From a phage: 64,000 nt of DNA. Positions 1 through 64,000 of the stretch are shown here, piece after piece. Position 1 is the first letter of the stretch; each line of letters begins with the position of its first letter. The notes beneath the pieces are model-generated. The model worked only from the letters and a program-made list of their open reading frames with translations. It had not been told where the DNA came from and made no database searches. The stretch is taken from sequence record PZ445551.1; one strand, written 5' to 3'. Position numbers and translations under genes: made by a program.

Positions 1-44
1 TTGAAGTTCATAAAGCTCTTCTTGAATCTTAGCAACAGAACCAT
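1..44 (-). CDS. hypothetical protein, N-terminal fragment only (gene continues past window start)
   Basis: ATG near 44 with SD-like AAAGAGGAA upstream on minus strand; frame runs off the window. Confidence 0.25.
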   Translation of the reverse strand, partial: MVLLLRFKKSFMNF

Positions 45-94
45 ATTCCTCTTTGCTAATCTCCTTCAAATGATACCCTGCCACTTTAACCCCC

Positions 95-1831
95 TTAGTT
101 TACCAGTTTATTTATATCTGGTAAAAGATTTATTTCACCTAAGAAATCACCTTCACCTTCCTCTAGCCAACTCTCATATGCTTGTGCATGATTATAGTTA
201 CCATCAAAAGAATCTGCAACAAATTTTTCTACAGTTTTTCGAGATGTGCCAGCACCAAATACACCAAGTTTAATACCATTGATCGGTAAAGTGGTACTTG
301 TGGGTACTTTCTCTGTTGCAACACGGTTGATATCTATAATCTCCTGTACGGTTGTGTTCCATTGTAAGCATTTAACACAACGGGTATGCGCTACATACAG
401 TAGGTTTCGCTCTGCCTCTTCCAGTCCTACCCATTCACCAGTCTTTTTATCATAGTTGGAAGGAAAATCATTAGCAACAATAACCTGATCCCACTCCAAA
501 CCTTTAGACTTGTGTGCTGTAGTCAGTGTGACTTTTGCTGTAGGAGAATTTCTATGCGTTCTAAGTGTATGTGCTATAGTGTTTGCCTTACCAGAAACTA
601 CGATGTTTAACAAGCGTTTAGCATCTGGATCAGCCTCTGCACACTCAACAAATTCATCCCAGTCTGCGTAAGGTAATACAGTTTCATGTTTTACTTTCTC
701 AATATCTCCTCTACGAAGAGCATTAACACTATCTACCATAGAGATAAAATCCCTGGTATCTACGTTAATAATAATTTCTTCCCCATCTGCAATACGATCC
801 ATTGCCTCCATAAGCAAGGTTAAATTCTTGCGAAAGATGATAGTGTAAGGTTTTGTATAGTCTACAACATCTGATTTGTAGCTACCTACTACAGTATCAA
901 AGCCTTTACCAACCAAAGGGTGACGCAAAGGTTCTTTATCGCTTAAAATCATATTGGCAATGTTTGCCACTTTGGGGCCAAAACGGAAGCAAGCAGTTAA
1001 TGGAAGCTCTGCCCCATATGTAGATGTTTCCTTCATCATATTTTGGCTTCCACGGAACTGGTAGATGCTCTGATATTCGTCACCCACCACTACTACTTGT
1101 TTTGCAGATTTAGCATTTCGCAGAATAGACAAGAATGCAGGGTTAACATCCTGGAATTCATCACCAAAAATAATATCATAACCAAGATCAGCACCAGACA
1201 ATTCAAACAATTTTACATAGGTGTCATGCGTCATCAAAGTATCTGTGTTAGGATCGATGCGCTCTCGCCACAATTGTTTTGCATACTTAACTACTTCTGT
1301 AATTAGTTTGTGTTCGTTAATACCTTTTCTTTTAATATCTGCAAGATGTACACCAGGAAAATGTTTACGGCTGATAAAAGGATCATCCGAAAATTCAAAC
1401 TTACCTACGGTTTGTTTGATCATTAAACCAATCATAGCACGAGTTAACAGTGTTTTCCCTCGTTTATCAATAAGATTATTAATCTTAAATTTCTTTGCTA
1501 TTTCGCTACCTGTACCTGCAACGTTAACATACTGTCCTTCTGGTCGTGACAGTTTTGCACGTAAACGATGATCCAGGAATTGATAGCAAATAGAATGCAA
1601 TGTACGGCATTCTACATTTAGTGGCATCTTACGCCGTGCTTCTTCTGCCATGCTTTTATTGAAAGCTAAGTAAAGAATGCGATCTTCTGTACTGTTAGCC
1701 AGCAAATAAAGTGTTGACGTTTTGCCTGATCCAGATTTAGCTTGGATAGTTAAAAAGCGATGGTCTGGAAAAGCCTCCTTAATAGCTGTTTGCTCTTCTG
1801 TTGGAGTGAAGCTCAACTCTTTCTTAGCCAT
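95..1831 (-). CDS. UvrD/PcrA/Rep-like superfamily 1 DNA helicase
   Basis: Walker A AKSGSGKTST, DEFQD box, GDEYQSIYQFRG motif, TAHKSKGLEWD; start refined to MAKKELSF with SD GAGAGG. Confidence 0.85.
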   Translation of the reverse strand: MAKKELSFTPTEEQTAIKEAFPDHRFLTIQAKSGSGKTSTLYLLANSTEDRILYLAFNKSMAEEARRKMPLNVECRTLHSICYQFLDHRLRAKLSRPEGQYVNVAGTGSEIAKKFKINNLIDKRGKTLLTRAMIGLMIKQTVGKFEFSDDPFISRKHFPGVHLADIKRKGINEHKLITEVVKYAKQLWRERIDPNTDTLMTHDTYVKLFELSGADLGYDIIFGDEFQDVNPAFLSILRNAKSAKQVVVVGDEYQSIYQFRGSQNMMKETSTYGAELPLTACFRFGPKVANIANMILSDKEPLRHPLVGKGFDTVVGSYKSDVVDYTKPYTIIFRKNLTLLMEAMDRIADGEEIIINVDTRDFISMVDSVNALRRGDIEKVKHETVLPYADWDEFVECAEADPDAKRLLNIVVSGKANTIAHTLRTHRNSPTAKVTLTTAHKSKGLEWDQVIVANDFPSNYDKKTGEWVGLEEAERNLLYVAHTRCVKCLQWNTTVQEIIDINRVATEKVPTSTTLPINGIKLGVFGAGTSRKTVEKFVADSFDGNYNHAQAYESWLEEGEGDFLGEINLLPDINKLVN

Positions 1832-1832
1832 T

Positions 1833-2309
1833 TCAACCTCTCTTAATTTGTTTAACAAGCATAGGAACAAAATCTCGTTTTAAAATTTGTTCAATAATAT
1901 GATCAGGTAGCTGTTGGAAATTATAATTAAAAGCTACTGTCTCACCTTTAGGTGTTTCTACCCGCACATATAACATGTTACGAAGTTTATCCACTTGTGC
2001 TGTGTATTCTAAACCATGTAATTGATGTAATGCAAACATCAAATCATCAGTTTCAGTTTGGAATCTATCCCTTCCCTGCATCAAGGACAAGGAAAAAGGT
2101 AGATTTTCCCTAAGAGCCACCTTCTTAGGCACTAGTGAAGGGAAATACTCCCCAATAACTTCCTGTGTAAGCTGAATACACTCTTTTTCAAGCTGGTTTT
2201 GTTCCTTGAGTTCACAAACACTCTTTTGTAAAGTGTTAACCTCTTTTTGCAAAGCTGCTAGTTGAGCACTTAACTTTCTTTTTTGATTACGACCAAAACG
2301 TTTAGACAT
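1833..2309 (-). CDS. hypothetical protein (158 aa, coiled-coil-like N-terminus)
   Basis: ORF in tightly packed same-strand block; no recognisable motif. Confidence 0.55.
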   Translation of the reverse strand: MSKRFGRNQKRKLSAQLAALQKEVNTLQKSVCELKEQNQLEKECIQLTQEVIGEYFPSLVPKKVALRENLPFSLSLMQGRDRFQTETDDLMFALHQLHGLEYTAQVDKLRNMLYVRVETPKGETVAFNYNFQQLPDHIIEQILKRDFVPMLVKQIKRG

Positions 2310-2317
2310 ATTTCCCC

Positions 2318-2833
2318 CTAGTAAAACCCTTTAACAATCTGTATTAACTCGGCACAACGGTTGACCAACTTTTCCTCATACAATACACGTTGTGGCATAT
2401 GTTGTATAATATACTCCATTTGCTCATGCCATGTCCACTTTTCTTTTTTGTCTGGGATAACATCACTAGCACGAGAATTATCTTTTAATGTTTGTATAAT
2501 CCAATTGCTTGGAAAGTGCTCTCCACCTTTCTTAAATGGTTTATAGTGGCCTAGAGTGAATTGAGAATCCCCTGTTAGAGCACCCAATTTATTTAGATGG
2601 ATAATCAAACTACGAAACACATAGTATTCATAGATGTTATCCACCGTATAGCAAGCATAATATTTCAAGATGCCCTTATCTCGCGGATACTTACCAACAT
2701 CCAGATTGCACCAGTTGACATTTTCTGGATCATAGTGGTGTTCCTTAAGCCATATTTCTCTTTCATCAAAGTCTGGATATATTACCGCTCTGCTTACAGA
2801 GTCAACAAGTGGAGATTGAGCATCAAAAAACAT
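2318..2833 (-). CDS. hypothetical protein (171 aa)
   Basis: ORF in tightly packed same-strand block. Confidence 0.55.
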   Translation of the reverse strand: MFFDAQSPLVDSVSRAVIYPDFDEREIWLKEHHYDPENVNWCNLDVGKYPRDKGILKYYACYTVDNIYEYYVFRSLIIHLNKLGALTGDSQFTLGHYKPFKKGGEHFPSNWIIQTLKDNSRASDVIPDKKEKWTWHEQMEYIIQHMPQRVLYEEKLVNRCAELIQIVKGFY

Positions 2834-2854
2834 TATATTTTCCTTATTGGTTTG

Positions 2855-3220
2855 TTAAACGTTTTCTAAATCTTTTAAGGCATTACCCAACGTTAGAACA
2901 ATAACATCGTTTGCTGCCTCTTCCCCATTGATATTGGTGAAATTTGGTGTGACAAAAGTAACCATATAAAACTCGTCCACCTGGAAGATAGCAATAACAC
3001 CATCCATCTTAACATCTTGACGAAAGGAAAAACCAATCATCTTCTCTTGCAAAGGCATATCCCCTTCCTTCATTACCGCTAGGGAGTTTTCAGGAATGTT
3101 ATATTTATCTGCTCCGATGTAGATGTACGTAATGTTATCTTTATCGTGATGATACAGGGTTGCTTTTTCCATATCTAAACCTGACAGATCAAATACGTTA
3201 ATTTCTTGTGTAGTCTTCAT
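2855..3220 (-). CDS. hypothetical protein (121 aa)
   Basis: Start refined to MKTTQEINV with SD GGGAGGA; short overlap with upstream gene. Confidence 0.5.
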   Translation of the reverse strand: MKTTQEINVFDLSGLDMEKATLYHHDKDNITYIYIGADKYNIPENSLAVMKEGDMPLQEKMIGFSFRQDVKMDGVIAIFQVDEFYMVTFVTPNFTNINGEEAANDVIVLTLGNALKDLENV

Positions 3221-3584
3221 AAATATCCTCCCAAATCCAATAATCATCTGTGTAAGTAGGATGCCTTTTATCCCACTCTGTTCTAGCCCAAGCAACCGCT
3301 GCTACCAACACATCACCATGACAAGGTTGAGGTGAGCAGAAGCAAACTAAGTCTTTCCCTTCTAATTCTAACAAATCCTCAAGAGTGATTTTACCACAAC
3401 GAATTTGTTCCCACAACCACTCTTTATATCTTTGTATAGTTGATCCTCGTGGTTCATCATCCTTTAACTTAAAAGGATTTGCAAACTTTGAGGCTTTTAA
3501 CCCCATATGAGGCATAGCTCTGCCAATGTACACTGCACCTTCAGGTATTACTTTACCTAAGTGGTAAAAATTTAATACTTTCAT
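3198..3584 (-). CDS. DUF4326-like protein
   Basis: Motifs VYIGRAMP, ANPF and LVCFCSPQPCHGDVLV resemble DUF4326 as recalled; TAATATG coupling with upstream gene. Confidence 0.6.
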   Translation of the reverse strand: MKVLNFYHLGKVIPEGAVYIGRAMPHMGLKASKFANPFKLKDDEPRGSTIQRYKEWLWEQIRCGKITLEDLLELEGKDLVCFCSPQPCHGDVLVAAVAWARTEWDKRHPTYTDDYWIWEDIYEDYTRN

Positions 3585-3585
3585 A

Positions 3586-3936
3586 TTAACCCAAACACAT
3601 TTGTGCAATCAAGCCCTGTATAAATTTATTAGCTTCTTTACTGTCGTAGTCAGTCTCTTCTGGATATCCATCTTCATCGTACACAACTGTACCTTCAATA
3701 TACCCTGCCTCAATTAAGGCGCGGATCATATCAAATTGCCAGCATGAGTTACCAAATGGACGTTTACCATTAAAACACTCTTCTTCTCTCCATAACGTAG
3801 AGAGTAGTTGTCGGAAATATTCCCGTACAGTGACAGTACCAAGATCTGAATCCTCAAACATAACATCCAGGGCATCAGGATTGCTTTTCTCTACATAAGG
3901 GATATATTTAACACCATTAATAGTTACATCAAGCAT
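3586..3936 (-). CDS. hypothetical protein (116 aa)
   Basis: ORF in same-strand block. Confidence 0.55.
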   Translation of the reverse strand: MLDVTINGVKYIPYVEKSNPDALDVMFEDSDLGTVTVREYFRQLLSTLWREEECFNGKRPFGNSCWQFDMIRALIEAGYIEGTVVYDEDGYPEETDYDSKEANKFIQGLIAQMCLG

Positions 3937-4299
3937 TTATTTCTCCTTATCATCATATTCTAAGAACATATCTGCACGATATGCTTTACGCTCTTCAAAC
4001 TTAGCAGGATCTACAACAATAAGCAATACAAGGTTAACATCTAAATACTTCTTAACAAATAGAAATAAATCTTTTCCACAGTTAAAACCTACACCAGTAT
4101 AGGCATCCCCATATTGATCTACTGATTTAATCTTCTTACTAACCGTACACTCTATGCTATTCTTTTCTTCTTGGTATAAGGCTTTCCCACCCCAATATGT
4201 AAAGAATTTAGTACCGTCAGCACCAAGTTTAAAACCCTCTGTTGCATGTCCCGCAAATGAAAGTAAACATAACCAAGTGATCATCAGGTACTTTAGCAT
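3937..4299 (-). CDS. putative secreted protein or lipoprotein (signal peptide MLKYLMITWLCLLSFAGHA)
   Basis: Hydrophobic N-terminal signal-like segment; start refined to internal ATG adjacent to upstream stop. Confidence 0.5.
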   Translation of the reverse strand: MLKYLMITWLCLLSFAGHATEGFKLGADGTKFFTYWGGKALYQEEKNSIECTVSKKIKSVDQYGDAYTGVGFNCGKDLFLFVKKYLDVNLVLLIVVDPAKFEERKAYRADMFLEYDDKEK

Positions 4300-4300
4300 T

Positions 4301-4783
4301 TTAACCACCCAATTGCAAATGTTTAGAAAGAACAATATCCCACTGATCACCACAACCGTTATCTATGCGGAACATAATGTACGTATCATCTTCTTCTACG
4401 ACATATAATACCTCATAGGAATTACAACAGCCTTCCCAATTTTTAACAGCCTCTGGTGTATCATGTGTAAAAATTTCATTACCATCATATGACCAAAACA
4501 AAGGGGTAAGGTTTTCGAAGGTCAGTGAAGTAGGGTTTACTTCATCTTTAACTGCTTCCTCATATTCTTTATGCGTTTGTACTGCTTTAGTTAGTGTACT
4601 CATGTCTATCTCCTTTTCTCCTTCTTGACTATGGAGGATAGCAAACTCTCTAAACTCCACTTCACGCCATGTTTTCAGGTAGTGCTTTATAATTTTATCA
4701 ACATCTGCCTGTTCAACATTACTTTTCAAGCAATAGTAATCATGGTCTTCGCCCATTCTACCCCATATGCTATACATTGTCAT
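4301..4783 (-). CDS. hypothetical protein (160 aa)
   Basis: ORF in same-strand block. Confidence 0.55.
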   Translation of the reverse strand: MTMYSIWGRMGEDHDYYCLKSNVEQADVDKIIKHYLKTWREVEFREFAILHSQEGEKEIDMSTLTKAVQTHKEYEEAVKDEVNPTSLTFENLTPLFWSYDGNEIFTHDTPEAVKNWEGCCNSYEVLYVVEEDDTYIMFRIDNGCGDQWDIVLSKHLQLGG

Positions 4784-5051
4784 CTGATTGATCCTTTACA
4801 TTGTTCTTGGCATACACAGGAATAACATCATTGTGATCTTTATTACTTTCATCTGTTAAAGCCCAAAACAACTTACCTGCTGGATGTTTAAAGATGTAAG
4901 CAATAGGTTCCTCTTCCTGGGCTTCTTTGCTACGGATACCATCCCGCCAGGCAAGCCAAGTGTAGATCATCACTTCTTGACGTTCTTCTTCGTTAGGCCA
5001 CATATGTGGTGGAAAGTTTTTATCAAACCATTGCTTAAATTCTTCAGTCAT
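4770..5051 (-). CDS. hypothetical protein (93 aa)
   Basis: ORF in same-strand block. Confidence 0.5.
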   Translation of the reverse strand: MTEEFKQWFDKNFPPHMWPNEEERQEVMIYTWLAWRDGIRSKEAQEEEPIAYIFKHPAGKLFWALTDESNKDHNDVIPVYAKNNVKDQSDDNV

Positions 5052-5061
5052 AGTCTACTCC

Positions 5062-5226
5062 TTAGCGTACAAAGTTAACTTCTGCTTCTTTCAGCTTTGA
5101 CACTTCTACATAACCACCATGATCATCTTTAATCCATTCTTTTCCTTTACGGATGATAACAGGATATGTAGAGTGAGTAAGTTTAGGTACAGATCTTTTT
5201 GTTTTAGTGATAGAAATGTTTTGCAT
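5062..5226 (-). CDS. hypothetical small protein (about 54 aa)
   Basis: Not in ORF track; ATG preceded by strong SD AAGGAGAC on minus strand; coordinates approximate. Confidence 0.4.
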   Translation of the reverse strand: MQNISITKTKRSVPKLTHSTYPVIIRKGKEWIKDDHGGYVEVSKLKEAEVNFVR

Positions 5227-5286
5227 AGTAGTCTCCTTAGTAAATTTTACATAGAGTCTAGATTATTTAGTAGATAGAGTCAATAA

Positions 5287-5553
5287 CTAATTACTGTTAG
5301 ATCTGTATTCTGTCTTCCATTCACAATGGTAAACTTCAACAGGTTCTAACTTCCAATGTTCAGGAACTAATTCAGGGCAATATCTACAAAAGAGAAATAG
5401 ATAGATAACTAAGACAGGTATTAAATAGTAAAATGGTATACGATCATAACCATACTTACGAGATAACATGTAGACATATAGATAGGGTATAACAATTAAT
5501 CCTATAACTATAAGTAAGAAGAGAAGTATAAACCTTAGTGTAGTAACATCCAT
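5287..5553 (-). CDS. small membrane protein (88 aa, two hydrophobic helices)
   Basis: Hydrophobic stretches LLFLLIVIGLIVIPYLYV and LIPVLVIYLFLF. Confidence 0.5.
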   Translation of the reverse strand: MDVTTLRFILLFLLIVIGLIVIPYLYVYMLSRKYGYDRIPFYYLIPVLVIYLFLFCRYCPELVPEHWKLEPVEVYHCEWKTEYRSNSN

Positions 5554-5600
5554 AGTATTCTCCTATACAGTAATATACTCTGTTCCTGCCCCTCCATGAG

Positions 5601-5690
5601 TGACAGGAACAATATCTATAGAGAATACTAACTCGCTTCGCTCGTCACCTTTCAGGTTTAGGGTAGCATGTTTTTCTGAAAAAGTCAATA
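5601..5690. repeat. conserved noncoding element, copy 1
   Basis: CTCGCTTCGCTCG...TTAGGGTAGCATGTTTTTCTGAAAAAGTCAA in intergenic gap of leftward block. Confidence 0.55.
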
Positions 5691-5717
5691 CTCTCCACAA
5701 AACTTTACAAAATACTT

Positions 5718-5990
5718 TTACATAGGTACAACAGAGTCTGTTTTGAAGTCGTACATATGATTTACACCTGTGATTTTTGACATAGAGATTGCACGTTTAG
5801 CACCTGCAATTACCTGGTCTGTCTTCTTAATCTCTTTACGGAACTTACGTACAGTTAAAGAGAAGAAACGATGATCCATCCATTGACGATTCACACGATC
5901 ACGCTTGAAGTGACGGAAATCTTCAATCTGTTTATTGCGCAATCGGCGCAGTACATGCAATAGTTGATAGTAAGGGTGTTTATTTTTCAT
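5718..5990 (-). CDS. hypothetical basic protein (90 aa)
   Basis: ORF in same-strand block; Arg/Lys rich. Confidence 0.5.
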   Translation of the reverse strand: MKNKHPYYQLLHVLRRLRNKQIEDFRHFKRDRVNRQWMDHRFFSLTVRKFRKEIKKTDQVIAGAKRAISMSKITGVNHMYDFKTDSVVPM

Positions 5991-5993
5991 AAT

Positions 5994-6422
5994 TTATTCT
6001 CCAAATCGAAAATCGTCAATATCATCAAACCATACACAATGGCGAGTCCTTTCTTTTTCTGTTGCAGACATTGTTTCAACAGCTTTAGGACTAAGTACAA
6101 CAGGAATGTAACGAACAGGTCGTTCATAATAGTAGCCATACTTTTCTGTATTAGCTGCCTCAAAGACTTTACGGCGTTCTTCAAGATCTTCTATGGTGAA
6201 TCCTACCATATAACCATCATGTTTGCTACCCCATCCTTCCTCACTTTCAACAATCGGGATATAAAAGCCGTTACGCGTCCCTGACGCTGGTTCTTCTTGA
6301 GCCTGAAGGCAAGCCTCCCATCCTGCTTTAAAGACGTTATAGAGCGATTTACGCACGTTATGAGTGCCGCTTTCGCTTGCTGGATAGAGTTCATTAAACT
6401 TGTCTTGGATTTGTTGTGTCAT
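5994..6422 (-). CDS. hypothetical protein (142 aa)
   Basis: ORF in same-strand block. Confidence 0.55.
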   Translation of the reverse strand: MTQQIQDKFNELYPASESGTHNVRKSLYNVFKAGWEACLQAQEEPASGTRNGFYIPIVESEEGWGSKHDGYMVGFTIEDLEERRKVFEAANTEKYGYYYERPVRYIPVVLSPKAVETMSATEKERTRHCVWFDDIDDFRFGE

Positions 6423-6565
6423 ACTCGCCCCTTAGTGATTATTTGACCAGCTAAACAAATAGCTTGTAGTACAATAAAGAAGTAGCCTAATTTTACACTA
6501 CCCAATACCCAGAATGCAATGTTTGCAAACAAACAAAAAGCAATATTAAGTCTAAAGAATAACAT
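6419..6565 (-). CDS. small hydrophobic peptide (about 48 aa)
   Basis: Not in ORF track; hydrophobic sequence, ATGA overlap with downstream gene; approximate coordinates. Confidence 0.3.
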   Translation of the reverse strand: MLFFRLNIAFCLFANIAFWVLGSVKLGYFFIVLQAICLAGQIITKGRV

Positions 6566-6766
6566 TTAATCCCCTTCATATTTAGGTAAAGGCATATATG
6601 CCACAATGGGAGGGTAATCAAAGTGAAAATGATGGTTCACCACAATAATCTTACCAGACATACTTTTATGCACTTCACAATACCCTTTTCCACCATCTTC
6701 CATTACCACCACATACTCACCTAGTGGGATATCGTATGGGTCTTCTACTTTCACCCATTCTGTCAT
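6566..6766 (-). CDS. hypothetical protein (66 aa)
   Basis: Start refined to MTEWVKV with SD GAGGAG; ATGA overlap with upstream small ORF. Confidence 0.5.
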   Translation of the reverse strand: MTEWVKVEDPYDIPLGEYVVVMEDGGKGYCEVHKSMSGKIIVVNHHFHFDYPPIVAYMPLPKYEGD

Positions 6767-6918
6767 TTTGTAAACTCCTCGTAGTAAGGTAAAGCCTTGA
6801 TTAGTTGTTCTGAAGTGCCATTTTGCACCCACGTAACACCATTGTCAACAGAAACATACCCTTTTTTGTCAATAAATTTACGCAGACAGCCAGTGAACTT
6901 ATTTTTGTAGATAGCCAT
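6763..6918 (-). CDS. hypothetical small protein (about 51 aa)
   Basis: Not in ORF track; SD AAGGAG upstream of ATG; approximate coordinates. Confidence 0.4.
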   Translation of the reverse strand: MAIYKNKFTGCLRKFIDKKGYVSVDNGVTWVQNGTSEQLIKALPYYEEFTK

Positions 6919-6930
6919 GTTTACTCCTTG

Positions 6931-7284
6931 TTACATCCACAGATTATGAAAATACTTAGCAAACAAAATACGACCTTCTAAACGATCTTGCCGCTGTTTT
7001 TCATTAACTTCTTCTGGTGGAGTTGAGTCCTTAAAAGAAGACTCCATTTTTTCAAGAATTTCTAACCAGTGTTCTGCTGCTCGTTCTTCCATATAAGGTA
7101 GATAGTCACCTTTAGCGTGTGGGTACATCCGACGAAGTAACCCACTAGGAATTTTAACATTGTTTGTGGCTATCACTTTTGCACGATACGCAGAAAGTGC
7201 ATTGTAGATCAGTTTACTTAGTGTCACATCCAGATCAAGAAGATCACTCTCTTCAAATTGAATTTCATCGTGTACAATTTTCAT
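6931..7284 (-). CDS. hypothetical protein (117 aa)
   Basis: ORF in same-strand block. Confidence 0.55.
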   Translation of the reverse strand: MKIVHDEIQFEESDLLDLDVTLSKLIYNALSAYRAKVIATNNVKIPSGLLRRMYPHAKGDYLPYMEERAAEHWLEILEKMESSFKDSTPPEEVNEKQRQDRLEGRILFAKYFHNLWM

Positions 7285-7568
7285 CGTGCCTTCTCCCGAT
7301 CTGCATCTAATTTCAACAAGAAAGCTGTATACTCTTCCGAACCTTGGTGTAAAAACATGTGATAAGAGCTTACCAGTTTCTTCGTTGTTGTATAACGTTC
7401 CATTTCCCCAACAACACCTCCACCTAGTGTGTAGAGCACAATACCTTCAACTCCAACATAGGTTACTACTTCAACCAAGTCTGTGTTATCCCAATAGTAG
7501 TTAGGTGACACAATAAGATCGCCCACTGCCAGTTTAATGTTTGCTACTTCGTCTTGTGAATAATACAT
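7281..7568 (-). CDS. hypothetical protein (95 aa)
   Basis: ORF in same-strand block; ATGA overlap. Confidence 0.55.
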   Translation of the reverse strand: MYYSQDEVANIKLAVGDLIVSPNYYWDNTDLVEVVTYVGVEGIVLYTLGGGVVGEMERYTTTKKLVSSYHMFLHQGSEEYTAFLLKLDADREKAR

Positions 7569-7580
7569 TTGGTTCTCCTC

Positions 7581-7871
7581 TCACATTAAGACACGTTTTG
7601 TGTTGATGGGTGCATTATCAAACATGTTTATCACTTTGTCAAGTTTGTGTATTAACTCGTTCGTAATGTTCCACTCTTTGTATGATCTCCATTGTTTCTT
7701 ATTCTCACCTACCTGGTGTAAAACTTTGATTGGTGCATTCAAACGTACATTGCGTTCTTTGTCCTCTTCAAAAGAGGCTAACCATTTTTCGTTATGTCCA
7801 TGAACAGCAATAATAATGCCAAAACCATCAAAAGTTTCTGTAATATTCTTAGTTGCTAGTGTGATGTTCAT
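7581..7871 (-). CDS. hypothetical protein (96 aa)
   Basis: First gene of leftward block next to divergent promoter region. Confidence 0.55.
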   Translation of the reverse strand: MNITLATKNITETFDGFGIIIAVHGHNEKWLASFEEDKERNVRLNAPIKVLHQVGENKKQWRSYKEWNITNELIHKLDKVINMFDNAPINTKRVLM

Positions 7872-7929
7872 ATCTAACCTCTTTTGTTACGATACACACA
7901 GAGTACCAGAAATTAATTTCAGATCAAGT

Positions 7930-7958
7930 ATTGACATACTGTTTTATTGTGCTAATCT
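7930..7958 (+). promoter_or_regulatory. sigma70-like promoter for rightward block
   Basis: TTGACA, about 17 nt spacer, TAATCT; followed by SD GAGAGGAG and ATG at 7991. Confidence 0.45.
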
Positions 7959-7990
7959 TAATGCATACACAAATGAGAGGAGATAAACGA

Positions 7991-8542
7991 ATGCAAAACA
8001 CCGATCTGACTTGGATAGAAGCCAAAGAAGCAATGTTAAAAGGCAAACGCGTTAAACATAAATACTTTTGCGAAGGAGAATGGTTTGAAATGCGTAACCG
8101 ATCCCTTGTAGATGAAAAAGGGAATGACATGCAACAATGGTTCAAAAATGAAATTTGGCAGGGAACAGGTTGGTCTGTAGTTGAAGAGCAGCCTAGCTCA
8201 AGCGCACTGTTTAGCCCTATTATGTATCGCGTTATCGGTGCTTTAGTTGTTGATCACAGGATTGCAGTGGAAAAAGAATGCTGGGAAGAGGTATCTTTTT
8301 TCAACCTGGCTTCTTATGCAAAAAGCCATATGCACTTGTTTGAAGAAGGGGATGAATTTGTTCTTCGTATGCGCTATGGCAAAGAATTCAGATTATCACT
8401 TGATAATGATGTAGACACTGTTGTAAAATGGTTAGCAGAGCATTACGCTTACGATGCAATTTGTGGTCGCAGCTTCGGCAACGAACGCTGGGACATGATT
8501 TGTGAAAAATATGATTTTGAGCCGGAGTACGGAGTTTTATAA
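7991..8542 (+). CDS. hypothetical protein with DUF2829-like N-terminal domain
   Basis: N-terminus LTWIEAKEAMLKGKRVKHKYF..GEW resembles the DUF2829 pattern as recalled; start refined to ATG at 7991. Confidence 0.5.
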   Translation: MQNTDLTWIEAKEAMLKGKRVKHKYFCEGEWFEMRNRSLVDEKGNDMQQWFKNEIWQGTGWSVVEEQPSSSALFSPIMYRVIGALVVDHRIAVEKECWEEVSFFNLASYAKSHMHLFEEGDEFVLRMRYGKEFRLSLDNDVDTVVKWLAEHYAYDAICGRSFGNERWDMICEKYDFEPEYGVL

Positions 8543-8793
8543 TGTTAAGTATCAAACCTAAAATGATAACAGAAGACGAAGCAGACTTTATTTTCAAATG
8601 TGGACGTGTATGGAGAGAATTCACAAAAGGAAATGAAGTGGTGGTTGTTGTTGAACACAAGATATCTATTCAGGATCTGTTTGGACAATATGTTGATGTT
8701 ATTAAATTAGGTATTGACAAGGGTTTAGTTGAGGTGTTAACATTAGATCAAGTTGAAGCAGAGCACCTCAATAAAGTAGTGGTTGAATTTTAA
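8542..8793 (+). CDS. hypothetical protein (83 aa)
   Basis: ORF with TAATG coupling to upstream gene. Confidence 0.5.
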   Translation: MLSIKPKMITEDEADFIFKCGRVWREFTKGNEVVVVVEHKISIQDLFGQYVDVIKLGIDKGLVEVLTLDQVEAEHLNKVVVEF

Positions 8794-8813
8794 AATACAG
8801 ACGGGAGAAAGGT

Positions 8814-8987
8814 ATGAGTTTCTTTGTTACAGTATTTATGGCTATCTGGATTGTAGTCTCACTCGTTCTTTTCCTGGTGGGTTGTCTGGAAGAGATTAAG
8901 AAAGCGGTTATTTGCGGTTTCTTTGGCTTTATTATCTCTCCTGCCTGGATGTGGTTCTTCATTATTATTGGTTTCCTTAAAAGGTAA
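8814..8987 (+). CDS. small membrane protein (about 57 aa)
   Basis: Not in ORF track; two hydrophobic helices; SD GGGAGAAAGG upstream. Confidence 0.4.
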   Translation: MSFFVTVFMAIWIVVSLVLFLVGCLEEIKKAVICGFFGFIISPAWMWFFIIIGFLKR

Positions 8988-9001
8988 GTGAGGAATAAAG
9001 A

Positions 9002-9439
9002 ATGAGTAAAACAAACGCAATCGCAGATAAAGCAACTGATGTACTTCTGAACATGGTTAACGTCACTATTCAAACAATGAGTGATGTTGTAGAGTTTGGA
9101 AAACAACAAATTCCAGAAGTAATTCATCAATTATTAGTGTGGAAAGCAGTATCCGCAGGTTTATGGCAACTTTTTAGTATTTGCTTTATGTTTATTACTT
9201 TTATTGCTGTGCGGAACCTCGTAAAAGCAATTAAAGATAAAGAATGCCTGTGGTCACGAGATCGCTATGGTGAAGTATCTGCTTTACCTATTGTTGGCCT
9301 TGTTGTCTGTGCTTTCTTTTTCTTTTTAGGATTTGTTATTTTCTTTTCGAATTTTGATTGGCTAAAAATCATTATTGCACCAAAAGTGTATCTGATTGAA
9401 TTTGCTGCTGATTTAATTCGTTCATCTCAACAAAAATAA
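9002..9439 (+). CDS. membrane protein (145 aa)
   Basis: Multiple hydrophobic helices; SD GTGAGGAA upstream. Confidence 0.55.
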   Translation: MSKTNAIADKATDVLLNMVNVTIQTMSDVVEFGKQQIPEVIHQLLVWKAVSAGLWQLFSICFMFITFIAVRNLVKAIKDKECLWSRDRYGEVSALPIVGLVVCAFFFFLGFVIFFSNFDWLKIIIAPKVYLIEFAADLIRSSQQK

Positions 9440-9451
9440 AAGGGGTTTAAA

Positions 9452-10579
9452 ATGAAATACACGATTTATGGTGATATTGTAAGTGTAAATAAAGATATGG
9501 GCGTGGAATCTAACTATCTTCCACCAGGATTCTATACTGTTAGTCGTGATCCCCTTGGCAATTATTTTTTAAGCCGTGGTAATCTGACAGGTGTACCGGA
9601 TGTTTTGTATGGTGAAACAGAAAAACGAGCAAATCACGTTATCCGTACATTCCATCGCCGGAGTGCACAAGGTAAAAACACAGGCTTGCTTCTGACAGGA
9701 ACTAAGGGCAGTGGTAAAACTATGTTAGCCAAACTCATTAGTCGTGACCTTGTAGAAGAAGGTATTCCAACTATTATGGTTACTCAAGCCTATAGTGATG
9801 CTAATTTCATTGAACTTATTAGCAAGATCACCGACAAAGCAGTGATTATTTTTGACGAGTTTGATAAAGTATATGAGAAGAAACAAGATCAAGAAGCACT
9901 TCTCACTTTGTTAGATGGTACTGGCAGTGGTAATAAACTGTTTATTCTGACTAAAAACAGTGGTTTTATCTCTGAATTCTTTTTAAATCGTCCTAGTCGT
10001 GTGTTTTATAATTTTAATTATGATAAAATCTCACTAGAAACTATGATTGACTATTTAGATAAAAACCTGGATAACAAAGCACACTTTGATAATTTCCAAA
10101 GACTTTGGGATGTAAGTTTAGAGTTGTCCTTTGATGTGATCCAAGGTATAGTAGAAGAACTTAATTTCTACCCTGATTTATCCTTTAAAGAATGTATCTC
10201 TATGATGGGCGTTTCTTTAGGTGGTGGTAATAAATGGGATATCAGCAGTGTTGTTATTAATGGGAAACTTCAGAAAGTTAGCTGGGTATCTAGTTGGCAT
10301 AACTTTACACCTGCAATCTTTTTAGGTGGCTCGTGCACACTAGACGTGTACTTGTCATCTCCAAGTGATGCAGACTCTAAAGAAGCCCTTGCTAATAGCT
10401 CTTACGTGGTTTTTGATGATGAAGGAGATGCTCGAATTCCATTGAATGCGACAAAAATGAAAGCAGATCTTATTACAGGCGGTAAAATCGTTGTGTTTAG
10501 TGATGATCCAGAAGATTCTTTCCGTATTGTTCTGGAACCAACTATCACCAATGGTGCAACTTTGGCAAGTGTGTTTTAA
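9452..10579 (+). CDS. AAA+ family ATPase
   Basis: Walker A GTKGSGKT, Walker B IIFDEFDK. Confidence 0.75.
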   Translation: MKYTIYGDIVSVNKDMGVESNYLPPGFYTVSRDPLGNYFLSRGNLTGVPDVLYGETEKRANHVIRTFHRRSAQGKNTGLLLTGTKGSGKTMLAKLISRDLVEEGIPTIMVTQAYSDANFIELISKITDKAVIIFDEFDKVYEKKQDQEALLTLLDGTGSGNKLFILTKNSGFISEFFLNRPSRVFYNFNYDKISLETMIDYLDKNLDNKAHFDNFQRLWDVSLELSFDVIQGIVEELNFYPDLSFKECISMMGVSLGGGNKWDISSVVINGKLQKVSWVSSWHNFTPAIFLGGSCTLDVYLSSPSDADSKEALANSSYVVFDDEGDARIPLNATKMKADLITGGKIVVFSDDPEDSFRIVLEPTITNGATLASVF

Positions 10580-10595
10580 GTAAGCCAGCAAATAA

Positions 10596-10618
10596 AAACC
10601 CGCTCCGGCGGGTTTTCT
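10596..10618 (+). terminator. rho-independent terminator
   Basis: Hairpin ACCCGCTCCGGCGGGT followed by TTTTCTTG. Confidence 0.6.
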
Positions 10619-10653
10619 TGTATTGATACCAGATTTAATAAGAGGAGTAATAG

Positions 10654-11826
10654 ATGACAGCACCAAAATCATGGGAACAATATAAAGAAGAATTAACACC
10701 CCTTGCTAAAAATCACAATATTCAAATCCTGGGTTATGTTGGTGAATGGAAAGGGAACAAGACTAAACTTAAGCTATCTTGCCCTAAACATGGAGAGTGG
10801 AACACCACGAACATTAATGATTTTAAGAAGGGACGTGGTTGTCCTATCTGTTCTGGTAAGAAGCCGTTAACATGGGAAACAGAATTGCCGATCTTGGAAG
10901 AGATAGCACAGAAGAGGGGGTATCAGGTGTTAGGGTACGTGGGAGAATGGAAAGGGAATAAAACAAAACTTGATTTGTTGTGTCATTGTGGTAATAAATG
11001 GGATACTACAAGTATTAACAATTTTAAACGTGGTAGCGGTTGTCCACAATGTAAGAGGGAGAGACAAACAATGTCCGACGATCAACATATTGCAGATTTC
11101 TTTTCTACAGGGGAATTTAAGGAAGGCACTATCTTCACCAATACAGGGAAACGTAACAAGCGTGATGCAGTATGGATGGTTGAGTGTCCTGTTTGCTCCC
11201 ATGATGAATATGTTCAAGCAGGTGTTTGTGATGGTAAATTTTACTCTGCAGGACATAACCTTAAACAAGGGTATATTCCGTGTCGTTGTGGGAACTATCA
11301 GTATACAGAAGACCAGATCACCTATAGGGTAAAAAAGGAAGTAGAAGGGAAAGGGTATGTCTGGGTAGATTGGATTACCAAACCCTCTTCTATAGGTAAG
11401 TTTAAATATCTTTGTCTTGTGCATGGTGAGCAGATAGGGAGTGCTCGTAATTTATTAAGCCTCGGTCAAGGTTGTCCACAGTGTGCTGGTCATAATCAAC
11501 AGCAATTATATATTAATATTGTTAAAGATAATGATATTATAGTTGCCCTTAAGTTTGGTATATCTAAAGATAGCGATAGACGATTAAACGGTCAAAATAG
11601 CCGTAATCTGTTTTTTATGGAGCGTATTTGTTTATATGATTTTAGCACAGTGAAACAATGTAGGGCTGCTGAAAGAGCTATAAAGAAAAAATTAAAAACT
11701 GGTATTTTAACGGCAAGAGAGTTGAAAGATGGTTATACAGAAACAGTAAGTGTTTCTGATTTGGAAAATCTTCAAAAAATTATTACACAATATGGTGGCA
11801 AATTAGTATACAGTAAGGAGATGTAA
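10654..11826 (+). CDS. zinc-ribbon repeat protein with C-terminal T5orf172/GIY-YIG-like domain (putative nuclease)
   Basis: Four repeats of a CxxC/H..GCPxC unit (e.g. GCPICSGKK, GCPQCKRER, GCPQCAGHN); C-terminus LYINIVKDNDIIVALKFGISKDSDRRL resembles T5orf172 as recalled. Confidence 0.55.
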   Translation: MTAPKSWEQYKEELTPLAKNHNIQILGYVGEWKGNKTKLKLSCPKHGEWNTTNINDFKKGRGCPICSGKKPLTWETELPILEEIAQKRGYQVLGYVGEWKGNKTKLDLLCHCGNKWDTTSINNFKRGSGCPQCKRERQTMSDDQHIADFFSTGEFKEGTIFTNTGKRNKRDAVWMVECPVCSHDEYVQAGVCDGKFYSAGHNLKQGYIPCRCGNYQYTEDQITYRVKKEVEGKGYVWVDWITKPSSIGKFKYLCLVHGEQIGSARNLLSLGQGCPQCAGHNQQQLYINIVKDNDIIVALKFGISKDSDRRLNGQNSRNLFFMERICLYDFSTVKQCRAAERAIKKKLKTGILTARELKDGYTETVSVSDLENLQKIITQYGGKLVYSKEM

Positions 11827-12378
11827 ATGCGGATTACTGATAAGTATGTGTTCTTCTTCTCGGCAAAAGATGAATTTAGCAACTGGTATCTATCATCTTT
11901 TATTGAACCTTTAGCTCCCAAGTATAATAATTCTATTACAAGTTCTGTTGAATTTACTTGTGTGGAACAATATATGATGTGGAGAAAAGCATGTTTGTTT
12001 TATGATTACAACATTGCATCTTCTATTTTAACCGGAGATCTAAGATATACAGGAGAAAAAGAACAAGCATATTATAAGCGACTAGGCAGATTAGTTAAAG
12101 ATTATGATGAAGATACCTGGACTTCTTTACGGGAGAAGATTGTCAAACGTGGTTTGTATCTTAAATACACACAAAATGAAGATCTCAAAAATAAACTTAT
12201 AGCCTACGCAGATAAGGAGTTCGTAGAGGCAAGCCCTTATGATTCTATTTATGGTATCAAAATGGGGATGTGGGATCGGGACGTGGAAAATAAGGATTGT
12301 TGGAAAGGACAAAATCTTTTAGGAAAATGGCATACAGACCTTGCTGTTTATCTAAAAGCACAATCTGATATTTCCTGA
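11827..12378 (+). CDS. NADAR (YbiA-like) domain protein
   Basis: DEFSNWYLSSF, FTCVEQYMMWRKA, and C-terminal D..WG....NLLGK match NADAR signature regions. Confidence 0.75.
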   Translation: MRITDKYVFFFSAKDEFSNWYLSSFIEPLAPKYNNSITSSVEFTCVEQYMMWRKACLFYDYNIASSILTGDLRYTGEKEQAYYKRLGRLVKDYDEDTWTSLREKIVKRGLYLKYTQNEDLKNKLIAYADKEFVEASPYDSIYGIKMGMWDRDVENKDCWKGQNLLGKWHTDLAVYLKAQSDIS

Positions 12379-12595
12379 TATTTTGAAAATTTTTATTTTT
12401 ATAAAAAGGGGTGTGGGTTTCATGTACGGAAATTCACCCTCTGCACAGTATATCCAGAGTAAGTAGTATTCTATACCCTGTTAATAAAGTATTTAATTTG
12501 TTTGTTGGACTATGGTATCTGATCTTTAAAAGGCATACTATCTCTTAACTACTACTTATAACAGAACAGTAAAATCATTTTTATAAAAAGTACAA

Positions 12596-12795
12596 AATTA
12601 TTTAAAGTTTTTACAGATTTTTGGGTACAAATTTTGAAAATGAAAAGTTCAAGTTTGGTCAAAATTATTTAAAGTTTTTGTACGTATTTCTATTCAGATT
12701 TTGAAAATGAAAACTTCAATTTTTTAAAAATTCCCCAGTTTATTTAAAGTTTTTTTGCCTTTTTCCGTAGAAAAATCAAAAATGAAAAGTTCAAT
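12596..12795. repeat. three tandem direct repeats of about 65 bp
   Basis: Each unit has TATTTAAAGTTTTT, a variable segment, then TTTTGAAAATGAAAAGTTCAA. Confidence 0.7.
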
Positions 12796-12816
12796 TTCGT
12801 GTTTTTATAGGTGTGT

Positions 12817-12930
12817 TAATGAGAATCATTTTCGTTTGTAAATGAGAATCATTATCATTTAACTATGTAAGTGATAATCATTCTCAGTAAGAGAATGAGA
12901 ATCCTTAGCAAATGAGAATTTTCTCATTTA
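12817..12930. promoter_or_regulatory. cluster of five Fur-box-like palindromic sites
   Basis: AATGAGAATCATTATCATT, GTGATAATCATTCTC, AATGAGAATTTTCTCATT and related; near-matches to GATAATGATAATCATTATC. Confidence 0.45.
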
Positions 12931-13044
12931 GAGAATAACGCGCAGGGGTGGTGTTTGTCTCGCGCTCCCGTGTCCCCTCGCCATACAATAAGAATAGCAT
13001 AACCAACAACAAAAGCAAGCGATTATTTTTATCTTTACATTTCT

Positions 13045-13458
13045 TTACAAATTTATTTTAGACGAGCTACCGGCGATCAACCTTCCAACCAGTGCCCCCT
13101 GGTATGTTAGCCCCGCCTTTACGCCGTGGGGGTGGCGCTTCCTCTTCTGTATGTAAAACAGTATAAGCCCGATCCCTGGGCTTGTCAAGATTATTTTTTG
13201 TTTTCTTGCCAGGATAGGACACCTAACCAAAAATACATGTCGCCCCGCGCCCCCTGGTGGGATCTTGCTTTCCCCGCCGCCACTGCAAGCCCATAGATAA
13301 CCATTTGCGAACGTATCAAAATGATCTATTTCTTCCACCTTATGATCGCCCAGGTTGAGAACGGTTTCAACCTTTAAGCCCGTTGCGCTTGCTACCTGGT
13401 GCACCGTGCCGCCTTGCCAGCCTAATGAGTGCATGAGGTGTGAAGTAGTATTTGTCAT
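13045..13458 (-). CDS. hypothetical protein on opposite strand in GC-rich island (137 aa)
   Basis: Only long ORF in the island; minus-strand TTGCTA-N17-TATTAT promoter-like element upstream; could be a chance ORF. Confidence 0.4.
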   Translation of the reverse strand: MTNTTSHLMHSLGWQGGTVHQVASATGLKVETVLNLGDHKVEEIDHFDTFANGYLWACSGGGESKIPPGGAGRHVFLVRCPILARKQKIILTSPGIGLILFYIQKRKRHPHGVKAGLTYQGALVGRLIAGSSSKINL

Positions 13459-13725
13459 GGTATCGCCCTTTCTTTGATGTGTGCCCTGGTTGGCGCGGTA
13501 GAAAGATAATAGCCCTTTCCTTTATAGATAGCAAGCAAAAAAGAAATGAAAAAAAGATTAAAAAAGGGGTTGACGTTCCTCACCTGGTAGCGTATTATTC
13601 ATCTTGTCGAGGGGGGCGAGGCACAACGACAATAAACAAAAGGAGGGCGCAATGTAGGACGGGCAAAGGTGAGGATCTCCACAATCCACCGTCACAATAA
13701 CATTACTTATAAAAGGTTGATAACG

Positions 13726-13821
13726 ATGATCAAGAAAGAAAACAGCTTGACGGTTGGAACGATTAACGCTATCATTTTCGCCGTTCCATTTTGGGTTGTA
13801 GTAGCGGTTATTATCTTTTAA
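13726..13821 (+). CDS. small hydrophobic peptide (about 31 aa)
   Basis: Not in ORF track; downstream of TTGACG-N17-TATTAT promoter-like element; weak. Confidence 0.25.
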   Translation: MIKKENSLTVGTINAIIFAVPFWVVVAVIIF

Positions 13822-13829
13822 AAATATTC

Positions 13830-13887
13830 TTGACAACGTTTTTTAATCTGATAAGATGTATCACATAGGGCGGCAATAGTGCCGCTC
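13830..13887 (+). promoter_or_regulatory. promoter + 5' stem-loop cassette
   Basis: TTGACA, 16 nt, TAAGAT; hairpin GGGCGGCAATAGTGCCGCTC begins a few nt after -10. Confidence 0.6.
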
Positions 13888-13909
13888 ATAACAGAAGAGA
13901 GAAATAATC

Positions 13910-14182
13910 ATGGCATCATATAGCGCATCAATGATCGTAACGGGCATCACTGGTAAACCTATGCGCGGTGGCGGATCTTTCGCTAACATCAATATTGATG
14001 GGCGTTTATCCCTGGACGCAGCGATCACAGTGGCACGGGAAACGTTTAAAAAAGAATGTAATTTCAATAAACAAGATTATCTCGGTTTCGCTATTGAAAA
14101 AACCGCGCGCTTTGTTGATTATAAAAGCCCGAAAATGGTTGATACTACACTAAAAGCGCAAGATGTAGCATTTTTGCTTTAA
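13910..14182 (+). CDS. hypothetical protein (90 aa)
   Basis: ORF after promoter/stem-loop cassette and SD. Confidence 0.55.
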   Translation: MASYSASMIVTGITGKPMRGGGSFANINIDGRLSLDAAITVARETFKKECNFNKQDYLGFAIEKTARFVDYKSPKMVDTTLKAQDVAFLL

Positions 14183-14185
14183 GGC

Positions 14186-14245
14186 TTGACACTGAAAAAT
14201 AATTTGGTAATATATACTACATAGGGCGGGGAAATGGTTTCCCGC
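14186..14245 (+). promoter_or_regulatory. promoter + 5' stem-loop cassette
   Basis: TTGACA, 16 nt, TAATAT; hairpin GGCGGGGAAATGGTTTCCCGCC. Confidence 0.6.
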
Positions 14246-14268
14246 CAAATCAAAGAAAGGGTAACACA

Positions 14269-14631
14269 ATGAGCAAGCAAATCAATACTATCATGTTAAA
14301 CCTGGTATCTTTCCGCGATGACGTGAAAAATCTTTCGCGTGATGCAGTGGATGCACGGATCGAAAGCTATCGCTCACAGATCGCAACATTACCGCTAAAA
14401 CGTGATCAACATGCCGCTAATATGATGCTTAATGCTATGCTTAAAAAGATGATTCAATGTGATCTTACCCTGGCTTATGAATATGCTGGCGATCTCTTTG
14501 TAACATACAATAAGCCCGTTCCAGGTATGAGCACAACCGAAGAATTGCATGCCTTAAATCTGCGACAAGATGCATGGGATAATATGCGCCGCGTTATGGT
14601 ATGGGTAGAAAGCGGCAAAATTTACGCATAA
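14269..14631 (+). CDS. hypothetical protein (120 aa)
   Basis: ORF after promoter/stem-loop cassette. Confidence 0.55.
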   Translation: MSKQINTIMLNLVSFRDDVKNLSRDAVDARIESYRSQIATLPLKRDQHAANMMLNAMLKKMIQCDLTLAYEYAGDLFVTYNKPVPGMSTTEELHALNLRQDAWDNMRRVMVWVESGKIYA

Positions 14632-14635
14632 AGGC

Positions 14636-14689
14636 TTTACATTACACGAAAACCTGATAAGCTATCTTAAAGCGGGAATAGTTCCCGCT
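14636..14689 (+). promoter_or_regulatory. promoter-like element + 5' stem-loop
   Basis: TTTACA with weak -10; hairpin GCGGGAATAGTTCCCGC. Confidence 0.4.
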
Positions 14690-14707
14690 TTCATAGGATA
14701 AAACTTT

Positions 14708-14854
14708 ATGAAACAATATGTAATGAGTATTCACACCAAAAACGGCGCTACTGTTACGACTCCGGCACGGTTTGCACTTGTAAACCGTTGCAAGAGACTA
14801 AAACGAGAGTTAAAAAATAACCGTGCAACGGGCTTTAAACGCTGGGGAGGATAA
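14708..14854 (+). CDS. small basic protein (about 48 aa)
   Basis: Not in ORF track; ATG after stem-loop; approximate coordinates. Confidence 0.4.
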   Translation: MKQYVMSIHTKNGATVTTPARFALVNRCKRLKRELKNNRATGFKRWGG

Positions 14855-14856
14855 TC

Positions 14857-15117
14857 TTGTTTTTTCTAAAAGTTTTTGATAATGTGATCGCTTTTGAACA
14901 TGCTACAACGTTCGACCTAGCGAGATACGCTATCAGGTTTAAAGATAATGTTTATCCCCGTGCTGGAGGCGGTTACACTATTTTTAATCATCGTAACGCT
15001 CAATTAACGGATATAACTAATCCAGATCCTGGAGTGTATCGCATAGGCTGGCTACCGTCAAAAGACGCGGCAAGCATGTTTAAGGTGTGTAAACTACTAA
15101 CAGAAGAGGCAAATTAG
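14857..15117 (+). CDS. hypothetical protein (86 aa), probable TTG start
   Basis: SD GGGGAGGA 7 nt upstream of TTG; no in-frame ATG near start. Confidence 0.45.
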   Translation: MFFLKVFDNVIAFEHATTFDLARYAIRFKDNVYPRAGGGYTIFNHRNAQLTDITNPDPGVYRIGWLPSKDAASMFKVCKLLTEEAN

Positions 15118-15118
15118 C

Positions 15119-15664
15119 ATGGGGCGTGAGTATGTGATCCAGTCCTGGGTAAAGCATGACGCTAATGATCCGCGCATAATACCAGATGACATGATCGATC
15201 ACATGGTAGGGTATAGCGGGGAGCAGATAGGAAATCGAGCGGCAAAGAGCAACGGCAACACAAAGGCGCGATCCGTTCGCCCTGGTTGGCTGGCAAATGG
15301 TAACGCTGACATTGCAAGCGCCGCAGATCCAAGCGATGACGCTAAAAATAATCCCTTATACAGCATTGATCCGGCTTTTAAGGTGTTAGAAGAGTATCCC
15401 GCTAAATTAGCCGCACTAGATAAGGCATACGAAGAAAAGCGCATGGCATGGACGGTATACAACACCGCTAAAATGGTGCTAGATGCAAAATTGATTAAAG
15501 CCCAGGAGAAGATCAATAAACTTGTTGCAGTAGCGCAAGAGGAAGACCAGGAGGAAGAGGAAGAAATCATGCCTACCCTGGAAGAGGAAGAGATCCAGCC
15601 ATACATGCCGACGGAAGAGGAAAAAAGACAAGCCCTAAAAAATTATGAAAATTGCATTGTGTAA
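15119..15664 (+). CDS. hypothetical protein with highly acidic C-terminus (181 aa)
   Basis: C-terminal QEEDQEEEEEIMPTLEEEEIQPYMPTEEE tract. Confidence 0.55.
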   Translation: MGREYVIQSWVKHDANDPRIIPDDMIDHMVGYSGEQIGNRAAKSNGNTKARSVRPGWLANGNADIASAADPSDDAKNNPLYSIDPAFKVLEEYPAKLAALDKAYEEKRMAWTVYNTAKMVLDAKLIKAQEKINKLVAVAQEEDQEEEEEIMPTLEEEEIQPYMPTEEEKRQALKNYENCIV

Positions 15665-15667
15665 GGC

Positions 15668-15725
15668 TTGACATATGCAAACAAGCCCCGTAATATGTAC
15701 CACATAAAGCGGGGCAACGCCCCAT
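15668..15725 (+). promoter_or_regulatory. promoter + 5' stem-loop cassette
   Basis: TTGACA, 17 nt, TAATAT; hairpin GGGGCAACGCCCC. Confidence 0.55.
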
Positions 15726-15745
15726 AAGGTGAAATAAAAAATCAC

Positions 15746-15773
15746 TTGACACCTGAAATCAGTAAGCTATAAT
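15746..15773 (+). promoter_or_regulatory. second tandem sigma70-like promoter
   Basis: TTGACA, 16 nt, TATAAT directly upstream of small ORF at 15811. Confidence 0.5.
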
Positions 15774-15810
15774 GCTTATATAGATTGAAACATTACTAAG
15801 GAATAAAAGC

Positions 15811-15990
15811 ATGGCTATTATTGCAAAAACTGAGATCGTAGGTTTAGATTCTATCATCCTGGCATATGAGGAAGCTATAGAAATGTATGTAGTGACCTAT
15901 GGTGATTATGTGCGTGAATACGAATACATTGATCTTGCTTTCGAATGTTACATTCGCCAGGTCAATAAAGCCTATGATGATTATCGTTAA
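15811..15990 (+). CDS. small acidic protein (about 59 aa)
   Basis: Not in ORF track; ATG after SD AAGGAATAAAAGC. Confidence 0.4.
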   Translation: MAIIAKTEIVGLDSIILAYEEAIEMYVVTYGDYVREYEYIDLAFECYIRQVNKAYDDYR

Positions 15991-16085
15991 AAGTTTTAGT
16001 CTTGTGCTATTGACAACGAACGATAGTACAAGCATAATAACTTTTATCGGGAATACTCCTAACTAATCAAAAGAGATTAAAGACT

Positions 16086-16451
16086 ATGGCTAAAAATATC
16101 AATGTTTCTGCTTATGCTACCCTGGCTAACACTGCTAAAATTGAACTATCCAGCATTGAAGCGGTACATATTAGCGCCCGTCGCTGGTTTCAAAAGTCTT
16201 ATGGTAATACTTATTTCTCTTTGATGGTTGACGTTGAGATCGGCGGTAAACTGATTGAAGTCGTTAACGTTCCGTTTCACTATGGCTACGGGGATCATTT
16301 TGATACCGTTGCCCTAGAAGAGTTTAGCAAGGTTGTCAACCTGGAAGGTAAAGAGTTTTCAAATTATGCCTACCTTTCCCGTTTTTGCCGTGATAATGGG
16401 ATCGCTGTATACAGTCATGCAAGCGATGTTAAACGTAAAAAAGATTTATAA
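16086..16451 (+). CDS. hypothetical protein (121 aa)
   Basis: ORF with SD AAAGAGATTAAAGACT. Confidence 0.55.
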   Translation: MAKNINVSAYATLANTAKIELSSIEAVHISARRWFQKSYGNTYFSLMVDVEIGGKLIEVVNVPFHYGYGDHFDTVALEEFSKVVNLEGKEFSNYAYLSRFCRDNGIAVYSHASDVKRKKDL

Positions 16452-16457
16452 AAAGCA

Positions 16458-16516
16458 TTGACAGCACGAATAAAAAGCATATAATACTTATATCGAGAGC
16501 GGGAATAGTTCCCGCC
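16458..16516 (+). promoter_or_regulatory. promoter + 5' stem-loop cassette
   Basis: TTGACA, 16 nt, TATAAT; hairpin GCGGGAATAGTTCCCGC. Confidence 0.6.
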
Positions 16517-16540
16517 TCACTGAAAAAAGAGATTAACATC

Positions 16541-16780
16541 ATGGCTAAATCTAAAATGTTCTTAGGTCACAAAAACAAAACTCATTGGAATGTAAGCCTT
16601 TGGATCAACAACGATGAAGGTTTTTATAATCTTGCGCGTGAATTTATCGCAGCTAACACCAATAAGAATGACGCAGCGCGTGATATGATGTTATTTCTTG
16701 AAAGTATGGATCAAGATAAAACGCCAGACGGTTACAAGTTCAGTAAAACTGCGATCCGCGCCGCGATGGTTGGAATGTAA
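16541..16780 (+). CDS. hypothetical protein (79 aa)
   Basis: ORF after promoter/stem-loop cassette. Confidence 0.55.
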   Translation: MAKSKMFLGHKNKTHWNVSLWINNDEGFYNLAREFIAANTNKNDAARDMMLFLESMDQDKTPDGYKFSKTAIRAAMVGM

Positions 16781-16873
16781 AGGAGACATAAAAATGAAAC
16801 ATCGTTCGACCTATCTCACAAAACGTTTTAGCTTAGATCATAAATTGGGCTATTACGGAAGAAATAGAAAATA

Positions 16874-16934
16874 ATTTGACACTGTTTAAAATTCTGGTAT
16901 AGTTTATCACATAGGGCGGGAAATGGTTTCCCGC
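16874..16934 (+). promoter_or_regulatory. promoter + 5' stem-loop cassette
   Basis: TTGACA, 16 nt, TATAGT; hairpin GGCGGGAAATGGTTTCCCGCC. Confidence 0.6.
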
Positions 16935-16957
16935 CAAATGAAAGAAAGGTTATCATT

Positions 16958-17185
16958 ATGGCTATCGTTATTGTTCGCGTATCCGGCACGGTTGGAATCT
17001 CCCAGGTAGTAGCAGTTATCACCGAGAAGAAAGGGGATGATCTTCACTCTTCCTTGAATAGCTGGGCGGTCGCTAACTTCGGGCAATGGTCGAGCGTTGA
17101 GTACATCGAATCCTACCAGGTGCCAACGATTAGCCTAACCGATCTAAATGTTGATCGCTTGTTGTGCCTGGATCAATTAAACTAA
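16958..17185 (+). CDS. hypothetical protein (75 aa)
   Basis: ORF after promoter/stem-loop cassette. Confidence 0.55.
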   Translation: MAIVIVRVSGTVGISQVVAVITEKKGDDLHSSLNSWAVANFGQWSSVEYIESYQVPTISLTDLNVDRLLCLDQLN

Positions 17186-17192
17186 AAATAAT

Positions 17193-17251
17193 ATTGACAA
17201 GATAACTAAAATCAGTAAAATGTAATGCATAGGGCGGCAATAGTGCCGCTC
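17193..17251 (+). promoter_or_regulatory. promoter + 5' stem-loop cassette
   Basis: TTGACA, 16 nt, TAAAAT; hairpin GGGCGGCAATAGTGCCGCTC. Confidence 0.6.
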
Positions 17252-17272
17252 CTAGTGAGAGAGATTATCAAG

Positions 17273-17488
17273 ATGGCTAATATCCGCACACTGTTAAAAA
17301 ATGCAAGTCAAGTTTTATTTTCAGATGACGAGTATTTCAACAAAGACATTACAGGCGTGAAAAATTTAAAAGACGTGAAGGATGTTATCGGTATTCGTGG
17401 ATCTTTACGTAAAGGTGACATATACGGTAACAAGGTGCAATATAAACTGTCAAAAGATTATGATTTTACTTTGACATTTATTTCATAA
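17273..17488 (+). CDS. hypothetical protein (71 aa)
   Basis: Start refined to MANIRTLL downstream of stem-loop. Confidence 0.5.
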   Translation: MANIRTLLKNASQVLFSDDEYFNKDITGVKNLKDVKDVIGIRGSLRKGDIYGNKVQYKLSKDYDFTLTFIS

Positions 17489-17493
17489 AACCG

Positions 17494-17555
17494 CTTGCAA
17501 TACTACAAAAATAAAGTAAACTGTATTCATCAAGGCGGTGGAATAGCCCACCGCC
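17494..17555 (+). promoter_or_regulatory. promoter-like element + 5' stem-loop
   Basis: TTGCAA, 17 nt, TAAACT; hairpin GGCGGTGG..CCACCGCC. Confidence 0.45.
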
Positions 17556-17579
17556 TAACAAAGAGAAGAGGAAAACATC

Positions 17580-17750
17580 ATGATCACTTTTGCTACCCGT
17601 GAAGCCGCTCGCAACGTTGCACGTAAAGTTAACGCCGCCAACCTGGGCGCTACGCTTAAAGCCCCGGTAAAAGATGAATCAGGGAAATGGATCTTCCCTG
17701 GTCTGCGTCACGCTGATAAGCTGGGAACATTAACGTTAAAAAATAAATAA
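17580..17750 (+). CDS. small basic protein (about 56 aa)
   Basis: Not in ORF track; ATG after SD GAGAAGAGGAAAAC. Confidence 0.4.
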   Translation: MITFATREAARNVARKVNAANLGATLKAPVKDESGKWIFPGLRHADKLGTLTLKNK

Positions 17751-17756
17751 TATCCG

Positions 17757-17816
17757 CTTGACAGTAGCATGATTTATAAGTAAAGTAACAACAACGGCGG
17801 GAAATGGTTTCCCGCC
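17757..17816 (+). promoter_or_regulatory. promoter + 5' stem-loop cassette
   Basis: TTGACA with TAAAGT-like -10; hairpin GGCGGGAAATGGTTTCCCGCC. Confidence 0.55.
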
Positions 17817-17836
17817 ATCAATAAAGAGATAAGATT

Positions 17837-18196
17837 ATGAAATCAGTAAAAGCAATTAAAACTTACATTTTGTCGGCTATTTCTTTTGATGGTACTACAA
17901 CCGAAAAAGAAAAAATCACCGAACTGATGCGCCGTTTTAACTCTGAATACTGGTATCCCGATAATCAAAAACGTTACAATTATAACGTGATTAAGGCGAT
18001 AGCCTCATGGTTACAAGGTTTACCGTCAGAAATCAATATTGCTTTTGATTATAACGAGATCGATCACTTGTTAATTGAATGGAAGTACATAAAAGAAACA
18101 AGCAAAGAAACAACCGTTACCCGTGAGCGGGAAAATTATTGGTTATATATTGCAAGCATGATCGTAATCCTGGCAAAACAGCATAACGTGGCGTAA
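17837..18196 (+). CDS. hypothetical protein (119 aa)
   Basis: ORF after promoter/stem-loop cassette. Confidence 0.55.
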   Translation: MKSVKAIKTYILSAISFDGTTTEKEKITELMRRFNSEYWYPDNQKRYNYNVIKAIASWLQGLPSEINIAFDYNEIDHLLIEWKYIKETSKETTVTRERENYWLYIASMIVILAKQHNVA

Positions 18197-18211
18197 TTAA
18201 GAGGAAGAAAC

Positions 18212-18349
18212 ATGAACGCATCACAGCAGATCGAAAAATTCAACCGCAGCAAGGCGCGTAAAGATTGGAACGAAGAGATCACCAAAAAAGGCGACAAGCG
18301 GAACAAAACAAAGAGAGATCGCAGCACAAAAAGATACTGGAACGAATAA
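18212..18349 (+). CDS. small Lys/Arg-rich protein (about 45 aa)
   Basis: Not in ORF track; SD AAGAGGAAGAAAC; followed by terminator. Confidence 0.4.
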   Translation: MNASQQIEKFNRSKARKDWNEEITKKGDKRNKTKRDRSTKRYWNE

Positions 18350-18353
18350 CAAA

Positions 18354-18378
18354 AAGGGCGCAATAAGCGCCCTTTTAG
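18354..18378 (+). terminator. rho-independent terminator
   Basis: Hairpin GGGCGCAATAAGCGCCC followed by TTTTAGC. Confidence 0.6.
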
Positions 18379-18466
18379 CTTATATAGAGGCTTGTTACCC
18401 ATAGGCAATGGTAACGCCAGGATAAGCCTATAAACCACGTTAGACAGCTTTACAGGAGCTTTAAAA

Positions 18467-18649
18467 ATGAAATTAGACGAAATAAGCAAGGCACTAGCCC
18501 AGGGGCAAAGGTTATGCGCCCGATATCGTGATCAATATGGCTTCATAACTAGCGGCGTGATCCTGGGGATTGAAGGCAATAAGATTTTTATTGACACGTT
18601 GAAAAACGTTGTATATAGTGACAATATAATCTCAATAAAACATATATGA
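18467..18649 (+). CDS. hypothetical protein (60 aa)
   Basis: ORF with upstream SD ACAGGAGC. Confidence 0.5.
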   Translation: MKLDEISKALAQGQRLCARYRDQYGFITSGVILGIEGNKIFIDTLKNVVYSDNIISIKHI

Positions 18650-18657
18650 GGCAAGAA

Positions 18658-19059
18658 ATGAAAAAATTATTGATCGCTGGTTTAATCTCTTTTGGCATGG
18701 TTGGAACATCTAGCGCGGCGATATCCTCCACAGTAGCAGAATTAAGCGCCGTTGATGCAATGGAAAACGTCATGCTTATTAATAACGCGATCCCCGATGA
18801 AATCATGGAGGATTCACACATGATCGCTTATGGTGCTGTTACACAACTAACGGCAAAAATAGATAAATCTATTGTTAACGGCTTAAATGAAGATGTGCCA
18901 TGTGAAATTATTACCAGTGTGCTGACTACTCAAAATTTTACGCCGTGGTTAAAAAGTATTCAAAAAGTACACAGTACAGCCGCAGATCGTAGCAATGAAA
19001 AACTAGTGTCAGCACTTGCAACGTATACCCTAGCAAAATGCACCGAGATAAAAGATTGA
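18658..19059 (+). CDS. putative secreted protein (signal peptide MKKLLIAGLISFGMVGTSSAA)
   Basis: Start refined to MKKLL with SD GAGG; N-terminal signal-like hydrophobic segment ending in SSA-A. Confidence 0.55.
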   Translation: MKKLLIAGLISFGMVGTSSAAISSTVAELSAVDAMENVMLINNAIPDEIMEDSHMIAYGAVTQLTAKIDKSIVNGLNEDVPCEIITSVLTTQNFTPWLKSIQKVHSTAADRSNEKLVSALATYTLAKCTEIKD

Positions 19060-19106
19060 CAACATAGAAAGCACGTTATAAGATACACACAACAAAGGAG
19101 AACTAC

Positions 19107-19409
19107 ATGAACGGCATAGCTAAAACGTTTTTTCTTTTTTCTGGTGTAAATGATCCATCAATAAAAGTCGATAGTGTAAAAGAAAACAATACTATCACCG
19201 CTAAATTGTTTCAAGATGAAACAAATAACGTGCTAATCATTAATCTTAAAGAAGTAACTAAAGGTTATTATACTATTGCTTACCATGCGATTTATCATGC
19301 TGGTACTAGTGAGGAAGTGCAAACAAGCAACAACGAAAGCGCGGCGCTACCTGGTGATCTGGTGCTGGGCGTTATCAGTTTAATTGTCAATGATTTTTTT
19401 AAGGAGTAA
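19107..19409 (+). CDS. hypothetical protein (100 aa)
   Basis: ORF after TTGACA/TATAAG promoter-like element and SD AAAGGAGAA. Confidence 0.55.
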   Translation: MNGIAKTFFLFSGVNDPSIKVDSVKENNTITAKLFQDETNNVLIINLKEVTKGYYTIAYHAIYHAGTSEEVQTSNNESAALPGDLVLGVISLIVNDFFKE

Positions 19410-19413
19410 AACC

Positions 19414-19509
19414 ATGCCCTATTTACATTTATTTTTCGGTATCTTATTGACAGGATCTTTTTTCTTCTGTATGCTTGTTTCTATTGTAAACCACGTTTTA
19501 AGACATTAA
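19414..19509 (+). CDS. small hydrophobic peptide (about 31 aa)
   Basis: Not in ORF track; SD AAGGAG upstream; weak. Confidence 0.3.
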   Translation: MPYLHLFFGILLTGSFFFCMLVSIVNHVLRH

Positions 19510-19518
19510 GGAAACAGC

Positions 19519-19638
19519 ATGAAAATTATTCCCGTACAATATAGCGTAATAAATCCAGCATACGAGGAAGGAAGGAAAACAAGCATGGCTTTATGTTGTA
19601 TTGCTACTATAGCCATGTTGTTATATATTGTGTTTTAA
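19519..19638 (+). CDS. small hydrophobic peptide (about 39 aa)
   Basis: Not in ORF track; SD AAGGAAACAGC; weak. Confidence 0.3.
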   Translation: MKIIPVQYSVINPAYEEGRKTSMALCCIATIAMLLYIVF

Positions 19639-19738
19639 TAGGTTTTATAGTTGTACGCTTTAAGGGCTTGACAATTTTTTGTTATGCTTTAAACTATATC
19701 TTGAAAACGGCAAAGGCCGCAAACAAAAGGGTAAAATT

Positions 19739-20062
19739 ATGAAATCTGTGATCGGTGTTTATTTGGATAACTCTGATTTTTTCTATCATCGCGCTCGTTT
19801 CCTTGATGCGATTGAAATGATAGAATCAGGCTTTAAAGAGTATCGCCTTGCACATGATGACCTGGAAGCATTACAGGGCAATAGTGTTTTTACATTGCAA
19901 GCTAAAGCACTATGCAAAAGCCGGATCGACATTGCGAGCAAAAAGATAGAACGCGGCATGTCCTGGTTGCGCACCGCAGAAATCAACATGGGGCAATGGT
20001 ACGGCGAAAACTTAGAAAATAAACATACTTTTGTCAATGTAGAAAATATTGAAGATTATTGA
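19739..20062 (+). CDS. hypothetical protein (107 aa)
   Basis: Start refined to MKSVIGVY downstream of TTGACA promoter-like element. Confidence 0.5.
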   Translation: MKSVIGVYLDNSDFFYHRARFLDAIEMIESGFKEYRLAHDDLEALQGNSVFTLQAKALCKSRIDIASKKIERGMSWLRTAEINMGQWYGENLENKHTFVNVENIEDY

Positions 20063-20124
20063 TTGACAGCACACCTAACGGGTAGTATATTGTATCTCAT
20101 AGAGCGGGGAAATGGTTTCCCCGC
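20063..20124 (+). promoter_or_regulatory. promoter + 5' stem-loop cassette
   Basis: TTGACA with TAGTAT-like -10; hairpin GCGGGGAAATGGTTTCCCCGC. Confidence 0.55.
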
Positions 20125-20144
20125 CTTAAAAGAAGAGATAAGCT

Positions 20145-20429
20145 ATGAAGATCACAAAAGCACTTTCCAACTATGCAGCACGTCGCGGATTATGTTTAAC
20201 CGTTGAAAATTTAGGGAAAGAAGATTTTTTGTGCTTTTGGGAGCTTGAGAATGATAATGAGTGGATCTTCTCTTATTCTATCTGCGAAGATCAAAACGGT
20301 TGTTTATTAACCTGGCGCGGTAATATCTATTTACCGGAAGAAATCAAAGAAGAATTACCAGGCACGATCATGACTGAGAAACAGCTTAAGGAAGTGATCA
20401 ATTTTGTAGGGCAAAACATTAAAAAATAA
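20145..20429 (+). CDS. hypothetical protein (94 aa)
   Basis: ORF after promoter/stem-loop cassette. Confidence 0.55.
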   Translation: MKITKALSNYAARRGLCLTVENLGKEDFLCFWELENDNEWIFSYSICEDQNGCLLTWRGNIYLPEEIKEELPGTIMTEKQLKEVINFVGQNIKK

Positions 20430-20430
20430 T

Positions 20431-20488
20431 TTGACACTAGGCAAACAACGTAGTAAAGTTTATCACATAGGGCGGCAATAGTGCCGCT
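20431..20488 (+). promoter_or_regulatory. promoter + 5' stem-loop cassette
   Basis: TTGACA with TAAAGT-like -10; hairpin GGGCGGCAATAGTGCCGCTC. Confidence 0.55.
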
Positions 20489-20510
20489 CATAACAGAAGA
20501 GAAACAAATC

Positions 20511-20681
20511 ATGATCCCGACTATGTTTTATGTATCGCGCAAAGGTCACAATATTTTTTGGTCTGAAGATTTAAATGAAGCTATGACGTTTGCCCGTGAT
20601 CGTGTCGCTATCGGTGGCGTTAACATCACTGTAACCGATGAAAACGGCATTGAATACTATAACGGCGACGATGAAGAGTAA
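20511..20681 (+). CDS. hypothetical protein (56 aa)
   Basis: Start refined to MIPTMFYV downstream of stem-loop. Confidence 0.5.
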   Translation: MIPTMFYVSRKGHNIFWSEDLNEAMTFARDRVAIGGVNITVTDENGIEYYNGDDEE

Positions 20682-20725
20682 TCAACAAGGCGGGATTAAT
20701 CCCGCCTGTATTAAAGGGTAATATA

Positions 20726-20863
20726 ATGAAAACTTTCAACGCAACAGCCTCGACAATTGGTTATATTATTACAGTGCAAGCCGTTGACCTGGTAGCGGCA
20801 GCAAACAAGATTAAAAAGATGATCCCAACAGGCAGCGAATTTTCCGTTTGGGAAGTAAAATAA
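20726..20863 (+). CDS. small protein (about 45 aa)
   Basis: Not in ORF track; preceded by palindrome GGCGGGATTAATCCCGCC and SD-like AAGGGTAA. Confidence 0.4.
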   Translation: MKTFNATASTIGYIITVQAVDLVAAANKIKKMIPTGSEFSVWEVK

Positions 20864-20865
20864 AT

Positions 20866-20924
20866 CTTGACAATAGTTTATTACTTGATAGAATGTATTT
20901 CGTAGGGCGGCAATAGTGCCGCTC
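20866..20924 (+). promoter_or_regulatory. promoter + 5' stem-loop cassette
   Basis: TTGACA, 16 nt, TAGAAT; hairpin GGGCGGCAATAGTGCCGCTC. Confidence 0.6.
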
Positions 20925-20945
20925 ACAACTAAAAGAGAAATCATC

Positions 20946-21140
20946 ATGGCGCTTAAAAAATTAACAAGCAATACTCGTTGGGATGAAATCGACGGGGAAG
21001 TATACATTTTCGCCCGTAAACCAGGTGATCAAAAATGGTCAAAGGCTTTTACTTGCCACCCTGCAACAATAGATCTAATAAAAAGTAAAGGTTTACGTGA
21101 AGCAGTAGCGAGAAGTTTACTGATCCCTTATAAAAAATAG
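20946..21140 (+). CDS. hypothetical protein (64 aa)
   Basis: Start refined to MALKKLTS downstream of stem-loop. Confidence 0.5.
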   Translation: MALKKLTSNTRWDEIDGEVYIFARKPGDQKWSKAFTCHPATIDLIKSKGLREAVARSLLIPYKK

Positions 21141-21141
21141 T

Positions 21142-21203
21142 TTGACAATATGCTGTTATCTGGTAAAGTGTACGACATAGGGCGGGGCAATAAGGCAACG
21201 CCC
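21142..21203 (+). promoter_or_regulatory. promoter + variant 5' stem-loop
   Basis: TTGACA with TAAAGT-like -10; GC-rich imperfect hairpin GGGCGGGGCAATAAGGCAACGCCC. Confidence 0.45.
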
Positions 21204-21221
21204 ATTAATGAGGGTAGAATC

Positions 21222-21326
21222 ATGTTAGAGAAAATTTTCACGGTTGTAGTAGTTGGCCTGGCGTTATCGGTTGGATTGGTTGCAACTATGGCTAACATGA
21301 TCCTATCTTCCCACGGTATTGGATAA
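21222..21326 (+). CDS. small hydrophobic peptide (about 34 aa)
   Basis: Not in ORF track; single predicted TM helix. Confidence 0.35.
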   Translation: MLEKIFTVVVVGLALSVGLVATMANMILSSHGIG

Positions 21327-21336
21327 GGTGAATCAA

Positions 21337-21552
21337 ATGATCACGAATAAGACAGGTAAAACAGAATTTTTACGCGGCTTGCAAATAGGTAAACCTGAGA
21401 TCTGGCATTGCACTAAATCCGCGCATAATGAAATGAAAGATTTTACCGCTACTTTACAACGTGTTAAAATATCTATCACGCAGAAAAAAGCCTTGTTAGT
21501 AGTAGAAAACGAGATACCGCAAACCATTATTATTGTCGAGCGTACAGCATGA
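21337..21552 (+). CDS. hypothetical protein (71 aa)
   Basis: Start refined to MITNKTGK. Confidence 0.5.
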   Translation: MITNKTGKTEFLRGLQIGKPEIWHCTKSAHNEMKDFTATLQRVKISITQKKALLVVENEIPQTIIIVERTA

Positions 21553-21935
21553 AAACTGAAATCATTATTGAAATCATCAACGGTTATAAAGAAGCCTTTA
21601 TTTTTGCTGAATCAGCCAGGGATCATGAAGGCTATTTTATTGATAACTTAGACGATTATGATTTTTCAGATCAAGCCCATCAGCGGATCATTCATGACGT
21701 AGCGGCTTATTGTGATGCCAATGATGCTGCTATCTCTGAGGCAATGAGCGACGGCGCTACAGCAAACCAGATCGGGAATGATTTACATTTTACCCGTAAC
21801 GGTCACGGCGTAGGCTTTTGGGATCGCCCTGAAATATACACTACTAACACCGCCAACCGCCTAACAAATGCAGCTAAATTAATGCCATCGGTGCATGCTT
21901 ACATTGGTGAAGATAATTTGATTTATATTGAATAA
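21549..21935 (+). CDS. hypothetical protein (128 aa)
   Basis: ATGA overlap with upstream gene. Confidence 0.55.
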   Translation: MKTEIIIEIINGYKEAFIFAESARDHEGYFIDNLDDYDFSDQAHQRIIHDVAAYCDANDAAISEAMSDGATANQIGNDLHFTRNGHGVGFWDRPEIYTTNTANRLTNAAKLMPSVHAYIGEDNLIYIE

Positions 21936-21941
21936 AAAGTA

Positions 21942-22000
21942 TTGACACCGATCCCCCATATGGTATTATTTACCACGTAGGCGGGAAATGGTTTCCCGCC
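21942..22000 (+). promoter_or_regulatory. promoter + 5' stem-loop cassette
   Basis: TTGACA with TATTAT-like -10; hairpin GGCGGGAAATGGTTTCCCGCC. Confidence 0.55.
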
Positions 22001-22023
22001 AGGTAATCAAAAAGGTAAATACT

Positions 22024-22413
22024 ATGCGCAACCTGGTTTCTGTTTCTAACGTTGAAAAATTTCAATCCTTGCAGGGTATCGTTAACAACGTAGCGCCTTT
22101 TTTAGTCAATGGCTTGATTGCAAAGATGAAAAATAAACATCATGCGGCATGGTCTGCTTACTGCTTTGATAATGATGAAAAAGCGGCTGAAATGATGTTA
22201 GATATGCTGTTAAATAGTGTAGAAACATCTTTACCGGAAAACATCGCAGAAGAGATCACCTATCGTTATAATATGGCGATCACTTACCAGGAGGTTGCGC
22301 AATTTAATATGATGGATGATGACGAACAACAGGATCAGGAAATGTTTTGGGAGTATGCAGATCGTCAATCGGCTTTTGATGAAAAGTTAGCGATGTATTA
22401 TAACGAATATTAA
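22024..22413 (+). CDS. hypothetical protein (129 aa)
   Basis: Start refined to MRNLVSVS downstream of stem-loop. Confidence 0.55.
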   Translation: MRNLVSVSNVEKFQSLQGIVNNVAPFLVNGLIAKMKNKHHAAWSAYCFDNDEKAAEMMLDMLLNSVETSLPENIAEEITYRYNMAITYQEVAQFNMMDDDEQQDQEMFWEYADRQSAFDEKLAMYYNEY

Positions 22414-22426
22414 TACACGGTAAAAG

Positions 22427-22455
22427 AAAGGGGCGCACTAAGCGCCCTTTTTTGT
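22427..22455 (+). terminator. rho-independent terminator
   Basis: Hairpin AGGGGCGCACTAAGCGCCCT followed by TTTTTTG. Confidence 0.65.
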
Positions 22456-22799
22456 ATTCTTTTTTCACGATGGAAGTAACACGTAAAGAATAAACGTAAA
22501 AGGTGGTGTAAAACAGCCTAAAACCGATTATAACCGCTTAAACAAGGTAGTAATGACTAATCACCTTGCCAGGATGAAAAAGCTGTTATAAAGCTATTTA
22601 GAGCGTTTAAAGCACATAGGAAATAATTTGCTTTTTATCTTGCCTTTTATCCTGCTTTTGATTATTATTATGGAACGGGCGGCACCTGGGGACAGGGGAA
22701 GGTAATCACCGGAAGATCCCGCTATATATTGATAGCTAATATCTATTAAACAACAAAACATCAAAGGAATAAACTATCAAATCTTTACAATTCTACCTA

Positions 22800-22859
22800 T
22801 TGACACAGGATCACCCTTATAATAAGATGTATCCAGTAGGGCGGGAAATGGTTTCCCGC
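22800..22859 (+). promoter_or_regulatory. promoter + 5' stem-loop cassette
   Basis: TTGACA, 17 nt, TAAGAT; hairpin GGGCGGGAAATGGTTTCCCGC. Confidence 0.6.
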
Positions 22860-22878
22860 TTGATATAGGAATCATACC

Positions 22879-23112
22879 ATGATCGAACAAATTAAAAGCA
22901 CTACACCAAATGTTAACGGCAATGTTTCACACTTTATCGGGGATAATGAAAGGGGTACACCATACGCCGCCGTAACCGTGCAACCTAATGGCGATTATTG
23001 GTTTACCGTGTACGGATCATATTCTTTCGGACGCCCGGCACATGATAAGATCTTGCAAGCGGTTAAGCCTACTGGGAAGAATATCACAGCAGAAAAATTT
23101 TATAAAAAATAG
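22879..23112 (+). CDS. hypothetical protein (77 aa)
   Basis: ORF after promoter/stem-loop cassette. Confidence 0.55.
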   Translation: MIEQIKSTTPNVNGNVSHFIGDNERGTPYAAVTVQPNGDYWFTVYGSYSFGRPAHDKILQAVKPTGKNITAEKFYKK

Positions 23113-23113
23113 C

Positions 23114-23142
23114 TTGCTTTATAGTCTCTGTTAATTTATAGT
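23114..23142 (+). promoter_or_regulatory. sigma70-like promoter without stem-loop
   Basis: TTGCTT, 17 nt, TATAGT. Confidence 0.45.
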
Positions 23143-23187
23143 TATCGTGTAGGGCAAACAATTTTAAACGGTAAACGAGGAATCACC

Positions 23188-23571
23188 ATGAGCAATATCA
23201 GCAACCTGGCGGCTACTGTAAACGGTAAAGATTTTAACGGCGCTGTAGATCGTGATCCTATGTGGTGCTTATCAGTGTTTAAAGGCGATCTGGTTGAAGT
23301 TAGAACAACCGAAGGGTATAGCGATGATTATAAATGCGAGATCCATTTACACAACTGGTACACGGGTAAAACTTATGCGCTGAATCATGCGTTTATCGGC
23401 AAGGTTGAATATAGAGAAATGATCGACGAAGAAACGGGGCAAGATTTTAGCGAGCATGTTTATATTCGTTCCGAGACATTAGCCGAACGTTTGATCGAGA
23501 AAATGAAAGCAAAAAATAAAATTAATTTATCTCATTGGATTGATATAACAAACGATCCAGCTTATCAGTAA
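23188..23571 (+). CDS. hypothetical protein (127 aa)
   Basis: ORF with SD AACGAGGAATCACC. Confidence 0.55.
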   Translation: MSNISNLAATVNGKDFNGAVDRDPMWCLSVFKGDLVEVRTTEGYSDDYKCEIHLHNWYTGKTYALNHAFIGKVEYREMIDEETGQDFSEHVYIRSETLAERLIEKMKAKNKINLSHWIDITNDPAYQ

Positions 23572-23585
23572 ATAACATTTCATAC

Positions 23586-23615
23586 CAGGGCGCACAAAGC
23601 GCCCTTTCTTTTTAC
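23586..23615 (+). terminator. rho-independent terminator
   Basis: Hairpin GGGCGCACAAAGCGCCC followed by TTTCTTTTT. Confidence 0.6.
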
Positions 23616-23817
23616 CTAAATAAAGATGATAGCTTTTACCTATCAAAAACGTTCACCGAAAAAAGTGAATAGATCGCGGTATCGAGCTAATCAAGGAGCA
23701 GATGAACAACCATACCATGAAGATCATAAGGCGCTTACAACGTGTTTTAGACCGCTTATTTTTAATTTCTCAATGTAACTATCTGGCAAAAACAGCCTTT
23801 TTCTTGTCTTTCCTCTT

Positions 23818-23895
23818 AAATGATAATCATTCTTATTTATAGCTGATTATTTATGCAATAAACTGAATAATGCAATAATGATAATCATTCTTAAC
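23818..23895. promoter_or_regulatory. two Fur-box-like sites
   Basis: AAATGATAATCATTCTTA and AATAATGATAATCATTCTTAAC. Confidence 0.45.
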
Positions 23896-24260
23896 TTATG
23901 ACCATCTAACCTATAAAATAATAAGTTATCTAACTAAATTAAAACTAATTATCTCACCTTTATTTATAACTTACTGTTACTATCTCATTGATAACCTTAT
24001 ATTAAACAACAATAACCAATATAAATCATTACTAAGCTAAATATAATCTATCTAACCTTTAAAACTATAACTATAATCTATCGAATTGTTGCACAAAGTA
24101 ACTATTAAATTGTTAGTAACATTACTAAATAATTAATATCCTATCTATTTATGATCTAATCTTTATCTTCCTATCTATTACCTAAATAATCATTTCATAC
24201 AGTAATCATTTCATACAATAATTATAACAAGAAATATAATTCGCAAGCGTATCATTAGCA

Positions 24261-24430
24261 GCCTATGCCGGACACATAGGCGGCTAATAATAACGCAACT
24301 ACACACCCCACATAATAACCATCACCGATAGTTATTATTTGTGCTTATGTAGCTTGCAACAATTGCAAGCGCAACAATATACATGGTATATTGTATCCCT
24401 TACATTGTTGCGGTGCGTTATTATTAGCTA
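24261..24430. repeat. nested palindromes flanked by perfect 15-bp inverted repeat
   Basis: GCTAATAATAACGCA ... TGCGTTATTATTAGC enclosing GCTTGCAACAATTGCAAGC and CAATATACATGGTATATTG; also GCCTATG..CATAGGC. Confidence 0.6.
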
Positions 24431-24757
24431 ATGTTTAGAACATTGGCTATAATATAAGCTAAGTAATAAGCTATGCAATAATAAACATGGTGAATAATGA
24501 CATTGATGATCATAATGCGCCACCTTCCAGGGGGCGCTATGTGAACACAAAGAAATCTTTCTTGTCAAGAAAAAATATTGCCATTATTGCGCAAAATTAT
24601 TTATATCTGAATAGATGATTTTTCATACTATTGCCCCATATAACATACCTCATTTGTTGAGCATAGTTATAGCCTATTTGTTGAGCCTACTTTCTTAAAA
24701 GCGCAATAAATCAGAATTATCTTGATTTTTAGTCTGTTTTATAGTATAGAAAGTATG

Positions 24758-24778
24758 CAAATGATAATCATTATCAGC
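24758..24778. promoter_or_regulatory. Fur-box-like site (best match)
   Basis: CAAATGATAATCATTATCAGC, about 17 of 19 matches to GATAATGATAATCATTATC. Confidence 0.45.
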
Positions 24779-24940
24779 TATCTTCCACGGGTAGCACTAT
24801 TTCACGCCAGATCATTTCATTTGGCAAGGTGTATATAGATGTTTAGACTTGCCAAGCCATTGATTTACTTAGAATTTATCTGTTTTGTTGTGAGTAGAGC
24901 CTTTCTTGCTCAGAAAATAATCAAAAGTCTTATAAGTCAT

Positions 24941-24977
24941 TGAATGATAATGCAAATGATAATTATTCTCATTGATA
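24941..24977. promoter_or_regulatory. Fur-box-like palindromic site
   Basis: TGAATGATAATGCAAATGATAATTATTCTCATTGATA. Confidence 0.4.
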
Positions 24978-25090
24978 TTTGAGGGGGACGGTCGGCAGAA
25001 ATCGGGGGGCGCTGAAAATCGCGTTAAGCACCTCTCGCAAGCGAGCAGTATTTTGCGGCAAGTTATTGATATTATTGGCTTTACGCTTAT

Positions 25091-25195
25091 GAAAAGGGGG
25101 TGTGTCGAAATAAATCGGGTATACCGGAAAATTTTTGTGGCATAGATATTTATTTGTCTATATTATGTACAAAAGGGTGTGTTAAAAATATTAGG
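25091..25195 (+). promoter_or_regulatory. two tandem copies of AAAAGGG(G)TGTGT-AAATA-GGTATA motif (candidate phage-specific promoter)
   Basis: GAAAAGGGGGTGTGTCGAAATAAATCGGGTATACC and CAAAAGGGTGTGTTAAAAATATTAGGTATATA, about 80 bp apart, upstream of cluster starting 25333. Confidence 0.35.
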
Positions 25196-25332
25196 TATAT
25201 ATAGAATAATTGATAGGGAAATCCTATACTAATTCCTCCATTAATGATGTTTCTATGTTACTGTTCTTGTAACAGATGAAAAGACGCTGTATGATGTGTG
25301 GCATGAAACGTAAATTTATAAAGGAGTCTGAT

Positions 25333-25692
25333 ATGTGTGTTCCTCTTAGCAGTCCACTGCTGTTAGAATTTTACAAAGCATGGATGGAAGATCATTCCTC
25401 AATGCATCGTGAGAATGTTGGTTTGTGTAATTGCCTTATGGATTACCTGGCAACCACTATGTCAAAGAAAAAACCTACGGAAGAAGATATAGAATATTTC
25501 AAGATGGTTCGTAGCAAAACGCTGGAAGAGATGAAACTGCAATTCACGTGTGCTGGGCTATCCTCCTTTCTACCCTTTAATTATGATCTTCTGTGTTATG
25601 AAGATGAAGGTAAGACACATTCTTGCCATACCAACCCAAAGAGATTGCAGTGGGTGAAAGATCGTATTGCCGATTCATGCAAGGGTGTGTAG
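25333..25692 (+). CDS. paralogous family A protein (Cys/His-rich), copy 1
   Basis: Shares L.FY..W, GLC.CL.D, F.CAGL...PFN and CH.N..R.QWV.DRI with ORFs at 25839, 28130, 29408; start refined with SD AAAGGAG. Confidence 0.6.
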   Translation: MCVPLSSPLLLEFYKAWMEDHSSMHRENVGLCNCLMDYLATTMSKKKPTEEDIEYFKMVRSKTLEEMKLQFTCAGLSSFLPFNYDLLCYEDEGKTHSCHTNPKRLQWVKDRIADSCKGV

Positions 25693-25693
25693 A

Positions 25694-25849
25694 ATGTTGG
25701 AATTGATTGGGATAGTTTGGTTAATGATAAAAGCAGGTTTCGTCGGTTTCGGACTTCTTATAATTTTGTGTATGTTCCTTAGTGCAATACAGGCATTCTT
25801 TTATCTGCTAGGTAGAATACTTAAGTTGGGAGGTGATAATGAAAAGTAA
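25694..25849 (+). CDS. small membrane protein (51 aa)
   Basis: Two hydrophobic helices; start refined to MLELIGIV. Confidence 0.45.
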   Translation: MLELIGIVWLMIKAGFVGFGLLIILCMFLSAIQAFFYLLGRILKLGGDNEK

Positions 25850-26207
25850 TATTCCGTTGAGTAGTGCAGCTTTAATACGATTCTATAAAGCATGGATTGC
25901 CAACCATCCTGCAATGAATCGCACAACGAGTGGCTTATGTGGTTGTCTGGTAGATTATGTAGATGATTTTGTTGGTGAGATAACTAGAGAAGAAGATAAA
26001 AGATGGCGTGATCGTTTGTTGGATAGTTTGAAATACGAAATGAGGAAACAATTTACATGTGCAGGACTGGACTACAATCTTCCGTTCAATGCAGATTGCA
26101 TGGATTACCTTTCAGAGTGTATAGACTTGGCGTGTCATACCAACACGTTACGTCTTCAATGGGTGAAAGACAGAATCGAAGATGCAAATAATGCTTGCAT
26201 TGAATAG
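25839..26207 (+). CDS. paralogous family A protein, copy 2
   Basis: Conserved family A motifs; SD GGGAGGTG upstream. Confidence 0.6.
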   Translation: MKSNIPLSSAALIRFYKAWIANHPAMNRTTSGLCGCLVDYVDDFVGEITREEDKRWRDRLLDSLKYEMRKQFTCAGLDYNLPFNADCMDYLSECIDLACHTNTLRLQWVKDRIEDANNACIE

Positions 26208-26277
26208 AAATGTCTGTACACTGTGTTCCATAAGATATACAATATCGCGCATAACAAACTACTAATGAGAGGTGTAA

Positions 26278-26736
26278 ATGAAAACTGTATCTTTGTATCT
26301 TGCTAACACGGAGCGTGTACATAATCTTGTAAAAGAATGCGGTGTGAGTGTTCAATTTAATACAGGAAAGCCTTCCGTGGTGACAGGCAGTGAGATATGT
26401 GTTATTGATTTCCTCAATGAATATTTTCGTGGAAAACCTATTGCTCGTCACTTCATTCAAGAAATGCGAGATGTACTACAGGCTTATGAATTCTACCCTG
26501 AAGTTTGTGAACGCTATGAAACGATTCTTAGCTCTGTAGAAGATCCAGATACTAGTGAAACAGGTGCTTCCCACTTGCTGTGGATGTTGAATGAAATTCA
26601 GGATGGGTGTAATGGTATGTCTGAAACCAAACGCCATCGTTGGCTAGGCTATATTCAGGGTGTTATGGTTATGAAAAACCTTATTACAGTGAATGATGAA
26701 CGTAACGCTACACGCCCAGTCTTTAATGGAGCATAA
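26278..26736 (+). CDS. hypothetical protein (152 aa)
   Basis: ORF with SD TGAGAGGTG. Confidence 0.55.
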   Translation: MKTVSLYLANTERVHNLVKECGVSVQFNTGKPSVVTGSEICVIDFLNEYFRGKPIARHFIQEMRDVLQAYEFYPEVCERYETILSSVEDPDTSETGASHLLWMLNEIQDGCNGMSETKRHRWLGYIQGVMVMKNLITVNDERNATRPVFNGA

Positions 26737-26737
26737 C

Positions 26738-26953
26738 ATGAAAAGCATTAGGGTGTGTATCGAAAATAATTGTGGTTATCTGGGGTTGACACACGTCGCT
26801 TTCCCTCTTATATTGGATGCCGATATAGCTTACAGCGGAGTTGCTTATGTGTCATTCAAAACAATGAGCCAAGTACCTGGCTGGAATTGGGAAGTGGTTG
26901 ATGTTGTTGAAGGAGAAGACTATGTTTTCCTTCCACACGAATATACAGTTTAA
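26738..26953 (+). CDS. hypothetical protein (71 aa)
   Basis: Start refined to MKSIRVCI. Confidence 0.5.
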   Translation: MKSIRVCIENNCGYLGLTHVAFPLILDADIAYSGVAYVSFKTMSQVPGWNWEVVDVVEGEDYVFLPHEYTV

Positions 26954-26967
26954 AAGAGGAAAAGAAG

Positions 26968-27144
26968 ATGGATAAACAAACTACTATGTACTTAGTAACA
27001 AAGAATACCCCAGGCTGGAGCCAATGCAGCACTGTTCCTTATAAGATCTGTGCAACATTAGAACTAGCACAACGTGCAGAAGCAGAAGTGAATGCCATGC
27101 AATACAGCTATGGTGAAATCATTCCTTTTACTCTTGAACAATAA
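26968..27144 (+). CDS. small protein (about 58 aa)
   Basis: Not in ORF track; SD AAAGAGGAAAAGAAG. Confidence 0.4.
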   Translation: MDKQTTMYLVTKNTPGWSQCSTVPYKICATLELAQRAEAEVNAMQYSYGEIIPFTLEQ

Positions 27145-27155
27145 GGATTTGTGTA

Positions 27156-27608
27156 ATGTTTGAAATTGGTAAAGTGTATCGTTTTAAGAACCCATCTTAT
27201 ATCCGTAAGTTTGCTAACGTGTCTGAGTGCAATAGCAGGATTGCTTCTTTCTTAGGTGATTCTTATTTTCGTGTATTAGATGTGGATGATTGGTATGGTG
27301 TCACTGCTTTGCAATCCTTGGCAGGAGAACAAGAAATTATCGCTCAAAATGAAGGAGACTTTCTTCAGTGTTACACGTTGCTTGCAAAAAGTGAGTTTGA
27401 GTATTTTGTAGAAGTCTTAGAGGAAGCACCAAAAAGTAAACACGAAGAGAAATACCTGCTTGTAGTGGATGGAGTTCCGATCATGGAAACCATCTCCCGT
27501 GAGGAAGTTGAAAAAGAGGCGAAACGTTACAAACTGGATCGTACACAGAGTGTAGTTGAAATCTATTCTCTTGTTGGTGTTGCAGATATTAGTGTGAACA
27601 TCGTATAA
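27156..27608 (+). CDS. hypothetical protein (150 aa)
   Basis: ORF with SD AAGGATTTGTGTA. Confidence 0.55.
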   Translation: MFEIGKVYRFKNPSYIRKFANVSECNSRIASFLGDSYFRVLDVDDWYGVTALQSLAGEQEIIAQNEGDFLQCYTLLAKSEFEYFVEVLEEAPKSKHEEKYLLVVDGVPIMETISREEVEKEAKRYKLDRTQSVVEIYSLVGVADISVNIV

Positions 27609-27611
27609 TAT

Positions 27612-27824
27612 ATGTGTAATGACAGATACATTCTCCGTGTATCTGATAAGTCTCCTATGTTTGACTGGCGGGGCTGGTGGCTACTAGCTCCGATGCAAGG
27701 TCTGACAGACGTGGAAAAGGAGGCTTATGTGTATACAAAAGAAGAGATAGAAGATAGCCTTTATTTGACAGATAACATTAAGAATGGTATCTTTGAGTGT
27801 AAATTGAAAGGAGAGGAAGAATGA
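27612..27824 (+). CDS. hypothetical protein (70 aa)
   Basis: ORF in same-strand block. Confidence 0.5.
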   Translation: MCNDRYILRVSDKSPMFDWRGWWLLAPMQGLTDVEKEAYVYTKEEIEDSLYLTDNIKNGIFECKLKGEEE

Positions 27825-28120
27825 CTATTACAGAAAAACTGCGCTGTATTGCAAAGCAAAGTGGAGAAGGTTTATGGTTTCCTATTGAGGAAATTATTCA
27901 GGACTGTTATGATCAGGCTAAGACTGGCAAATACTCCAAAGCATTTAAACCGTCTGTTTTCGGTTTGGATGACTATCCAAAAAATGAACAAGCAAAGAAA
28001 CGACAAGTTGATTTGATTGATCTTGCTATGGAAGCACTACGAGAGCATGGGCTTAGTAAGGTGTATGCTTTAAACACCAAAGAGGGCTTTGTAGATTCAG
28101 TGATCGTAGACTGGTATTAA
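27821..28120 (+). CDS. hypothetical protein (99 aa)
   Basis: ATGA overlap with upstream gene. Confidence 0.55.
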   Translation: MTITEKLRCIAKQSGEGLWFPIEEIIQDCYDQAKTGKYSKAFKPSVFGLDDYPKNEQAKKRQVDLIDLAMEALREHGLSKVYALNTKEGFVDSVIVDWY

Positions 28121-28129
28121 GGAGAAGCC

Positions 28130-28498
28130 ATGCAAGAAAATAATAAAGTGTGTAACATGAAAAGCAGCCCCTATTTGCTACAATTTTATGAGTGGTGGTT
28201 AGAACAAGAAGATACAAACTTTAGCAAAAAGCATTATGGTCTTTGCACGTGTCTTGTAGACTTCTTATACAATATTGCTTGGATAAAAGATGTTGAGAAT
28301 GTAGCAAACCTCCAGTCCTCTGTACGAGAGGAAATGAAGGAACAGTTTAAGAAAGCAGGTTTGAACCATTTACACCCATTTAATACAGATTTCTCACATT
28401 ACTTTACGGAAACAGAGTTAGGCATTGCACACCTTAACAAAGAACGTGTACAATGGGTGATTGATCGTATTCGTGATATGGAGGAATATAATGGTTAA
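28130..28498 (+). CDS. paralogous family A protein, copy 3
   Basis: Conserved family A motifs (LLQFYEWW, GLCTCLVD, PFN, QWVIDRI); SD AAGGAGAAG. Confidence 0.6.
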   Translation: MQENNKVCNMKSSPYLLQFYEWWLEQEDTNFSKKHYGLCTCLVDFLYNIAWIKDVENVANLQSSVREEMKEQFKKAGLNHLHPFNTDFSHYFTETELGIAHLNKERVQWVIDRIRDMEEYNG

Positions 28499-28700
28499 GT
28501 TTAAAACTTTCTGTGCAATCTCTGTTTGTCTTATTCTTGCATACGTGTTATTCTCTAGTATCATTCGTTTAGGTGAGTATATGGCAAGAGAAGCTCGTGA
28601 AAGTGAAGCTAAAAAAGAACAGTGCATCGTGTTAAAGCACCAAAGGGATGCTGAAAAATTTCTTGAACAGGATTGTGGGCGCTATGTGAATTATAATTAG
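28491..28700 (+). CDS. small membrane-anchored protein, family B copy 1
   Basis: TM helix plus KEQCIVLKHQRDAEKFLEQDC motif shared with ORF at 33489; SD GGAGGAA. Confidence 0.5.
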   Translation: MVKFKTFCAISVCLILAYVLFSSIIRLGEYMAREARESEAKKEQCIVLKHQRDAEKFLEQDCGRYVNYN

Positions 28701-28709
28701 GAGGGAAGT

Positions 28710-28958
28710 ATGTTAGATATTTTTACCTTTGATCGTGTTGGTACACCGATTACCGAAGAAGAACGTACCAAAATTGAACAAGAATTGGATGCTTTACGTG
28801 CGTCTCTTACAGACACAGCCTCACTACAACGTGAAGCTGCACATCTCACAGAGATCACTGGTATTCAGTGGAGCACGGAGTGGGTTGTAATTACAATTGA
28901 AGCGGATATTTGGGGACATGAAGAGACGCTACGTACCGGAGTAGTAACGGTTTGGTGA
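28710..28958 (+). CDS. hypothetical protein (82 aa)
   Basis: SD AGGAGGGAAG upstream. Confidence 0.55.
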   Translation: MLDIFTFDRVGTPITEEERTKIEQELDALRASLTDTASLQREAAHLTEITGIQWSTEWVVITIEADIWGHEETLRTGVVTVW

Positions 28959-29004
28959 TAGATGTTATTCTTTTGTGTTTCTTGATATATAAATAGGAGG
29001 GTTT

Positions 29005-29229
29005 ATGGTAAAACGTCTGGAATGGGATGCGTGTACTGCTCACGCTTGTCACTGTAATATTGTGGAAGATCCTAATGGAGAAATGGTGTATTATGAGGAT
29101 TACGAAGCATTGCATAATGCTGTGATCGCTTTACTGGATGATATTAGCTCACGCTATCCAGGACAACAGTTTACGTGTCCACATATCCAACTATTAGCCA
29201 AACTTACGGAGTATCCAAGTGTTTCATAA
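29005..29229 (+). CDS. hypothetical protein (74 aa)
   Basis: SD AGGAGGG upstream; TATAAATA octamer immediately upstream. Confidence 0.55.
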   Translation: MVKRLEWDACTAHACHCNIVEDPNGEMVYYEDYEALHNAVIALLDDISSRYPGQQFTCPHIQLLAKLTEYPSVS

Positions 29230-29230
29230 T

Positions 29231-29398
29231 ATGGGTGTCCCTGAACAACTCCTCTTTATTGTAGGATTAGTGGGCTTATTAGCGGCTGGAGCCAAAGCCG
29301 CTTCTCACACGCATCACATAATGTTAAGATTTCTGTTCCTACTCCCTTCTATCCTTGTATTATTAGTCATATTGATTGATAACATTTTTCACAATTAA
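29231..29398 (+). CDS. small membrane protein (about 55 aa)
   Basis: Not in ORF track; two hydrophobic helices. Confidence 0.35.
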   Translation: MGVPEQLLFIVGLVGLLAAGAKAASHTHHIMLRFLFLLPSILVLLVILIDNIFHN

Positions 29399-29407
29399 GG
29401 AGAGGTT

Positions 29408-29992
29408 ATGAGTAAAATTATACCAAGCAGTTATGAATTATTGCAGTTTTATGTATATTACTTAGACTGGGTTAATAGATCGAATGTTAAAGACAATGCG
29501 ATGTTTAGTAAAAACATCTGTTTAACAGAAAGTATCTTCCGTTATTGGCACACAGGCAGAAAGTGTACACACAGTGAAGCTATGCGTATTGTAGGTGAAT
29601 ACCTGGAGCAATTGCAAAAAGCAGAACTTCCTGTCCTTCACCCATTCAACGAATCTAAAGAAGAATTAGAACAAGAGTGTAGAGAAGGTAAGTGCCATTT
29701 AAATGAAAAACGTATCGAATGGGTGAGGCAACGTTTAGCCGATGCAGGAAAGACTCCTAGTGACTCTGACTATACGTGGTATGATGTAGAGGGTTTAGTT
29801 CAAGGTTTTGAGGCTTGTGCTATAGATAATACCAACTTTGCCAAAGTTTTATGTGAGGCTTATGATCTGGCAGATAAAATCCGAAATCACGGATGGAAAC
29901 AAGAGCATAAAGAATCATATGAACGCCTTGACAAGATTTTCAAACAGATCTATTCTAACCACAAGAAGATGTTCCAAATGGAGGATGTGTAA
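29408..29992 (+). CDS. paralogous family A protein, copy 4, with C-terminal extension
   Basis: Family A motifs in N-terminal 120 aa (LLQFYVYYLDW, PFN, EWVRQRL); SD AAGGAGAGG. Confidence 0.6.
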   Translation: MSKIIPSSYELLQFYVYYLDWVNRSNVKDNAMFSKNICLTESIFRYWHTGRKCTHSEAMRIVGEYLEQLQKAELPVLHPFNESKEELEQECREGKCHLNEKRIEWVRQRLADAGKTPSDSDYTWYDVEGLVQGFEACAIDNTNFAKVLCEAYDLADKIRNHGWKQEHKESYERLDKIFKQIYSNHKKMFQMEDV

Positions 29993-30678
29993 TGAAAGAG
30001 ATTATGTTTGAAGGGCATTGTTACGAAGTTCCAGACAATGCAAATTTCATGGCTCGTGATATCACTGGAGATGTGTTCTGGTTTGAAGATGAACCTATGT
30101 TTTCTTCGAACAAACACTGGTTTTCACAACAATCTTCTTCGGAAAATATGACTTTTGGCTACGTAGAGTCTAAAGTACGTTGCAAAGCAGCTTCTTCTTT
30201 GGTAAAAATTTCCCAAGATGACCAAGAAAATACTCAAGATGTTGTTAGTGCGCTACTGAAGTACATTGCAGAACTTGAGAAGAAAATTAAAGAAGCAGAA
30301 ACTAAGGTGAAAGCACGATCAGCAATCATCGAAACTATGTCTGAACGTATTTTAGAACTAGAAGATTTGTGTGGAGAGGCTTATCAAGTGGTTGGTGCGC
30401 TGGCGTGTGAAGCACAAATGTTTGAAACTTCAGAACAAGTTTCGCATATGTTAGATAATTTGAGTGAATGTAAAATGATTCATGATGATGTATTGCCATT
30501 TTGTTGCAATGTTAACAAAACAGAGCAAACACAAGATTCAGAAACAGTTTATGTTCCGCTAATGTGTGTTCCAGATCATCTAAAAGGTGTATTCTCTTGT
30601 AAATGGTCGCTGTTGAGCGTTACTAATTGTGGTGAAAACTATTCTGCCAACATTGAATTGCTAAAACACGTTAAATAA
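29992..30678 (+). CDS. hypothetical protein with central coiled-coil (228 aa)
   Basis: ATGA overlap; heptad-like charged segment. Confidence 0.55.
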   Translation: MKEIMFEGHCYEVPDNANFMARDITGDVFWFEDEPMFSSNKHWFSQQSSSENMTFGYVESKVRCKAASSLVKISQDDQENTQDVVSALLKYIAELEKKIKEAETKVKARSAIIETMSERILELEDLCGEAYQVVGALACEAQMFETSEQVSHMLDNLSECKMIHDDVLPFCCNVNKTEQTQDSETVYVPLMCVPDHLKGVFSCKWSLLSVTNCGENYSANIELLKHVK

Positions 30679-30688
30679 GGAGAGTAAT

Positions 30689-31093
30689 ATGTGGTCTGTT
30701 AAAATCAAATATAATGCGCAGTATTATGGTGGAAAGCCTTACGAAGTTGTTATTTGTGATTGTATCTCTAAAGAAGTTGCACAGCTTTGTGGCGCTGGTG
30801 TTAGTGAAGCTATGAACAAAATGCATAACTCTACTGTGCGTTACTTGGATCAAGATATTCCAGAAGATGTAAATGACTATGCTTACGAAGTTATTTACAG
30901 TGAAGGTAAGAAGCTCTCTATTGAAGATGCACTTAAAGCACTACCTGCTATGTGCAGCCCAACACCAAAAGCAGTTAAAGAGATTTTACCAGAATCCAAC
31001 CCCGATGAATATGCTGCTATGGTTGCTTCGGACATGTGGAATCTCTGTCGAGAAACTATGATTAAAAATCTGGTGGAAATGGCGCATGAGTAA
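30689..31093 (+). CDS. hypothetical protein (134 aa)
   Basis: SD AAGGAGAG upstream. Confidence 0.55.
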   Translation: MWSVKIKYNAQYYGGKPYEVVICDCISKEVAQLCGAGVSEAMNKMHNSTVRYLDQDIPEDVNDYAYEVIYSEGKKLSIEDALKALPAMCSPTPKAVKEILPESNPDEYAAMVASDMWNLCRETMIKNLVEMAHE

Positions 31094-31304
31094 AACGCAC
31101 TTTATACATCCGTTTGATCCAAAGAACAAGGCGGTTATACACCGCCGTTGGACTGAAACGCGCATTACAAAATGTCCTGTGCCAGCAGCACAGGAATATA
31201 ACAAAACATATAAAGCAGAATTTGTGGAGTACACCTTTGTAAATAACAAAGGGAAGGAGGTTTATGTTCCAGAATACTGCCTTTGGATAAAATGGGAGGA
31301 ATAA
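31086..31304 (+). CDS. hypothetical protein (72 aa)
   Basis: Overlapping start in same-strand block. Confidence 0.5.
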   Translation: MSKTHFIHPFDPKNKAVIHRRWTETRITKCPVPAAQEYNKTYKAEFVEYTFVNNKGKEVYVPEYCLWIKWEE

Positions 31305-31471
31305 TGCAAACATTTTTTATCGACAAGTTCAATAAAAGTATGAACACGTGGATGGCAACATTCACTATGCAATTTGCGTCATTTAAAGAAGCTCAAGAAT
31401 GGTGCGATCAACACAAGGATTTTGATTTTTACTATCAAGTTAATGCAAACCTTTCTCCAGAGGAGAAATAA
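31304..31471 (+). CDS. hypothetical protein (55 aa)
   Basis: Start refined to MQTFFIDK with SD GGGAGGAA. Confidence 0.45.
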   Translation: MQTFFIDKFNKSMNTWMATFTMQFASFKEAQEWCDQHKDFDFYYQVNANLSPEEK

Positions 31472-31472
31472 T

Positions 31473-31817
31473 ATGTTGGCTGATATTGAAATCCTTATGT
31501 ACCGACAAGGTATGATCAAAATGTGGCTAGATTCTTTTAGCAACATATACTGCACAGTACGATCAGCAGACGAGCGTAAAACGCTTATTTTATCTGCTAT
31601 TGTTGATAAACAACGTTTCTTCAAAGAAATTTTGCAAACAGGCTTCTCCGATGCAGGAGTAGAGATTGCAACGCTTAGTCTTGGAGTGCTGTCTTACTTG
31701 GAATCCGTTGTTTTATATGTCTTCTCTTTAGAAGAACACTTGCAATTTGAAGCATTAAAACTTATCTTAGATGCTGCAATTGACATAGAACAAAATCGAA
31801 TTGATTCTTTTGAATAA
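31473..31817 (+). CDS. hypothetical protein (114 aa)
   Basis: Start refined to MLADIEIL with SD GAGGAGAAA. Confidence 0.5.
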   Translation: MLADIEILMYRQGMIKMWLDSFSNIYCTVRSADERKTLILSAIVDKQRFFKEILQTGFSDAGVEIATLSLGVLSYLESVVLYVFSLEEHLQFEALKLILDAAIDIEQNRIDSFE

Positions 31818-31833
31818 AAATAAGGAGGAAACT

Positions 31834-32292
31834 ATGCAAGAGGTTAAACATTATCCACATGGTCGTAGTTTTGTAGCTGTATGGCATGTTCCTGCTCGTA
31901 ATGAACTATTTTGCGCATCTTTTCATTACAAAGATGGACAATATTTCACCTATGACGAGACGATGGATGATTTCATCCCAGAGTGCGATCATGGGTATAC
32001 ACCAATGTTCTTTAAACGTATGAAAGCTCGTTTCTTCGTTACAGATGTTGATGGTGAACCTACTTGGCACATCGAAGAAGATTGGCAAGATTCTGTGGAT
32101 ATTAAAGAAGCCCCAGAATGGGCTACATTACTGGTACACGTCAAAACCCCTACTCTTGACGTTATGGCGTGGGTTAATCATGATGATACCCATTACCAAT
32201 ACATAAATGGTAGCACAGAGATTTCTGGTGAGATTATTGGTCGTTGGAAGCCTACGAATCAGGTTGCTATTGTCGGGTATAAGACAGTATAA
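31834..32292 (+). CDS. hypothetical protein (152 aa)
   Basis: Start refined with SD AAGGAGGAA. Confidence 0.55.
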   Translation: MQEVKHYPHGRSFVAVWHVPARNELFCASFHYKDGQYFTYDETMDDFIPECDHGYTPMFFKRMKARFFVTDVDGEPTWHIEEDWQDSVDIKEAPEWATLLVHVKTPTLDVMAWVNHDDTHYQYINGSTEISGEIIGRWKPTNQVAIVGYKTV

Positions 32293-32293
32293 T

Positions 32294-32488
32294 ATGAAAA
32301 ATAGTGTAGATTGGGATGATTTATCCGATTTTGAAAAATGGTTCTTAGGTAGTGGTTGTTATGCAGATGGGGATCTCGAAAGAGATCCTTCTGGAAACTA
32401 CACTATGCCATTAACCCAAGGTTTTTATGAGTGCTGGTGCGCAGCACAAAACAACGTACTGAATAAGGAGACAACACAATGCAATTAA
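32294..32488 (+). CDS. hypothetical protein (64 aa)
   Basis: Start refined to MKNSVDWD. Confidence 0.45.
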   Translation: MKNSVDWDDLSDFEKWFLGSGCYADGDLERDPSGNYTMPLTQGFYECWCAAQNNVLNKETTQCN

Positions 32489-32718
32489 ACATCGGACAAC
32501 CAATTTTTGATGCAGATACTGGTCAATATGCAGTGATTGTTGCTCGTATGAGCGGTGATGACCTTATTGTTTCAGAACTACTCGGATCAGATCCGCAACT
32601 GCGCGTAGTATGTGACCTATATCTTCGAGACGAAAGTGATCGCATTGCACTGAAAGAAGATGGTATGCTCTACTATACCTGGACTAGAGATCCTGGGGTA
32701 ACGGAGGTAGAGGTATAA
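32479..32718 (+). CDS. hypothetical protein (79 aa)
   Basis: SD AAGGAGACAACAC upstream. Confidence 0.55.
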   Translation: MQLNIGQPIFDADTGQYAVIVARMSGDDLIVSELLGSDPQLRVVCDLYLRDESDRIALKEDGMLYYTWTRDPGVTEVEV

Positions 32719-33017
32719 TGGTAAGGAATAGGGGTTTACATAAAAGAAGACACCTTACTTACTGGCATCGTAAAGTACATGAACCTGTATCAAAGAAAGA
32801 ATGGCAATATCTGCCTTATGGGAAGGAGCGAAGAAAGTACCTGTTAGCTCACTTAAGGGTACATGGTTCTCTTCCTGTTAACAGTAAGTGGCAATTGCAA
32901 ACAGCTTATGACGAAGATATGAAATATCTGTTAAAGAGAGGCATTATTTGCCTTGTTAAGATAGGACGATGGAAATCTCGTCAATCTTATATCGTACTTA
33001 AACAGGAGAAACGATGA
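32718..33017 (+). CDS. hypothetical basic protein (99 aa)
   Basis: Lys/Arg-rich; SD GGAGGTAGAGG. Confidence 0.5.
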   Translation: MVRNRGLHKRRHLTYWHRKVHEPVSKKEWQYLPYGKERRKYLLAHLRVHGSLPVNSKWQLQTAYDEDMKYLLKRGIICLVKIGRWKSRQSYIVLKQEKR

Positions 33018-33265
33018 ATATCAAAGATGTTGTAGCATACGTAGAAGATGAAGTTAAAAACCATACAAGTTTACTGAAAGTAATGGTTGTGGTTAAAGAT
33101 GGTATTGGACAAGTAAACGTACAACATGTCTTATCTGACACTGTATATAATGTGTTTGAATGTAAAGAAACACCTCATGGAGTACGTGTGGTTTATATTG
33201 ATAACAATTTCAAAGAATGTGTGAGACATACCTTAGAAAATGAACTAAGGATCACAATCTTATGA
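33014..33265 (+). CDS. hypothetical protein (83 aa)
   Basis: ATGA overlap. Confidence 0.55.
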   Translation: MNIKDVVAYVEDEVKNHTSLLKVMVVVKDGIGQVNVQHVLSDTVYNVFECKETPHGVRVVYIDNNFKECVRHTLENELRITIL

Positions 33266-33435
33266 GTTATTATGTTGTACCTTATGCCAATAAGTGGAGA
33301 GTAAGAGAAACTTGTTTTCTATTCTCTTGGTGGGCTACGTTCGGAGATGGTTGTGGAAATGATACAGGAAAGCCTGTAGAGTACGACACAAAAGAAGAAT
33401 GTGAACAGTGGATAAAATTAACACAAAGATGTTGA
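33262..33435 (+). CDS. small Cys-containing protein (about 57 aa)
   Basis: Not in ORF track; ATGA overlap with upstream gene. Confidence 0.35.
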   Translation: MSYYVVPYANKWRVRETCFLFSWWATFGDGCGNDTGKPVEYDTKEECEQWIKLTQRC

Positions 33436-33488
33436 CACGATCTTAACTTCTTGTTAGTATCAATGTGTACTAACGATAAGGAGGGTTT

Positions 33489-33713
33489 ATGAAGTCTGTA
33501 AACAAGTTGCAACAATTTTTGTTATCAACAGCAATCTTTTTGCTTTTGTTAATTGGTATTCTGTATGGTGCATCTAACTTATACAATCTACATAATGATG
33601 TAGAACAGAATAAAGAGAAGTGCATCATTCTAAAACACAAGAAACAAGCAGAAGATTTCTTAAAGAATAAGTGTTACAACTACATTGATTATGAGGAGAC
33701 AAACAATGATTAA
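33489..33713 (+). CDS. small membrane-anchored protein, family B copy 2
   Basis: TM helix plus KEKCIILKHKKQAEDFLKNKC motif; SD AAGGAGGG. Confidence 0.55.
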   Translation: MKSVNKLQQFLLSTAIFLLLLIGILYGASNLYNLHNDVEQNKEKCIILKHKKQAEDFLKNKCYNYIDYEETNND

Positions 33714-33948
33714 AGAATTAGGTATGCGAGTATACAGTGAGTGGACTCCAAGCAATGGCCCAGGAGTTGTTGCAGCTAAATGTATCAATGGTCGTATTGA
33801 GTACCTGGAAGGGTATGAAGATAATGAAGAGTTAGTAGATTATGCTAAATCTTTTATTGAAGATGATACAGACTTTATTGTATTATATGATACAGGAGAG
33901 TTAGAGTATGGGTATGATGGAGATGGGGATATCTTTGAACTTCAATAA
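33706..33948 (+). CDS. hypothetical acidic protein (80 aa)
   Basis: Start refined to MIKELGMR with SD GGAGAC. Confidence 0.5.
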   Translation: MIKELGMRVYSEWTPSNGPGVVAAKCINGRIEYLEGYEDNEELVDYAKSFIEDDTDFIVLYDTGELEYGYDGDGDIFELQ

Positions 33949-34039
33949 GAGTAGTAAGTAAGGTATAAAGAGTATATAGTTAGTTATAGAGTTAGTAACA
34001 TTACATATACTCTTTCCATGTATAACATGGAATATTCTC

Positions 34040-34115
34040 TACCTCGCTATCGCTCGGTATATAAGATTAGGGTAGCATGTTTTTTACGAAAAGTAAAACT
34101 GTTTATACCGATTGA
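34040..34115. repeat. conserved noncoding element, copy 2
   Basis: CTCGCTATCGCTCGG...TTAGGGTAGCATGTTTTTTACGAAAAGTAAAA; 18-nt core identical to copy at 5601-5690. Confidence 0.55.
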
Positions 34116-34155
34116 TAGCAGGTTTTTAATAGATTCTATCTATGAGGAGTAGAAA

Positions 34156-34374
34156 GTGTACAAATTATATAAAGGAAAAGATAAGTTTACGGGTAATACA
34201 TCTGGTTTCTATGTAACACCACGTGGCGTTGCCGTATTTGATTGGATTCCTGGTACTCCAGATCGTGAAATGATCTCTCTTGTAAAACTGTCGGAACAAG
34301 AGTACACTTACGGTGACATTACAACATTCTATTCTCGTGCAGAAAATCCAAAACTGATTGCGGAGTGGGAATAA
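34156..34374 (+). CDS. hypothetical protein (72 aa), probable GTG start
   Basis: SD GAGGAG upstream of GTG. Confidence 0.5.
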   Translation: MYKLYKGKDKFTGNTSGFYVTPRGVAVFDWIPGTPDREMISLVKLSEQEYTYGDITTFYSRAENPKLIAEWE

Positions 34375-34637
34375 TGGTTACACGATATGATTTAGAGGTG
34401 TACAGCCAAGGTGCTGCTGGTCAATGTGATATTGTACCAGATCCAGAAGGAGACTATGTTCTTCTTGCTGATTACAACAAGCTAGAAGAAAGACTTCTGG
34501 CTGTGTATGCTAAAGAGAACAAAACAATCTGTCCTTATTGCAATGGAATGGGTTGGGTGGTTGCAGATGTTGGACAAATGTATGAGTGTGTACCTTGTAA
34601 AACCACAGGCTTTATTGAAAAGGATACTGACAAATGA
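34374..34637 (+). CDS. zinc-ribbon protein (CxxC..CxxC)
   Basis: ICPYCNGMGW ... CVPCKTTGF; TAATG coupling. Confidence 0.5.
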   Translation: MVTRYDLEVYSQGAAGQCDIVPDPEGDYVLLADYNKLEERLLAVYAKENKTICPYCNGMGWVVADVGQMYECVPCKTTGFIEKDTDK

Positions 34638-34882
34638 CTGTAGCAGATAAAATGAGAGAACTGGCAGAAAACGCAGAACTTAACAAAGCAAAGGAGAGTT
34701 TACAAAACATCTACGCGTATATTGAAAGAGCAGCTAAAGATGGAGACAGAGAAGCCGCTATATACACGCTTTATCCAACTTTTGTAAAAGTTAGTTTGGA
34801 TGCTGAAGGTTTTTCAACTTTTATTGATACAGAAACATCTCATTACGATGAAAACTTTACTCGAATAGTTATTCGATGGTAA
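34634..34882 (+). CDS. hypothetical protein (82 aa)
   Basis: ATGA overlap. Confidence 0.55.
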   Translation: MTVADKMRELAENAELNKAKESLQNIYAYIERAAKDGDREAAIYTLYPTFVKVSLDAEGFSTFIDTETSHYDENFTRIVIRW

Positions 34883-34987
34883 ATTTCTGATATTTATGCG
34901 CCCTGGTTACCTGGGCGTAATAAATTCAGCTTATATTTGATCCGCGCCTTCGGCGCTTAGGCAAAGCCACGCCACACAGGAGAGTTT

Positions 34988-35398
34988 ATGTTCAAATGGT
35001 TAAAAGAGTTTCTAACATCTTTGGTAGAACCTAAGCAAGACGTTATTAAAAGCTCTATCACAGGAAAACCGCTTGTTATAGTTACAGGCGGCTTTGGTCA
35101 TGGGTTTTCTCTTAAACAAACAGATATAGGTTTACAGGGATCTTTGATTAGTTTTAGAATCACTCAATTAGGAGATAATAGACAAACAATCTTAGACCTT
35201 TTCAATGGGGAATTTGATGACTATTTATCCAAGAGTGGTAAAGAACGTCTGATCGAGCATATAAAACACCGCTATGAGCATGGTGGTTACTACTTAGATA
35301 CAAAACGTAATGCACAAGGTGATCTTGACATAGTTCGTATAGCGTGGGATAATGAATTTAAAACTAAACTTGGTAAACTTCTGGAGGAGTTATGGTAA
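34988..35398 (+). CDS. hypothetical protein (136 aa)
   Basis: SD CAGGAGAG upstream. Confidence 0.55.
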   Translation: MFKWLKEFLTSLVEPKQDVIKSSITGKPLVIVTGGFGHGFSLKQTDIGLQGSLISFRITQLGDNRQTILDLFNGEFDDYLSKSGKERLIEHIKHRYEHGGYYLDTKRNAQGDLDIVRIAWDNEFKTKLGKLLEELW

Positions 35399-35574
35399 AT
35401 ATTAAAACAGGTGATATTGTACGTCTTGCTAGTGAAGAAATGTTAATGACTGTAATGGTATCTACCTACGATACTTGCGAAGTGGTATGGTTTGATGTTA
35501 ATGAACAACTACAGAAAGCTACATTTGATAAACGTATGCTTCGTAAAGTTGAAGAAGTGAAGGAGGAAGAATAA
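35392..35574 (+). CDS. hypothetical protein (60 aa)
   Basis: Overlapping start; SD GGAGGAG within upstream gene end. Confidence 0.5.
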   Translation: MVNIKTGDIVRLASEEMLMTVMVSTYDTCEVVWFDVNEQLQKATFDKRMLRKVEEVKEEE

Positions 35575-35575
35575 T

Positions 35576-35788
35576 ATGACAATGTTGCTTCGTATGTTTG
35601 TGTTTCTTATGTTCTGGATTATCGTTGGTAACGGTATTGTGTTTTTGATTTTTCCTGAAGTAATGACAGGTAATGAAAATAAGGCAGTGCCTTACATTAT
35701 GCTTATCGGTTACGGTATTGGTACACTCGGATTACTGTTTGCTGACTGGTTAGTCAATACTTTGTTCTCTAAGTACAGGAACAACTAA
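35576..35788 (+). CDS. small membrane protein (70 aa)
   Basis: Two hydrophobic helices. Confidence 0.5.
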   Translation: MTMLLRMFVFLMFWIIVGNGIVFLIFPEVMTGNENKAVPYIMLIGYGIGTLGLLFADWLVNTLFSKYRNN

Positions 35789-35789
35789 T

Positions 35790-36062
35790 ATGTCGGAAAA
35801 ATTACCTAATGTTTTCTTTTGTTTTGTAGATTGTGTTACACAAGAAATTATAGTTGACGAAGAAGGTATGTTTACTTATTTTGCATCTGAAGAAGAGGCA
35901 AAACTGTCAGCTATGAAATGTATAAGCCAATTGTCAGTACCTGCTGTCAACAGGTTCGGTATTGCACAGGTGTATAAAACAGTAACAGAGTTTACACCAG
36001 ATCGAAAACTAACTTTTCTTAACGTTCACTTTGTTTGTAAGTTTAGTGAACTACGACATTAA
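35790..36062 (+). CDS. hypothetical protein (90 aa)
   Basis: ORF in same-strand block. Confidence 0.5.
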   Translation: MSEKLPNVFFCFVDCVTQEIIVDEEGMFTYFASEEEAKLSAMKCISQLSVPAVNRFGIAQVYKTVTEFTPDRKLTFLNVHFVCKFSELRH

Positions 36063-36075
36063 ATCAGGAGTGAAA

Positions 36076-36675
36076 ATGAAAGAATATTGGAGTGGTGAGA
36101 AGGGCTTACTAAAGCCAGGAATGCTTTTGCGAGTGAAGAACATGTTGATCACACAAGATTACATAATGCCTAATCCTGGAGCATTAGTAGAATTCCTTAC
36201 TGCGCGAGATCAACCTGGGGTTGGTGAAATGTGGATTGTAACGTGGATATCTCTCGATGGTAAATTGCGCGTTGCTCCTATTGACCCAAAACACCTAGAA
36301 TCTCCTTACGCCAGTATTGATCCTCGGATCATAGATTTGGCTAGAGTTTATAAAGCTCGGACTGGTGTAGAATTAAATGTGGAAATTTTAAATCAATGTA
36401 TTGACTTCTTACCGGAAAAAGTGCATAATGCTCAACAAGAAGGTAACGGTTTAGAAGTTGTTCTTCTTAATGATGGGATGTTCTCTGGTTTGGCATCCGT
36501 AGATTTTCCAATAACATTAAGATTGTTACCTGGAGAATATGTACTGGATGAAGATACTATTGCTATATCCTCTAAAATTTTAGAACTCATTCCAGGTGCA
36601 AGGTGTGTTGGTGATACATCTTCCTTGCTGTTTACTCTGAATGAAGAAGCCATTATAGTTAAAAAGGAGAAGTAA
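36076..36675 (+). CDS. hypothetical protein (199 aa)
   Basis: Start refined to MKEYWSGE with SD CAGGAGTG. Confidence 0.55.
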   Translation: MKEYWSGEKGLLKPGMLLRVKNMLITQDYIMPNPGALVEFLTARDQPGVGEMWIVTWISLDGKLRVAPIDPKHLESPYASIDPRIIDLARVYKARTGVELNVEILNQCIDFLPEKVHNAQQEGNGLEVVLLNDGMFSGLASVDFPITLRLLPGEYVLDEDTIAISSKILELIPGARCVGDTSSLLFTLNEEAIIVKKEK

Positions 36676-36780
36676 ATGATGACGTTTATTGTTGGTGTTG
36701 TTGTTGGTTATTTTGGTCACAAGTACCAGGATGTTATCATCGCTAAAGTTGACGAAGTAATCGAAAAATTTAAACACTAA
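36676..36780 (+). CDS. small peptide (about 34 aa)
   Basis: Not in ORF track; SD AAGGAGAAG; weak. Confidence 0.3.
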   Translation: MMTFIVGVVVGYFGHKYQDVIIAKVDEVIEKFKH

Positions 36781-36831
36781 TTTTTTAAAAGGCTGTACTG
36801 CTGTGCAGCCTATCTTTCAAAGGAGAGTAAA

Positions 36832-37005
36832 ATGTTCAAAGATACCAATTATAAATGTGTACATTGTGGTAAATCTTTTGGTGATCACAAAGCTAAAACA
36901 TTCAATTGTCCACGAAAAGGGCGAGGTAGCTTTAAAGGTTTTAATCCATCCCACGTTTATTCTCCCAACTACGAGAAACCAGAAGAAGAAAAATTTGTAA
37001 TCTGA
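36832..37005 (+). CDS. small zinc-ribbon protein (about 57 aa)
   Basis: Not in ORF track; YKCVHCGKSF ... FNCPRKG; SD AAAGGAGAG. Confidence 0.45.
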   Translation: MFKDTNYKCVHCGKSFGDHKAKTFNCPRKGRGSFKGFNPSHVYSPNYEKPEEEKFVI

Positions 37006-37014
37006 GGAGGCAAT

Positions 37015-37302
37015 ATGGAACTAGTGCAAGAAGTTTATGAAAAACTGAAAGAAGAGAATCTTGATTGGCCTGAACATGCTCTTATTGTCGTCAAAGATAC
37101 TAATGGTGAAATAAAATTCTCAAGTGTAAGTGAAGATGATGTTGTTTTAAGTCCTACAGGATATTATATGAGAGGTGTTACGTGTCTATTCAACACCAAA
37201 GTGTATCCTGAAATTAAACTTAGTTACGGTGAACCTGATCATCCAGAAATCGTTACACGTAATGAATATGAAAATTATTATTTTGCTCGTGAAAGCAAAT
37301 AA
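37015..37302 (+). CDS. hypothetical protein (95 aa)
   Basis: SD TGAGGAGG upstream. Confidence 0.55.
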   Translation: MELVQEVYEKLKEENLDWPEHALIVVKDTNGEIKFSSVSEDDVVLSPTGYYMRGVTCLFNTKVYPEIKLSYGEPDHPEIVTRNEYENYYFARESK

Positions 37303-37310
37303 GGAAAACT

Positions 37311-37634
37311 ATGCAAAAAATAAACACTGGTTCTCGTCCTAAACAGAAGCAAACAAAAGCAAGGGTATCTTATGTTGACAACTCTTGTTATAATTTCAAA
37401 AATGTTAAAGAAGTTATCATTGATGAAAAAGAAGGTTTGATTCACATTTCATCTGAACGTTTGAAAGGTAGTGTTACTCTTCGTGAGAATGTATCTATAC
37501 CTATGAAAGTTGTGGCTACACTCTGTGTTGATAAACCAGATGTTGTTAACTACTATGTGTTCCGTGATAGTTGTATTTCATTACATAATAAGATTTTTAA
37601 ATCTTCGCACGTTAAAACAAAACACATTGTATAA
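37311..37634 (+). CDS. hypothetical protein (107 aa)
   Basis: SD AAGGAAAAC upstream; followed by terminator. Confidence 0.55.
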   Translation: MQKINTGSRPKQKQTKARVSYVDNSCYNFKNVKEVIIDEKEGLIHISSERLKGSVTLRENVSIPMKVVATLCVDKPDVVNYYVFRDSCISLHNKIFKSSHVKTKHIV

Positions 37635-37639
37635 CACAT

Positions 37640-37665
37640 AAACCCGCTTCGGCGGGTTTTCTTGT
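37640..37665 (+). terminator. rho-independent terminator
   Basis: Hairpin CCCGCTTCGGCGGG followed by TTTTCTTG. Confidence 0.65.
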
Positions 37666-37708
37666 ATGTGTGTTTTTATTTGTCTTAGCATAAACAATAG
37701 GAGGTATT

Positions 37709-37930
37709 ATGTCTGTAGTTGTAGAAGGTAGTATTGGCTTCTTAGTAGATAACCCTCACCCTTTCGTGGTTAAGGTTCATATTCAAGAAAAGGTAAGCAA
37801 CAATACGTGGTTGTGCTTGTTAGATAGTAAGATACACTCTTACACAGAGGTTTATCTTCATACTTGGCAAATTGGTACGATAACAGCAGAGGATGAATTG
37901 ATAATTGAATTATATGAACGAGATCTATAG
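37709..37930 (+). CDS. hypothetical protein (73 aa)
   Basis: SD TAGGAGGT upstream; last gene of rightward block. Confidence 0.55.
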   Translation: MSVVVEGSIGFLVDNPHPFVVKVHIQEKVSNNTWLCLLDSKIHSYTEVYLHTWQIGTITAEDELIIELYERDL

Positions 37931-38009
37931 ATGACTTTACTAGAGAGTATCGTAGTGTTAATCATCTTTATCATTGTTGTCATAGGATATTTTACAGAAG
38001 ACTAAAATA

Positions 38010-38040
38010 AAGCCCCCTAGAAGCGATTCTAGGGGCTTTT
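38010..38040. terminator. bidirectional terminator at convergent block junction
   Basis: Hairpin CCCCTAGAA-GCGA-TTCTAGGGG flanked by A-run upstream and T-run downstream. Confidence 0.65.
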
Positions 38041-38106
38041 GTTTGCATTAGATAGGGAAACGTATTACTAAAATAAAAAGTGCGTTAGAATGCGTTACAG
38101 GAGGTT

Positions 38107-38364
38107 TTAGGAATGCATAAAATCTTCTTCAGGGCAGGTTGAGAGATAAGAGATGCACGTTGGGACAACAACAACATTATCTTTAAGGTTTGCAACCAAG
38201 CCTTTTGTAATTCCAGCCACTGCCCCGTTAATATCTGCTTGACGGATACCAAAACCTTGTTGTGCGGATAGATAACAAAATCCCTCACCTTTCTGTTGAT
38301 TATTATTGAAGTAATAAACGTAGTGCATCATAAAATGGTCTTTAACGATTTGTTCTGTGGTCAT
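38107..38364 (-). CDS. hypothetical protein (85 aa)
   Basis: ORF preceded on minus strand by hairpin + T-run + SD GGAGAA. Confidence 0.5.
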   Translation of the reverse strand: MTTEQIVKDHFMMHYVYYFNNNQQKGEGFCYLSAQQGFGIRQADINGAVAGITKGLVANLKDNVVVVPTCISYLSTCPEEDFMHS

Positions 38365-38382
38365 AATATTCTCCTATAAGAA

Positions 38383-38402
38383 AAAAGGGGCTTTCGCCCC
38401 TT
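38383..38402 (-). terminator. hairpin + U-tract module directly upstream of SD
   Basis: GGGGCGAAAGCCCC then TTTTTTCTTAT on minus strand. Confidence 0.5.
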
Positions 38403-38409
38403 GGTCAAG

Positions 38410-39222
38410 TTACTTAGTCAAATGATCTTCTATCATTTTTATGAAAGCAGGATTGCTAAAAGCATCTGCTGCCTTTTCTCTATAAACAAAGACTCCTCTA
38501 TCTTCGTAAAGAAGAGTTTCTTCGTAATTAATTCCTGGGTTAACAACAATCATTTTTATACCCATAGTAAGTGCAGGGAATAATTCCCAATTAAAATTGA
38601 TAACTTGGTTTGAACATCCTACTACAACAACCAAATCTTGCATGGTCAAAGTATCAAACAAGTGAGCCATATCTGCATACAAAGGTGCAGCCTCACCAAA
38701 AAATACAACATTAGGCTTCACCCAGTTATAATCATCTATGTTTATACTATTGTAACCAATGTCTACCAGTGTTTTGTAATCTCCAGGGTGCATACGGTAA
38801 ACTACTTCAGGAAGATACCCGTGCACGTGAATAACAGAATCCCTGTCCACACCTGCTCGCTCTAGTAGATCATCAACGTTTGTTGTCAAGTTTACTACTT
38901 GGTTAGGATATTCCTTAAACCACTTTGCTATTTGAATATGTGCAGCATTAGGTTGTACATCTTTAAGCTCAACACGTCTTTTGTTATAAAATTCGTGTGT
39001 TTTGGCATACAAGTCCATACCGTTCTCGTCTACACCACCGACCACTGGAAGATCTGGAGATGTTCTCACACGATAACCTGCTTGGAAAGCTCCAATATCG
39101 CAGACCTCTTCTAAATCATATTCTTCCCACAAGGCACGACCACTATCTGTGTCTGTTCGGAATGTTCGAATCCCACTGTCTGCACTTAAACCTGCGCCAC
39201 TAACAAAAATTACTCTTCGCAT
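38410..39222 (-). CDS. Sir2-family NAD-dependent deacylase or ADP-ribosyltransferase-like protein
   Basis: GAGLSADSGIRTFR, TTNVDDLLERAG, HVHG, VVFFGE, LVVVVGCS; no CxxC zinc-binding pairs. Confidence 0.8.
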   Translation of the reverse strand: MRRVIFVSGAGLSADSGIRTFRTDTDSGRALWEEYDLEEVCDIGAFQAGYRVRTSPDLPVVGGVDENGMDLYAKTHEFYNKRRVELKDVQPNAAHIQIAKWFKEYPNQVVNLTTNVDDLLERAGVDRDSVIHVHGYLPEVVYRMHPGDYKTLVDIGYNSINIDDYNWVKPNVVFFGEAAPLYADMAHLFDTLTMQDLVVVVGCSNQVINFNWELFPALTMGIKMIVVNPGINYEETLLYEDRGVFVYREKAADAFSNPAFIKMIEDHLTK

Positions 39223-39764
39223 TCAATATCCTCTTCGTAATCATCATCCCAAGAAGATGCGTCGTAACGCTCTTCCTCTTCGAAATCCCAATTAATTTCT
39301 ACTCCAAAATCTAAAAACAATTTAACAATGTTTTCTGTAGAGTAGTATTTATCATAAGCGTCAGCTAGTTCCCAATACTTGTCACTCAATTTTTTATATT
39401 TAGGATCATTATAGTCATAATCTACTTTATAACCATAATCATACATCTCTTGTTCAGCTTTAAGCATAGCTTCTGGTGTAAGAAGATTAGGGAACGGACG
39501 ATTTCTTTCTTTTAACTTAGAAACAATCCAGTTTGCAACATTTGCCACTTCACCATCTTGATTATCACCTAAACAACTTGCATAATCTCCATCTTCGTAA
39601 GTGCCTAAATCCCCACAGACCACATGTACAATACTTGAATACGATCCACACGTTTCACAATCTGAAAAAGTGTCTACTGTTGTAATATCAATAGATAAAA
39701 CTGGTAAAGCCATAGCTTCTTTCACACAAGCCTCCTCATATAATAACATATCATCAAAACCCAT
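39210..39764 (-). CDS. highly acidic Cys/Tyr-rich hypothetical protein
   Basis: Start refined to MGFDDML with SD GGAGGA; C-terminus WDFEEEERYDASSWDDDYEEDIECEE. Confidence 0.5.
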   Translation of the reverse strand: MGFDDMLLYEEACVKEAMALPVLSIDITTVDTFSDCETCGSYSSIVHVVCGDLGTYEDGDYASCLGDNQDGEVANVANWIVSKLKERNRPFPNLLTPEAMLKAEQEMYDYGYKVDYDYNDPKYKKLSDKYWELADAYDKYYSTENIVKLFLDFGVEINWDFEEEERYDASSWDDDYEEDIECEE

Positions 39765-39783
39765 ATATCCTCCACACAAATAA

Positions 39784-39803
39784 AGCCCCTGATTGGGGCT
39801 TTG
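39784..39803 (-). terminator. hairpin + U-tract module upstream of SD
   Basis: AGCCCCAATCAGGGGCT then TTTATTTGT on minus strand. Confidence 0.45.
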
Positions 39804-39818
39804 GTTAAGTTTTACGGA

Positions 39819-40427
39819 TTATACCAGACTTTTAAGGTACTTGTCAAGGGCTTCTTGATCACCTTGACAAACATAGCAACGGAAGTCTTGAGCAGAAGGT
39901 TCTTTGTCCTCGTCCCAATCCCAATAGACAGTACCTTTATAACGTGAGCCTGGGAACTCGAAATATGCTGTATGAGTAATATGATGTGGGCCACCCCAAA
40001 ACTGTGTAAAAGTAAATTGAGGATACGCTGCTTTAACTGTATTTTCAAACCAAGTTTTACGATCTAATGCTTCGTTTATAAAATAAGCATGGCGTTCCAT
40101 TTCATCCCAGTTTTTCCAAACGCATTTTTCATCCAGAGAAAAAACAAAATCTTCACTGTTGAATTCATCTGTATCTTCCAAAATATCATAATCATGTGCA
40201 CTAGGTATCCACCATCCAGCTTCTAATAGTGCTTTCACGGGTACAAAACCTTTTTCAGCATATTGATCAAATTCTTTTACTCTACGTACAGTGCAGTATT
40301 CATCTTCACCACCAATGTCCAGTAGAAAAGCACCTTTGCGTCTTGCTGCAAGACCATGTGTATCAAAAACTACAACACTACCTTCACCATCTTCACGATC
40401 TACTTGATATGCAACTTTTTGAGTCAT
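39819..40427 (-). CDS. hypothetical protein (about 202 aa)
   Basis: Start refined to MTQKVAYQ; longer track ORF starts at a TTG. Confidence 0.5.
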   Translation of the reverse strand: MTQKVAYQVDREDGEGSVVVFDTHGLAARRKGAFLLDIGGEDEYCTVRRVKEFDQYAEKGFVPVKALLEAGWWIPSAHDYDILEDTDEFNSEDFVFSLDEKCVWKNWDEMERHAYFINEALDRKTWFENTVKAAYPQFTFTQFWGGPHHITHTAYFEFPGSRYKGTVYWDWDEDKEPSAQDFRCYVCQGDQEALDKYLKSLV

Positions 40428-40551
40428 ATTACCCCCCAATGTACATGGGAAATTAACCAAAAGATAAATTCCCAAAAACACCAACCAAGAAAAGTTAATG
40501 GAATTATAAAAGCTATCAGAGCAGTCTTCCAGCCTTTCCACAATGTTTCCA

Positions 40552-41541
40552 CTATTCCTCCATACATTTAAGAATATGTGCAATGACAGGTATAGTCCAA
40601 CCGTTACCTAACATCTTATATGCTTGTGTGTTACTACTCACTTTAAAGTAATCATCTGGAACACCTTGTAAGCGGCAACACTCTTTAACCGTTAACTTTC
40701 TATAATGTACGCCTTCACTCAATTTTTCAAAGGCATCTAGATATCTTCCAGGTGGAATGTAGGCTAATAGTACGTCTTTAGGCACAGTCGTGAGGCAACG
40801 AGTTTTTTCACTGTCCTGAACTTCCAAACAATGTACCAAACGATCAGTTTTAGATGTACTACGTTTGCCATTTTCATTAATTCTACGCCCATATATTGCT
40901 GCCGGATAAAAAACCAGTTGTCTGCGACTCTTTTCAAAATACTGTTCTATATTACCACCTTTGGCATAATTTGCATCTATGCAATAAGCCTTATCTCTGT
41001 CTACAATACTATCATCTTCAATTATATCTTGCAACACTTCATTGGTAATCTCCCAGGGTTTTATTTCCCAGTTGCACCAGTATAAACGTTGTCTATTCTG
41101 TGCCGTGAAATCTGCGGAGTTAATGAATACGGGATCAACACCTAAGTAACTTGTGATCACGTTTTCCCACTCCATTTTCATCTTAACGTTTTCAAGCATG
41201 AACTTAACATTAGGATTAAACTTTTTAATATGTTCAAGAATTTCAACATATTCGAAGAATAGCTTAGATCGTGGATCTTGAAAGTTCAAACCCTTACCAG
41301 AAGAAGAGAAGCCTTGACACGGACTACCACCTAACAAAAGATCAATTTCTCCCCACGGGATATCCCATTCTCTCCATTTTGTAACATCACCTAACTGAAT
41401 AATATCTGGAAAATTTGCTTGGCTTTCAGCTACGGCAAATTTGTCTAATTCTGAAGCGTAATATGTATCTACTTCAATACCTGCACTTTTTAGCGCAAGC
41501 ATTCCTCCTGACATACCATCAAAAAGACTTAAAACTTTCAT
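40552..41541 (-). CDS. dcm: DNA (cytosine-5)-methyltransferase
   Basis: Motif I LFDGMSGG, motif IV GSPCQGFS, motif VI ENVKMK, QNRQRLYW, GNGWTIPV. Confidence 0.85.
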   Translation of the reverse strand: MKVLSLFDGMSGGMLALKSAGIEVDTYYASELDKFAVAESQANFPDIIQLGDVTKWREWDIPWGEIDLLLGGSPCQGFSSSGKGLNFQDPRSKLFFEYVEILEHIKKFNPNVKFMLENVKMKMEWENVITSYLGVDPVFINSADFTAQNRQRLYWCNWEIKPWEITNEVLQDIIEDDSIVDRDKAYCIDANYAKGGNIEQYFEKSRRQLVFYPAAIYGRRINENGKRSTSKTDRLVHCLEVQDSEKTRCLTTVPKDVLLAYIPPGRYLDAFEKLSEGVHYRKLTVKECCRLQGVPDDYFKVSSNTQAYKMLGNGWTIPVIAHILKCMEE

Positions 41542-41543
41542 TA

Positions 41544-41954
41544 TTACTTCTTCTCCTTAACACTAGCTGGTAATTCTGCCTTGAGGCAGAAGTTTAAACG
41601 GTAAGCCTCATTCTCATTTAAAAGTACAGATTCACACGATAACCAGAACAAGAGATCCTCAATACCAGGACTGTTAAGCCAACAGTGCAGAAGAGAATGT
41701 TGTTCTATATCAATGTAATTTAGTAACAAGGCTTGTAAGGCGTAACTAGTTCCTGTCGTTTTTGCTTTTTCAAGGATGATATTGTGTTTACTAACAACTT
41801 TCTTCCTAAGACCAAACCATTTATTAACAACAACAGTCTCTTCTTGTAGTTGTTTTCTTATTTTCTCACATTCTTTAACTACAATCTGCATCTTATCCAC
41901 TGCTGATTGAAGTTGTTCTTTTGTTGGGTTTACAAAATAATCACTATAATACAT
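41544..41954 (-). CDS. hypothetical protein (136 aa)
   Basis: Preceded on minus strand by terminator, TTGACA-N17-TAGACT promoter-like element and SD GAGGAG. Confidence 0.55.
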   Translation of the reverse strand: MYYSDYFVNPTKEQLQSAVDKMQIVVKECEKIRKQLQEETVVVNKWFGLRKKVVSKHNIILEKAKTTGTSYALQALLLNYIDIEQHSLLHCWLNSPGIEDLLFWLSCESVLLNENEAYRLNFCLKAELPASVKEKK

Positions 41955-42007
41955 GCTAAACTCCTCTTCTGTTTTTCTGTAGTCTATTCGAAAAAACTGG
42001 TGTTGTC

Positions 42008-42033
42008 AACAAAAAACCCGCCGAAGCGGGTTT
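42008..42033 (-). terminator. rho-independent terminator
   Basis: ACCCGCTTCGGCGGGT followed by TTTTTTG on minus strand. Confidence 0.6.
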
Positions 42034-42036
42034 ATA

Positions 42037-42294
42037 TTATTCTACAGGAACTTCTTCACCAAGAGAAACTTCTAAACGGAATGCTTTACTTTCAATACAT
42101 TCACTACCTTTTAGAAAATCAAATTGCACTATAGACTGACTTAATAGGATAGATAGAATCACATCACAATCTTCACTAGGAGCTAGATGTTTGTATTCTT
42201 CCTTCAAGGTAACATCATAAAAACATAAATCCCCTACTCCTAGTTCATCCCATCCTTCCCACGCATCTACAAAGTTAAACTCTAAACCTTTCAT
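42037..42294 (-). CDS. hypothetical protein (85 aa)
   Basis: ORF in same-strand block. Confidence 0.5.
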   Translation of the reverse strand: MKGLEFNFVDAWEGWDELGVGDLCFYDVTLKEEYKHLAPSEDCDVILSILLSQSIVQFDFLKGSECIESKAFRLEVSLGEEVPVE

Positions 42295-42815
42295 ACAACC
42301 TCCTCGTAATTGTTATTGTGTTTTACTGTCTCAACATACAATAAAGATTCCATCTGTAATACATTACCAGAAATAATAAACCCATAAGCCATTTCAGATG
42401 TGTCTATATCATATGCCCCGTCTTCCGGTTTAGCAAAGTGTAAAACTATTTCATCTGGGTTTTCTTCATCCCATAGTTTAGAAATTTTCCGAACCAGAAT
42501 GTTAGCTAAAATAGTTGACATTCGGGATAAAGCTGTATCCTCATATCTTTTAAAACCTAGCCAATAGAGGTTAAGAATTTCTACTTCTTCTTGTGTTAAG
42601 TTTTTGTCTAAAGTAATCAGATCTGTAGAGCACGGCGTTTTTGTTGAACCTACGGTTACAAAACCTGGAGTGTTATGAAAAACAATCTTAACTTTATCAC
42701 GTATAAAGTTTAAACCTTGTGCCTCAACTATATATTGTATTGTAGGTACAATATCGTTTGTTACATCAATAAAACTATCTTTAATGACGCTTATATTATT
42801 TCTGGACAAGACCAT
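42291..42815 (-). CDS. hypothetical protein (174 aa)
   Basis: ATGA overlap. Confidence 0.55.
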   Translation of the reverse strand: MVLSRNNISVIKDSFIDVTNDIVPTIQYIVEAQGLNFIRDKVKIVFHNTPGFVTVGSTKTPCSTDLITLDKNLTQEEVEILNLYWLGFKRYEDTALSRMSTILANILVRKISKLWDEENPDEIVLHFAKPEDGAYDIDTSEMAYGFIISGNVLQMESLLYVETVKHNNNYEEVV

Positions 42816-43374
42816 TCTCCTCTAAAATAGGCTTAATAAACTCGAAAATTTGTTTTTTACTTTTACCTCGAATATTAAAACAAGGAACATTAAACTTTTT
42901 AGCCAACATCCAAGCTGTTCTTGTACCACCTAAAGGATCTCCATTTTTATCTGTATTTGCACAAGCTAAAAGAAAACAAGATGGTTTTGGATTCTCAAGA
43001 TCTCTTCCAAGAACTTGGTGAATATTTCTTTGATGTAATTTTTTAGAACCTTGAGATAATCTGTCCCAAGCTGGATGCAATTCTTTTGCATATTGCAAGG
43101 TTAGAGCATAGTTTACACTATCTGGTCTGTCAAGAACAATAACCTCTCCCTCTATTTCATTACCTTTAAACGAGAGCCAAGGGATGTATATTTCTTTCTT
43201 TGTATTGTTCCCACTATCATATACCCCGCATTCAAATGCGGAATCTGCACCTGCTGCTTTACCAGATCGCAAAATGAACCATGTAGATAACCATTTTGCA
43301 ACAGATACCATAGTATCCCATTCTTCGTCTGTAATATCTCTGCTACCAACACCTGTGTAGAATAAATCGCTCAT
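42796..43374 (-). CDS. DprA/Smf-like (SLOG superfamily) Rossmann-fold protein
   Basis: TGVGSRDIT, SGKAAGADSAFECG, HQRNIHQVLG, GGTRTAW pattern resembles DprA Rossmann core; start refined with SD AAGGAG. Confidence 0.5.
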   Translation of the reverse strand: MSDLFYTGVGSRDITDEEWDTMVSVAKWLSTWFILRSGKAAGADSAFECGVYDSGNNTKKEIYIPWLSFKGNEIEGEVIVLDRPDSVNYALTLQYAKELHPAWDRLSQGSKKLHQRNIHQVLGRDLENPKPSCFLLACANTDKNGDPLGGTRTAWMLAKKFNVPCFNIRGKSKKQIFEFIKPILEENGLVQK

Positions 43375-43384
43375 GGTTTTCTCC

Positions 43385-43705
43385 TTAACAAGTAATATTG
43401 GGAGTAACAATTGGATTAACAATTGGAGTAATAGGGTACGTAAACCAAGGGCTTCCAATTTCCCAAGGATTATAAGGTCTACGAGGATCAAATGGAGGAG
43501 TTACTTCAGGCTTTTTCCAAATCTCCGCTAGTTGTTTCTTCCATTTATCCCTTGCTGTCTCATTATCTTCATCCAACTGTTCATCATTATCTTTTATTTC
43601 TGGTTTTGGAAATAAAAGCTCTTTGACTAACTCAACATCTTCCGTCTCAATAGTAGTTTCTTTCGTAAGTTCTCCTACTGTTTCTTTAATTGTGATTTTA
43701 TACAT
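43385..43705 (-). CDS. hypothetical protein with Pro-rich C-terminus (106 aa)
   Basis: ORF in same-strand block. Confidence 0.5.
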   Translation of the reverse strand: MYKITIKETVGELTKETTIETEDVELVKELLFPKPEIKDNDEQLDEDNETARDKWKKQLAEIWKKPEVTPPFDPRRPYNPWEIGSPWFTYPITPIVNPIVTPNITC

Positions 43706-44448
43706 TAGTCCTCCTCTAAAGTAGAATAAAATTGTAACGTATTTGAATCATCAAAATATGCAAAGGTTAAATTACCATTGAAGCAAGATCCTGTGTCCAT
43801 ATATACCCTATTACTGCTAATCACAGGTTTAGGAACATAAGAATGCCCGTGAAATACATAATCTACTCCTGAAACCCTAGGGAGAAGAATTCCTTCAAGT
43901 GCGCAATCTATCATATCACGATCCCACATTAAAGATTCTGTGAATCGAGAAACTTGCTCTTTATTCATATTCAAACAAAATGGCAAAACTTCTGTCACTG
44001 GTAAATGTTTCAAAACTGAAGGATACCCACCGTGAATAAAGCCTAGTTTCATATTACGATAATTGACAACAAGTACAACAGGTAAATCTTCTAGCATCAA
44101 AGCAAGAGCAGTTGCACCCTCTTCTCCACACTCGTCTAGAACTGTATGGCCTCCGTTCTGAAACCAACATTCGTAATATCGTCTATCACCTTCTAGCAAC
44201 CCTTTAATCATCATATCTTCATGATTTCCACGAATACCATAACGATTTAGCTTTCTGGTGAATTCAACAACACAACGAAAATTCTGCTTGCCGCGATCTG
44301 TAAGATCTCCTAAAGATACAACAACATCTTGATCTCGGATACCTAAAGTATTAACACCTTTCTGGTACAAATCAAAGCAACCATGTAAATCACCAATAAT
44401 AAACAGGTCTTGATCATCTTTTACACTAATTTCTTGATATACTAGCAT
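43705..44448 (-). CDS. serine/threonine protein phosphatase (PPP / lambda-PPase family metallophosphoesterase)
   Basis: GDLHGC, GDLTDRG, GNHE, GHS motifs; start refined to ATG overlapping upstream stop. Confidence 0.85.
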   Translation of the reverse strand: MLVYQEISVKDDQDLFIIGDLHGCFDLYQKGVNTLGIRDQDVVVSLGDLTDRGKQNFRCVVEFTRKLNRYGIRGNHEDMMIKGLLEGDRRYYECWFQNGGHTVLDECGEEGATALALMLEDLPVVLVVNYRNMKLGFIHGGYPSVLKHLPVTEVLPFCLNMNKEQVSRFTESLMWDRDMIDCALEGILLPRVSGVDYVFHGHSYVPKPVISSNRVYMDTGSCFNGNLTFAYFDDSNTLQFYSTLEED

Positions 44449-44774
44449 CAACTCTCCTCAAAATCCATAAGTATAAAGATATTAACTTTACCTTCTATAT
44501 TATGTTCTACAACAAGATCTGCAAATTCTTTGTAGGCTTTTTCTTCTATTTGTTCAATGTGAGACGCTACATCTTTGTATATAGCGTCACCATCTACTTT
44601 AACAAGGAGGAATAGAGATCTTACTTCAATCTCTTTATTTTTACGGGGTAGAAAATCGACGGCTTCTTGTATACGCCAGCCGAGATACCCTGGAGTCCTT
44701 TGAATATCCTCCAAATGACTTTCTAAGATTTCCCTTCCTTTGTCTATTAAAGCCTGTTCTGTCGTTATTTTCAT
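44448..44774 (-). CDS. hypothetical protein (108 aa)
   Basis: ORF in same-strand block. Confidence 0.55.
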   Translation of the reverse strand: MKITTEQALIDKGREILESHLEDIQRTPGYLGWRIQEAVDFLPRKNKEIEVRSLFLLVKVDGDAIYKDVASHIEQIEEKAYKEFADLVVEHNIEGKVNIFILMDFEES

Positions 44775-44784
44775 CCCCTTCTCC

Positions 44785-45357
44785 TTAATGTGTTAATGAA
44801 ACTGCGTAACTAAACACAGGTTCAGATATTACATCGGCTACAGTAATAAAAACGTCTTCGTCTTGAGTTGTTTCTACACGACATACAGTTACACCATTCA
44901 CCACGAATTCAACGCAATGTGGAATATCTTCACAAACGAAGGTAGTGTAAGTAACACCCAAAGCATCATACAAAGATTTAACAGTGTTTGCAAGTGCCGC
45001 AGTTTCTTCTTTTTCTGAGACAATGAATGCTGTAACAACAAGATTGTTTGCATAGTTTAGACTGTCCTCTATAGCCAATGATTTACAAGGTAGTAATGCA
45101 AAATATTTACCTGGTTTAATCAGACCTGCTTCCCATTGATTCAAAATTGCTTGGGATGGTTTAGTAATATAAAACAGATTTTCACTTGGGTTATCAATAT
45201 TACTTCTGGCGATACAACGTGAAGGATTATTAATATCAAACACATGATCAAAATCTACACAAACTGGTAAACTGAAAGGTGTGAATTTTTTACCTAATAA
45301 TCCTACTGCTGACAATATGTTTGCTGTGCTTATCTTCCCGTTAAAAGCTAAACGCAT
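44785..45357 (-). CDS. hypothetical protein (190 aa)
   Basis: ORF in same-strand block. Confidence 0.55.
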   Translation of the reverse strand: MRLAFNGKISTANILSAVGLLGKKFTPFSLPVCVDFDHVFDINNPSRCIARSNIDNPSENLFYITKPSQAILNQWEAGLIKPGKYFALLPCKSLAIEDSLNYANNLVVTAFIVSEKEETAALANTVKSLYDALGVTYTTFVCEDIPHCVEFVVNGVTVCRVETTQDEDVFITVADVISEPVFSYAVSLTH

Positions 45358-45368
45358 ATTTAACTCCT

Positions 45369-45572
45369 TTAACTAGCAACCGTAACTTCCGAACTTTCTT
45401 CTTTCGTACTGTCTACGATATGCCTGGTGGCAATATACGAGACTTGCCAGTTACCATCTGGTGTAGTCTCAATAAGTACCCTATCTACTTCGAGAAAATG
45501 CAAAAATTCAACCATCGCTCGCTTCGATAGGAATTGTTTTTTAACAGTCTCCTCAAAAGATTGAACTGCCAT
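45369..45572 (-). CDS. hypothetical protein (67 aa)
   Basis: ORF in same-strand block. Confidence 0.5.
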   Translation of the reverse strand: MAVQSFEETVKKQFLSKRAMVEFLHFLEVDRVLIETTPDGNWQVSYIATRHIVDSTKEESSEVTVAS

Positions 45573-45581
45573 GTTTCCTCC

Positions 45582-46244
45582 TTATTTAATATTCAATTTT
45601 GCACAAAGACGTTGTACCGCTTTGGCATCGAACAAACTCCCACGAATAGTTCTCTTTCCTGATTCATTCAGATGTTTTGCAATCGTCATATATGGCGTTT
45701 TACAAGCTCTGTATGCAACTAAAGAATCTTTTAAAGAAAGCGCAAACTCTTTTGAGCGTTTTGCTTCTTCCGTTTTCGTATAATCTGTTCTTTTGTATTT
45801 AGGGTTTGCTGCACCAAGAAGCGTTCCCTTCGCTTTTGCTACTTTAAGGCTCTTCTTAACACGATCAGATATTGCACGAGCCTCTTCTTCTGCCAGAACT
45901 GCTAAAATATTTATTATCATATTTTCAGCGGAGGGCATAGTTGCTATTCGTACATTAATCATCTCTAACAAGGTTGCAACAGAAGCTGTGTTACGTCCAA
46001 GACGGTCAACCTTAGCAACAACAAGTGTAGCACCTGTTTCTTTGCAAAGATTAACAGCTTTTACAAGCTCTCTACGTTGCTTCCAATCGCCTTTACCCGA
46101 ATAAAACTCTGCAAAGCTACCTACAATAGTATAATTTTCTTGTGAATCCAGGAAGCGTTGGATATCTGCTTCCTGTGATTCTATACCATACTGGTTGCCT
46201 TGTTGTTTCTTCTTAGAAAGTCGATGATACAGTACAAACTTCAT
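45582..46244 (-). CDS. serine recombinase (resolvase/invertase family)
   Basis: N-terminal YHRLSKKKQQ with catalytic Ser context, VVAKVDRLGRN motif; own TTGACT-N17-CATACT promoter-like element upstream. Confidence 0.7.
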   Translation of the reverse strand: MKFVLYHRLSKKKQQGNQYGIESQEADIQRFLDSQENYTIVGSFAEFYSGKGDWKQRRELVKAVNLCKETGATLVVAKVDRLGRNTASVATLLEMINVRIATMPSAENMIINILAVLAEEEARAISDRVKKSLKVAKAKGTLLGAANPKYKRTDYTKTEEAKRSKEFALSLKDSLVAYRACKTPYMTIAKHLNESGKRTIRGSLFDAKAVQRLCAKLNIK

Positions 46245-46301
46245 AATACCCTCCTGTTCTGTTACAGGAAGTATGCACTACCTTAACGTTAAAGTCAACA
46301 G

Positions 46302-46505
46302 TTAAGTAGTGGTAATATCATCTTCTTGAATATCAGGATCAACTTCTGCAAAGATAGCTTCTACAGGAATTTCTTCACCTGCTATTCTAGAAAGAAGCAC
46401 TGAACCAATAGCTTTTGCGTGTTCTTCGGATTCCGCATAAACATTAGTCCCTGTGTCTTTTTTCTTAGTTTCGTTAAAATATACCAGATAGTAATTGTAT
46501 GCCAT
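46302..46505 (-). CDS. hypothetical protein (67 aa)
   Basis: Start refined to MAYNYYLV (TAATG coupling). Confidence 0.5.
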   Translation of the reverse strand: MAYNYYLVYFNETKKKDTGTNVYAESEEHAKAIGSVLLSRIAGEEIPVEAIFAEVDPDIQEDDITTT

Positions 46506-46756
46506 TATTCTTCCCAATCGTTGTTACGAGCATTTTCAAGAACCTTGACAACTTCTGCATACTCTACAGCTAAACCAGCACACACTTCAGCTTGTTTTGC
46601 AATTGCTTGTTTAAAGAACATAGCGATTGCAACACTCTGTGTTGTGTGAATGTTATCTGCTTTAGTTGATACGTGAAGATCAAAATCTTCTTCATCAAAG
46701 GTGAGTTCCATAGTAACAATAAATTTCTCGGTCATAAAAATGCTCCTCTTAAACAA
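46505..46756 (-). CDS. hypothetical protein (83 aa)
   Basis: ORF in same-strand block. Confidence 0.5.
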   Translation of the reverse strand: MFKRSIFMTEKFIVTMELTFDEEDFDLHVSTKADNIHTTQSVAIAMFFKQAIAKQAEVCAGLAVEYAEVVKVLENARNNDWEE

Positions 46757-47258
46757 AATAGAAAGGTTGAGTTAAACCCAGCCTGTTTTTTGGGTCGTAG
46801 ACGTACCAAGCATATGCTGTCTTATCAGTACCACCTGCAACAAAAGATGGTCGTTCAGAAAGAACAATCAAATTTGTTGGTGGATTCTGTTTATGGAATT
46901 CCCTTCGTTTAATAGACTCTAGGAAACCAAGACGCAACAAGTATATGCAAACGTCTGCTTCTTTTAAGCTCTTTTGCAAGAACTCAAGTGCAAGTTTGAA
47001 TGGGGGATTTGTGATTATAATATCCGGCTTAGTATGCCATTCGTGGTTAAAATAATCTTTCCCTTCTTCTAACTCACAATATTCTGATCCTTCTGGAAAA
47101 TGTTGATAAATTGCAGCAGCAGCGCCTTTACACGGTTCTGCAAAAATAAAACCTTCTTCTTTAAGGTTATTAAAATCTATTACACTAAATAATGCATTTA
47201 TACATTTTTGTGGAGTAGGATAGTAATCAGTTGGTGGACGATCATACTTATTTGCCAC
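46749..47258 (-). CDS. small phage Dam-like DNA N6-adenine methyltransferase
   Basis: DYYPTP and IIITNPPF (NPPF catalytic motif); size typical of small phage adenine MTases. Confidence 0.6.
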   Translation of the reverse strand: MANKYDRPPTDYYPTPQKCINALFSVIDFNNLKEEGFIFAEPCKGAAAAIYQHFPEGSEYCELEEGKDYFNHEWHTKPDIIITNPPFKLALEFLQKSLKEADVCIYLLRLGFLESIKRREFHKQNPPTNLIVLSERPSFVAGGTDKTAYAWYVYDPKNRLGLTQPFYFV

Positions 47259-47676
47259 TACTTAAAATCTCCTCTTTTGTGATTTCAGGGTCTTCTTCAA
47301 AAACCATAATATCTCTTAAGAACGTTAATTCTTCCATAGATACTGGTATTGTATCTTCTTCTGTTTTTCGTTTACATAAATCGTCAAGAAAGTTTTTAAA
47401 GTTTTCTGACAAATCGTAAAATTTCAACAGTTGATAATCACAGGAGGAGATCCTATCTAGTTCTAACATTCTTTCTAAGATATTTTCTGTGTTGCCATAC
47501 AGCACACGAACTTCTCCGAAAGGGTTGACTGAGTATTGTGAAGTTCTGAACCATCCCTTTTTAGATACAGTGTAACGCTGTTCTGCTAAACTTTCAATAA
47601 AATTTTTAGCTCTTTTACAGTTTTGTTCTAAAGAGTAGTAGGCTTTTTCTACAAAGGTTACAGGTACTGGTAACAT
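47248..47676 (-). CDS. hypothetical protein (142 aa)
   Basis: Preceded by hairpin and SD AGGAGGAG on minus strand. Confidence 0.55.
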   Translation of the reverse strand: MLPVPVTFVEKAYYSLEQNCKRAKNFIESLAEQRYTVSKKGWFRTSQYSVNPFGEVRVLYGNTENILERMLELDRISSCDYQLLKFYDLSENFKNFLDDLCKRKTEEDTIPVSMEELTFLRDIMVFEEDPEITKEEILSSGK

Positions 47677-47688
47677 ATCTCCTCCTAA

Positions 47689-47708
47689 TAACCCCCTTGC
47701 GGGGGTTT
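47689..47708 (-). terminator. hairpin + short U-tract upstream of SD
   Basis: ACCCCCGCAAGGGGGT then TTATT on minus strand. Confidence 0.4.
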
Positions 47709-47716
47709 ATACTAGA

Positions 47717-48370
47717 TTAATTATCAGAGGACACTTTATCAAGTTTTTCAGAGACTGTCAATACTTTTTCTTGTGATTCTTTCATTTCTGCTAAAATACT
47801 TTCAGCTTCATCACTATCAGGATCACCAGTCAACAGCATACTAATTAGTTGCTCCTTGCTGAAGTTCAGAATATCTTCCGCTGTTAGCTCCAGTTGTTCT
47901 TCGATCTCTTCAATAAAAGTTTCACCGCCGGAAAAAGCATCTCGTAGTTTTGCAACTTCCATCGCTTCTTCTGGAGTTGCCCCTGCATCTAAAGCTGCTA
48001 AAGCAAAATCTGCCCCACTACCAACAGCATAATAATCTTCAGTTAAAGGATATGCTCGCGTGGGATTATTACCCTCGTGCATATAAATTTTACCGTCTGG
48101 GTGAACAACCAATGCCACAAATTCTTCATCTTCTTTATCAGGATCTGACTGGATCACCAAACCTGGGATTGTCTCTTGTGCTGCTTGGCATTGTAAGTTT
48201 TGTTCGAACCAAGAAAAGAAAGTCAGGATAGAAGACAGACGTCCTGCACCACCAACAAGGTAGTCCCCAATTTTACGCACTTTCTTGAAATTTAAAGTGT
48301 CTACACGACTACCTACTGTTACTTTACCGTCAGACAGAATTTTGTTACGTGTTGCAATAATTGTTGTCAT
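47717..48370 (-). CDS. hslV: HslV-like (proteasome beta-type) peptidase with acidic C-terminal extension
   Basis: N-terminal MTTIIATR (Thr nucleophile after Met), KKVRKIGD, AVGSGADFALAALDAG align to HslV. Confidence 0.75.
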   Translation of the reverse strand: MTTIIATRNKILSDGKVTVGSRVDTLNFKKVRKIGDYLVGGAGRLSSILTFFSWFEQNLQCQAAQETIPGLVIQSDPDKEDEEFVALVVHPDGKIYMHEGNNPTRAYPLTEDYYAVGSGADFALAALDAGATPEEAMEVAKLRDAFSGGETFIEEIEEQLELTAEDILNFSKEQLISMLLTGDPDSDEAESILAEMKESQEKVLTVSEKLDKVSSDN

Positions 48371-48861
48371 TGTACTTCCTCCTGTAGTGTTTTAAGGACT
48401 GCTTTACCACCGCTTACATATTTACGGAGGTAATCAATAGCTCTTAGTGTTTCTTTATCCACAAGAATTTTATTAGTTCTTGTTAGTGGATGATTTAGTA
48501 AATCACTGCAATTTCTTACTAACATAGATTTCTTGTGAAAGATACTGCTAAGAAAAAGAAGTTTAGAATCTTCTTCATCAATCAGGAGTAATTCTGAATT
48601 AGACCCAGCTATATTTATTATACACTCAAACAAGCCTTCTTGACTATCAGATAATTCCTGGTAATATTTAGTTAGCCAATCCTCGCCTTTTAACCAACTA
48701 AAAAACATCTGAACTTTTTGCAAAGTTGTCATGTTCTCTAAACGAAGAGATATTTCTTTTTCAATCTTGTCAATATAAATCTGTCTAAACTCATTCGGCT
48801 TAACTAAGCCAGCTTGATAGCATTCATCAATACCATTGCGATCAATCTCAATTAGCGTCAT
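48367..48861 (-). CDS. hypothetical protein (164 aa)
   Basis: ATGA overlap with hslV-like gene. Confidence 0.55.
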   Translation of the reverse strand: MTLIEIDRNGIDECYQAGLVKPNEFRQIYIDKIEKEISLRLENMTTLQKVQMFFSWLKGEDWLTKYYQELSDSQEGLFECIINIAGSNSELLLIDEEDSKLLFLSSIFHKKSMLVRNCSDLLNHPLTRTNKILVDKETLRAIDYLRKYVSGGKAVLKTLQEEVQ

Positions 48862-48897
48862 TTAACCTCCATAACAGGCATCCTTGCCTTGTAATTA

Positions 48898-49650
48898 TTA
48901 ATATACTTCCGTGATGAACTGAGACAAACGGGAACGTTGGTTATCAGCAGTTGTCATTTCAACATAACCAATAAAATCCACAATAGCTTCCCTTTCTCCT
49001 TCTTCATTAATAGGAACAACACGATCTAACAAATCACCTAACCCGTTAGCTCTTCGTTTAATTGCATATGTTTGATTAACATCACCCATAATGACAATAC
49101 GTGTATTAAGACCTGCTCGCTCAAGGAGAAGTTTTACTGTATTTGGTGACATAAGTTGAACTTCATCAATAAGAATAATGCTGTTATCCCACGTAGCACC
49201 TAGTGCATAGTTTGGAATATTAAGTTCAATTTTGCCACTTGCAATATCGTTTTCCAATTTATTTGCAGTCATAAACTGTTGGAAAATTCTTTTAGTTGAT
49301 TCGTAGTGTGCTGCTAGTTTATCAGTCTTATCTCCAGATAAGAAACCAATTTGATCATCACCTACTTCTGTCGGGTTTTTAAGGAAAATCAACTTTCTGA
49401 AATCACCAGCTTTAAGCATTTGCAATGCTTTCCACAGTGCTGTTGTCGTTTTTCCTGTTCCTGCTGGGGCATTAACAATGGTTAAATCATTCCAAACCAT
49501 GCTTCTTACAATAGCTTCTTGATTCCCAACAGGGGTAAATTCATCAAGACGGTAATCATCATTTCCTACTGCTTTAGCCGCATAACGACTGGCACGTTTG
49601 TCATCATTGGCTGCTGATTGACGACGAGCCTTTGCGGTTTTATTTCCCAT
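48898..49650 (-). CDS. phoH: PhoH-like ATPase
   Basis: NAPAGTGKTT Walker A, IIDEVQLM Walker B, IVIMGDVNQ. Confidence 0.8.
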   Translation of the reverse strand: MGNKTAKARRQSAANDDKRASRYAAKAVGNDDYRLDEFTPVGNQEAIVRSMVWNDLTIVNAPAGTGKTTTALWKALQMLKAGDFRKLIFLKNPTEVGDDQIGFLSGDKTDKLAAHYESTKRIFQQFMTANKLENDIASGKIELNIPNYALGATWDNSIILIDEVQLMSPNTVKLLLERAGLNTRIVIMGDVNQTYAIKRRANGLGDLLDRVVPINEEGEREAIVDFIGYVEMTTADNQRSRLSQFITEVY

Positions 49651-49661
49651 GTTTGCACTCC

Positions 49662-49686
49662 TTATAAAAGGGGCTTTCGCCCCTTT
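49662..49686 (-). terminator. hairpin + U-tract module between lysozyme and phoH
   Basis: GGGGCGAAAGCCCC then TTTTAT, then SD GGAGTG on minus strand. Confidence 0.5.
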
Positions 49687-49688
49687 GT

Positions 49689-50189
49689 TTAGTTATAAGC
49701 GTCTAATGTTCCAGTTTTAAGTACCTGAATTACACGCTCTGCGCGATTAGGCGTTTGGCGATACCATTTACTTTTACGTAAATTTATAGAGGCTTGAGTA
49801 TAATATGAATTACTCACTAAAGTCAAGCTATTTTTGAAAGATTCTGCACCTTTCAATCCCATTTGAAATACCATATTGATAATAGCCATTTTACGATTAG
49901 GACTTACTTTATCGTAAATAGGAGATAATATGGTACTTGAATGGATTTGTTGTATCGCTTTCTTTACGTCACTTTCAAAGATTCTTCTAGCTTCCGCTTC
50001 AGTAATAACTCCATTGGTTTTTCTACCTACTAAGTTATCAAGAATGCGTATAGCTTCTGCTTTATCTTTGAGTTTTGTCAGAAGGTGTCCAATACCAACT
50101 GTCCAATACCCTTCGGTATCAGGATATACAGTTAGCTTTAGTCCTTCATCAAAACGTAACATATCAAACACATCAACTACTTTAGCCAT
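49689..50189 (-). CDS. e: T4-type lysozyme (endolysin, GH24)
   Basis: MLRFDEGLKLTVYPDTEGYWTVGIGHLLTK and INMVFQMG, WYRQTPNRAERV align to T4 lysozyme. Confidence 0.92.
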   Translation of the reverse strand: MAKVVDVFDMLRFDEGLKLTVYPDTEGYWTVGIGHLLTKLKDKAEAIRILDNLVGRKTNGVITEAEARRIFESDVKKAIQQIHSSTILSPIYDKVSPNRKMAIINMVFQMGLKGAESFKNSLTLVSNSYYTQASINLRKSKWYRQTPNRAERVIQVLKTGTLDAYN

Positions 50190-50201
50190 GTTTTCCTTAT
50201 A

Positions 50202-50345
50202 TTAGTCGCCCTCCCCATGATCTAGCTCTTGAAACAGTAGGTGTTCAGGAGACATTTCACGTTTAGGCTTCGTCTTTTTAGTTTGGGACTTAAGCTCTGT
50301 TGCCAAAGCACGAGAAAAGATTTTACGTTTCTGTTTACCTTTCAT
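50202..50345 (-). CDS. small Lys-rich protein (about 47 aa)
   Basis: Not in ORF track; SD GGAG upstream; approximate coordinates. Confidence 0.3.
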   Translation of the reverse strand: MKGKQKRKIFSRALATELKSQTKKTKPKREMSPEHLLFQELDHGEGD

Positions 50346-50349
50346 ATTG

Positions 50350-50610
50350 TTACTCCGCAATCTGAGCCATGAATTCACGTAGTTCAGAAAAACCTCCTAC
50401 GTGGGTTAGCTGTTCACCATCTTCCACAAAAATCTGAGGAAATGTGCGTGGTAGAACACCTGTTTTCTCTAAAACCAGATTCTGAATCTGATCTAAAGAA
50501 TAGTCTTCATCTAAGGTAAGGTATTTAAAATCCTGTTCACGCTGTTCTAGTAGAATCTTAGCGTTAGTGCAGAAAGGACAATTTGGTTTACCGTAGATAA
50601 TAAAATTCAT
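50350..50610 (-). CDS. glutaredoxin-like protein
   Basis: Active-site KPNCPFC; start refined to MNFIIYG with SD AAGGAG. Confidence 0.7.
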   Translation of the reverse strand: MNFIIYGKPNCPFCTNAKILLEQREQDFKYLTLDEDYSLDQIQNLVLEKTGVLPRTFPQIFVEDGEQLTHVGGFSELREFMAQIAE

Positions 50611-50612
50611 TT

Positions 50613-51443
50613 TCACTCCTTGTTTAAAAGTATAGTTAAAGTTCTTACAATACCGCTATCAACACTTCGCGGATTTAAAGTAGGATCTGTTTTTAAATAA
50701 GATGTTGCTGGTCTGACTGCTTTTGAATTATAGGTTGAAGCAGATACAGGATTAACTGTAACAGATAAATCTATAACAAGAAATATCTTTCGTGCAAAAT
50801 CATACCAAGAAATATAATCTGCACCTGCATAGTGTACAATTTTACTATTTACACCATCTTTTACAAGTTTAAAAATTGTTTCTGCAAGATCAGGTGCATA
50901 AGTAGGACATGATAAATGATCACATACTACATTAAATTCTTTTTGACCACCGTTGTAGCGTTCCAACATAGTTTTCAAAAAGTTATGTCCAAATTCACTA
51001 TAAACAGAAGCTGTTCGGATAATAAGTGCTGTAGGACAAACTGTTTGTACTAAAGTTTCACCTAATTGTTTACTATAACCGTAGGTGTTCAAGGGGTTTG
51101 TTTTACTATCTTCTGTACCAGCAACATGCCCATCAAAAACATAGTCTGTTGAAATATGTACAAACTGTATCAGTAAATCATTACATGCTTTGGCAATGTT
51201 TGTTGCACCGTATGCATTAACATTTATACAGGTGTTAACATCTTCTTCAGCTTTATCTACTGCCGTGTAAGCCGCACAATTCACAACAACATCAGGCACA
51301 TGCTGTACAAGACTATTCATAACATCTTTAAAGTTGGTAATGTCTACATCACTTGCTTCAATCAAAATAACATCTTCGGGCGCAACTTTTGCCAAAGACT
51401 GTCCTAATTGACCTTTTGAACCAAAGACTAAAAATTTTGTCAA
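50613..51443 (-). CDS. rmlD: dTDP-4-dehydrorhamnose reductase
   Basis: GSKGQLG, AAYTAVDKAE, STDYVFDG, YGYSKQLGE; probable TTG start with SD AAGGAG. Confidence 0.88.
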   Translation of the reverse strand: MTKFLVFGSKGQLGQSLAKVAPEDVILIEASDVDITNFKDVMNSLVQHVPDVVVNCAAYTAVDKAEEDVNTCINVNAYGATNIAKACNDLLIQFVHISTDYVFDGHVAGTEDSKTNPLNTYGYSKQLGETLVQTVCPTALIIRTASVYSEFGHNFLKTMLERYNGGQKEFNVVCDHLSCPTYAPDLAETIFKLVKDGVNSKIVHYAGADYISWYDFARKIFLVIDLSVTVNPVSASTYNSKAVRPATSYLKTDPTLNPRSVDSGIVRTLTILLNKE

Positions 51444-51994
51444 AATATGATCTCCTTTAGTGTTTTGGCTTCCTGATCTTTTTGTGACAAGATAGGTTTA
51501 AAATTAATATCATTAAAGATTAAATCAAAACCCCAATCTATATTGATATCTGGATCATTCCACGCAAGACTACACTCTGAAGTCGGATCGTAATATTCTG
51601 TACATTTGTATTCAAAATCAGCAATATCACTAATCACAACAAAGCCATGAGCGAAACCAGGAGGAATCCAAAATTGTGTTTTATTCTTTTCAGATAAGAG
51701 AACACCTACCCATTCTCCAAATGTTGGACTACCAACCCTAATATCTACAGCAACATCATAAACTTCACCACGAACACAGCGTACTAACTTCCCTTGTGGG
51801 TTTTTCTTTTGAAAATGAAGCCCACGTAGAACTCCTCGGATAGAACGTGAATGGTTATCTTGGACAAAGTTTTGTTTACCTATGTATTGATCATATAAAG
51901 CCTGATTAAAACTTTCTAAGAAAAAGCCACGTTCATCTCCATAAACGTCAGGTTGAATGATCAACAAGTCTTCGATTTTTGTTGCTTGAATCAT
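51440..51994 (-). CDS. rmlC: dTDP-4-dehydrorhamnose 3,5-epimerase
   Basis: GDERGFFLESF, RGLHFQ, KLVRCVRGEVYDVAVDIR, IPPGFAHGF. Confidence 0.9.
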   Translation of the reverse strand: MIQATKIEDLLIIQPDVYGDERGFFLESFNQALYDQYIGKQNFVQDNHSRSIRGVLRGLHFQKKNPQGKLVRCVRGEVYDVAVDIRVGSPTFGEWVGVLLSEKNKTQFWIPPGFAHGFVVISDIADFEYKCTEYYDPTSECSLAWNDPDINIDWGFDLIFNDINFKPILSQKDQEAKTLKEIIF

Positions 51995-52006
51995 TTAATT
52001 CCCCTT

Positions 52007-52876
52007 TTATTTTAATTTAAGTAAATACTTACCGTAGTCTGTTTTACTTAAAACCTCTCCAGAACTTTTTACAGAGTCTAAAGTAATCCATTCATTTTTA
52101 AAAGCAATCTCTTCCAGGCATGCAACCTTCATACCTTGTTGCTTCTCTATTGCATGAACAAATTGAGATGCTTCCATAAGACTTTCATGTGTTCCTGTAT
52201 CCAGCCAAGTGAAACCTCTTCCTAGCTTACAGACACGTAAAGCCTTTTCTTTCCAGTACATCTCATTTATATCTGTGATCTCTAACTCCCCTCTAGCAGA
52301 AGGCTTAACGCTTTTAGCTTTCTGTATAACAGAATTATCGTAAAAGTACAAGCCTGTAATTGCATAGTTGCTTTTTGGTGCTTTTGGTTTTTCTTCAATA
52401 CTTACCACTGTACCTTCAGAATCAAACTCAACAACACCAAATCTTTCAGGATCATTTACGTGATACCCAAAAATATTAGCTCCACCATTCTTTTCAATAT
52501 GTTCTTTAGCAGAATCTAAAATGCTACCAAAACTCTGACCAAAGAATAAATTATCACCTAGCACAAGTGCTACAGAATCTTCACCAATAAAGTTCTCACC
52601 AATAATAAACGCTTCTGCTAAACCTTTTGGGCTATCCTGTACTGCATACTGTAGGGAAATACCAAAAGAAGAACCGTCACCTAGAAGATTTACAAAATTA
52701 ATTTGATCTTCTGGTGTTGTAATTATTAGTATTTCCCTAATTCCAGAAAGCATTAGGACAGAGAGTGGATAATAAATCATAGGTTTATCGTAAATTGGTA
52801 ATAGTTGTTTACTAACCCCTTTAGTAACTGGGTAAAGTCTTGTTCCACTACCACCTGCTAAGATAATACCTTTCAT
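52007..52876 (-). CDS. rmlA: glucose-1-phosphate thymidylyltransferase
   Basis: [36 protein letters not shown]. Confidence 0.92.
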
Positions 52877-52884
52877 ACTCCTCC

Positions 52885-53874
52885 TTAAACTTTATTTTCC
52901 CACCACTCTTTGTTATCTACATACCAATCAATGGTTGAATAAAGTTTTTCTTCAAATGTGCCTTTAGCTTTCCACCCTAATTCCTTTTCAATCTTATAAG
53001 GATTCACTTCATATCTTAGATCATGCCCAGGCCTATCTGTAACCATCTCAATGAGGCTACAAGCATCTGTTTCAGATGGATATACCGCATCCATATAATC
53101 ACAAATCATATAGATTACATCAATATTAGTTCTAGGGTTTCTGCTCCCAATATTATATGTTTCTCCAGATTTGCCTTTAGTTACTACTAGGTGTAATGCT
53201 TCTGCGTGATCGTCAACGTATAGCCAGTCTCTTACTTGAAGACCATTACCATAAACAGGGATTGGTTTATTCATTAAGATATTTGTTATCGTCTTAGGTA
53301 TTAGTTTTTCTGGATGATGATATGCTCCAAAATTATTTGAACAATTTGTTATAACTGTCGGAATACCATAAGTACGATGCCACGCTCTTACCAAATGATC
53401 GCTTGCAGCTTTAGATGCAGCATATGGACTACTTGGTTTATAAGGATTCTGTTCTGTAAACGGATAATCCCCTTCTTCCAGATCACCATACACTTCATCT
53501 GTTGAAATATGATGGAACATTTTAAGATTTGATTTATCTCCCATTAAACGAACAGCTTCTAGAAGATTAAATGTCCCAACAATATTTGAATTTATAAAAA
53601 CACTCGGTGATGCTATTGAATTATCTACGTGACTCTCTGCTGCAAGATGCATTATATAATCTGGATTAACATCTGCCACAATCTTAGCAGTTAACTGCGC
53701 ATTTGTCAAGTCAACACGACAAAACTTTACATTAGGTGTTTCTGATAAATTCCTAGGGTCTGAAGCGTAACCCCATTTATCTATAACGTAAATATCATTC
53801 TTAGTATTTTTAGCTAGGAAACGAACTACCGCACTTCCAATAAAGCCTAAACCACCTGTTACTAAGTATTTCAT
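52885..53874 (-). CDS. rmlB: dTDP-glucose 4,6-dehydratase
   Basis: [37 protein letters not shown]. Confidence 0.92.
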
Positions 53875-54068
53875 TTAGTCTCCTTCCAATTATTCCCTTC
53901 AGTAAAAATAATACCTTCATAAAACAACCATCTGGAACCTTTTTCAACAGGAACAGGAAGCTCTTCTTCAGTAAAGTTATAAACCTCTCTAGCATCTTCT
54001 AAAAGTGATGCAAATGTTTTTGGACTTACTGTTACGCGAGGAGCATTGATCAGTTGATCTAGCATCAT
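53871..54068 (-). CDS. hypothetical protein (65 aa)
   Basis: Start refined to MMLDQLIN with SD AAGGAGG; ATGA overlap with rmlB. Confidence 0.5.
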   Translation of the reverse strand: MMLDQLINAPRVTVSPKTFASLLEDAREVYNFTEEELPVPVEKGSRWLFYEGIIFTEGNNWKETK

Positions 54069-54081
54069 TCTACTATCCTCC

Positions 54082-54408
54082 TTACCAAACGTGTTGAGAA
54101 ATAATAGTTTCCGTTTCAATGTTATATTTTTCAAGAAGTTGTGCATAGGCTTCTTTTGCATTTTTATTTAGTTGCTCAAGATCTACAGCTACACTTCCTT
54201 CGCCACCTTCTAAATAAATGCCATATATGCAATAAGATTCATCAGCATCATAGAAAGGAGAGATACGACTTAAATCAAGACCTTCTTGTAAGAACCAGTT
54301 AAAGTCTCCATCAAATTCTTCTTCAATTCTAGGATCTTCTCCTACAGCTTCTTCCCATTTATTAAAAGGTGCGCCCTGTAACATACGCCATTCAATATTA
54401 GTCCCCAT
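54082..54408 (-). CDS. hypothetical acidic protein (108 aa)
   Basis: ORF in same-strand block. Confidence 0.55.
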   Translation of the reverse strand: MGTNIEWRMLQGAPFNKWEEAVGEDPRIEEEFDGDFNWFLQEGLDLSRISPFYDADESYCIYGIYLEGGEGSVAVDLEQLNKNAKEAYAQLLEKYNIETETIISQHVW

Positions 54409-54538
54409 TATCTTCCTCTTCTTCTTCAGTATGAACGAAACCTAAACCGTTACAATTCCAACAAGGAATAAATTGTTCCATACTAACAATAAAATTCCCA
54501 GTACCACCGCAGATAGGACAAATACTTACATCATCCAT
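54398..54538 (-). CDS. small zinc-ribbon protein (about 46 aa)
   Basis: Not in ORF track; CPICGGTG ... CWNCNGLG; overlaps downstream start. Confidence 0.4.
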   Translation of the reverse strand: MDDVSICPICGGTGNFIVSMEQFIPCWNCNGLGFVHTEEEEEDNGD

Positions 54539-54540
54539 TA

Positions 54541-54747
54541 TTAAAGCTCCTCAATCTTTTCTAACATCTGTTTTAACTCATTCTCTGTTAACAGAATTTC
54601 TGTGATACCATCATAAGTTTCTACCATCAGAGTAAAACATTTCTCTCCATCTGAACACACAAAAGCACCACCTTCATCTTCTGTTAAGTCAGAATTAATA
54701 TCTACATCAACAAAATCAATCATCTTTTTCTCCTTTGATAATTTCAA
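54541..54747 (-). CDS. hypothetical protein (68 aa)
   Basis: ORF in same-strand block. Confidence 0.5.
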   Translation of the reverse strand: MKLSKEKKMIDFVDVDINSDLTEDEGGAFVCSDGEKCFTLMVETYDGITEILLTENELKQMLEKIEEL

Positions 54748-54934
54748 ACTTGGCTACACCATTAACTATAATGTGACCGCAAGACATAACTCCTAGCCAA
54801 TGATCACCATTCTTTTTTAAACGTTTACCGTAAACATCACAGAAACCATTCTGTAATTCGGAAGCCTCATAAGAGGCTCCCTTTTCGAAAACGTCTTTGA
54901 AGTCAGAAATTAATCCAACACAAAGTAGTTTCAT
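54716..54934 (-). CDS. hypothetical protein (72 aa)
   Basis: ORF in same-strand block. Confidence 0.5.
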   Translation of the reverse strand: MKLLCVGLISDFKDVFEKGASYEASELQNGFCDVYGKRLKKNGDHWLGVMSCGHIIVNGVAKFEIIKGEKDD

Positions 54935-56019
54935 TAAAAGTCTAACTCCTCGTCATCACTTACATCTTTATTTGCTGAATTCAGTTTGTAAGCTGTAATT
55001 TGGATCTCCTGTGCTGCTGCTTGAATTTGATCTGGATTTAACCAAACATCCATCCAAGGCAGTGGACTTTTCTTCGGTGCACGGAATTTGTGTTTCATTT
55101 TCAGTCTGCGATAGATAGGCGCAGCATTGAAGTAAACCCAAAGTTTGAACAACTCTGCGTTACCACCAACGATAATCCTTCCTTCACTAAACAGATAGTC
55201 ACACCAATCTTCCTCTTGTCCAACTACCGTGTCAAGAATTTCTGTCAGAACGTCGATATTATCTTCGTATACTTTTCTCCAGACAGGATCTTTCAGCAGT
55301 GCATCAATAATAGCATAATCCATTTTAACGTGCAATAGTTCATCCAACATAATTTTTTGAATGAGTTTAGCTGCACCTACAAACAGTTGCTGCTCTGCTA
55401 AGGCAAATGTTGCAGCAAAAGATGATATGAATTGAATGCCTTCCAGACCGATAAGTGCAATCATTCCTTTCAGAATCAGTAGACGAAGGTTATCATCCTT
55501 CTCAATCAGACCTAGAGCATATTTATGCCCTGCCTCTGCCAGATCACTCATTATCTCTTCAACTATACCCATCCTCTGGAAGATTCTTTCGTTCTCCATA
55601 ATCTGATCGATAACTTCATTTGGATTAGGGATACACTGACGAATAATTTCAGAATATGTCAAAGCGTGTAAAACTTCCATTTCTGATTGCTTCATCATCA
55701 TTGCACATGCTTCGTTGTTGCTTAAAAATGGTGCAAACAAAGTGATGATTGATTTAGCAAGTGAATCATTTTCCCACTGGAAAGATAGGTTTTTGATCAT
55801 AACATCATAGTTGCTTTTAGAACAAGCTACGAAATCTTTTCGTGTCTGATCTAAGTTTACTTCGTTTTCATCCCAGTCTTGCTGTTTTTGTAGTTTGTAC
55901 AGACGATGCATTTCTGGGTATGTTACATTAATAGAATCAAAAATACCTAACTGTTCTCCCAAAAACACAGGGTAGAAACCTTCTTTGTAAGTGTCGTTGT
56001 ATAAGTTAATTGCTGCCAT
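54934..56019 (-). CDS. nrdB: ribonucleotide reductase class Ia beta subunit
   Basis: Length and C-terminal PWMDVWL...DDEELDF align with NrdB; adjacent to nrdA. Confidence 0.85.
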   Translation of the reverse strand: MAAINLYNDTYKEGFYPVFLGEQLGIFDSINVTYPEMHRLYKLQKQQDWDENEVNLDQTRKDFVACSKSNYDVMIKNLSFQWENDSLAKSIITLFAPFLSNNEACAMMMKQSEMEVLHALTYSEIIRQCIPNPNEVIDQIMENERIFQRMGIVEEIMSDLAEAGHKYALGLIEKDDNLRLLILKGMIALIGLEGIQFISSFAATFALAEQQLFVGAAKLIQKIMLDELLHVKMDYAIIDALLKDPVWRKVYEDNIDVLTEILDTVVGQEEDWCDYLFSEGRIIVGGNAELFKLWVYFNAAPIYRRLKMKHKFRAPKKSPLPWMDVWLNPDQIQAAAQEIQITAYKLNSANKDVSDDEELDF

Positions 56020-56027
56020 TTAAAAAT

Positions 56028-56048
56028 TCTCCTCAATAAAAAGGGGCC
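56028..56048 (-). terminator. hairpin + U-tract module upstream of nrdB SD
   Basis: GGGGTTTCGGCCCC then TTTTTTATT, SD GAGGAG on minus strand. Confidence 0.5.
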
Positions 56049-56063
56049 GAAACCCCTTGATGT

Positions 56064-56720
56064 TTAGCCTTGGAACACTGTTTTTGTTTCTGCCAAGTGA
56101 TAGTATAAATCTGCCTTGTTTATAAGAGTGTTGTATACCTCTTGACAAAAATGTTCTTCCTCTTTGTAACGATTCGCTGTTTCCCTGATCGACTTGGCTT
56201 TATCTTTTAACCAAGCGAAGTGTGCCTCTTCCTCTGTAGCGAAATAGCCTAAATGCTTGCTTTTGCTTCCAGAAGTTTTGGCATAAATCTTGCCATCTTT
56301 CCTAATATGCGCTCCGAGTAAGTATTTCCTTTTATGTCTCTTGGCATAACTTAAAAGTGTATTGATATAGGGAGGAACAAACCTACAATATTCAGGACAA
56401 TAGACAGTATTTCCCTCAAGAACAAGATCTTTGTCTAAAACAAAACCTTCGACATTGTGTTCTTGATACCAATTATCAAAATTTGAAAAAGTAAACCAAG
56501 CATCACAGACGGTAACATCTTTATACCCTGGTCTAATATCTTCCATCTTATATGCACGATGAAACATGCCTTTCCAAGCTGCATAGGAAGGGTCTATGAA
56601 TGTGTTAACCCTTTTCCCGTTGACAACGCCACCTTCCCACAATCTACGTTCAACATCCACAATCAAGGGGATTTCTCCCCTCTCTGTGAGAACAGTAACT
56701 TTACGTTTACCCTTCTTCAC
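56064..56720 (-). CDS. putative homing endonuclease (AP2-like DNA-binding segment) between nrdA and nrdB
   Basis: HLGYFATEEEAHFAW AP2-like segment; position matches intergenic homing-endonuclease insertions in T-even nrd loci. Confidence 0.45.
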   Translation of the reverse strand: MKKGKRKVTVLTERGEIPLIVDVERRLWEGGVVNGKRVNTFIDPSYAAWKGMFHRAYKMEDIRPGYKDVTVCDAWFTFSNFDNWYQEHNVEGFVLDKDLVLEGNTVYCPEYCRFVPPYINTLLSYAKRHKRKYLLGAHIRKDGKIYAKTSGSKSKHLGYFATEEEAHFAWLKDKAKSIRETANRYKEEEHFCQEVYNTLINKADLYYHLAETKTVFQG

Positions 56721-56728
56721 CTGTCCTC

Positions 56729-58993
56729 CTACATTTTACAGGCGCTACACCCCTCGTCTTCAGAATCTTCTTGAGCGAGTGAGGATGCCGATTTTGTTCT
56801 GCTATTTAGATAGTACAAAGATTTACCACCAAGTTTTGCAAACTGAAGAATATATTGCATTTCTGATTTAATGGATAAACGACCACCTTCCATCTTAGAG
56901 TAGTCAATCCACTTATCACATGATGCACCTTGATCTAAGAATTTAGTCAACAGGCCATATGCTTCAGCCATATCTTTATCTGGCGTATCCCAAGCCGATT
57001 GGTAAATATCTTTTAGTTTATCGTAATCTGGCACAATAAACAGAACATTACCTTTTTGGCTTTGTTTATAAACTATAGTATCACGTACAGGATACACAGA
57101 GTTAGTCGTATTACTTACAAGACTACTGGACTCATTTGGAGCAATAGCTGCTAATACGCTATTTCGGATACCACCTTGTGCAATGATATCTTGTCGTAAA
57201 CCTTCCCAATCCATTTTAAGTTTAAAATTGCCAATATCGTCTACAGCTTTAGCGTAGGTGTCAATAGGCAACCATCCTTCAGGCCATTTGGTTTTATGCA
57301 TCCATTCTGCATTACCTTTCTCTTTTGCCAAACGAAGAGAAGCTCTTGCTAACCAATAATAATGTCTTTCTGCTAATTCGTGAATTAGTTTTTTGCCGTA
57401 AGGATCTGAATAAGTAACAAAATTACTTGCCAGATAATGTGCAAGGTTTGTAATACCTACACCGATAGACCTACGTGCTTTAGCAGTGATTTCGTTATGT
57501 TTAAACGGATACTGCATTGTTTCAATAACATTATCAATAGTCAGAACGGTATAATATGCAACATCTTCATATTCTTCTGGTGTAACACGACCAGCTACAA
57601 TAGAAGACAGGAAGCATAATGCCAATTCTTGATCTTCTGTATTCTCACCTGTGAAAAGATCAGTCATATTGTGAAATGCTTTCGTAGGTAAGAAAATTTC
57701 TTGGCACAAGTTTGACTGGTAAATAACATCCTTAAACGGAGTATGTTTATTAGCATTATCCGCAAAGAACATATAAATACGTCCTGTCTCTGCTCTTTGT
57801 GTAATAATTTCTGCCAGAAGATCTCGTGCTTTTACAAACTTCTTCTTAATTCGTTTGCGACTAACTTTTTCATATACTTCTTCAAACTCTTCCTCGCTTT
57901 TATAAAGCGCCTCATAGAGTTCTGGTGCTTCGTCATAACTGACTAGCATCCAATCTTTACCTTTTGCTGCACGGCGCAGGAAAGCATTGTTTACTACAAT
58001 AGAGTAATCAAGTTTATCTACTCGTTTTTCACTAACAGTAGTTGGGTTTTTCAAACGTACCAGATCTTCAAAATCAGGTTCTAGTATTGTAAACGTTACT
58101 GTTGCACTTCCACCACGGCTTGCTTGTTTTGATGCTCCAACACTTGTTTCCATCCATTTCAGATATGGTAAAAGACCACCGTGAACGATACGGTTGTTCT
58201 TAACACCTTGTCCTGTAGCACGGGTTTGGAGGTTAACACCAATACCTGCATTATTCAATGTATATTCATGAGCAAGATAGTTAGCAATTGCTAAAGATTC
58301 TGCTGTATCATCTGCTCTAAACAGGCAACAAGAAGCACTACCTTTAATCTTAGTACGCAAAGTTGTTAAATAAGGTGATGGTAAGTTAATCTTAAGATCA
58401 CTTACGTAGGTATATAGACGTTTAATGTCTTCTACTCTGCGATCTTTTGGTTGAATTTCCATTACCTTCATTGCTACACCAATGAATAAAAACTGTGGTG
58501 ATTCAAAAACAACATCATTGATCGCATCTTTCACAAGATACTTATCAACCATCTGGCGCAGTACGGAATAACCATAAGTTAGGTTTTTATCGTGATTGAC
58601 AATTTTACCAATCTCAATAATTTCTTCTTCTGTATAATCCATTTTTCCCCAATAGCCTTTACTTACAGCCATATTGTAGAAATCCAGGAGGGAGGGGATA
58701 TTATGATATCCCCCATGAGCCTGTTTATAAATCATACCAAGAAGTAACCGACCTGCCATATCACTATATGCCTGATCTTTCTTATCAATACATGCTGCTA
58801 TCATAGCTTTATGTAAATCACGAGTAGGCACACCGTCGTAACAACGTTTAACAGCTTCAAGTTCAATTTCAGACCAATTTAATTTACCAGCAGCAAACTC
58901 TGACCATTTACGAAGTTTTTCTGGATTAAATTCTTCTTTCTTGCCGTTTGTTTTTGTTACATAACGGATAGATTTGCTTAGATACTGAGTCAC
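56729..58993 (-). CDS. nrdA: ribonucleotide reductase class Ia alpha subunit
   Basis: 754 aa; SNLCQEI, TGRIYMFF, C-terminal GCSACKM Cys pair; probable GTG start. Confidence 0.93.
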   Translation of the reverse strand: MTQYLSKSIRYVTKTNGKKEEFNPEKLRKWSEFAAGKLNWSEIELEAVKRCYDGVPTRDLHKAMIAACIDKKDQAYSDMAGRLLLGMIYKQAHGGYHNIPSLLDFYNMAVSKGYWGKMDYTEEEIIEIGKIVNHDKNLTYGYSVLRQMVDKYLVKDAINDVVFESPQFLFIGVAMKVMEIQPKDRRVEDIKRLYTYVSDLKINLPSPYLTTLRTKIKGSASCCLFRADDTAESLAIANYLAHEYTLNNAGIGVNLQTRATGQGVKNNRIVHGGLLPYLKWMETSVGASKQASRGGSATVTFTILEPDFEDLVRLKNPTTVSEKRVDKLDYSIVVNNAFLRRAAKGKDWMLVSYDEAPELYEALYKSEEEFEEVYEKVSRKRIKKKFVKARDLLAEIITQRAETGRIYMFFADNANKHTPFKDVIYQSNLCQEIFLPTKAFHNMTDLFTGENTEDQELALCFLSSIVAGRVTPEEYEDVAYYTVLTIDNVIETMQYPFKHNEITAKARRSIGVGITNLAHYLASNFVTYSDPYGKKLIHELAERHYYWLARASLRLAKEKGNAEWMHKTKWPEGWLPIDTYAKAVDDIGNFKLKMDWEGLRQDIIAQGGIRNSVLAAIAPNESSSLVSNTTNSVYPVRDTIVYKQSQKGNVLFIVPDYDKLKDIYQSAWDTPDKDMAEAYGLLTKFLDQGASCDKWIDYSKMEGGRLSIKSEMQYILQFAKLGGKSLYYLNSRTKSASSLAQEDSEDEGCSACKM

Positions 58994-59004
58994 TTCCTCT
59001 CCTA

Positions 59005-59265
59005 TTAATTATGCATATTTAGAACATCTACATCATAACCGCCACGCATCTCGTTATATAAGCCATTTGCGTATAGAAAACCTTCAAAATGATCTATACC
59101 TTCAAAACCTTTTGCCTTTGCTTTGCGGTCTGCTTCTTGTCTTTTTGGAGATAATCTTTTAGATGTATCAAGGATAACTGTTACATTGCAACCTAATGTT
59201 TCATCAAAATAGACTTCAATTTCACAGCCTTCATATTTATTACTTTCTGTCATTTGGCCTCTCAA
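59005..59265 (-). CDS. hypothetical protein (86 aa)
   Basis: ORF in same-strand block. Confidence 0.5.
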   Translation of the reverse strand: MRGQMTESNKYEGCEIEVYFDETLGCNVTVILDTSKRLSPKRQEADRKAKAKGFEGIDHFEGFLYANGLYNEMRGGYDVDVLNMHN

Positions 59266-59676
59266 TTAGAATTCAGAATCATCATCTCGTGATGGATCAT
59301 GTTCATTTCCGAAGTCTTCCATTTTGATATGAGAGCTACCCCAACCTGTAAAATCTTCTTCTCCAAAGTGCAAAATATCCACACCTTGATAGATTCGTTT
59401 ATATTTATAGTCTTGACGAACTGGGAAAGTATACAATGTAGTATTTGCAAACACCACACGTCGATTGTTGTTACTACGAATATTAACACCACGTTCTACT
59501 GTATAATGTCCATCGGTAGACATACCAAGCATTACTAATGCTGCTCGCAATGTAGTGTTATGATACTCGTGAGGAATTTTTCCTCCGTGCTTTTTAGCCA
59601 TTTCTTTCCAGATCGGTGTAGCCTTAATGGTAGACATACTTACGGTCGCCCAAATGGTTGTATTAATTAGTGACAT
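59266..59676 (-). CDS. hypothetical protein (136 aa)
   Basis: ORF in same-strand block. Confidence 0.55.
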   Translation of the reverse strand: MSLINTTIWATVSMSTIKATPIWKEMAKKHGGKIPHEYHNTTLRAALVMLGMSTDGHYTVERGVNIRSNNNRRVVFANTTLYTFPVRQDYKYKRIYQGVDILHFGEEDFTGWGSSHIKMEDFGNEHDPSRDDDSEF

Positions 59677-59773
59677 AAATTCTCCTTCTCTCTTTTAAGG
59701 AGAGCATAGCTCTCCTAACGTTAGCCTATACTACACGAATCTCAATTAAAAGTCAACTATAATTTTAAGTTGA

Positions 59774-60745
59774 TCACCATTTTGTATGGTTAGTCAAAAG
59801 TTGACGATGTTGAATCCAACCACAGAAGTTTCCACTCCACAAACGATGTTTACGATCCATATGTGTAATACCTTCTTCCCAAGAGGAAGGGAACGGAGGA
59901 ATATTAATACCACCTTTCTGTTGTTTTAATCCTGACAAATCCATTTCTTTCATTGGCGTTGCCTGGTGTTCAAACGGAGATGCATGTACCTTTTGTCCAG
60001 ACAGCAAACGAGAATAGATATCCAATGCTTTATCTTTAGTATCATTCAACTTACGATAACTTACCTGAGCGCAACAAGAAGCTGAAATAGCTTTTGCTTC
60101 ATCTTCTGTCAACATTTTCTCGTTGGAGAAGGTTTCACCCAAGAAATAACGGATCATACCAGTTTCTGGATCTCGATCACGATTAACGTAAGGTGTATGC
60201 CACTCCCCTGGGAAAAGAAGATATGGTTCAGAAGATTCATACAGTTTTTTAATTTCTTTAGCAAGAGCCTCAATAGTAGGATCTGCATCAGCATCTACGC
60301 GCAACCACAAGAAGTTTTCTAATTCTGTAGTGGTTACTACAGTCTTCATACGCTGGAATGGTTCTAGTAGTCGGTTTGCAACCTGTTTATGATAACCAGC
60401 AAGGGCAAACTCTTCTGCAAAACGTGCAGCACTTAGTGCAGCCAAGTCCCACCATTCTTTTGCAGTGTAACCTGCATCAATCAGGGCATCGTGATCTGTG
60501 CCTTTATCTTGCATACCTGGTTGGTTAGCACCAAAACGATAAGGACGTGCTGGAGATTGCCGTACCATTTCAATCAGGGTTTTAACAGGGATAGCTCGAC
60601 TTGATGCGGCATTACGAGAAAACAAACGATGCGTCATCAACTCAGAGTGAATGATTCGAGGATATTCAAGTTCAAAGGTAACAATATCCTTACCTTCAGA
60701 TGTTTGAGAGTGTGCAATAATTTTTGCTGAAATAGAATCTGTCAT
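59774..60745 (-). CDS. thyX: ThyX-like (flavin-dependent thymidylate synthase family) protein, divergent
   Basis: IVTFELEYPRIIHSELMTHRLFSRNAASSRA aligns to ThyX core but reads THR where canonical motif is RHR; 323 aa, longer than typical. Confidence 0.6.
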   Translation of the reverse strand: MTDSISAKIIAHSQTSEGKDIVTFELEYPRIIHSELMTHRLFSRNAASSRAIPVKTLIEMVRQSPARPYRFGANQPGMQDKGTDHDALIDAGYTAKEWWDLAALSAARFAEEFALAGYHKQVANRLLEPFQRMKTVVTTTELENFLWLRVDADADPTIEALAKEIKKLYESSEPYLLFPGEWHTPYVNRDRDPETGMIRYFLGETFSNEKMLTEDEAKAISASCCAQVSYRKLNDTKDKALDIYSRLLSGQKVHASPFEHQATPMKEMDLSGLKQQKGGINIPPFPSSWEEGITHMDRKHRLWSGNFCGWIQHRQLLTNHTKW

Positions 60746-60754
60746 TGTTTCTCC

Positions 60755-61345
60755 TTAAGGTAGTAAAATACTTTCAATTTCTTCCCACTGATTATCTAAA
60801 CCAGTGATAATTACATTAGGAAGTTTCTTTAACTCTTCCAAATATGGATCTTCGTAAATAGTGTTGAAATATATTTTCAACGTTTCATCTGGAAACAGGA
60901 CAAGATTTTCAGCCCTATCATCAATAGTTACGTCGCAAGGCAATAAGTATTTTTCTTTTGTTGCGAAAAAACCATTACCAGATGTTCTACTAAAATCCAC
61001 TTTATCTAAAGACCGTGTTACGTGTCTATATTTAGAACTAAGGTGTCCACCCTTAGTGTGGCTTGCTATAGATATATTAGCTCCATTTGCAATTATACGA
61101 TGAACAACATCTGTACTATTAGGTACTACTCCCATAGTATCATATAGATGTTGGTTATCCCAAAAAGAGTAAGGATCAACACCAAATTGCTTTTTAAAAT
61201 CAGGGAAATATTTCGTAATATCATAATGCACAGTTTTATGTGTATTATCAAATTTGATATTAGATCTACTTACCGCATTTAACCAATTTAACCACTCTAT
61301 ATCCGCAGGAGCTATTACTAAATCCCAATCACATACTAGACGCAT
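60755..61345 (-). CDS. putative 5'(3')-deoxyribonucleotidase-like HAD-family protein
   Basis: Start refined to MRLVCDWDLVIAP with SD AGGAG; C-terminal LPCDVTIDDRAENL resembles NT5C-type motif. Confidence 0.45.
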   Translation of the reverse strand: MRLVCDWDLVIAPADIEWLNWLNAVSRSNIKFDNTHKTVHYDITKYFPDFKKQFGVDPYSFWDNQHLYDTMGVVPNSTDVVHRIIANGANISIASHTKGGHLSSKYRHVTRSLDKVDFSRTSGNGFFATKEKYLLPCDVTIDDRAENLVLFPDETLKIYFNTIYEDPYLEELKKLPNVIITGLDNQWEEIESILLP

Positions 61346-61892
61346 TATTTCTCCTGTTATAACATTTTCTACACATTGTTTCGTAAATGTCTTCTCCCCC
61401 AATAACAATCTGTTCTTTAGAGTCGATAAGTCTAGCATTGAAAATAGCTTTTCTTCCACATTTACAAATGCTTTTCAATTCTGTAATTGAATCTGCTATG
61501 GCTAATAACCGTTCAGAACCTTCAAACAATTCTGTAGCAAAATCTGTTTTAAGTCCATAACAGAATACAGGAATATCGTAATTATCTACCACATCTCCAA
61601 GAATGTCAACCATATCTTTAGTTAGGAATTGTGATTCGTCCACAAATACTGCATCTACTGGATTTTCTTTAAGCTGTGTATAAATTTCCAGCATATCTTC
61701 TTTTGTTTTAACTGGTTTTGCTTCCTCTTTAATACCTATCCTAGAAGCAATAGCACTACCAGATCTGGTATCTAAAGCTGAAGTTAAAAGAAGAACTTTC
61801 ATATTTCTTTCTTTATAGTTCCAAGCTGTTTGTAGAAGATGTGTGCTTTTACCACTGTTCATTGGACTATATCGGAAATAAAGTTTAGCCAT
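61329..61892 (-). CDS. tdk: thymidine kinase
   Basis: MAKLYFRYSPMNSGKST, FVDESQFL, CYGLKTDF, CKCGRKA...CRKCY. Confidence 0.93.
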   Translation of the reverse strand: MAKLYFRYSPMNSGKSTHLLQTAWNYKERNMKVLLLTSALDTRSGSAIASRIGIKEEAKPVKTKEDMLEIYTQLKENPVDAVFVDESQFLTKDMVDILGDVVDNYDIPVFCYGLKTDFATELFEGSERLLAIADSITELKSICKCGRKAIFNARLIDSKEQIVIGGEDIYETMCRKCYNRRNNASSM

Positions 61893-61937
61893 ATTTTCTC
61901 CTCTAACGCTCCCATTTGTGGGAGCGATAATACTTTA

Positions 61938-62513
61938 TTATTTCTCTTCGTCAAGAAGAATTTTTACTATCTGTTTTCTTCGCTTATTTACTGTACTTTC
62001 TGGTGAAATTCCGCGCTTCGTTAGCCAATTTTTATCCTTTTTAGACTGGCACAAAGCTATCGCTTCCTTCTCCGCTTTTGCTTCCCTGAATGTCATATCG
62101 TGCTTGTCAGCATAAGCCAGGATAGCGTTACACTGCTTACAAACTACACGCAGGTCGTCTTCTGTTACATACAATAGGCGTAAAACAAAACTTGGGATAT
62201 CTTCATAACAGGTTAATGTACCTGCTGCATTAATATGGTCTACTTGAAAGTCTTTCATACCTCCTGTGTGTCCACACAATTCACATTTACAATTCCAAAC
62301 CTGTTTCGGTTTGCCTGTTTTCTTATCTAAAACTATATTGCCATCTTTATCCAATCTATCGGCTTTAAATCGTACAGATTGGATCTTTTTTATCTTATTC
62401 GGGTGTCTCACCCATGCTTTCCTTAAGCAACCCCTTAAATATGTATAAAAGGCTGCTTGAGTTTTCCAAGGTGTTCCATCTCCCCAAATAACTTTAGGTT
62501 CTTTATTTTCCAA
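61938..62513 (-). CDS. HNH endonuclease
   Basis: CELCGHTGGMKDFQVDHINAAG ... VVCKQCNAI HNH motif. Confidence 0.65.
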   Translation of the reverse strand: MENKEPKVIWGDGTPWKTQAAFYTYLRGCLRKAWVRHPNKIKKIQSVRFKADRLDKDGNIVLDKKTGKPKQVWNCKCELCGHTGGMKDFQVDHINAAGTLTCYEDIPSFVLRLLYVTEDDLRVVCKQCNAILAYADKHDMTFREAKAEKEAIALCQSKKDKNWLTKRGISPESTVNKRRKQIVKILLDEEK

Positions 62514-62697
62514 TAGTGCTCACCTTTTTAGCTACATAATCTCCAGGTGGAATGTTATACTTAAAGAAAAGCATACGGTCTAAACCAGCCTTACACATGT
62601 TTTCTGGGATTGTGATTGTATATAAGAGTTTATCTCCACGTTTATTGTATATTTTATATACTTCACCCTCTCCGTATTGTTTACCGTGAGAAGCCAT
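62503..62697 (-). CDS. hypothetical protein (64 aa)
   Basis: ORF in same-strand block. Confidence 0.5.
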   Translation of the reverse strand: MASHGKQYGEGEVYKIYNKRGDKLLYTITIPENMCKAGLDRMLFFKYNIPPGDYVAKKVSTIGK

Positions 62698-63082
62698 CTA
62701 CACTCTCCTTCAATTGTTCAATAGCATCTGCTGCTTCAATGTACTTACCTTTATACATTGCTTTTAAAGCCTTACGAACAAGATCATCGTCTGTGTATAA
62801 ATCAATTAGCTGGTTAGCTAACTCAATTTTTACAGGGTTTTTTAGATTAGGGTAGGCTTCATACAACATATTGTAATACTTATCACTTAATTCTTTTTCA
62901 ATATGAATAACGTGAATCGCTTTGTTTAGGTTGATCACACGATCACCTTTGTTTCGACAAGCATACTTAGCTAACTTAGTGAAACAAGGAGTTGCACCAA
63001 TTAGATATGCAAGTTCCAAAGGTTGCATACGCATACGTTTGTAGTGATCACCATCAATTTGAATATCCAGTGCTGTAGTCAT
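62681..63082 (-). CDS. hypothetical protein (133 aa)
   Basis: Preceded by hairpin + T-run + SD GGAGGA on minus strand. Confidence 0.55.
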   Translation of the reverse strand: MTTALDIQIDGDHYKRMRMQPLELAYLIGATPCFTKLAKYACRNKGDRVINLNKAIHVIHIEKELSDKYYNMLYEAYPNLKNPVKIELANQLIDLYTDDDLVRKALKAMYKGKYIEAADAIEQLKESVDGFSR

Positions 63083-63095
63083 AAATCCTCCAAAA

Positions 63096-63118
63096 ATAAA
63101 GGGGCTTTCGCCCCTTTT
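63096..63118 (-). terminator. hairpin + U-tract module upstream of SD
   Basis: GGGGCGAAAGCCCC then TTTATTTTT on minus strand. Confidence 0.5.
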
Positions 63119-63120
63119 TA

Positions 63121-64000
63121 TTAAATTCCAATAACAGTGTTTACACGCTTCTCTTTGCTACGCAAATTAACACGTCCACGAGACAGGCTATTACATGATG
63201 TGCATCTTAGCACTTGGAATGTACTAACCGCTGTTGTGTAAACCTTACCAGGAACAACTTCAAGGTGCTCTTTACCGCAACGAGGACAACGAAGTTTTTC
63301 ATCGTCATAGAATGCAGATACGTTAGGATGTTGTGGAATCCATGCACGAAGTTTGATGTAAAGATCTCTAAGAGAAACAACATCACCATCATTGTATGTT
63401 TGCATACGGAAGAAGGCATGTCTATCTCCTTCACAACATGCTTTCCACAAAGGAAAACCTTCATTATCAAGTTTAAAGTTTTCTGTATCAAAATACAAAC
63501 ACATTTCTTTAAGCGCATTAGAAGGTAGTGCAAACTGCTTCTTAGCTGCCTTGAGTGTATCAATTACAACATAATGTGATGGTGGCTCCATACCGTGAAA
63601 AGCAAAACGTTGGTTAATATAAGCCTTATCAAACTTAATACCATTGTGCGCGATCACAATATCTGCATCGTCAAGTAAGTGCCAGAGATCTTGACATAAT
63701 TCCCAATCATCTGTATGATCTATGTCAAACAAAGGGTAATTGCTAAGGTTCTTACCTTCTACTTCCCCTGTTTCTAAATCAGCAGATGAATAGGAAAGCA
63801 AGTAACCTCGACGAATAACTTGTTCAGGTGCAATAAAGGCTTTGAAACGTGAGAAGCTATACACAATCTCCGGTGCTGTCTCTACGTCAATAATTTTAAT
63901 TACTGGCCCACCTTTATCTTGCGGAGCACCGCGATGTGGTGAATTTACACGAGCTAAGTAATCATTTACTGTGCTCTTCTTAGTAGAACTTCCCAACACC
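63121..64000 (-). CDS. DnaQ-like (DEDD) 3'-5' exonuclease, 5' end at or beyond window edge
   Basis: Exo I IIDVETAPE, Exo II AHNGIKFDKAY, Exo III YVVIDTLKAAK. Confidence 0.65.
   Translation of the reverse strand, partial: VLGSSTKKSTVNDYLARVNSPHRGAPQDKGGPVIKIIDVETAPEIVYSFSRFKAFIAPEQVIRRGYLLSYSSADLETGEVEGKNLSNYPLFDIDHTDDWELCQDLWHLLDDADIVIAHNGIKFDKAYINQRFAFHGMEPPSHYVVIDTLKAAKKQFALPSNALKEMCLYFDTENFKLDNEGFPLWKACCEGDRHAFFRMQTYNDGDVVSLRDLYIKLRAWIPQHPNVSAFYDDEKLRCPRCGKEHLEVVPGKVYTTAVSTFQVLRCTSCNSLSRGRVNLRSKEKRVNTVIGI

Follow-up and report, generated by a model that had tools for sequence, protein, structure and literature searches.

What do two DNA methyltransferase (MTase) genes without a partner nuclease tell us about the cytosines of a large phage and about its defence against restriction? 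The initial annotation of the 64-kb stretch of phage DNA analysed here (the window) had taken such a pair to imply unmodified cytosine and methylation-based anti-restriction. The window corresponds, as the reverse complement and with a single SNP, to bases 48201-112200 of Escherichia phage VivaForever (PP925843.1), whose genome comprises 146 kb. The phage is a Justusliebigvirus, that is, phi92-like and not T-even, and its lineage, the Stephanstirmvirinae, is unrelated to the T-even phages. Both MTase genes have been annotated before, in the deposited genome, in phi92 (gp043 and gp056, since 2012) and in approximately 55 relatives; a finding of two orphan MTases is ordinary. The orthologue gp043 is labelled 'putative site-specific DNA-methylase', and the orthologues in phage EmilieFrey are bas61_0190 ('Dcm-like C5 cytosine methyltransferase') and bas61_0203 ('putative N6 adenine methyltransferase'). 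Across some 55 Justusliebigvirus genomes, both genes are identical in kind and order to those of the window, with 97-100% nucleotide identity. The literature searched yielded neither an experimental characterisation of the phi92 or Justusliebigvirus orthologues nor methylome, nucleoside or enzymatic data for any phi92-like phage; the DNA modification paper on the Durham collection mentions neither Justusliebigvirus nor phi92 nor 'Pau'.

Identity of the two methyltransferases

The motifs of the C5-MTase were located in its sequence, and those of the small MTase by motif search and family alignment:

40552-41541, minus strand: orphan C5-cytosine DNA MTase with a DNMT3-like fold, 329 aa, orthologue of phi92 gp043 (profiles, motifs, fold)
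41503-41526, minus strand: its motif I, LFDGMSGG (aa 6-13), SAM binding
41305-41328, minus strand: its motif IV, GSPCQGFS (aa 72-79), with the predicted catalytic Cys75
aa 115-119 of the same protein: motif VI, MLENV
aa 148-152: motif VIII, QNRQR
aa 281-298: motif IX, RKLTVKECCRLQGVPDDY
aa 312-319: motif X, GNGWTIPV
46749-47258, minus strand: stand-alone gamma-type amino-MTase core, 169 aa, predicted N6-adenine MTase, orthologue of phi92 gp056
47211-47228, minus strand: its motif-X-like DYYPTP (aa 11-16), preceding motif I
aa 40-48 of the same protein: motif I, AEPCKGAAA
46998-47009, minus strand: its motif IV, NPPF (aa 84-87)

The open reading frame of the C5-MTase has exactly the boundaries assigned to it originally. 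Its product was matched over residues 1-327 by Pfam PF00145 (E = 2e-43; 149.5 bits, cut-off 22), and likewise by NCBIfam TIGR00675 (141.7 bits, cut-off 100.65) and PHROG 116 (E = 4e-74). The family matches of both MTases are far beyond chance. Motifs I, IV, VI, VIII and X, which the initial annotation had listed, were all found, as was motif IX, and residues P74, C75 and Q76 are invariant across 40 homologues. Given a profile match that spans its whole length and exceeds the curated cut-off, together with these motifs and the two-domain fold, the 329-aa protein belongs to the C5-MTase family. The closest known systems are the catalytic domain of DNMT3A/DNMT3B, the prokaryotic/phage DNMT3-like branch, M.HhaI, M.HaeIII and M.MpeI; unlike DNMT3A/3B, the phage enzyme has neither PWWP nor ADD domains nor a DNMT3L-type partner. 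It shares its superfamily with E. coli Dcm and M.EcoRII (CCWGG). Membership of their subfamily was rejected: NF007772 scored 30.1 bits (cut-off 710) and covered the C-terminal 49 residues only, and the Shigella Dcm structures (PDB 3lx6/3me5) align solely at residues 273-328 (motifs IX-X). 'Dcm-like', as GenBank has it, is a generic designation.

Motifs VIII and IX are separated by a variable region of approximately 125 aa, which is partly of low confidence in the structural model. In comparisons with solved or characterised enzymes, only the catalytic motifs aligned, with no match in this region. The sequence specificity is therefore not transferable from solved relatives. Nor was the target indicated by restriction endonucleases (REases) beside homologues whose variable regions are 50% identical or more, both contexts examined being phage or prophage contigs without an adjoining REase.

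The reading frame of the small MTase, likewise exactly as annotated originally, begins with GTG behind a GAGGAG Shine-Dalgarno sequence. The DYYPTP and NPPF motifs reported for it are indeed present: in a 41-sequence family alignment, DYYPTP is conserved, N84, P85 and P86 never vary, and F87 hardly does. The motif order X-I-IV together with NPPF is that of the gamma class, and both traits, and apparently also a Rossmann fold, are common to M.TaqI, type I HsdM and the MmeI methylase domain. In a profile alignment, the motif X-I stretch is paired with 'GQYFTPR...DPACGTGGF' from StySJI, a type I HsdM, and 142-159 of the 169 residues superpose on gamma-class N6-adenine DNA MTases. PHROG 799 ('DNA methyltransferase') matched with E = 8e-57 and PADLOC MTase_II weakly with E = 9e-5. 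There was no match to Pfam, NCBIfam (E ≤ 0.01) or PDB sequences, and the protein falls into none of the curated family models (Pfam N6_Mtase, Eco57I, MethyltransfD12, Dam and others). From motif and fold, we infer that the enzyme is probably an adenine DNA MTase.

Gamma-class DNA MTases have target recognition built in as a domain or enlist a separate domain or subunit for it, whereas the phage protein, with 169 aa only, is a catalytic core with neither a target-recognition domain nor a specificity subunit. No conserved partner gene was found. An overlapping upstream 142-aa ORF was rejected as specificity partner, being conserved only within the Stephanstirmvirinae; the neighbours of distant homologues are unrelated. 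The family numbers 7037 cluster representatives (E ≤ 1e-10) among 1.84 billion proteins. Its members, of approximately 160-220 aa, are almost exclusively phage-borne and lack a Pfam model, a solved or characterised representative and a target-recognition domain; a BFVD fold search returned uncharacterised phage proteins only. Being abundant and uncharacterised, this family of small MTases is of some interest. A tentative suggestion is that it chooses its substrate in a new way, by the core alone, with a host-supplied partner or on an RNA target.

It is also conceivable, if rather unlikely, that the 169-aa enzyme methylates RNA (rRNA/tRNA m6A or m2G, in a METTL5/PH1948- or RsmC/RsmD-like manner) or protein, and that the C5 enzyme alone modifies DNA. 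The structural superpositions tend to argue against this, since more residues align to MmeI (159, on its catalytic core), BsaXI (158) and HsdM (156) than to METTL5 (140). The weak profile matches are likewise led by DNA MTases, namely DpnA and HsdM with its motif X-I alignment. Finally, the homologues of the small MTase often adjoin other DNA MTases (Dam PF05869, D12 PF02086, C5 PF00145) in phage replication modules.

The claim that neither gene has a neighbouring REase was borne out. Pfam (E ≤ 1), PADLOC and NCBIfam detected no nuclease or REase among the flanking ORFs at 38410-48861, although very divergent REases would escape such profiles. By these searches, both genes are orphans; the closest nuclease-annotated genes, at a distance of 8.8 kb or more, encode HNH homing endonucleases. 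Homologues of both MTases lie in replication modules of phages or prophages, and no REase families adjoin them on these contigs. Both genes are intact and under purifying selection across Justusliebigvirus (dN/dS approximately 0.05-0.12). Against the sister genus Phapecoctavirus, where synteny is kept, the small MTase gave a dN/dS of 0.05. The phage is a lytic myovirus, and both genes belong to its early/middle gene block. A serine recombinase gene lies between them; nothing convincing emerged as inverted repeats on which it might act. A GenBank 'DNA methyltransferase' at positions 25778-26257 of the record was dismissed as an additional MTase, as it is an XkdF-type prohead protease.

Restriction-site loss and restriction sensitivity

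Among the anti-restriction signatures of the phage, site avoidance dominates. Of the 64 six-bp palindromes, 23 are absent from the window, compared to 3.4 on average and 7 at most in 100 third-order Markov simulations; genome-wide, 22 are missing. Across the genome, AAGCTT was expected 46.5 times and GGWCC 46 times, and neither occurs; GGYRCC occurs twice instead of 49 times. Many palindromes containing CpG have been purged as well (CGATCG 0 vs 12.9, CGTACG 0 vs 9.8 and AGCGCT 0 vs 9.7 expected), and this pattern lends no support to CpG specificity of the C5-MTase. CpG depletion as a sign of 5mC deamination was not discriminating (observed/expected 0.71 vs 0.78).

A few shorter palindromes, in contrast, are not avoided: GATC occurs 649 times (642 expected), GCGC 149 times (136) and GCNGC 267 times (243). 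The same holds for CCWGG in the phage genome (187 observed vs 202 expected). The retained C- or A-containing short palindromes leave room for motif-specific protection. The set of non-avoided motifs is, however, identical in Phapecoctavirus, which has no C5 gene at the locus; their retention need therefore not stem from the C5-MTase. For GATC and CCWGG, host Dam or Dcm could be the cause. We also compared site avoidance in VivaForever and Phapecoctavirus nepoznato, whose locus is without the C5 gene. The lineages differ strongly in what they avoid (AAGCTT, GGWCC, GTAC, CTSAG), yet no C-containing motif indicative of the target is purged in nepoznato and kept in VivaForever.

Published plating data bear directly on protection. 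In the BASEL collection, phi92-like phages were found to be 'exceptionally susceptible' to restriction-modification (RM) systems, unlike Tevenvirinae (PMC8594841). When plated on hosts with EcoRI, EcoRV or EcoP1, EmilieFrey and two sister phages (Bas60-62) yielded no plaque in any replicate, and protection against the six RM systems tested was nil to weak. The MTases of EmilieFrey are identical to those of the window at 328/329 and 168/169 residues (99.4-99.7%). Thus, neither enzyme protects broadly, a non-specific adenine methylase is excluded, and any methylation is at best motif-specific and the protection narrow. For Drexlerviridae, the BASEL authors saw no simple link between MTase genes and restriction resistance (PMC8594841). 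Relatives of the phage were isolated on MG1655, so the sequence context of its 5mC may be a poor substrate for McrBC. The proposed methylation-based anti-restriction accordingly survives in a narrow, motif-specific form only, and its broad version is contradicted by the plating on EcoRI, EcoRV and EcoP1 hosts. With regard to phage therapy, phi92-like phages are predicted to be sensitive to RM systems with unpurged sites (EcoRI and EcoRV types), their MTases notwithstanding.

For orphan MTases of phages, anti-restriction is the role usually assumed. The Dam enzymes of T4, T2 and P1 and other phage orphan MTases are also encoded by lytic phages without a nuclease and are presumed to protect progeny DNA (reviewed by Murphy et al. 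2013); Dam-type phage MTases are of the alpha or beta class and have GATC specificity. For the phage studied here, we lean, by a small measure, towards two independent stand-alone MTases that set motif-limited marks on DNA and provide a narrow shield, with restriction evaded mainly through site loss. This reading starts from what was established directly: the genes are identified, their catalytic motifs are intact and their fold is assigned, they evolve under purifying selection without a cognate nuclease in the searches above, restriction sites are avoided, and near-identical phages have published restriction sensitivity. From these we infer that both enzymes are active at target motifs, that the small one acts on DNA, and that they have a protective role. 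The C5-MTase would flip its target cytosine, Cys75 of the PCQ motif would attack C6, and the methyl group would be passed to C5 within a short sequence motif. The small MTase most probably makes N6-methyladenine on DNA at a limited set of sites. Both enzymes would methylate phage DNA as it replicates, so that the marks enter the next host with the progeny virions; there, they would stop only those restriction enzymes that have sites overlapping with the MTase motifs. Most evasion would come from the evolutionary loss of sites from otherwise canonical, unmodified DNA. Site loss would then be the chief answer to type II restriction, and the MTases would explain a narrow slice of the host range only.

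An unlikely alternative is that the MTases are active on phage DNA mainly in a role other than anti-restriction, as marks for replication, packaging or transcription timing, in the discrimination of phage from host DNA, or in mismatch repair. Such a role is suggested by the loss of sites, through which the lineage has already escaped most type II enzymes, by the high restriction sensitivity of the lineage in the laboratory, and by the small MTase being a core gene of Justusliebigvirus and Phapecoctavirus in fixed synteny, as for housekeeping. Against it, neither regulatory motifs nor elements dependent on methylation came to light, and the C5 gene is genus-specific with its closest nucleotide relatives in unrelated jumbo phages, which is typical of horizontally traded (counter-)defence cargo. 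General methylation-based restriction immunity conferred by both MTases, for instance through low-specificity methylation, is highly improbable: the small enzyme has no recognition domain and the closest structural relatives of the C5 enzyme (DNMT3, M.MpeI) recognise CpG only, but phages with nearly identical enzymes are fully restricted, and the purging of many CpG palindromes would be needless under blanket methylation.

State of the cytosines

The cytosine of the phage is canonical and not replaced by hydroxymethylcytosine (hmC). The initial annotation had taken the C5-MTase, by way of comparison with T-even phages, to suggest that cytosine is not fully replaced by hmC. This holds, but the T-even framing does not: because the phage is phi92-like, hmC was never to be expected. 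Both groups comprise large virulent myoviruses of E. coli that carry genes for nucleotide metabolism; in contrast to the hmC/glucosyl-hmC system of the T-even phages, the phi92-like phage has no dCMP hydroxymethylase, uses a ThyX synthase, is sensitive to EcoRI and EcoRV, and strongly avoids restriction sites. The thymidylate synthase at 59774-60745, the only one encoded in the window, is ThyX (PF02511). dCMP hydroxymethylases derive from the ThyA family. A hydroxymethylase of the ThyA family was not detected, nor does the annotation of the 146-kb genome list one; the combination of such an enzyme with type II resistance that marks T-even-type hmC is thus lacking. Since C-containing restriction sites have been heavily purged, and those with G+C massively so, the cytosines must be exposed. 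ThyX, site purging and the plating data are better evidence for canonical cytosine than the C5-MTase. The outcome is a correction: the lineage does not resemble the T-even phages, and it has canonical cytosines.

The initial annotation had further connected the C5-MTase with a possible glycosylation by the rml pathway. The rmlABCD genes in the window are real and intact, and the MTase genes give no information on this pathway. That the DNA carries a hypermodified base (e.g., a rhamnosylated hydroxymethyl-pyrimidine made via the rml pathway), with the MTases as accessories, was suggested earlier by Olsen et al., who put forward rhamnosylated hydroxymethyl-bases, and would suit the intact rmlA, B, C and D and the four glycosyltransferase genes adjoining replication genes elsewhere in the genome, but it is the least credible reading given the missing ThyA-family hydroxymethylase, the full restriction by EcoRI, EcoRV and EcoP1, the strong site avoidance and the requirement of a C5-MTase for an unsubstituted C5.

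Phage identity and the two orphan methyltransferase genes

By megablast, positions 40000-48000 matched Escherichia phage VivaForever (PP925843.1) at 100%, and phi92 and ~55 other Justusliebigvirus phages (subfamily Stephanstirmvirinae) at 97-99%. The whole window equals bases 48201-112200 of the VivaForever record, reverse-complemented, save one difference (T versus C at 33327). Judged from these matches, the source is a phi92-like myovirus and not a T-even phage, which removes the premise of the T-even comparison made in the initial annotation.

Features of the phage (window coordinates except for the last line)
38410-39222, minus strand: Sir2-family protein (PF02146), in the early block shared with the methyltransferases
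40552-41541, minus strand: C5-cytosine methyltransferase, 329 aa, ORF with PF00145 and TIGR00675 matches; motifs I (LFDGMSGG), IV (GSPCQGFS, Cys75), VI (MLENV), VIII (QNRQR), IX and X (GNGWTIPV) located in the protein sequence
44785-45357, minus strand: 190-aa protein, early block; PHROGs label 'histidyl tRNA synthetase', no Pfam match
46749-47258, minus strand: small methyltransferase, 169 aa, ORF with GTG start and upstream GAGGAG ribosome-binding site; DYYPTP (aa 11-16), AEPCKGAAA (aa 40-48) and NPPF (aa 84-87) located in the protein sequence
47717-48370, minus strand: HslV/proteasome-like peptidase, same early block
50613-51443, minus strand: RmlD
51440-51994, minus strand: RmlC
52007-52876, minus strand: RmlA
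52885-53874, minus strand: RmlB
59774-60745, minus strand: thymidylate synthase, flavin-dependent ThyX type (PF02511)
Record 140148-140879, outside the window, near tail genes: third methyltransferase (PF01555), N6/N4 beta-class with CcrM-like N-terminus

PF00145 covers the full length of the C5 enzyme (Pfam, E 2e-43), which also exceeds the TIGR00675 cut-off (NCBIfam). The complete motif set I, IV, VI, VIII and X described previously was recovered, and the catalytic residues were invariant across 40 homologues. DNMT3A/3B catalytic domains were the top PDB sequence matches (E about 4e-23), ranking above M.HaeIII and M.HhaI. The subfamily model of E. coli Dcm gave only 30 bits versus a cut-off of 710 (NCBIfam), and the GenBank label 'Dcm-like' is generic.

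No flanking ORF matched nuclease or restriction models (Pfam at E<=1, PADLOC, NCBIfam), in agreement with the initial annotation, which had noted no restriction endonuclease beside either gene. Both methyltransferase genes are real, genuinely orphan and under selection; both were annotated previously. A further GenBank 'DNA methyltransferase' (record 25778-26257, outside the window) proved to be an XkdF-type prohead protease (PF14550), located between portal and head genes. Between the two methyltransferase genes lies a 220-aa serine recombinase/invertase (45582-46244, minus strand; PF00239, E 8e-22), whose host phage is strictly lytic. It showed zero non-synonymous changes in three within-genus comparisons, and the corresponding block in Phapecoctavirus nepoznato, a member of the sister genus, lacks it. 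No flanking inverted repeats that might serve as its substrate were found.

Cytosine status and restriction sensitivity

The 'thymidylate synthase' belongs to the ThyX and not to the ThyA family, from which dCMP and dUMP hydroxymethylases originate. A putative 5'-nucleotidase-like ORF (60755-61438; weak NT5C match just below the Pfam threshold) adjoins its gene. No hydroxymethylase is among the annotations of the 146,096-bp genome.

The methyltransferases of EmilieFrey (Bas61), a phi92-like BASEL phage, are identical to ours at 328/329 and 168/169 residues. According to the BASEL raw data, all replicates of Bas60, Bas61 and Bas62 were free of plaques on EcoRI, EcoRV and EcoP1 hosts. On EcoKI the three phages plated with an efficiency of 0.1-0.7, and on EcoCFT_II with one of 0.06-0.4. 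The authors contrasted them with Tevenvirinae and called them 'exceptionally susceptible' to RM systems, 'despite a putative dTDP glycosylation machinery' (PMC8594841). Since the relatives are restricted while carrying near-identical enzymes, a non-specific adenine methylase or any other blanket modification is ruled out. ThyX, the lack of an annotated hydroxymethylase, the plating data and site avoidance together support canonical cytosine. Thus, the previous conclusion that hydroxymethylcytosine does not fully replace cytosine holds, on different grounds.

The dTDP-rhamnose pathway is complete, with rmlA, B, C and D all intact (50613-53874, minus strand). Four consecutive glycosyltransferase genes lie outside the window (record 129644-132820), beside primase/helicase and DNA polymerase. 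Rhamnosylated hydroxymethyl-bases, a speculation already in print, lack enzymatic support in this genome, and DNA glycosylation is unsupported given the restriction sensitivity of close relatives.

Avoidance of restriction sites

We compared k-mer counts in the assembled 146,096-bp genome with maximal-order Markov expectations. Of 64 six-bp palindromes, 22 were missing. Observed versus expected counts were 0 versus 46.5 for AAGCTT, 1 versus 32 for CTGCAG, 0 versus 19.5 for GGATCC, 0 versus 20 for GGTACC, 0 versus 46 for GGWCC, 2 versus 49 for GGYRCC and 2 versus 27 for GRCGYC. The window alone lacked 23/64 palindromes, compared with a mean of 3.4 and a maximum of 7 in 100 third-order Markov simulations. 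EcoRI and EcoRV sites occurred at expectation, in line with the measured sensitivity. P. nepoznato retains AAGCTT (78 observed, 77 expected) and GGWCC (37 observed, 45 expected) and purges GTAC and CTSAG. The avoidance pattern is extreme and lineage-specific. Its sole sensible reading is that the bases are exposed to restriction enzymes; thus, site loss, not modification, is the dominant anti-restriction strategy.

GATC, GCGC, CGCG, CCWGG and GCNGC are not avoided, which makes them candidate motifs that methylation by the phage or its host would protect. Because P. nepoznato leaves them unavoided as well, they do not identify the target of the C5 enzyme. The purging of many CpG palindromes makes blanket CpG methylation unlikely.

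On balance, we lean towards a reading in which the enzymes would methylate progeny DNA at specific motifs and thereby block a few cognate restriction enzymes, while the canonical DNA would be protected mainly by site avoidance. The methylation-based anti-restriction proposed initially is thus retained in a motif-specific form; EcoRI, EcoRV and EcoP1 plating excludes the blanket form. The isolation host of several relatives was E. coli K-12 MG1655, a strain with McrA, McrBC and Mrr. Hence McrBC (R-5mC) probably does not recognise the phage 5mC context efficiently.

Conservation and families of the two enzymes

The C5 gene is intact in comparison with three other Justusliebigvirus genomes (dN/dS 0.05-0.12). 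It appears to be horizontally traded cargo, because it is absent from the corresponding syntenic block of P. nepoznato and its nearest nucleotide relatives outside the genus are in the jumbo phages PBECO4, 121Q, RaK2 and CMSTMSU (71-75%), which suggests that large enterobacterial myoviruses have exchanged it horizontally. At 51% identity, the PBECO4 protein is missing about 40-50 variable-region residues; homologues 50-59% identical in this region are common. In the two contexts examined, both phage/prophage contigs, no restriction genes adjoined the homologues.

The small gene is likewise intact within the genus (three genomes, dN/dS 0.05-0.065). It belongs to the old core genes of this subfamily, because against P. 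nepoznato its dN/dS is also 0.05 and it keeps its place there in a block of conserved synteny (HslV-like, 142-aa ORF, methyltransferase, small ORFs, HisRS-like, phosphatase, DprA-like). Its sequence yielded zero matches in Pfam, NCBIfam and PDB, and matched PHROG 799 'DNA methyltransferase' (E 8e-57). The DYYPTP and NPPF motifs reported initially are present; the adenine-DNA identity reported with them is suggested by motif and fold. That this 169-aa enzyme, having no target-recognition domain, acts on RNA or protein instead of DNA seems rather improbable to us. Its family profile matched PDB entries weakly (DpnA 0.013, HsdM 0.018, METTL5 0.28), and the members examined are carried by phages, often adjoining Dam, D12 or C5 DNA methylases, with no conserved partner gene beside them. 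Among 1.84 billion proteins, 7037 cluster representatives belong to the family at E<=1e-10, a number that rises to 13793 at E<=0.001; of the best 150 matches listed, nearly all have a length of 160-220 aa. This large uncharacterised family is the sole mildly novel angle.

A 142-aa ORF (47248-47676, minus strand) overlaps the start of the small methyltransferase by 11 nt, which suggests translational coupling. It was not found adjoining distant homologues of the enzyme; the Phapecoctavirus counterpart is 46% identical and keeps the overlap with the methyltransferase start.

Follow-up and report, generated by a model that had tools for sequence, protein, structure and literature searches.

The window analysed here is the whole 64,000-nucleotide stretch of phage DNA (PZ445551.1; genome 146 kb), and corresponds in reverse complement to record positions 48201-112200. 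In DNA comparison, its segment 46500-50500 has 100% identity to Escherichia phage VivaForever (PP925843.1), and phi92 and further genomes of Justusliebigvirus match it at ~99%. The minus strand of this segment carries the CDS of a 217-aa proteasome-like N-terminal-Thr peptidase (47717..48370), recognised by PHROG, Pfam, PDB, AlphaFold and Foldseek matches. It corresponds to VivaForever CDS0095 and is the equivalent of phi92 gp058. Depositors have labelled genes of the gp058 type 'peptidase HslV family', '20S proteasome', 'putative proteasome component' or 'nucleophile aminohydrolase'. Both the gene and the class of orphan phage proteasome homologues are already known, and the analysis re-finds a gene annotated before and an observation published before. 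A family-profile search of the 146-kb genome detected this proteasome-like ORF only.

The neighbouring genes are on the same strand. Directly upstream (5') of the peptidase lies orf164 (48367..48861; PHROG 14834), and the two frames are closely joined. The ATG of the peptidase overlaps the TGA of orf164 by 4 nt (ATGA, 48367-48370), and a Shine-Dalgarno sequence, AGGAGG, is located 7 nt before this ATG, within the 3' end of orf164 (48378..48383). A PhoH-like P-loop ATPase gene (48898..49650) is found upstream of orf164. The downstream neighbour, orf142 (47248..47676), encodes a 142-aa protein of PHROG 15078 and is kept in enterobacterial phage relatives. Two hairpins flank the orf164 and peptidase pair on both sides, one between PhoH and orf164 (48876..48889), and a GC-rich one (CCCCCGCAAGGGGG on the coding strand; 47693..47705) just 3' of the peptidase stop and just 5' of the orf142 ribosome-binding site. 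The peptidase and orf164 would be expressed as a tight bicistron, within an early/middle nucleotide-metabolism module downstream of PhoH. None of the PADLOC anti-phage defence models matches the peptidase, orf164 or orf142.

The AlphaFold model of orf164 is all-alpha and confident (pLDDT 93), and has no meaningful structural neighbour in PDB. The first-pass annotation of this DNA, made from its letters, had described the 164-aa ORF as unrelated and as located downstream of the peptidase gene. The ORF is indeed unrelated to HslU and to the proteasome fold, but it is upstream, with the ATGA overlap. Its origin as a degenerate alpha-subunit-like proteasome paralogue was considered and rejected (BLASTP E 0.11, hhalign probability 0.06%, all-alpha model). 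This idea came from the string FFSW, common to orf164 and the peptidase, which is unconserved in orf164 homologues. It was also prompted by the content of the orf164 slot in Aeromonas phages, such as 2L372D, where a second, divergent proteasome-like gene is present. In Vibrio phages the slot holds small unrelated ORFs, and in Shewanella phage 1/40 PhoH is immediately 5' of the peptidase gene.

The peptidase begins with MTTI and has GSGADFALAALDAG at residues 117-130, from which a proteasome-type Thr-protease core had been proposed in the first-pass annotation. PHROG 1040 ('peptidase HslV family') matches the protein at E 1.3e-61. Pfam PF00227 (Proteasome) matches it just above the gathering score (25.1 bits vs 22.4), and at E up to 1, a limit looser than the gathering score, also matches 39 of 46 relatives. 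PDB sequence search with the peptidase finds HslV chains, down to E 5e-8. The AlphaFold2 model (mean pLDDT 83) is an Ntn sandwich (alpha-beta-beta-alpha), for which Foldseek retrieves HslV, archaeal and eukaryotic 20S beta subunits, and BPH (E ~1e-9 to 1e-10, probability 1.0). PHROG, Pfam, PDB and Foldseek matches all agree with the proposal; therefore the proteasome-type core is real, the match being far above chance, and the protein belongs to the proteasome-like superfamily (Pfam PF00227, MEROPS T1). Conservation and the secondary structure of the model delimit the catalytic Ntn core to residues 1-155 (47906..48370). The whole peptidase is acidic, with a pI of 4.3.

The catalytic set of the proteasome fold consists of Thr1, Asp17, Lys33, Gly47, Ser129, Asp166, Ser169, and Gly170 (PMC8665760). 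Thr2 of the peptidase becomes Thr1 once Met is gone, and Asp14, Lys30, Gly43, Ser118, Asp144, Ser147, and Gly148 are the equivalents of the remaining seven residues, in the same order. Conservation was followed in 19 close relatives and about 58 representatives at <=50% identity, where M1, T2, T3, D14, K30, G43, S118 (in GSG), D144, S147, G148, and G149 are either invariant or at least 90% conserved. Such conservation of catalytic positions across the ~58 representatives indicates purifying selection on what appears to be an active enzyme.

The N-terminal MTT is present in 50 of 57 long and 78 of 93 short relatives (for the two forms, see below), and the protein therefore has no propeptide. 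Methionine aminopeptidase trims Met-Thr N-termini, including that of E. coli HslV, which also starts with MTTI. A catalytic Thr left unexposed, the weak point foreseen in the first-pass annotation, is unlikely because of the MTT start, the missing propeptide and the established trimming of Met-Thr. Met1 would be cut off by the host methionine aminopeptidase, by which Thr would be exposed as the N-terminal nucleophile. This Thr would carry out peptide-bond hydrolysis, assisted by the conserved residues (Asp, Lys, Ser, Asp, and Ser) and by an oxyanion hole made by a glycine.

Alternatively, the peptidase would be a specialised Ntn enzyme, used for site-specific processing, as a connectase-like transpeptidase/ligase, or as an amidase on a non-protein substrate; this is very unlikely. 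[quoted passage not shown] Assembly could also be altered by the loss of the helix H2 and by the C-terminal add-on, both treated below. However, the complete proteasome-type catalytic set is retained, including the equivalents of Asp166, Ser169, and Gly170 (RDxxSGG), and the model is without a connectase-like insertion between S3 and S4.

The peptidase shares 28.7% identity with E. coli HslV over 140 residues, and the NCBIfam equivalog models TIGR03692 and NF003964 give 31.6 bits vs 157.75 and 34 bits vs 137, respectively. In the model, a single long helix spans residues 45-67 and an acidic loop comes next (68-84, IPGLVIQSDPDKEDEEF); H2 is missing, as read from an AlphaFold prediction with a shallow alignment of only 19 sequences. 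Because it falls >100 bits below the equivalog cut-offs, has a model without H2 and reaches only this level of identity, the peptidase is not an HslV orthologue, and the label 'HslV', given in the first-pass annotation as 'HslV-like', is unsupported in the strict sense. Lys28 of HslV, which we take to be the binder of the HslU C-terminal carboxylate, aligns with a variable Thr in the phage family. Among the positions conserved in this family, none besides the catalytic ones is HslV-specific.

These differences bear on a suggestion of the first-pass annotation, that the phage enzyme hijacks an unfoldase of the host. The peptidase would then form HslV-like rings that dock on host HslU, ClpX, or ClpA, and host proteins would become targets of the ATP-dependent degradation. 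The resemblance of the MTTI N-terminus and of a KKVRK segment to E. coli HslV favours it, as does the position of HslV as top PDB match in both sequence and structure. The hosts of the peptidase family are all gamma-proteobacteria, and the known ones presumably all encode hslVU, ClpX, and ClpA. However, hijack of HslU is left unsupported by the deficit in equivalog score, by the variable Thr in place of Lys28, by the absence of HslV-specific residues among the non-catalytic conserved positions, and by the predicted loss of H2. This helix is one half of the apical pair, which in HslUV structures faces HslU as the docking surface. ClpX and ClpA, for their part, dock via IGF/IGL loops on ClpP, which has a different fold. 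We consider such hijacking quite unlikely.

An adjacent HslU-like unfoldase had been reported missing, and this extends beyond the locus: no gene for HslU, ClpX, ClpA, Lon, or FtsH is annotated anywhere in the 146-kb genome. Three 'ATPase' genes were inspected, of which one encodes a small AAA_33 kinase-like protein and two encode paralogous AAA proteins of PHROG 2376, one at window positions 9452..10579 and the other outside the window. The PHROG 2376 proteins were rejected as the missing unfoldase. They have no Clp, HslU, Lon, or FtsH NCBIfam match, weakly resemble Hda/DnaC-like proteins, and have no C-terminal HbYX-type motif. They occur in ~380 phage records, mostly of Herelleviridae and others without the peptidase, and several peptidase-bearing Vibrio phages do not have them. 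Likewise, no co-occurring AAA+ interactor was found for the new proteasome homologues (PMC8665760), and the orphan status of an HslV/proteasome homologue was remarked for another phage (PMC7823757). Since a dedicated AAA+ unfoldase is absent, an HslU-independent peptidase would be expected. Among the options of the first-pass annotation, action of the enzyme alone is the more likely.

Residues 156-217 form a C-terminal extension of ~62 residues with 17 D/E vs 5 K/R and a pI of 4.05. It had been noticed as a 40-residue acidic tail that cellular HslV does not have. Its absence from HslV was confirmed, but the extension is longer, and in it a conserved helical motif precedes an acidic end that varies. 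The first ~35 residues (156-190, EEIEEQLELTAEDILNFSKEQLISMLLTG...; 47801..47905) constitute the motif, which is kept in the whole long-form family and is its hallmark. Its consensus in representatives at <=50% identity is ...SGGE-x5-EE-x3-LTxExLxxMSKEELLxLLFG. AlphaFold predicts two short helices in it, 164-169 and 172-181, with pLDDT of about 70-80. Residues 191-217 plus stop (47717..47800), predicted as a low-confidence helix, belong to a part which in relatives varies in length and sequence. Some relatives carry extra regions, and no Pfam domains were found in their longer C-termini.

Sub-threshold matches of the C-terminal part to Rho_N, Ish1, and T2SSK were obtained for 5 of 46 members. 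There is a weak hint in the sequence that the motif may be a docking motif of helix-extended-helix-like type. Its use as a targeting tag common to other phage proteins was rejected: the genome has no significant second match, the best being the C-terminus of orf142 (E 0.15). C-termini of proteasome homologues were described to point away from the presumed rings and as possible interaction sites (PMC8665760). An outward-facing C-terminal helical motif with its acidic tail may, in the phage enzyme, be a docking or regulatory element.

A profile search over 1.84 billion cluster representatives was used to delimit the family. At E<1e-30, 57 clusters were found, all of 'long' forms of 165-350 aa. 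At E<1e-10 there were 1241 clusters (at 50% identity), and the wider relatives among the matches listed are mostly MTT proteins of ~137-160 aa. PHROG 1040 is common to both forms. In lambdoid-like contigs and a Pseudomonas phage, short forms have the lysis cassette on one side and the terminase genes on the other, a position typical of a prophage-like 'moron' or accessory slot.

The genomic neighbourhood of long forms was examined in 30-odd loci from ~12 lineages, down to 32-38% identity, including phages of Escherichia, Klebsiella, Aeromonas, Vibrio, and Shewanella and metagenomic contigs. In every one of these loci a PhoH-like ATPase gene is present 0-4 kb upstream on the same strand. PhoH was not found near any of the short-form loci examined. 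The gene orf164 is directly upstream of the peptidase in enterobacterial lineages and is co-conserved in Stephanstirmvirinae-like phages. Long-form loci also have glutaredoxin, lysozyme, methyltransferase, DprA, and recombinase genes. Because these other genes are likewise kept in the same order, the PhoH linkage may be synteny inherited within one large myovirus lineage, with no functional coupling behind it.

This conservation allows another explanation, in which the peptidase is a part of a phage module with orf164 and/or PhoH, and its partners, recruited via the C-terminal motif, would be an adaptor, cap, inhibitor, or non-AAA+ motor. We regard it as unlikely. The constant presence of PhoH on the same strand in long-form loci and its absence from short-form loci agree with such a module, as do the overlap of orf164 with the peptidase start, its co-conservation in enterobacterial lineages, and the only natural deletion, found in phage VEcB, which hits exactly PhoH, orf164, and the peptidase. 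Equal synteny of the glutaredoxin, lysozyme, methyltransferase, DprA, and recombinase genes weakens the argument, and relatives in Vibrio, Shewanella, and Aeromonas phages do not have orf164 yet retain the C-terminal motif. Pfam, NCBIfam, and PADLOC matches relate PhoH-like proteins to SF1 helicases and to no known unfoldase, and PhoH is present in many phages without a gp058-type peptidase.

A more elaborate version would make the long-form peptidase, the translationally coupled orf164, and PhoH one unrecognised phage machine. In it a non-AAA+, SF1-helicase-like ATPase or an adaptor would feed or target the peptidase, docking via the C-terminal, possibly helix-extended-helix-like motif, and host proteins or RNA-protein complexes would be remodelled early in infection. 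We hold this to be improbable. Nevertheless, PhoH, as a constant neighbour, and orf164, as a coupled gene, may be genuine partners, in which case the 'stand-alone' description of the enzyme would be wrong.

The deletion was found in VEcB (NC_052663.1), the exemplar of its species, which in DNA alignment is without window positions 48186..49306 (1.1 kb), comprising PhoH residues 114-250, all of orf164, and peptidase residues 1-62. Homologue search shows a 267-aa fusion in this phage, PhoH residues 1-113 joined to peptidase residues 63-217. VEcB has thus lost the C-terminal half of PhoH, the entire orf164, and the peptidase N-terminus including Thr, Asp, and Lys. The deletion is in frame and has a 9-bp microhomology at the junction; it could be an assembly artefact, but the in-frame join and the microhomology speak otherwise. 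If the VEcB assembly is correct, the PhoH/orf164/peptidase module is dispensable for growth on a laboratory host. An apparent second natural truncation, in P0072, is merely a mis-called start in one record.

Viability of VEcB therefore disfavours an essential morphogenetic role, and an accessory, condition-dependent function fits. It also counts against the peptidase being a virion or prohead maturation protease, as the catalytic N-terminus is deleted in this phage. In favour of this role, phages commonly encode a maturation protease, and in this phage no protease domain can be recognised in the 371-aa gene that separates the portal from the decoration genes. However, the peptidase gene is part of the nucleotide-metabolism module, which runs in the opposite orientation and at a long distance from the head genes, and its short relatives occupy accessory slots of unrelated phages. 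A maturation role is extremely unlikely.

The explanation we prefer, although with no better than even confidence, is an active Thr1 peptidase that is probably self-assembling and independent of HslU, and whose C-terminal element serves in docking or regulation. By analogy with HslV and BPH, the subunits would probably form stacked rings enclosing the active sites. Peptides, unfolded proteins, or a few specific substrates would be cleaved, presumably with no ATP requirement and without HslU. The enzyme would be an accessory function, and plaque formation would be possible without it. Loss of H2 could block ring formation altogether, and unprecedented quaternary structures were warned of (PMC8665760).

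Phage-encoded proteasome homologues are widespread, as they form >1,200 clusters at 50% identity (E<1e-10). A functional study of a gp058-type protein or of any PPH was not found in the literature searched. If specific host proteins are degraded by the peptidase, e.g., ones involved in defence or stress, it would represent a takeover tool of a kind new for phages, and also a simple model of unfoldase-independent proteasome-like proteolysis. The present analysis adds the separation from true HslV and the long-form subfamily with its conserved C-terminal motif. It also adds two candidate partners, orf164 and PhoH, and the natural knockout phage VEcB, which eases phenotype tests.

Among known systems, HslV (ClpQ) is the best PDB match of the peptidase in sequence and structure. 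HslV is the peptidase subunit of HslUV, forms a double hexameric ring, and is encoded together with the AAA+ unfoldase HslU, its activator. Both have the same fold, the catalytic Asp and Lys, and an MTTI start from which Met removal exposes Thr1. They differ at the place where the phage enzyme has the proteasome-type RDxxSGG and E. coli HslV has GDICIYTN. HslV has a second apical helix where the peptidase model has the acidic loop 68-84, and is without the 62-residue C-terminal extension; the phage, in turn, is without an hslU gene.

BPH of Thiobacillus denitrificans (PDB 5ovs) is a structural match to the peptidase model at E ~6e-9. It is an orphan homologue of the proteasome that forms a double ring and for which no unfoldase is known. 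After its first helices it has an acidic loop, at a place equivalent to that of the acidic DPDKEDEE loop of the phage peptidase. Unlike the phage enzyme, BPH is cellular, has both apical helices, and is without a C-terminal helical extension.

Both PPH and RPC are without H2 (Fuchs, Alva and Lupas, 2021; PMC8665760). Compared by its description, RPC has a PPH-like core without H2 and a C-terminal addition, as the peptidase has. RPC was reported only from proteobacterial genomes, whereas the peptidase family is found on lytic phage genomes. A one-genome-per-species scan of bacterial genomes, with narrow patterns reaching close relatives only, gave no relatives.

PPHs are group I proteasome-like proteins of tailed phages and prophages, with N-terminal MTT, no propeptide, and no co-occurring AAA+ partner, and in all these features they are like the peptidase. 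The peptidase model also agrees, as compared by the PPH description, in its compact core without H2 and S12/H5. PPHs are described as having ~140 residues, whereas the 217 residues of the peptidase consist of a core of ~155 and the 62-residue extension. Because of its short MTT relatives, the shared PHROG 1040, the absence of H2, and the absence of an AAA+ partner, the peptidase fits the phage clade PPH as a putative long form with a C-terminal extension, a placement based on the PPH description and on HMM and PHROG kinship.

In phage VEcB (L043, NC_052663.1), comparison with the window identified a 1.1-kb in-frame deletion corresponding to 48186..49306, with a microhomology of 9 bp at the junction. 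The deletion removes orf164, the gene lying between those of the PhoH-like ATPase and the peptidase, and yields a fusion product in which PhoH residues 1-113 are joined to peptidase residues 63-217; RefSeq labels this fusion 'peptidase HslV family'. In the window, consecutive spacers between the genes of this row contain short GC-rich hairpins (47693-47705, 48876-48889, and 49667-49686), each immediately preceding the ribosome-binding site of the next gene. They could serve as terminators, attenuators or RNA-processing punctuation.

The conserved C-terminal motif of the peptidase (47801..47905, minus strand) and its equivalents in relatives gave sub-threshold Pfam matches to Rho_N (three members), Ish1 (one), and T2SSK (one), which hint at a helix-extended-helix-like element. 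The C-terminus of the downstream orf142 product (47248..47676, minus strand), ...FEEDPEITKEEILSSGK, has a weak likeness to this motif that is not significant (motif HMM E 0.15).

Two paralogous AAA ATPases of PHROG 2376, having 375 and 386 aa, are encoded by the phage, one at 9452..10579 (plus strand) and the other outside the window (PP925843.1, 116729-117889). Neither is of the Clp/HslU type. They are widespread, occurring in Herelleviridae, Felix-O1-like and jumbo phages, and are labeled either 'FtsH-like protease' or 'ATPase'.

Further genes of the window lie on the minus strand. The PhoH gene is adjoined by a T4-lysozyme-like gene (49689..50189, 166 aa), labeled endolysin, baseplate hub lysozyme or hypothetical in different records; a second endolysin is present in the same genome (record 128386-128895). 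Genes for an RmlD-like reductase or epimerase and an RmlC-like 3,5-epimerase of the dTDP-rhamnose pathway (50613..51994) adjoin a glutaredoxin gene, which suggests a phage-encoded nucleotide-sugar pathway. A serine recombinase ('DNA invertase') gene of 220 aa (45582..46244) is carried by this strictly lytic myovirus, and Shewanella phage 1/40 has an annotated serine recombinase at a comparable position.

In Aeromonas phage 2L372D (L004), two proteasome-like genes are arranged in tandem: gp210 (3432-3983), a divergent short form of 183 aa with the N-terminus MTC, is followed by the 294-aa long form gp211 (4001-4885), making hetero-oligomeric rings a possibility. Short relatives of about 140-160 aa, in lambdoid-like contigs and Pseudomonas phage phiAH14a (L031, 7569-8138; L033, 7785-8267; L034, 7761-8249; L045, 3327-3797), have the lysis cassette on one side and the genes for the small and large terminase subunits on the other, a classic 'moron' position.

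Follow-up and report, generated by a model that had tools for sequence, protein, structure and literature searches.

Escherichia phage VivaForever, a phi92-like coliphage of the genus Justusliebigvirus, encodes all four steps of dTDP-L-rhamnose synthesis in enzymes that are predicted to be functional, and its rml genes co-occur with a conserved cluster of four glycosyltransferase (GT) genes. We consider it an even call that the rml genes supply this cluster with its sugar donor and that the acceptor is something other than DNA. The rml genes lie within the 64,000-nucleotide stretch of phage DNA analyzed here (PZ445551.1; the window) as four co-directional open reading frames (ORFs) at positions 50613 to 53874 of the minus strand, transcribed in the order B-A-C-D:

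52885 to 53874, minus strand: rmlB, dTDP-D-glucose 4,6-dehydratase, 329 aa (TIGR01181, 444 bits versus a cutoff of 365)
52007 to 52876, minus strand: rmlA, glucose-1-phosphate thymidylyltransferase, 289 aa (TIGR01207, 474 bits versus 361)
51440 to 51994, minus strand: rmlC, dTDP-4-dehydrorhamnose 3,5-epimerase, 184 aa (TIGR01221, 260 bits versus 156)
50613 to 51443, minus strand: rmlD, dTDP-4-dehydrorhamnose reductase, 276 aa, TTG start (TIGR01214, 253.5 bits versus 224)

Family membership was assigned by the curated NCBIfam equivalog cutoffs, all of which were exceeded, and the E values of the profile matches (1e-75 to 1e-142) place the assignments well beyond chance; the complete operon reported in the preliminary description was thereby confirmed. 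Aligned to Salmonella RmlB (1G1A), the phage RmlB keeps the GxxGxxG, S-T-D-E (T-D-E triad), and Y-x-x-x-K motifs. RmlA aligns over its full length to Salmonella RmlA (1IIM) and keeps the G-G-x-G-T-R-L nucleotide-binding motif as GGSGTRL. Counterparts of the catalytic residues His63, Lys73, and Tyr133 (Salmonella numbering) are kept in the alignment of RmlC to 1DZR; around the equivalent of Asp170, a position outside the 1DZR alignment shown, RmlC reads SQKDQ. RmlD, aligned to 3SC6, keeps GxxGxxG, S-T-D, and Y-x-x-x-K. The phage thus has the four enzyme families and all the catalytic motifs in common with bacterial RmlABCD (rfbBDAC) of E. coli and Salmonella. RmlB, RmlA, and RmlC align full length to the crystallized Salmonella enzymes, whereas RmlD aligns best to 3SC6, which is not from Salmonella. 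The arrangement of the genes differs: the bacterial order is B-D-A-C, whereas the order in this virulent phage is B-A-C-D, and the phage genes sit in a nucleotide-metabolism unit rather than in an O-antigen cluster, with no rhamnosyltransferase, flippase, or polymerase next to them.

The terminator-like hairpins at 56058-56041 and 49667-49686 suggest that the transcription unit is larger than rml and runs from nrdB through the lysozyme gene, about 6.3 kb. The remaining features of this putative unit are as follows:

56041 to 56058, minus strand: terminator-like hairpin ahead of nrdB, putative boundary of the unit (AAGGGGTTTCGGCCCCTT then TTTTTATT)
54934 to 56019, minus strand: nrdB, first gene of the putative unit (ORF and annotation)
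53871 to 54934, minus strand: four or five small ORFs of 46 to 108 aa between nrdB and rmlB (no Pfam match; PHROGs of unknown function)
50350 to 50616, minus strand: glutaredoxin gene directly downstream of rmlD, GenBank start 50610 (Pfam PF00462, 45 bits)
49689 to 50189, minus strand: T4-type lysozyme gene, last gene of the putative unit (Pfam PF00959), followed by a hairpin and a T-run
49667 to 49686, minus strand: terminator-like hairpin that follows the lysozyme gene, putative end of the unit (AAAGGGGCGAAAGCCCCTTTTAT, minus-strand sequence)

The neighbors had been correctly named, with the glutaredoxin and lysozyme genes downstream and nrdB upstream, separated from rmlB by the small ORFs. 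GAGGAG follows the hairpin at 56058-56041, just upstream of nrdB. The tightly packed rml genes are joined by gaps of 8 to 12 nt or by 4-nt overlaps (ATGA, TTGA), and a separate Shine-Dalgarno sequence precedes every one; the TTG start of rmlD overlaps the rmlC stop as TTGA, with AAGGAG 8 nt upstream of rmlD. A scan for sigma-70 promoters returned 41 sites compared to 44.6 in shuffled sequence, which is no excess. The position of the glutaredoxin gene is syntenic in ESCO5 and KP13-26, and small ORFs are likewise present at the matching position in a Klebsiella phage without rmlA and rmlB.

Neither the operon nor the idea of DNA rhamnosylation is new. All four rml genes were already labeled in the original phi92 GenBank record (FR775895, gp064-gp067), the complete dTDP-rhamnose pathway was described and DNA rhamnosylation suggested by Olsen et al. 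in 2020, and the operon was remarked on by Maffei et al. in 2021 as well; the present find is a rediscovery of an annotated, published feature. What we add is the GT1-GT4 cluster beyond the window, a Klebsiella phage locus with rmlC and rmlD only, and an RmlB-like dehydratase gene inside the GT cluster of two distant relatives.

Are the rml genes maintained by selection? The VivaForever operon is 99% identical in nucleotide sequence to phi92 gp064-gp067, with the same genes at the same locus. The operon of Phapecoctavirus (phAPEC8 and ESCO5) is orthologous and in ESCO5 fully syntenic, with Rml proteins that are only 55 to 71% identical and with a higher GC content in ESCO5 rmlB and rmlA (0.42 to 0.44). 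Because synonymous sites are saturated across genera, cross-genus dN/dS was uncomputable for most gene pairs, and within-genus pairs were used in its place. These gave pN/pS values of 0.06 to 0.075, indicative of strong purifying selection; dN/dS was 0.022 for rmlB (versus KKE7M) and 0.07 to 0.10 for rmlA, and rmlC had zero nonsynonymous changes within the genus. The genes have been kept across two genera despite the saturated synonymous sites, their GC content is phage-like, and no E. coli gene comes closer to them than ∼65% nucleotide identity. The preliminary description had allowed that they might prove to be inactive host-derived remnants; the pathway has all its steps, is intact and adapted to the phage, and is under selection, unlike a remnant. 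A related explanation is that the genes are neutral or decaying passengers from a host that contribute nothing to infection. That E. coli K-12 has a dTDP-rhamnose supply of its own, that the phages can use many hosts, and that no phenotype is in print would all fit passengers. The within-genus pN/pS, the two-genus conservation, the intact motifs, the phage-like GC content, and the distance from E. coli argue against them, and the estimates of selection on these sequences effectively refute a reading that we regard as highly improbable. In Klebsiella relatives, only rmlC and rmlD remain at this locus, which points to dTDP-L-rhamnose itself as the needed product.

The window was said to hold no GT, and we agree: the Pfam scans took in CDS of at least 100 aa whose annotation was missing or ambiguous, no GT family was among the matches listed, and annotated GTs lie only outside the window. 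One of the two scans lists matches for 25 of 38 families, and together they covered 80 such CDS. The acceptor enzyme had been suggested to lie among the flanking ORFs or elsewhere in the genome, and it is the second location that holds GT genes. The flanking ORFs (53871-54934 and 59005-59676) had no Pfam match and fell into PHROGs of unknown function; at 68 to 136 aa they fall short of the size that a GT-A or GT-B fold needs and were rejected as GTs. The genes elsewhere are these:

129644 to 132820 of PP925843.1: GT1-GT4, a conserved four-gene cluster about 17 kb past the window start, upstream of primase/helicase

GT2 is a DxD GT-A enzyme of the inverting type, GT3 and GT4 are paralogous GT4-type GT-B enzymes, and none of the four has a transmembrane-grade segment (maximum KD19, 1.21). 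No meaningful match was obtained when GT1, GT2, and GT4 were compared to PDB sequences, either by sequence or by profile. Folds were compared by using database homologs that are 78% and 99% identical, not VivaForever GT2 itself, and by the homolog structure, GT2 is similar to the rhamnosyltransferase RmlT. Structural matches of the GT2 homolog include GlfT2 and a PglI-like enzyme, and those of the GT4 homolog include PglA, PimA, PimB, WbnH, WaaG, and WaaB. Together, the rml operon and the GT cluster take up ∼6.5 kb of the genome. In the two distant relatives mentioned above, the RmlB-like dehydratase gene is embedded within the GT cluster.

On the basis of this gene content, we propose the following route. 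RmlA would convert glucose-1-phosphate and dTTP to dTDP-glucose, RmlB would dehydrate it to dTDP-4-keto-6-deoxyglucose, RmlC would epimerize C3 and C5, and RmlD would then reduce C4 to yield dTDP-L-rhamnose. The rml genes would be expressed from a nucleotide-metabolism unit that also boosts the supply of dTTP (nrdAB, thyX, tk, and grx). The product would be consumed by the soluble, cytoplasmic GT1-GT4 of the phage, which would assemble a short glycan with rhamnose in it on a non-DNA acceptor; GT2, an inverting-type GT-A enzyme with an RmlT-like structure, would be the most plausible user of dTDP-L-rhamnose. By comparison with mycobacteriophage Che8 and the giant viruses, the acceptor may be one or more phage structural proteins. 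We infer both the use of dTDP-rhamnose by the GT cluster and the identity of the acceptor. A virion protein is the leading guess, a tentative one, and a host envelope glycan comes next. That phi92-like and phAPEC8-like coliphages put a rhamnose-containing glycan on their virion proteins with their own pathway and four GTs is possible though doubtful.

Several points weigh against a supply line from rml to the GT cluster and onto the virion. The two loci are ∼70 kb apart, and their co-occurrence comes from closely related genera, which amounts to few independent events. The sequence of a GT does not, to our knowledge, reveal which sugar donor it uses, and we know of no phage of a Gram-negative host with a reported glycosylated virion. 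GT2- and GT4-type enzymes mostly make envelope glycans. In a 2026 cryo-EM study of the intact phi92 virion, a single word starts with "glycos." With a glycan on the virion, these coliphages would provide the first example of autonomous virion glycosylation among phages of Gram-negative bacteria, and antibody recognition and pharmacokinetics of these widely used, broad-host-range therapeutic phages would be affected; Justusliebigvirus and Phapecoctavirus are among the coliphages with the broadest host ranges and are often candidates for phage therapy. In mycobacteriophages, virion glycosylation has reportedly been shown to affect both antibody recognition and pharmacokinetics.

The rhamnose could instead go to the host envelope, to the phage DNA, or to no glycan at all. 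To remodel the envelope, the GTs would act at the cytoplasmic membrane, on its inner face, with an acceptor linked to undecaprenyl-PP or lipid A-core, and the host flippase and ligase would export the rhamnose unit, which would mask LPS-core or enterobacterial common antigen (ECA) receptors and so curb superinfection or keep progeny from being lost on cell debris. Rhamnosylation of E. coli O-antigen and of the K-12 core draws on dTDP-L-rhamnose as its donor. A phage with a broad host range would be well served by a donor supply independent of the host. Among the top structural matches of the GT4 and GT2 homologs, many use polyprenol-, lipid-, or cell-wall-linked acceptors, and the receptors of these phages are LPS core plus ECA or NGR glycans. 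These matches, however, largely mirror which members of huge GT families were characterized, and the infection cycle is short. Among the matches listed for the 80 CDS there was no GtrA, GtrB, GtrC, Wzx, Wzy, or acetyltransferase, as in Gtr-type or O-antigen serotype conversion, and no initiating transferase, so the host would have to provide all of these functions. We know of no precedent among strictly virulent phages. We think envelope remodeling rather unlikely; among virulent phages, a strategy of this kind for superinfection or receptor masking would be new. A metabolic or regulatory role would require no glycan: a buildup of dTDP-L-rhamnose or a diversion of dTDP-4-keto-6-deoxyglucose would stop host synthesis of dTDP-sugars, ECA, or O-antigen. 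dTDP-L-rhamnose allosterically feedback-inhibits RmlA-type enzymes, the operon lies inside a dTTP-synthesis unit, and the rmlC and rmlD genes of the Klebsiella phages would by themselves be enough to divert a host intermediate. However, the rmlA and rmlB genes of the coliphages would raise rather than drain that intermediate, little thymidine would be saved because dTDP is recycled after transfer, and the conserved GT cluster, with the dehydratase-like gene inside it in relatives, is left unexplained. We find such a role quite improbable. As for a simple dTTP sink, it is weakened by the Klebsiella relatives with rmlC and rmlD only.

That a full activated-sugar pathway implies a glycosylation system was a sensible deduction of the preliminary description, but the target that it listed first, a hypermodified DNA base as an anti-restriction measure, is the least supported. 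Rhamnose on a modified base of the phage DNA would block host nucleases (as also proposed by Olsen et al. 2020). phi92-like phages are nevertheless "exceptionally susceptible" to restriction-modification (RM) systems despite their rml machinery (Maffei et al. 2021; restated in further literature). Known DNA-glycosylation pathways require a hydroxymethylase or hydroxylase or a TET/5mYOX-type enzyme. Neither the matches listed for the 80 scanned CDS nor the annotated genes included a ThyA homolog, a ThyA-type hydroxymethylase/5hoC synthase, a TET/5mYOX enzyme, or a 2OG oxygenase. Two related genes are present in the window:

59774 to 60745, minus strand: ThyX-type thymidylate synthase (Pfam PF02511 Thy1, 37 bits versus a cutoff of 24.8)
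40552 to 41541, minus strand: C5-cytosine DNA methyltransferase (Pfam PF00145, 149.5 bits)

A synthase of the ThyX rather than the ThyA type points to canonical dTMP synthesis, and the methyltransferase has no TET/5mYOX partner, its scanned neighbors being without a 2OG-oxygenase family match. Against the TAGT profile (PF20691), GT2 scored 23.3 bits, below the cutoff of 27.5, and covered 60 of 205 profile positions. T4 AGT and BGT rank 16th and 32nd among the structural matches of the GT4 homolog, behind many GTs for glycans, lipids, and small molecules. The phage genomes listed in the literature as having DNA-type GT-A enzymes include none that is phi92-like or phAPEC8-like, and these phages are absent from the Durham-collection DNA-modification paper, the END-nuclease preprint, and the E. 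coli HS preprint. The RM sensitivity, the lack of a hydroxylated-base enzyme among the genes scanned, and the below-cutoff score of GT2 against the DNA-type GT profile make DNA an unlikely target, and we rate rhamnosylated phage DNA as improbable. Were DNA the acceptor after all, a new chemistry that proceeds without a hydroxymethyl or hydroxyl precursor would be required.

How does the proposed rml-GT system compare to known ones? The T-even, RB69, and TET-type phages are also virulent, and several GT genes, in some cases along with nucleotide-sugar genes of the phage, lie among their DNA-metabolism genes. Their DNA glycosylation, however, needs a ThyA-homolog hydroxymethylase/hydroxylase or TET/5mYOX, neither of which was found among the genes scanned here, and they are broadly restriction resistant, unlike phi92-like phages. 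The giant viruses (Mimivirus and chloroviruses) resemble the phage in encoding both a pathway to an L-rhamnose nucleotide and several GTs of the GT-A and GT-B types and differ in their eukaryotic hosts and in the target, which is capsid or fibril glycans. They make UDP-L-rhamnose by a two-enzyme pathway. Several structural neighbors of GT2 among viral proteins (BFVD) come from giant viruses; these do not indicate the acceptor. In the virion glycosylation of mycobacteriophages (Che8 gp108-110 and Corndog gp38), a phage-encoded GT cassette lies away from the structural genes, as it does here. The Che8 gp108-110 enzymes have reportedly been shown to glycosylate virions. As far as is known, mycobacteriophages depend on nucleotide sugars of the host, whereas phi92-like phages carry rml. 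GT2 is not an ortholog of Che8 gp108-110 (BLASTP E values of at least 0.1 versus gp108, gp109, and gp110; hhalign E value of 0.088 versus gp108); its mycobacteriophage homolog is Boomer gp102, and GT2 homologs occur in >340 mycobacteriophages, including close relatives of Che8.

Each of the four genes of the dTDP-L-rhamnose operon scored above the curated NCBIfam equivalog threshold that served as our criterion for gene identity.

52885-53874, minus strand: rmlB, dTDP-glucose 4,6-dehydratase (444 bits; cut-off, 365)
52007-52876, minus strand: rmlA, glucose-1-phosphate thymidylyltransferase (474 bits; cut-off, 361)
51440-51994, minus strand: rmlC, dTDP-4-dehydrorhamnose 3,5-epimerase (260 bits; cut-off, 156)
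50613-51443, minus strand: rmlD, dTDP-4-dehydrorhamnose reductase (253.5 bits; cut-off, 224)

Alignment to the crystallised enzymes revealed intact catalytic motifs: GxxGxxG, STDE, and YxxxK in RmlB; GGSGTRL in RmlA; His63, Lys73, and Tyr133 in RmlC; and GxxGxxG, STD, and YxxxK in RmlD. Adjacent genes are separated by 8 to 12 nt or share 4 nt; a Shine-Dalgarno sequence precedes each gene. A glutaredoxin gene and then a T4-type lysozyme gene lie downstream, and nrdB lies upstream with a few small ORFs between. Two hairpin and T-run elements flank a putative larger unit spanning nrdB to the lysozyme gene. No terminator-like site was seen between the rml genes on the coding strand, and sigma-70-like sites were not more frequent than in shuffled sequence. 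The co-directional four-gene operon at 50613-53874 and its flanks, as drawn in the preliminary description, are real and correct at the gene level.

The operon finding is not new. Across the region, identity is 100% with Escherichia phage VivaForever (PP925843.1, of which the window is positions 48201-112200 in reversed orientation) and 99.1% with phi92, both Justusliebigvirus of the subfamily Stephanstirmvirinae. In phi92, the pathway enzymes were already annotated, as gp064-gp067, in the first GenBank record. Olsen et al. described the full pathway and proposed rhamnosylation of hydroxymethylated nucleotides, and Maffei et al. also remarked on the pathway. Because of that annotation, Olsen et al., and Maffei et al., both the operon and its leading earlier interpretation are published. 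Our literature search for operon function found no paper that resolves it.

Could the rml genes be inactive host-derived remnants, as had been considered? Across the four genes, we counted 44 synonymous and 10 non-synonymous changes relative to KKE7M (pN/pS 0.061) and 29 and 8, respectively, relative to phi92 (pN/pS 0.075), both comparisons being within the genus. In Phapecoctavirus ESCO5, the whole operon is syntenic; synonymous sites are saturated (pS ∼0.8), and pN is 0.22-0.30. The GC content of the genes (0.34-0.35) is near the phage's own (0.37). Genes of rml/rff type, in the order rfbB-D-A-C, are present in each of the 5,426 complete E. coli genomes; the best nucleotide identity to the operon was only ∼65.5%, and none of these genomes reached 80% coverage of it. 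The purifying pN/pS, phage-like GC, and low E. coli identity argue that the rml genes are functional residents, not remnants. The ESCO5 rmlB and rmlA genes (4000-5879 of the compared stretch L009) have a GC content of 0.42-0.44, markedly higher than that of the adjoining genes (0.36-0.38) and of the same genes in VivaForever (0.35), and RmlA is 71% identical between the two genera, barely above the ∼66% to bacterial RmlA. These data hint that rmlB and rmlA of ESCO5 were replaced as a module by xenologs.

The acceptor enzyme had been suggested to lie in the ORFs flanking the operon or elsewhere in the genome. The suspected small flanking ORFs encode proteins of 68-136 aa of unknown function by Pfam and PHROGs; the second location is favoured by a cluster in VivaForever.

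PP925843.1 129644-132820 (29644-32820 of the compared stretch L003): GT1-GT4, four consecutive glycosyltransferase genes (record annotation)

This cluster lies ∼17 kb past the window's start, just upstream of the primase/helicase and DNA polymerase I genes, with a conserved acidic 89-aa ORF between it and the primase/helicase. All four genes fall into PHROGs glycosyltransferase families, and a transmembrane-grade hydrophobic segment was found in none of the four. GT2 is of GT-A type; GT3 and GT4 are GT-B genes and paralogs (41% identical), and GT4 is a GT-B of GT4 type in the model of a 99%-identical homolog (pLDDT 94). BASEL records label GT3 and GT4 'putative disaccharide synthase'.

Homologs of RmlA, GT1, GT2, and GT4 occur in the same two genera, in ∼55 and ∼72-77 records. 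Observations in other phages go further.

OP617743.1 43398-44806 (10785-12193 of the compared stretch L010): rmlC and rmlD only, syntenic with the window's operon, in Klebsiella phage KP13-26 (Stephanstirmvirinae)
Metagenomic phage contigs L011 2667-3737 and L016 4400-5464: divergent dTDP-glucose-4,6-dehydratase-like SDR gene in the glycosyltransferase cluster

At its syntenic locus, KP13-26 lacks rmlA and rmlB; a GT2-like gene lies elsewhere in its genome. RmlC and RmlD catalyse the steps specific to L-rhamnose, and their pathway substrate is made by all enterobacterial hosts via RffH/RffG for ECA. Thus, host RffH/RffG or RmlA/RmlB apparently supplies dTDP-4-keto-6-deoxyglucose to KP13-26, and the conserved need would therefore be dTDP-L-rhamnose, not dTTP consumption. 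The related Klebsiella phage KP2025 has a reduced set, GT1 and a GT3 ortholog, at its primase locus. The two more distant contigs share the order GT1-[SDR]-GT2-GT3-small ORF-primase; in L016, three additional small ORFs follow the SDR gene. Over its full length, the SDR best matches dTDP-glucose 4,6-dehydratase, with scores of 171 and 193 bits that do not reach the equivalog cut-off, and thus NDP-6-deoxyhexose chemistry appears physically embedded in the relatives' cluster. These comparisons are suggestive of a link between the rml module and the glycosyltransferases; they do not represent many independent events, because all come from related lineages. A conserved rhamnose-supply module with an rmlC-rmlD core may feed the conserved, soluble glycosyltransferase cluster adjoining the replication genes, which would transfer the sugar to a non-DNA acceptor. 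This sharper, testable picture is what remains useful.

A hypermodified DNA base, previously the favoured target, is the reading best contradicted by published phenotypes and genome content. Restriction sensitivity speaks against a DNA acceptor: global base glycosylation would block RM enzymes, yet Maffei et al. described these phages as 'exceptionally susceptible' to such systems. Known phage DNA glycosylation begins with a hydroxylated pyrimidine, through a ThyA homolog (5hmC, 5hmU, 5hoC) or TET/5mYOX acting on 5mC. We scanned 80 CDS from the entire genome with Pfam, each 100 aa or longer and either unannotated or ambiguous; neither enzyme type was among the families listed. The thymidylate synthase is of ThyX type, and the C5-methyltransferase has no oxygenase partner among scanned neighbours. 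The GT2 match to the Pfam TET-associated glycosyltransferase family is partial and below threshold, phi92-like and phAPEC8-like phages are absent from a published list of phages whose genomes encode DNA-type GT-A enzymes, and T4 alpha- and beta-glucosyltransferases rank just 16th and 32nd among structural neighbours of the GT4 homolog. DNA as the acceptor, for example in a rare motif-specific modification through unknown chemistry, is unlikely.

We rank a virion or protein acceptor first, as a tentative possibility, ahead of a host-envelope glycan, which we regard as doubtful, then DNA, and a purely metabolic role last, as very improbable. Many of the best structural neighbours use polyprenol-, lipid-, or cell-wall-linked acceptors, and the receptors of these phages are LPS core and ECA or NGR, consistent with an envelope target. 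Against it, no flippase, polymerase, or initiating transferase was among the families listed in the Pfam scan of phage CDS, and we know of no precedent for envelope-glycan remodelling by virulent phages. A virion or protein target is favoured by the GT2 homologs in phage records outside the group, mainly glycosyltransferases of >340 mycobacteriophages, some closely related to Che8, whose own glycosyltransferases glycosylate its capsid and tail tube. In addition, a Burkholderia GT3/GT4 homolog adjoins an invasin-type adhesin gene, and giant viruses, with a rhamnose pathway and many glycosyltransferases acting on the virion, offer a precedent. Against a virion or protein target, Che8 gp108-110 are not orthologs of GT2, and a 2026 phi92 virion cryo-EM paper has a single word beginning 'glycos'.

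Several other genes deserve mention. The C5-cytosine DNA methyltransferase (40552-41541, minus strand) is full length (PF00145, 149.5 bits). The genome also encodes an N6/N4 methylase beyond the window and more CDS with a methyltransferase annotation; of the latter, the one at 25778-26257 of the compared stretch L001 instead has its match in an XkdF-type protease family, and the one at window 46749-47258 had no Pfam match. Phages with these methyltransferase genes are still reported to be highly restriction-sensitive. The annotated thymidylate synthase (59774-60745, minus strand) is ThyX-like and unusually long (323 aa), with a weak Pfam Thy1 match (37 bits, residues 22-170) and THR replacing the usual RHR motif. 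An HNH-endonuclease ORF (56064-56720, minus strand) lies between nrdA and nrdB, also in ESCO5, and the relative PaulScherrer carries an intein in its DNA polymerase (11227-11961 of the compared stretch L004). Directly upstream of GT1-GT4 are a Ter-type cluster and a second lysin gene (PP925843.1 118297-128895; L003 18297-28895). The Ter-type cluster includes annotated hydrolase, phosphatase, TerC, TelA-like, vWA-TerF, and TerD genes, with PRTase and HAD Pfam matches among scanned CDS. The Ter-lysin-glycosyltransferase order is kept in KP2025 and in the compared stretch L012, whose lysin counterpart matches Hydrolase_2. Other parts of the genome carry NADAR, Macro, DUF4326, Sir2, NAMPT, and PRPP-synthetase genes.

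The sole cellular GT3/GT4 homolog found (35% identity, 411 aa) is from Burkholderia dolosa (JAIMDN010000082.1). Upstream of it are a gene for an invasin/intimin-type adhesin and an unknown ORF of 571 aa, and the locus (3025-8440 of the compared stretch L015) may be an adhesin-glycosylation operon. Four records named Campylobacter phage A150, C3, B15, and A145 (MG065639.1, MG065656.1, MG065650.1, and MG065645.1; 146-151 kb) state C. jejuni as the host. RmlA and glycosyltransferase proteins of A150, C3, and A145 are 98-99% identical to those of this coliphage, and those of B15 are ∼71% identical (Phapecoctavirus-like); the four are probably mislabelled or contaminant coliphages.
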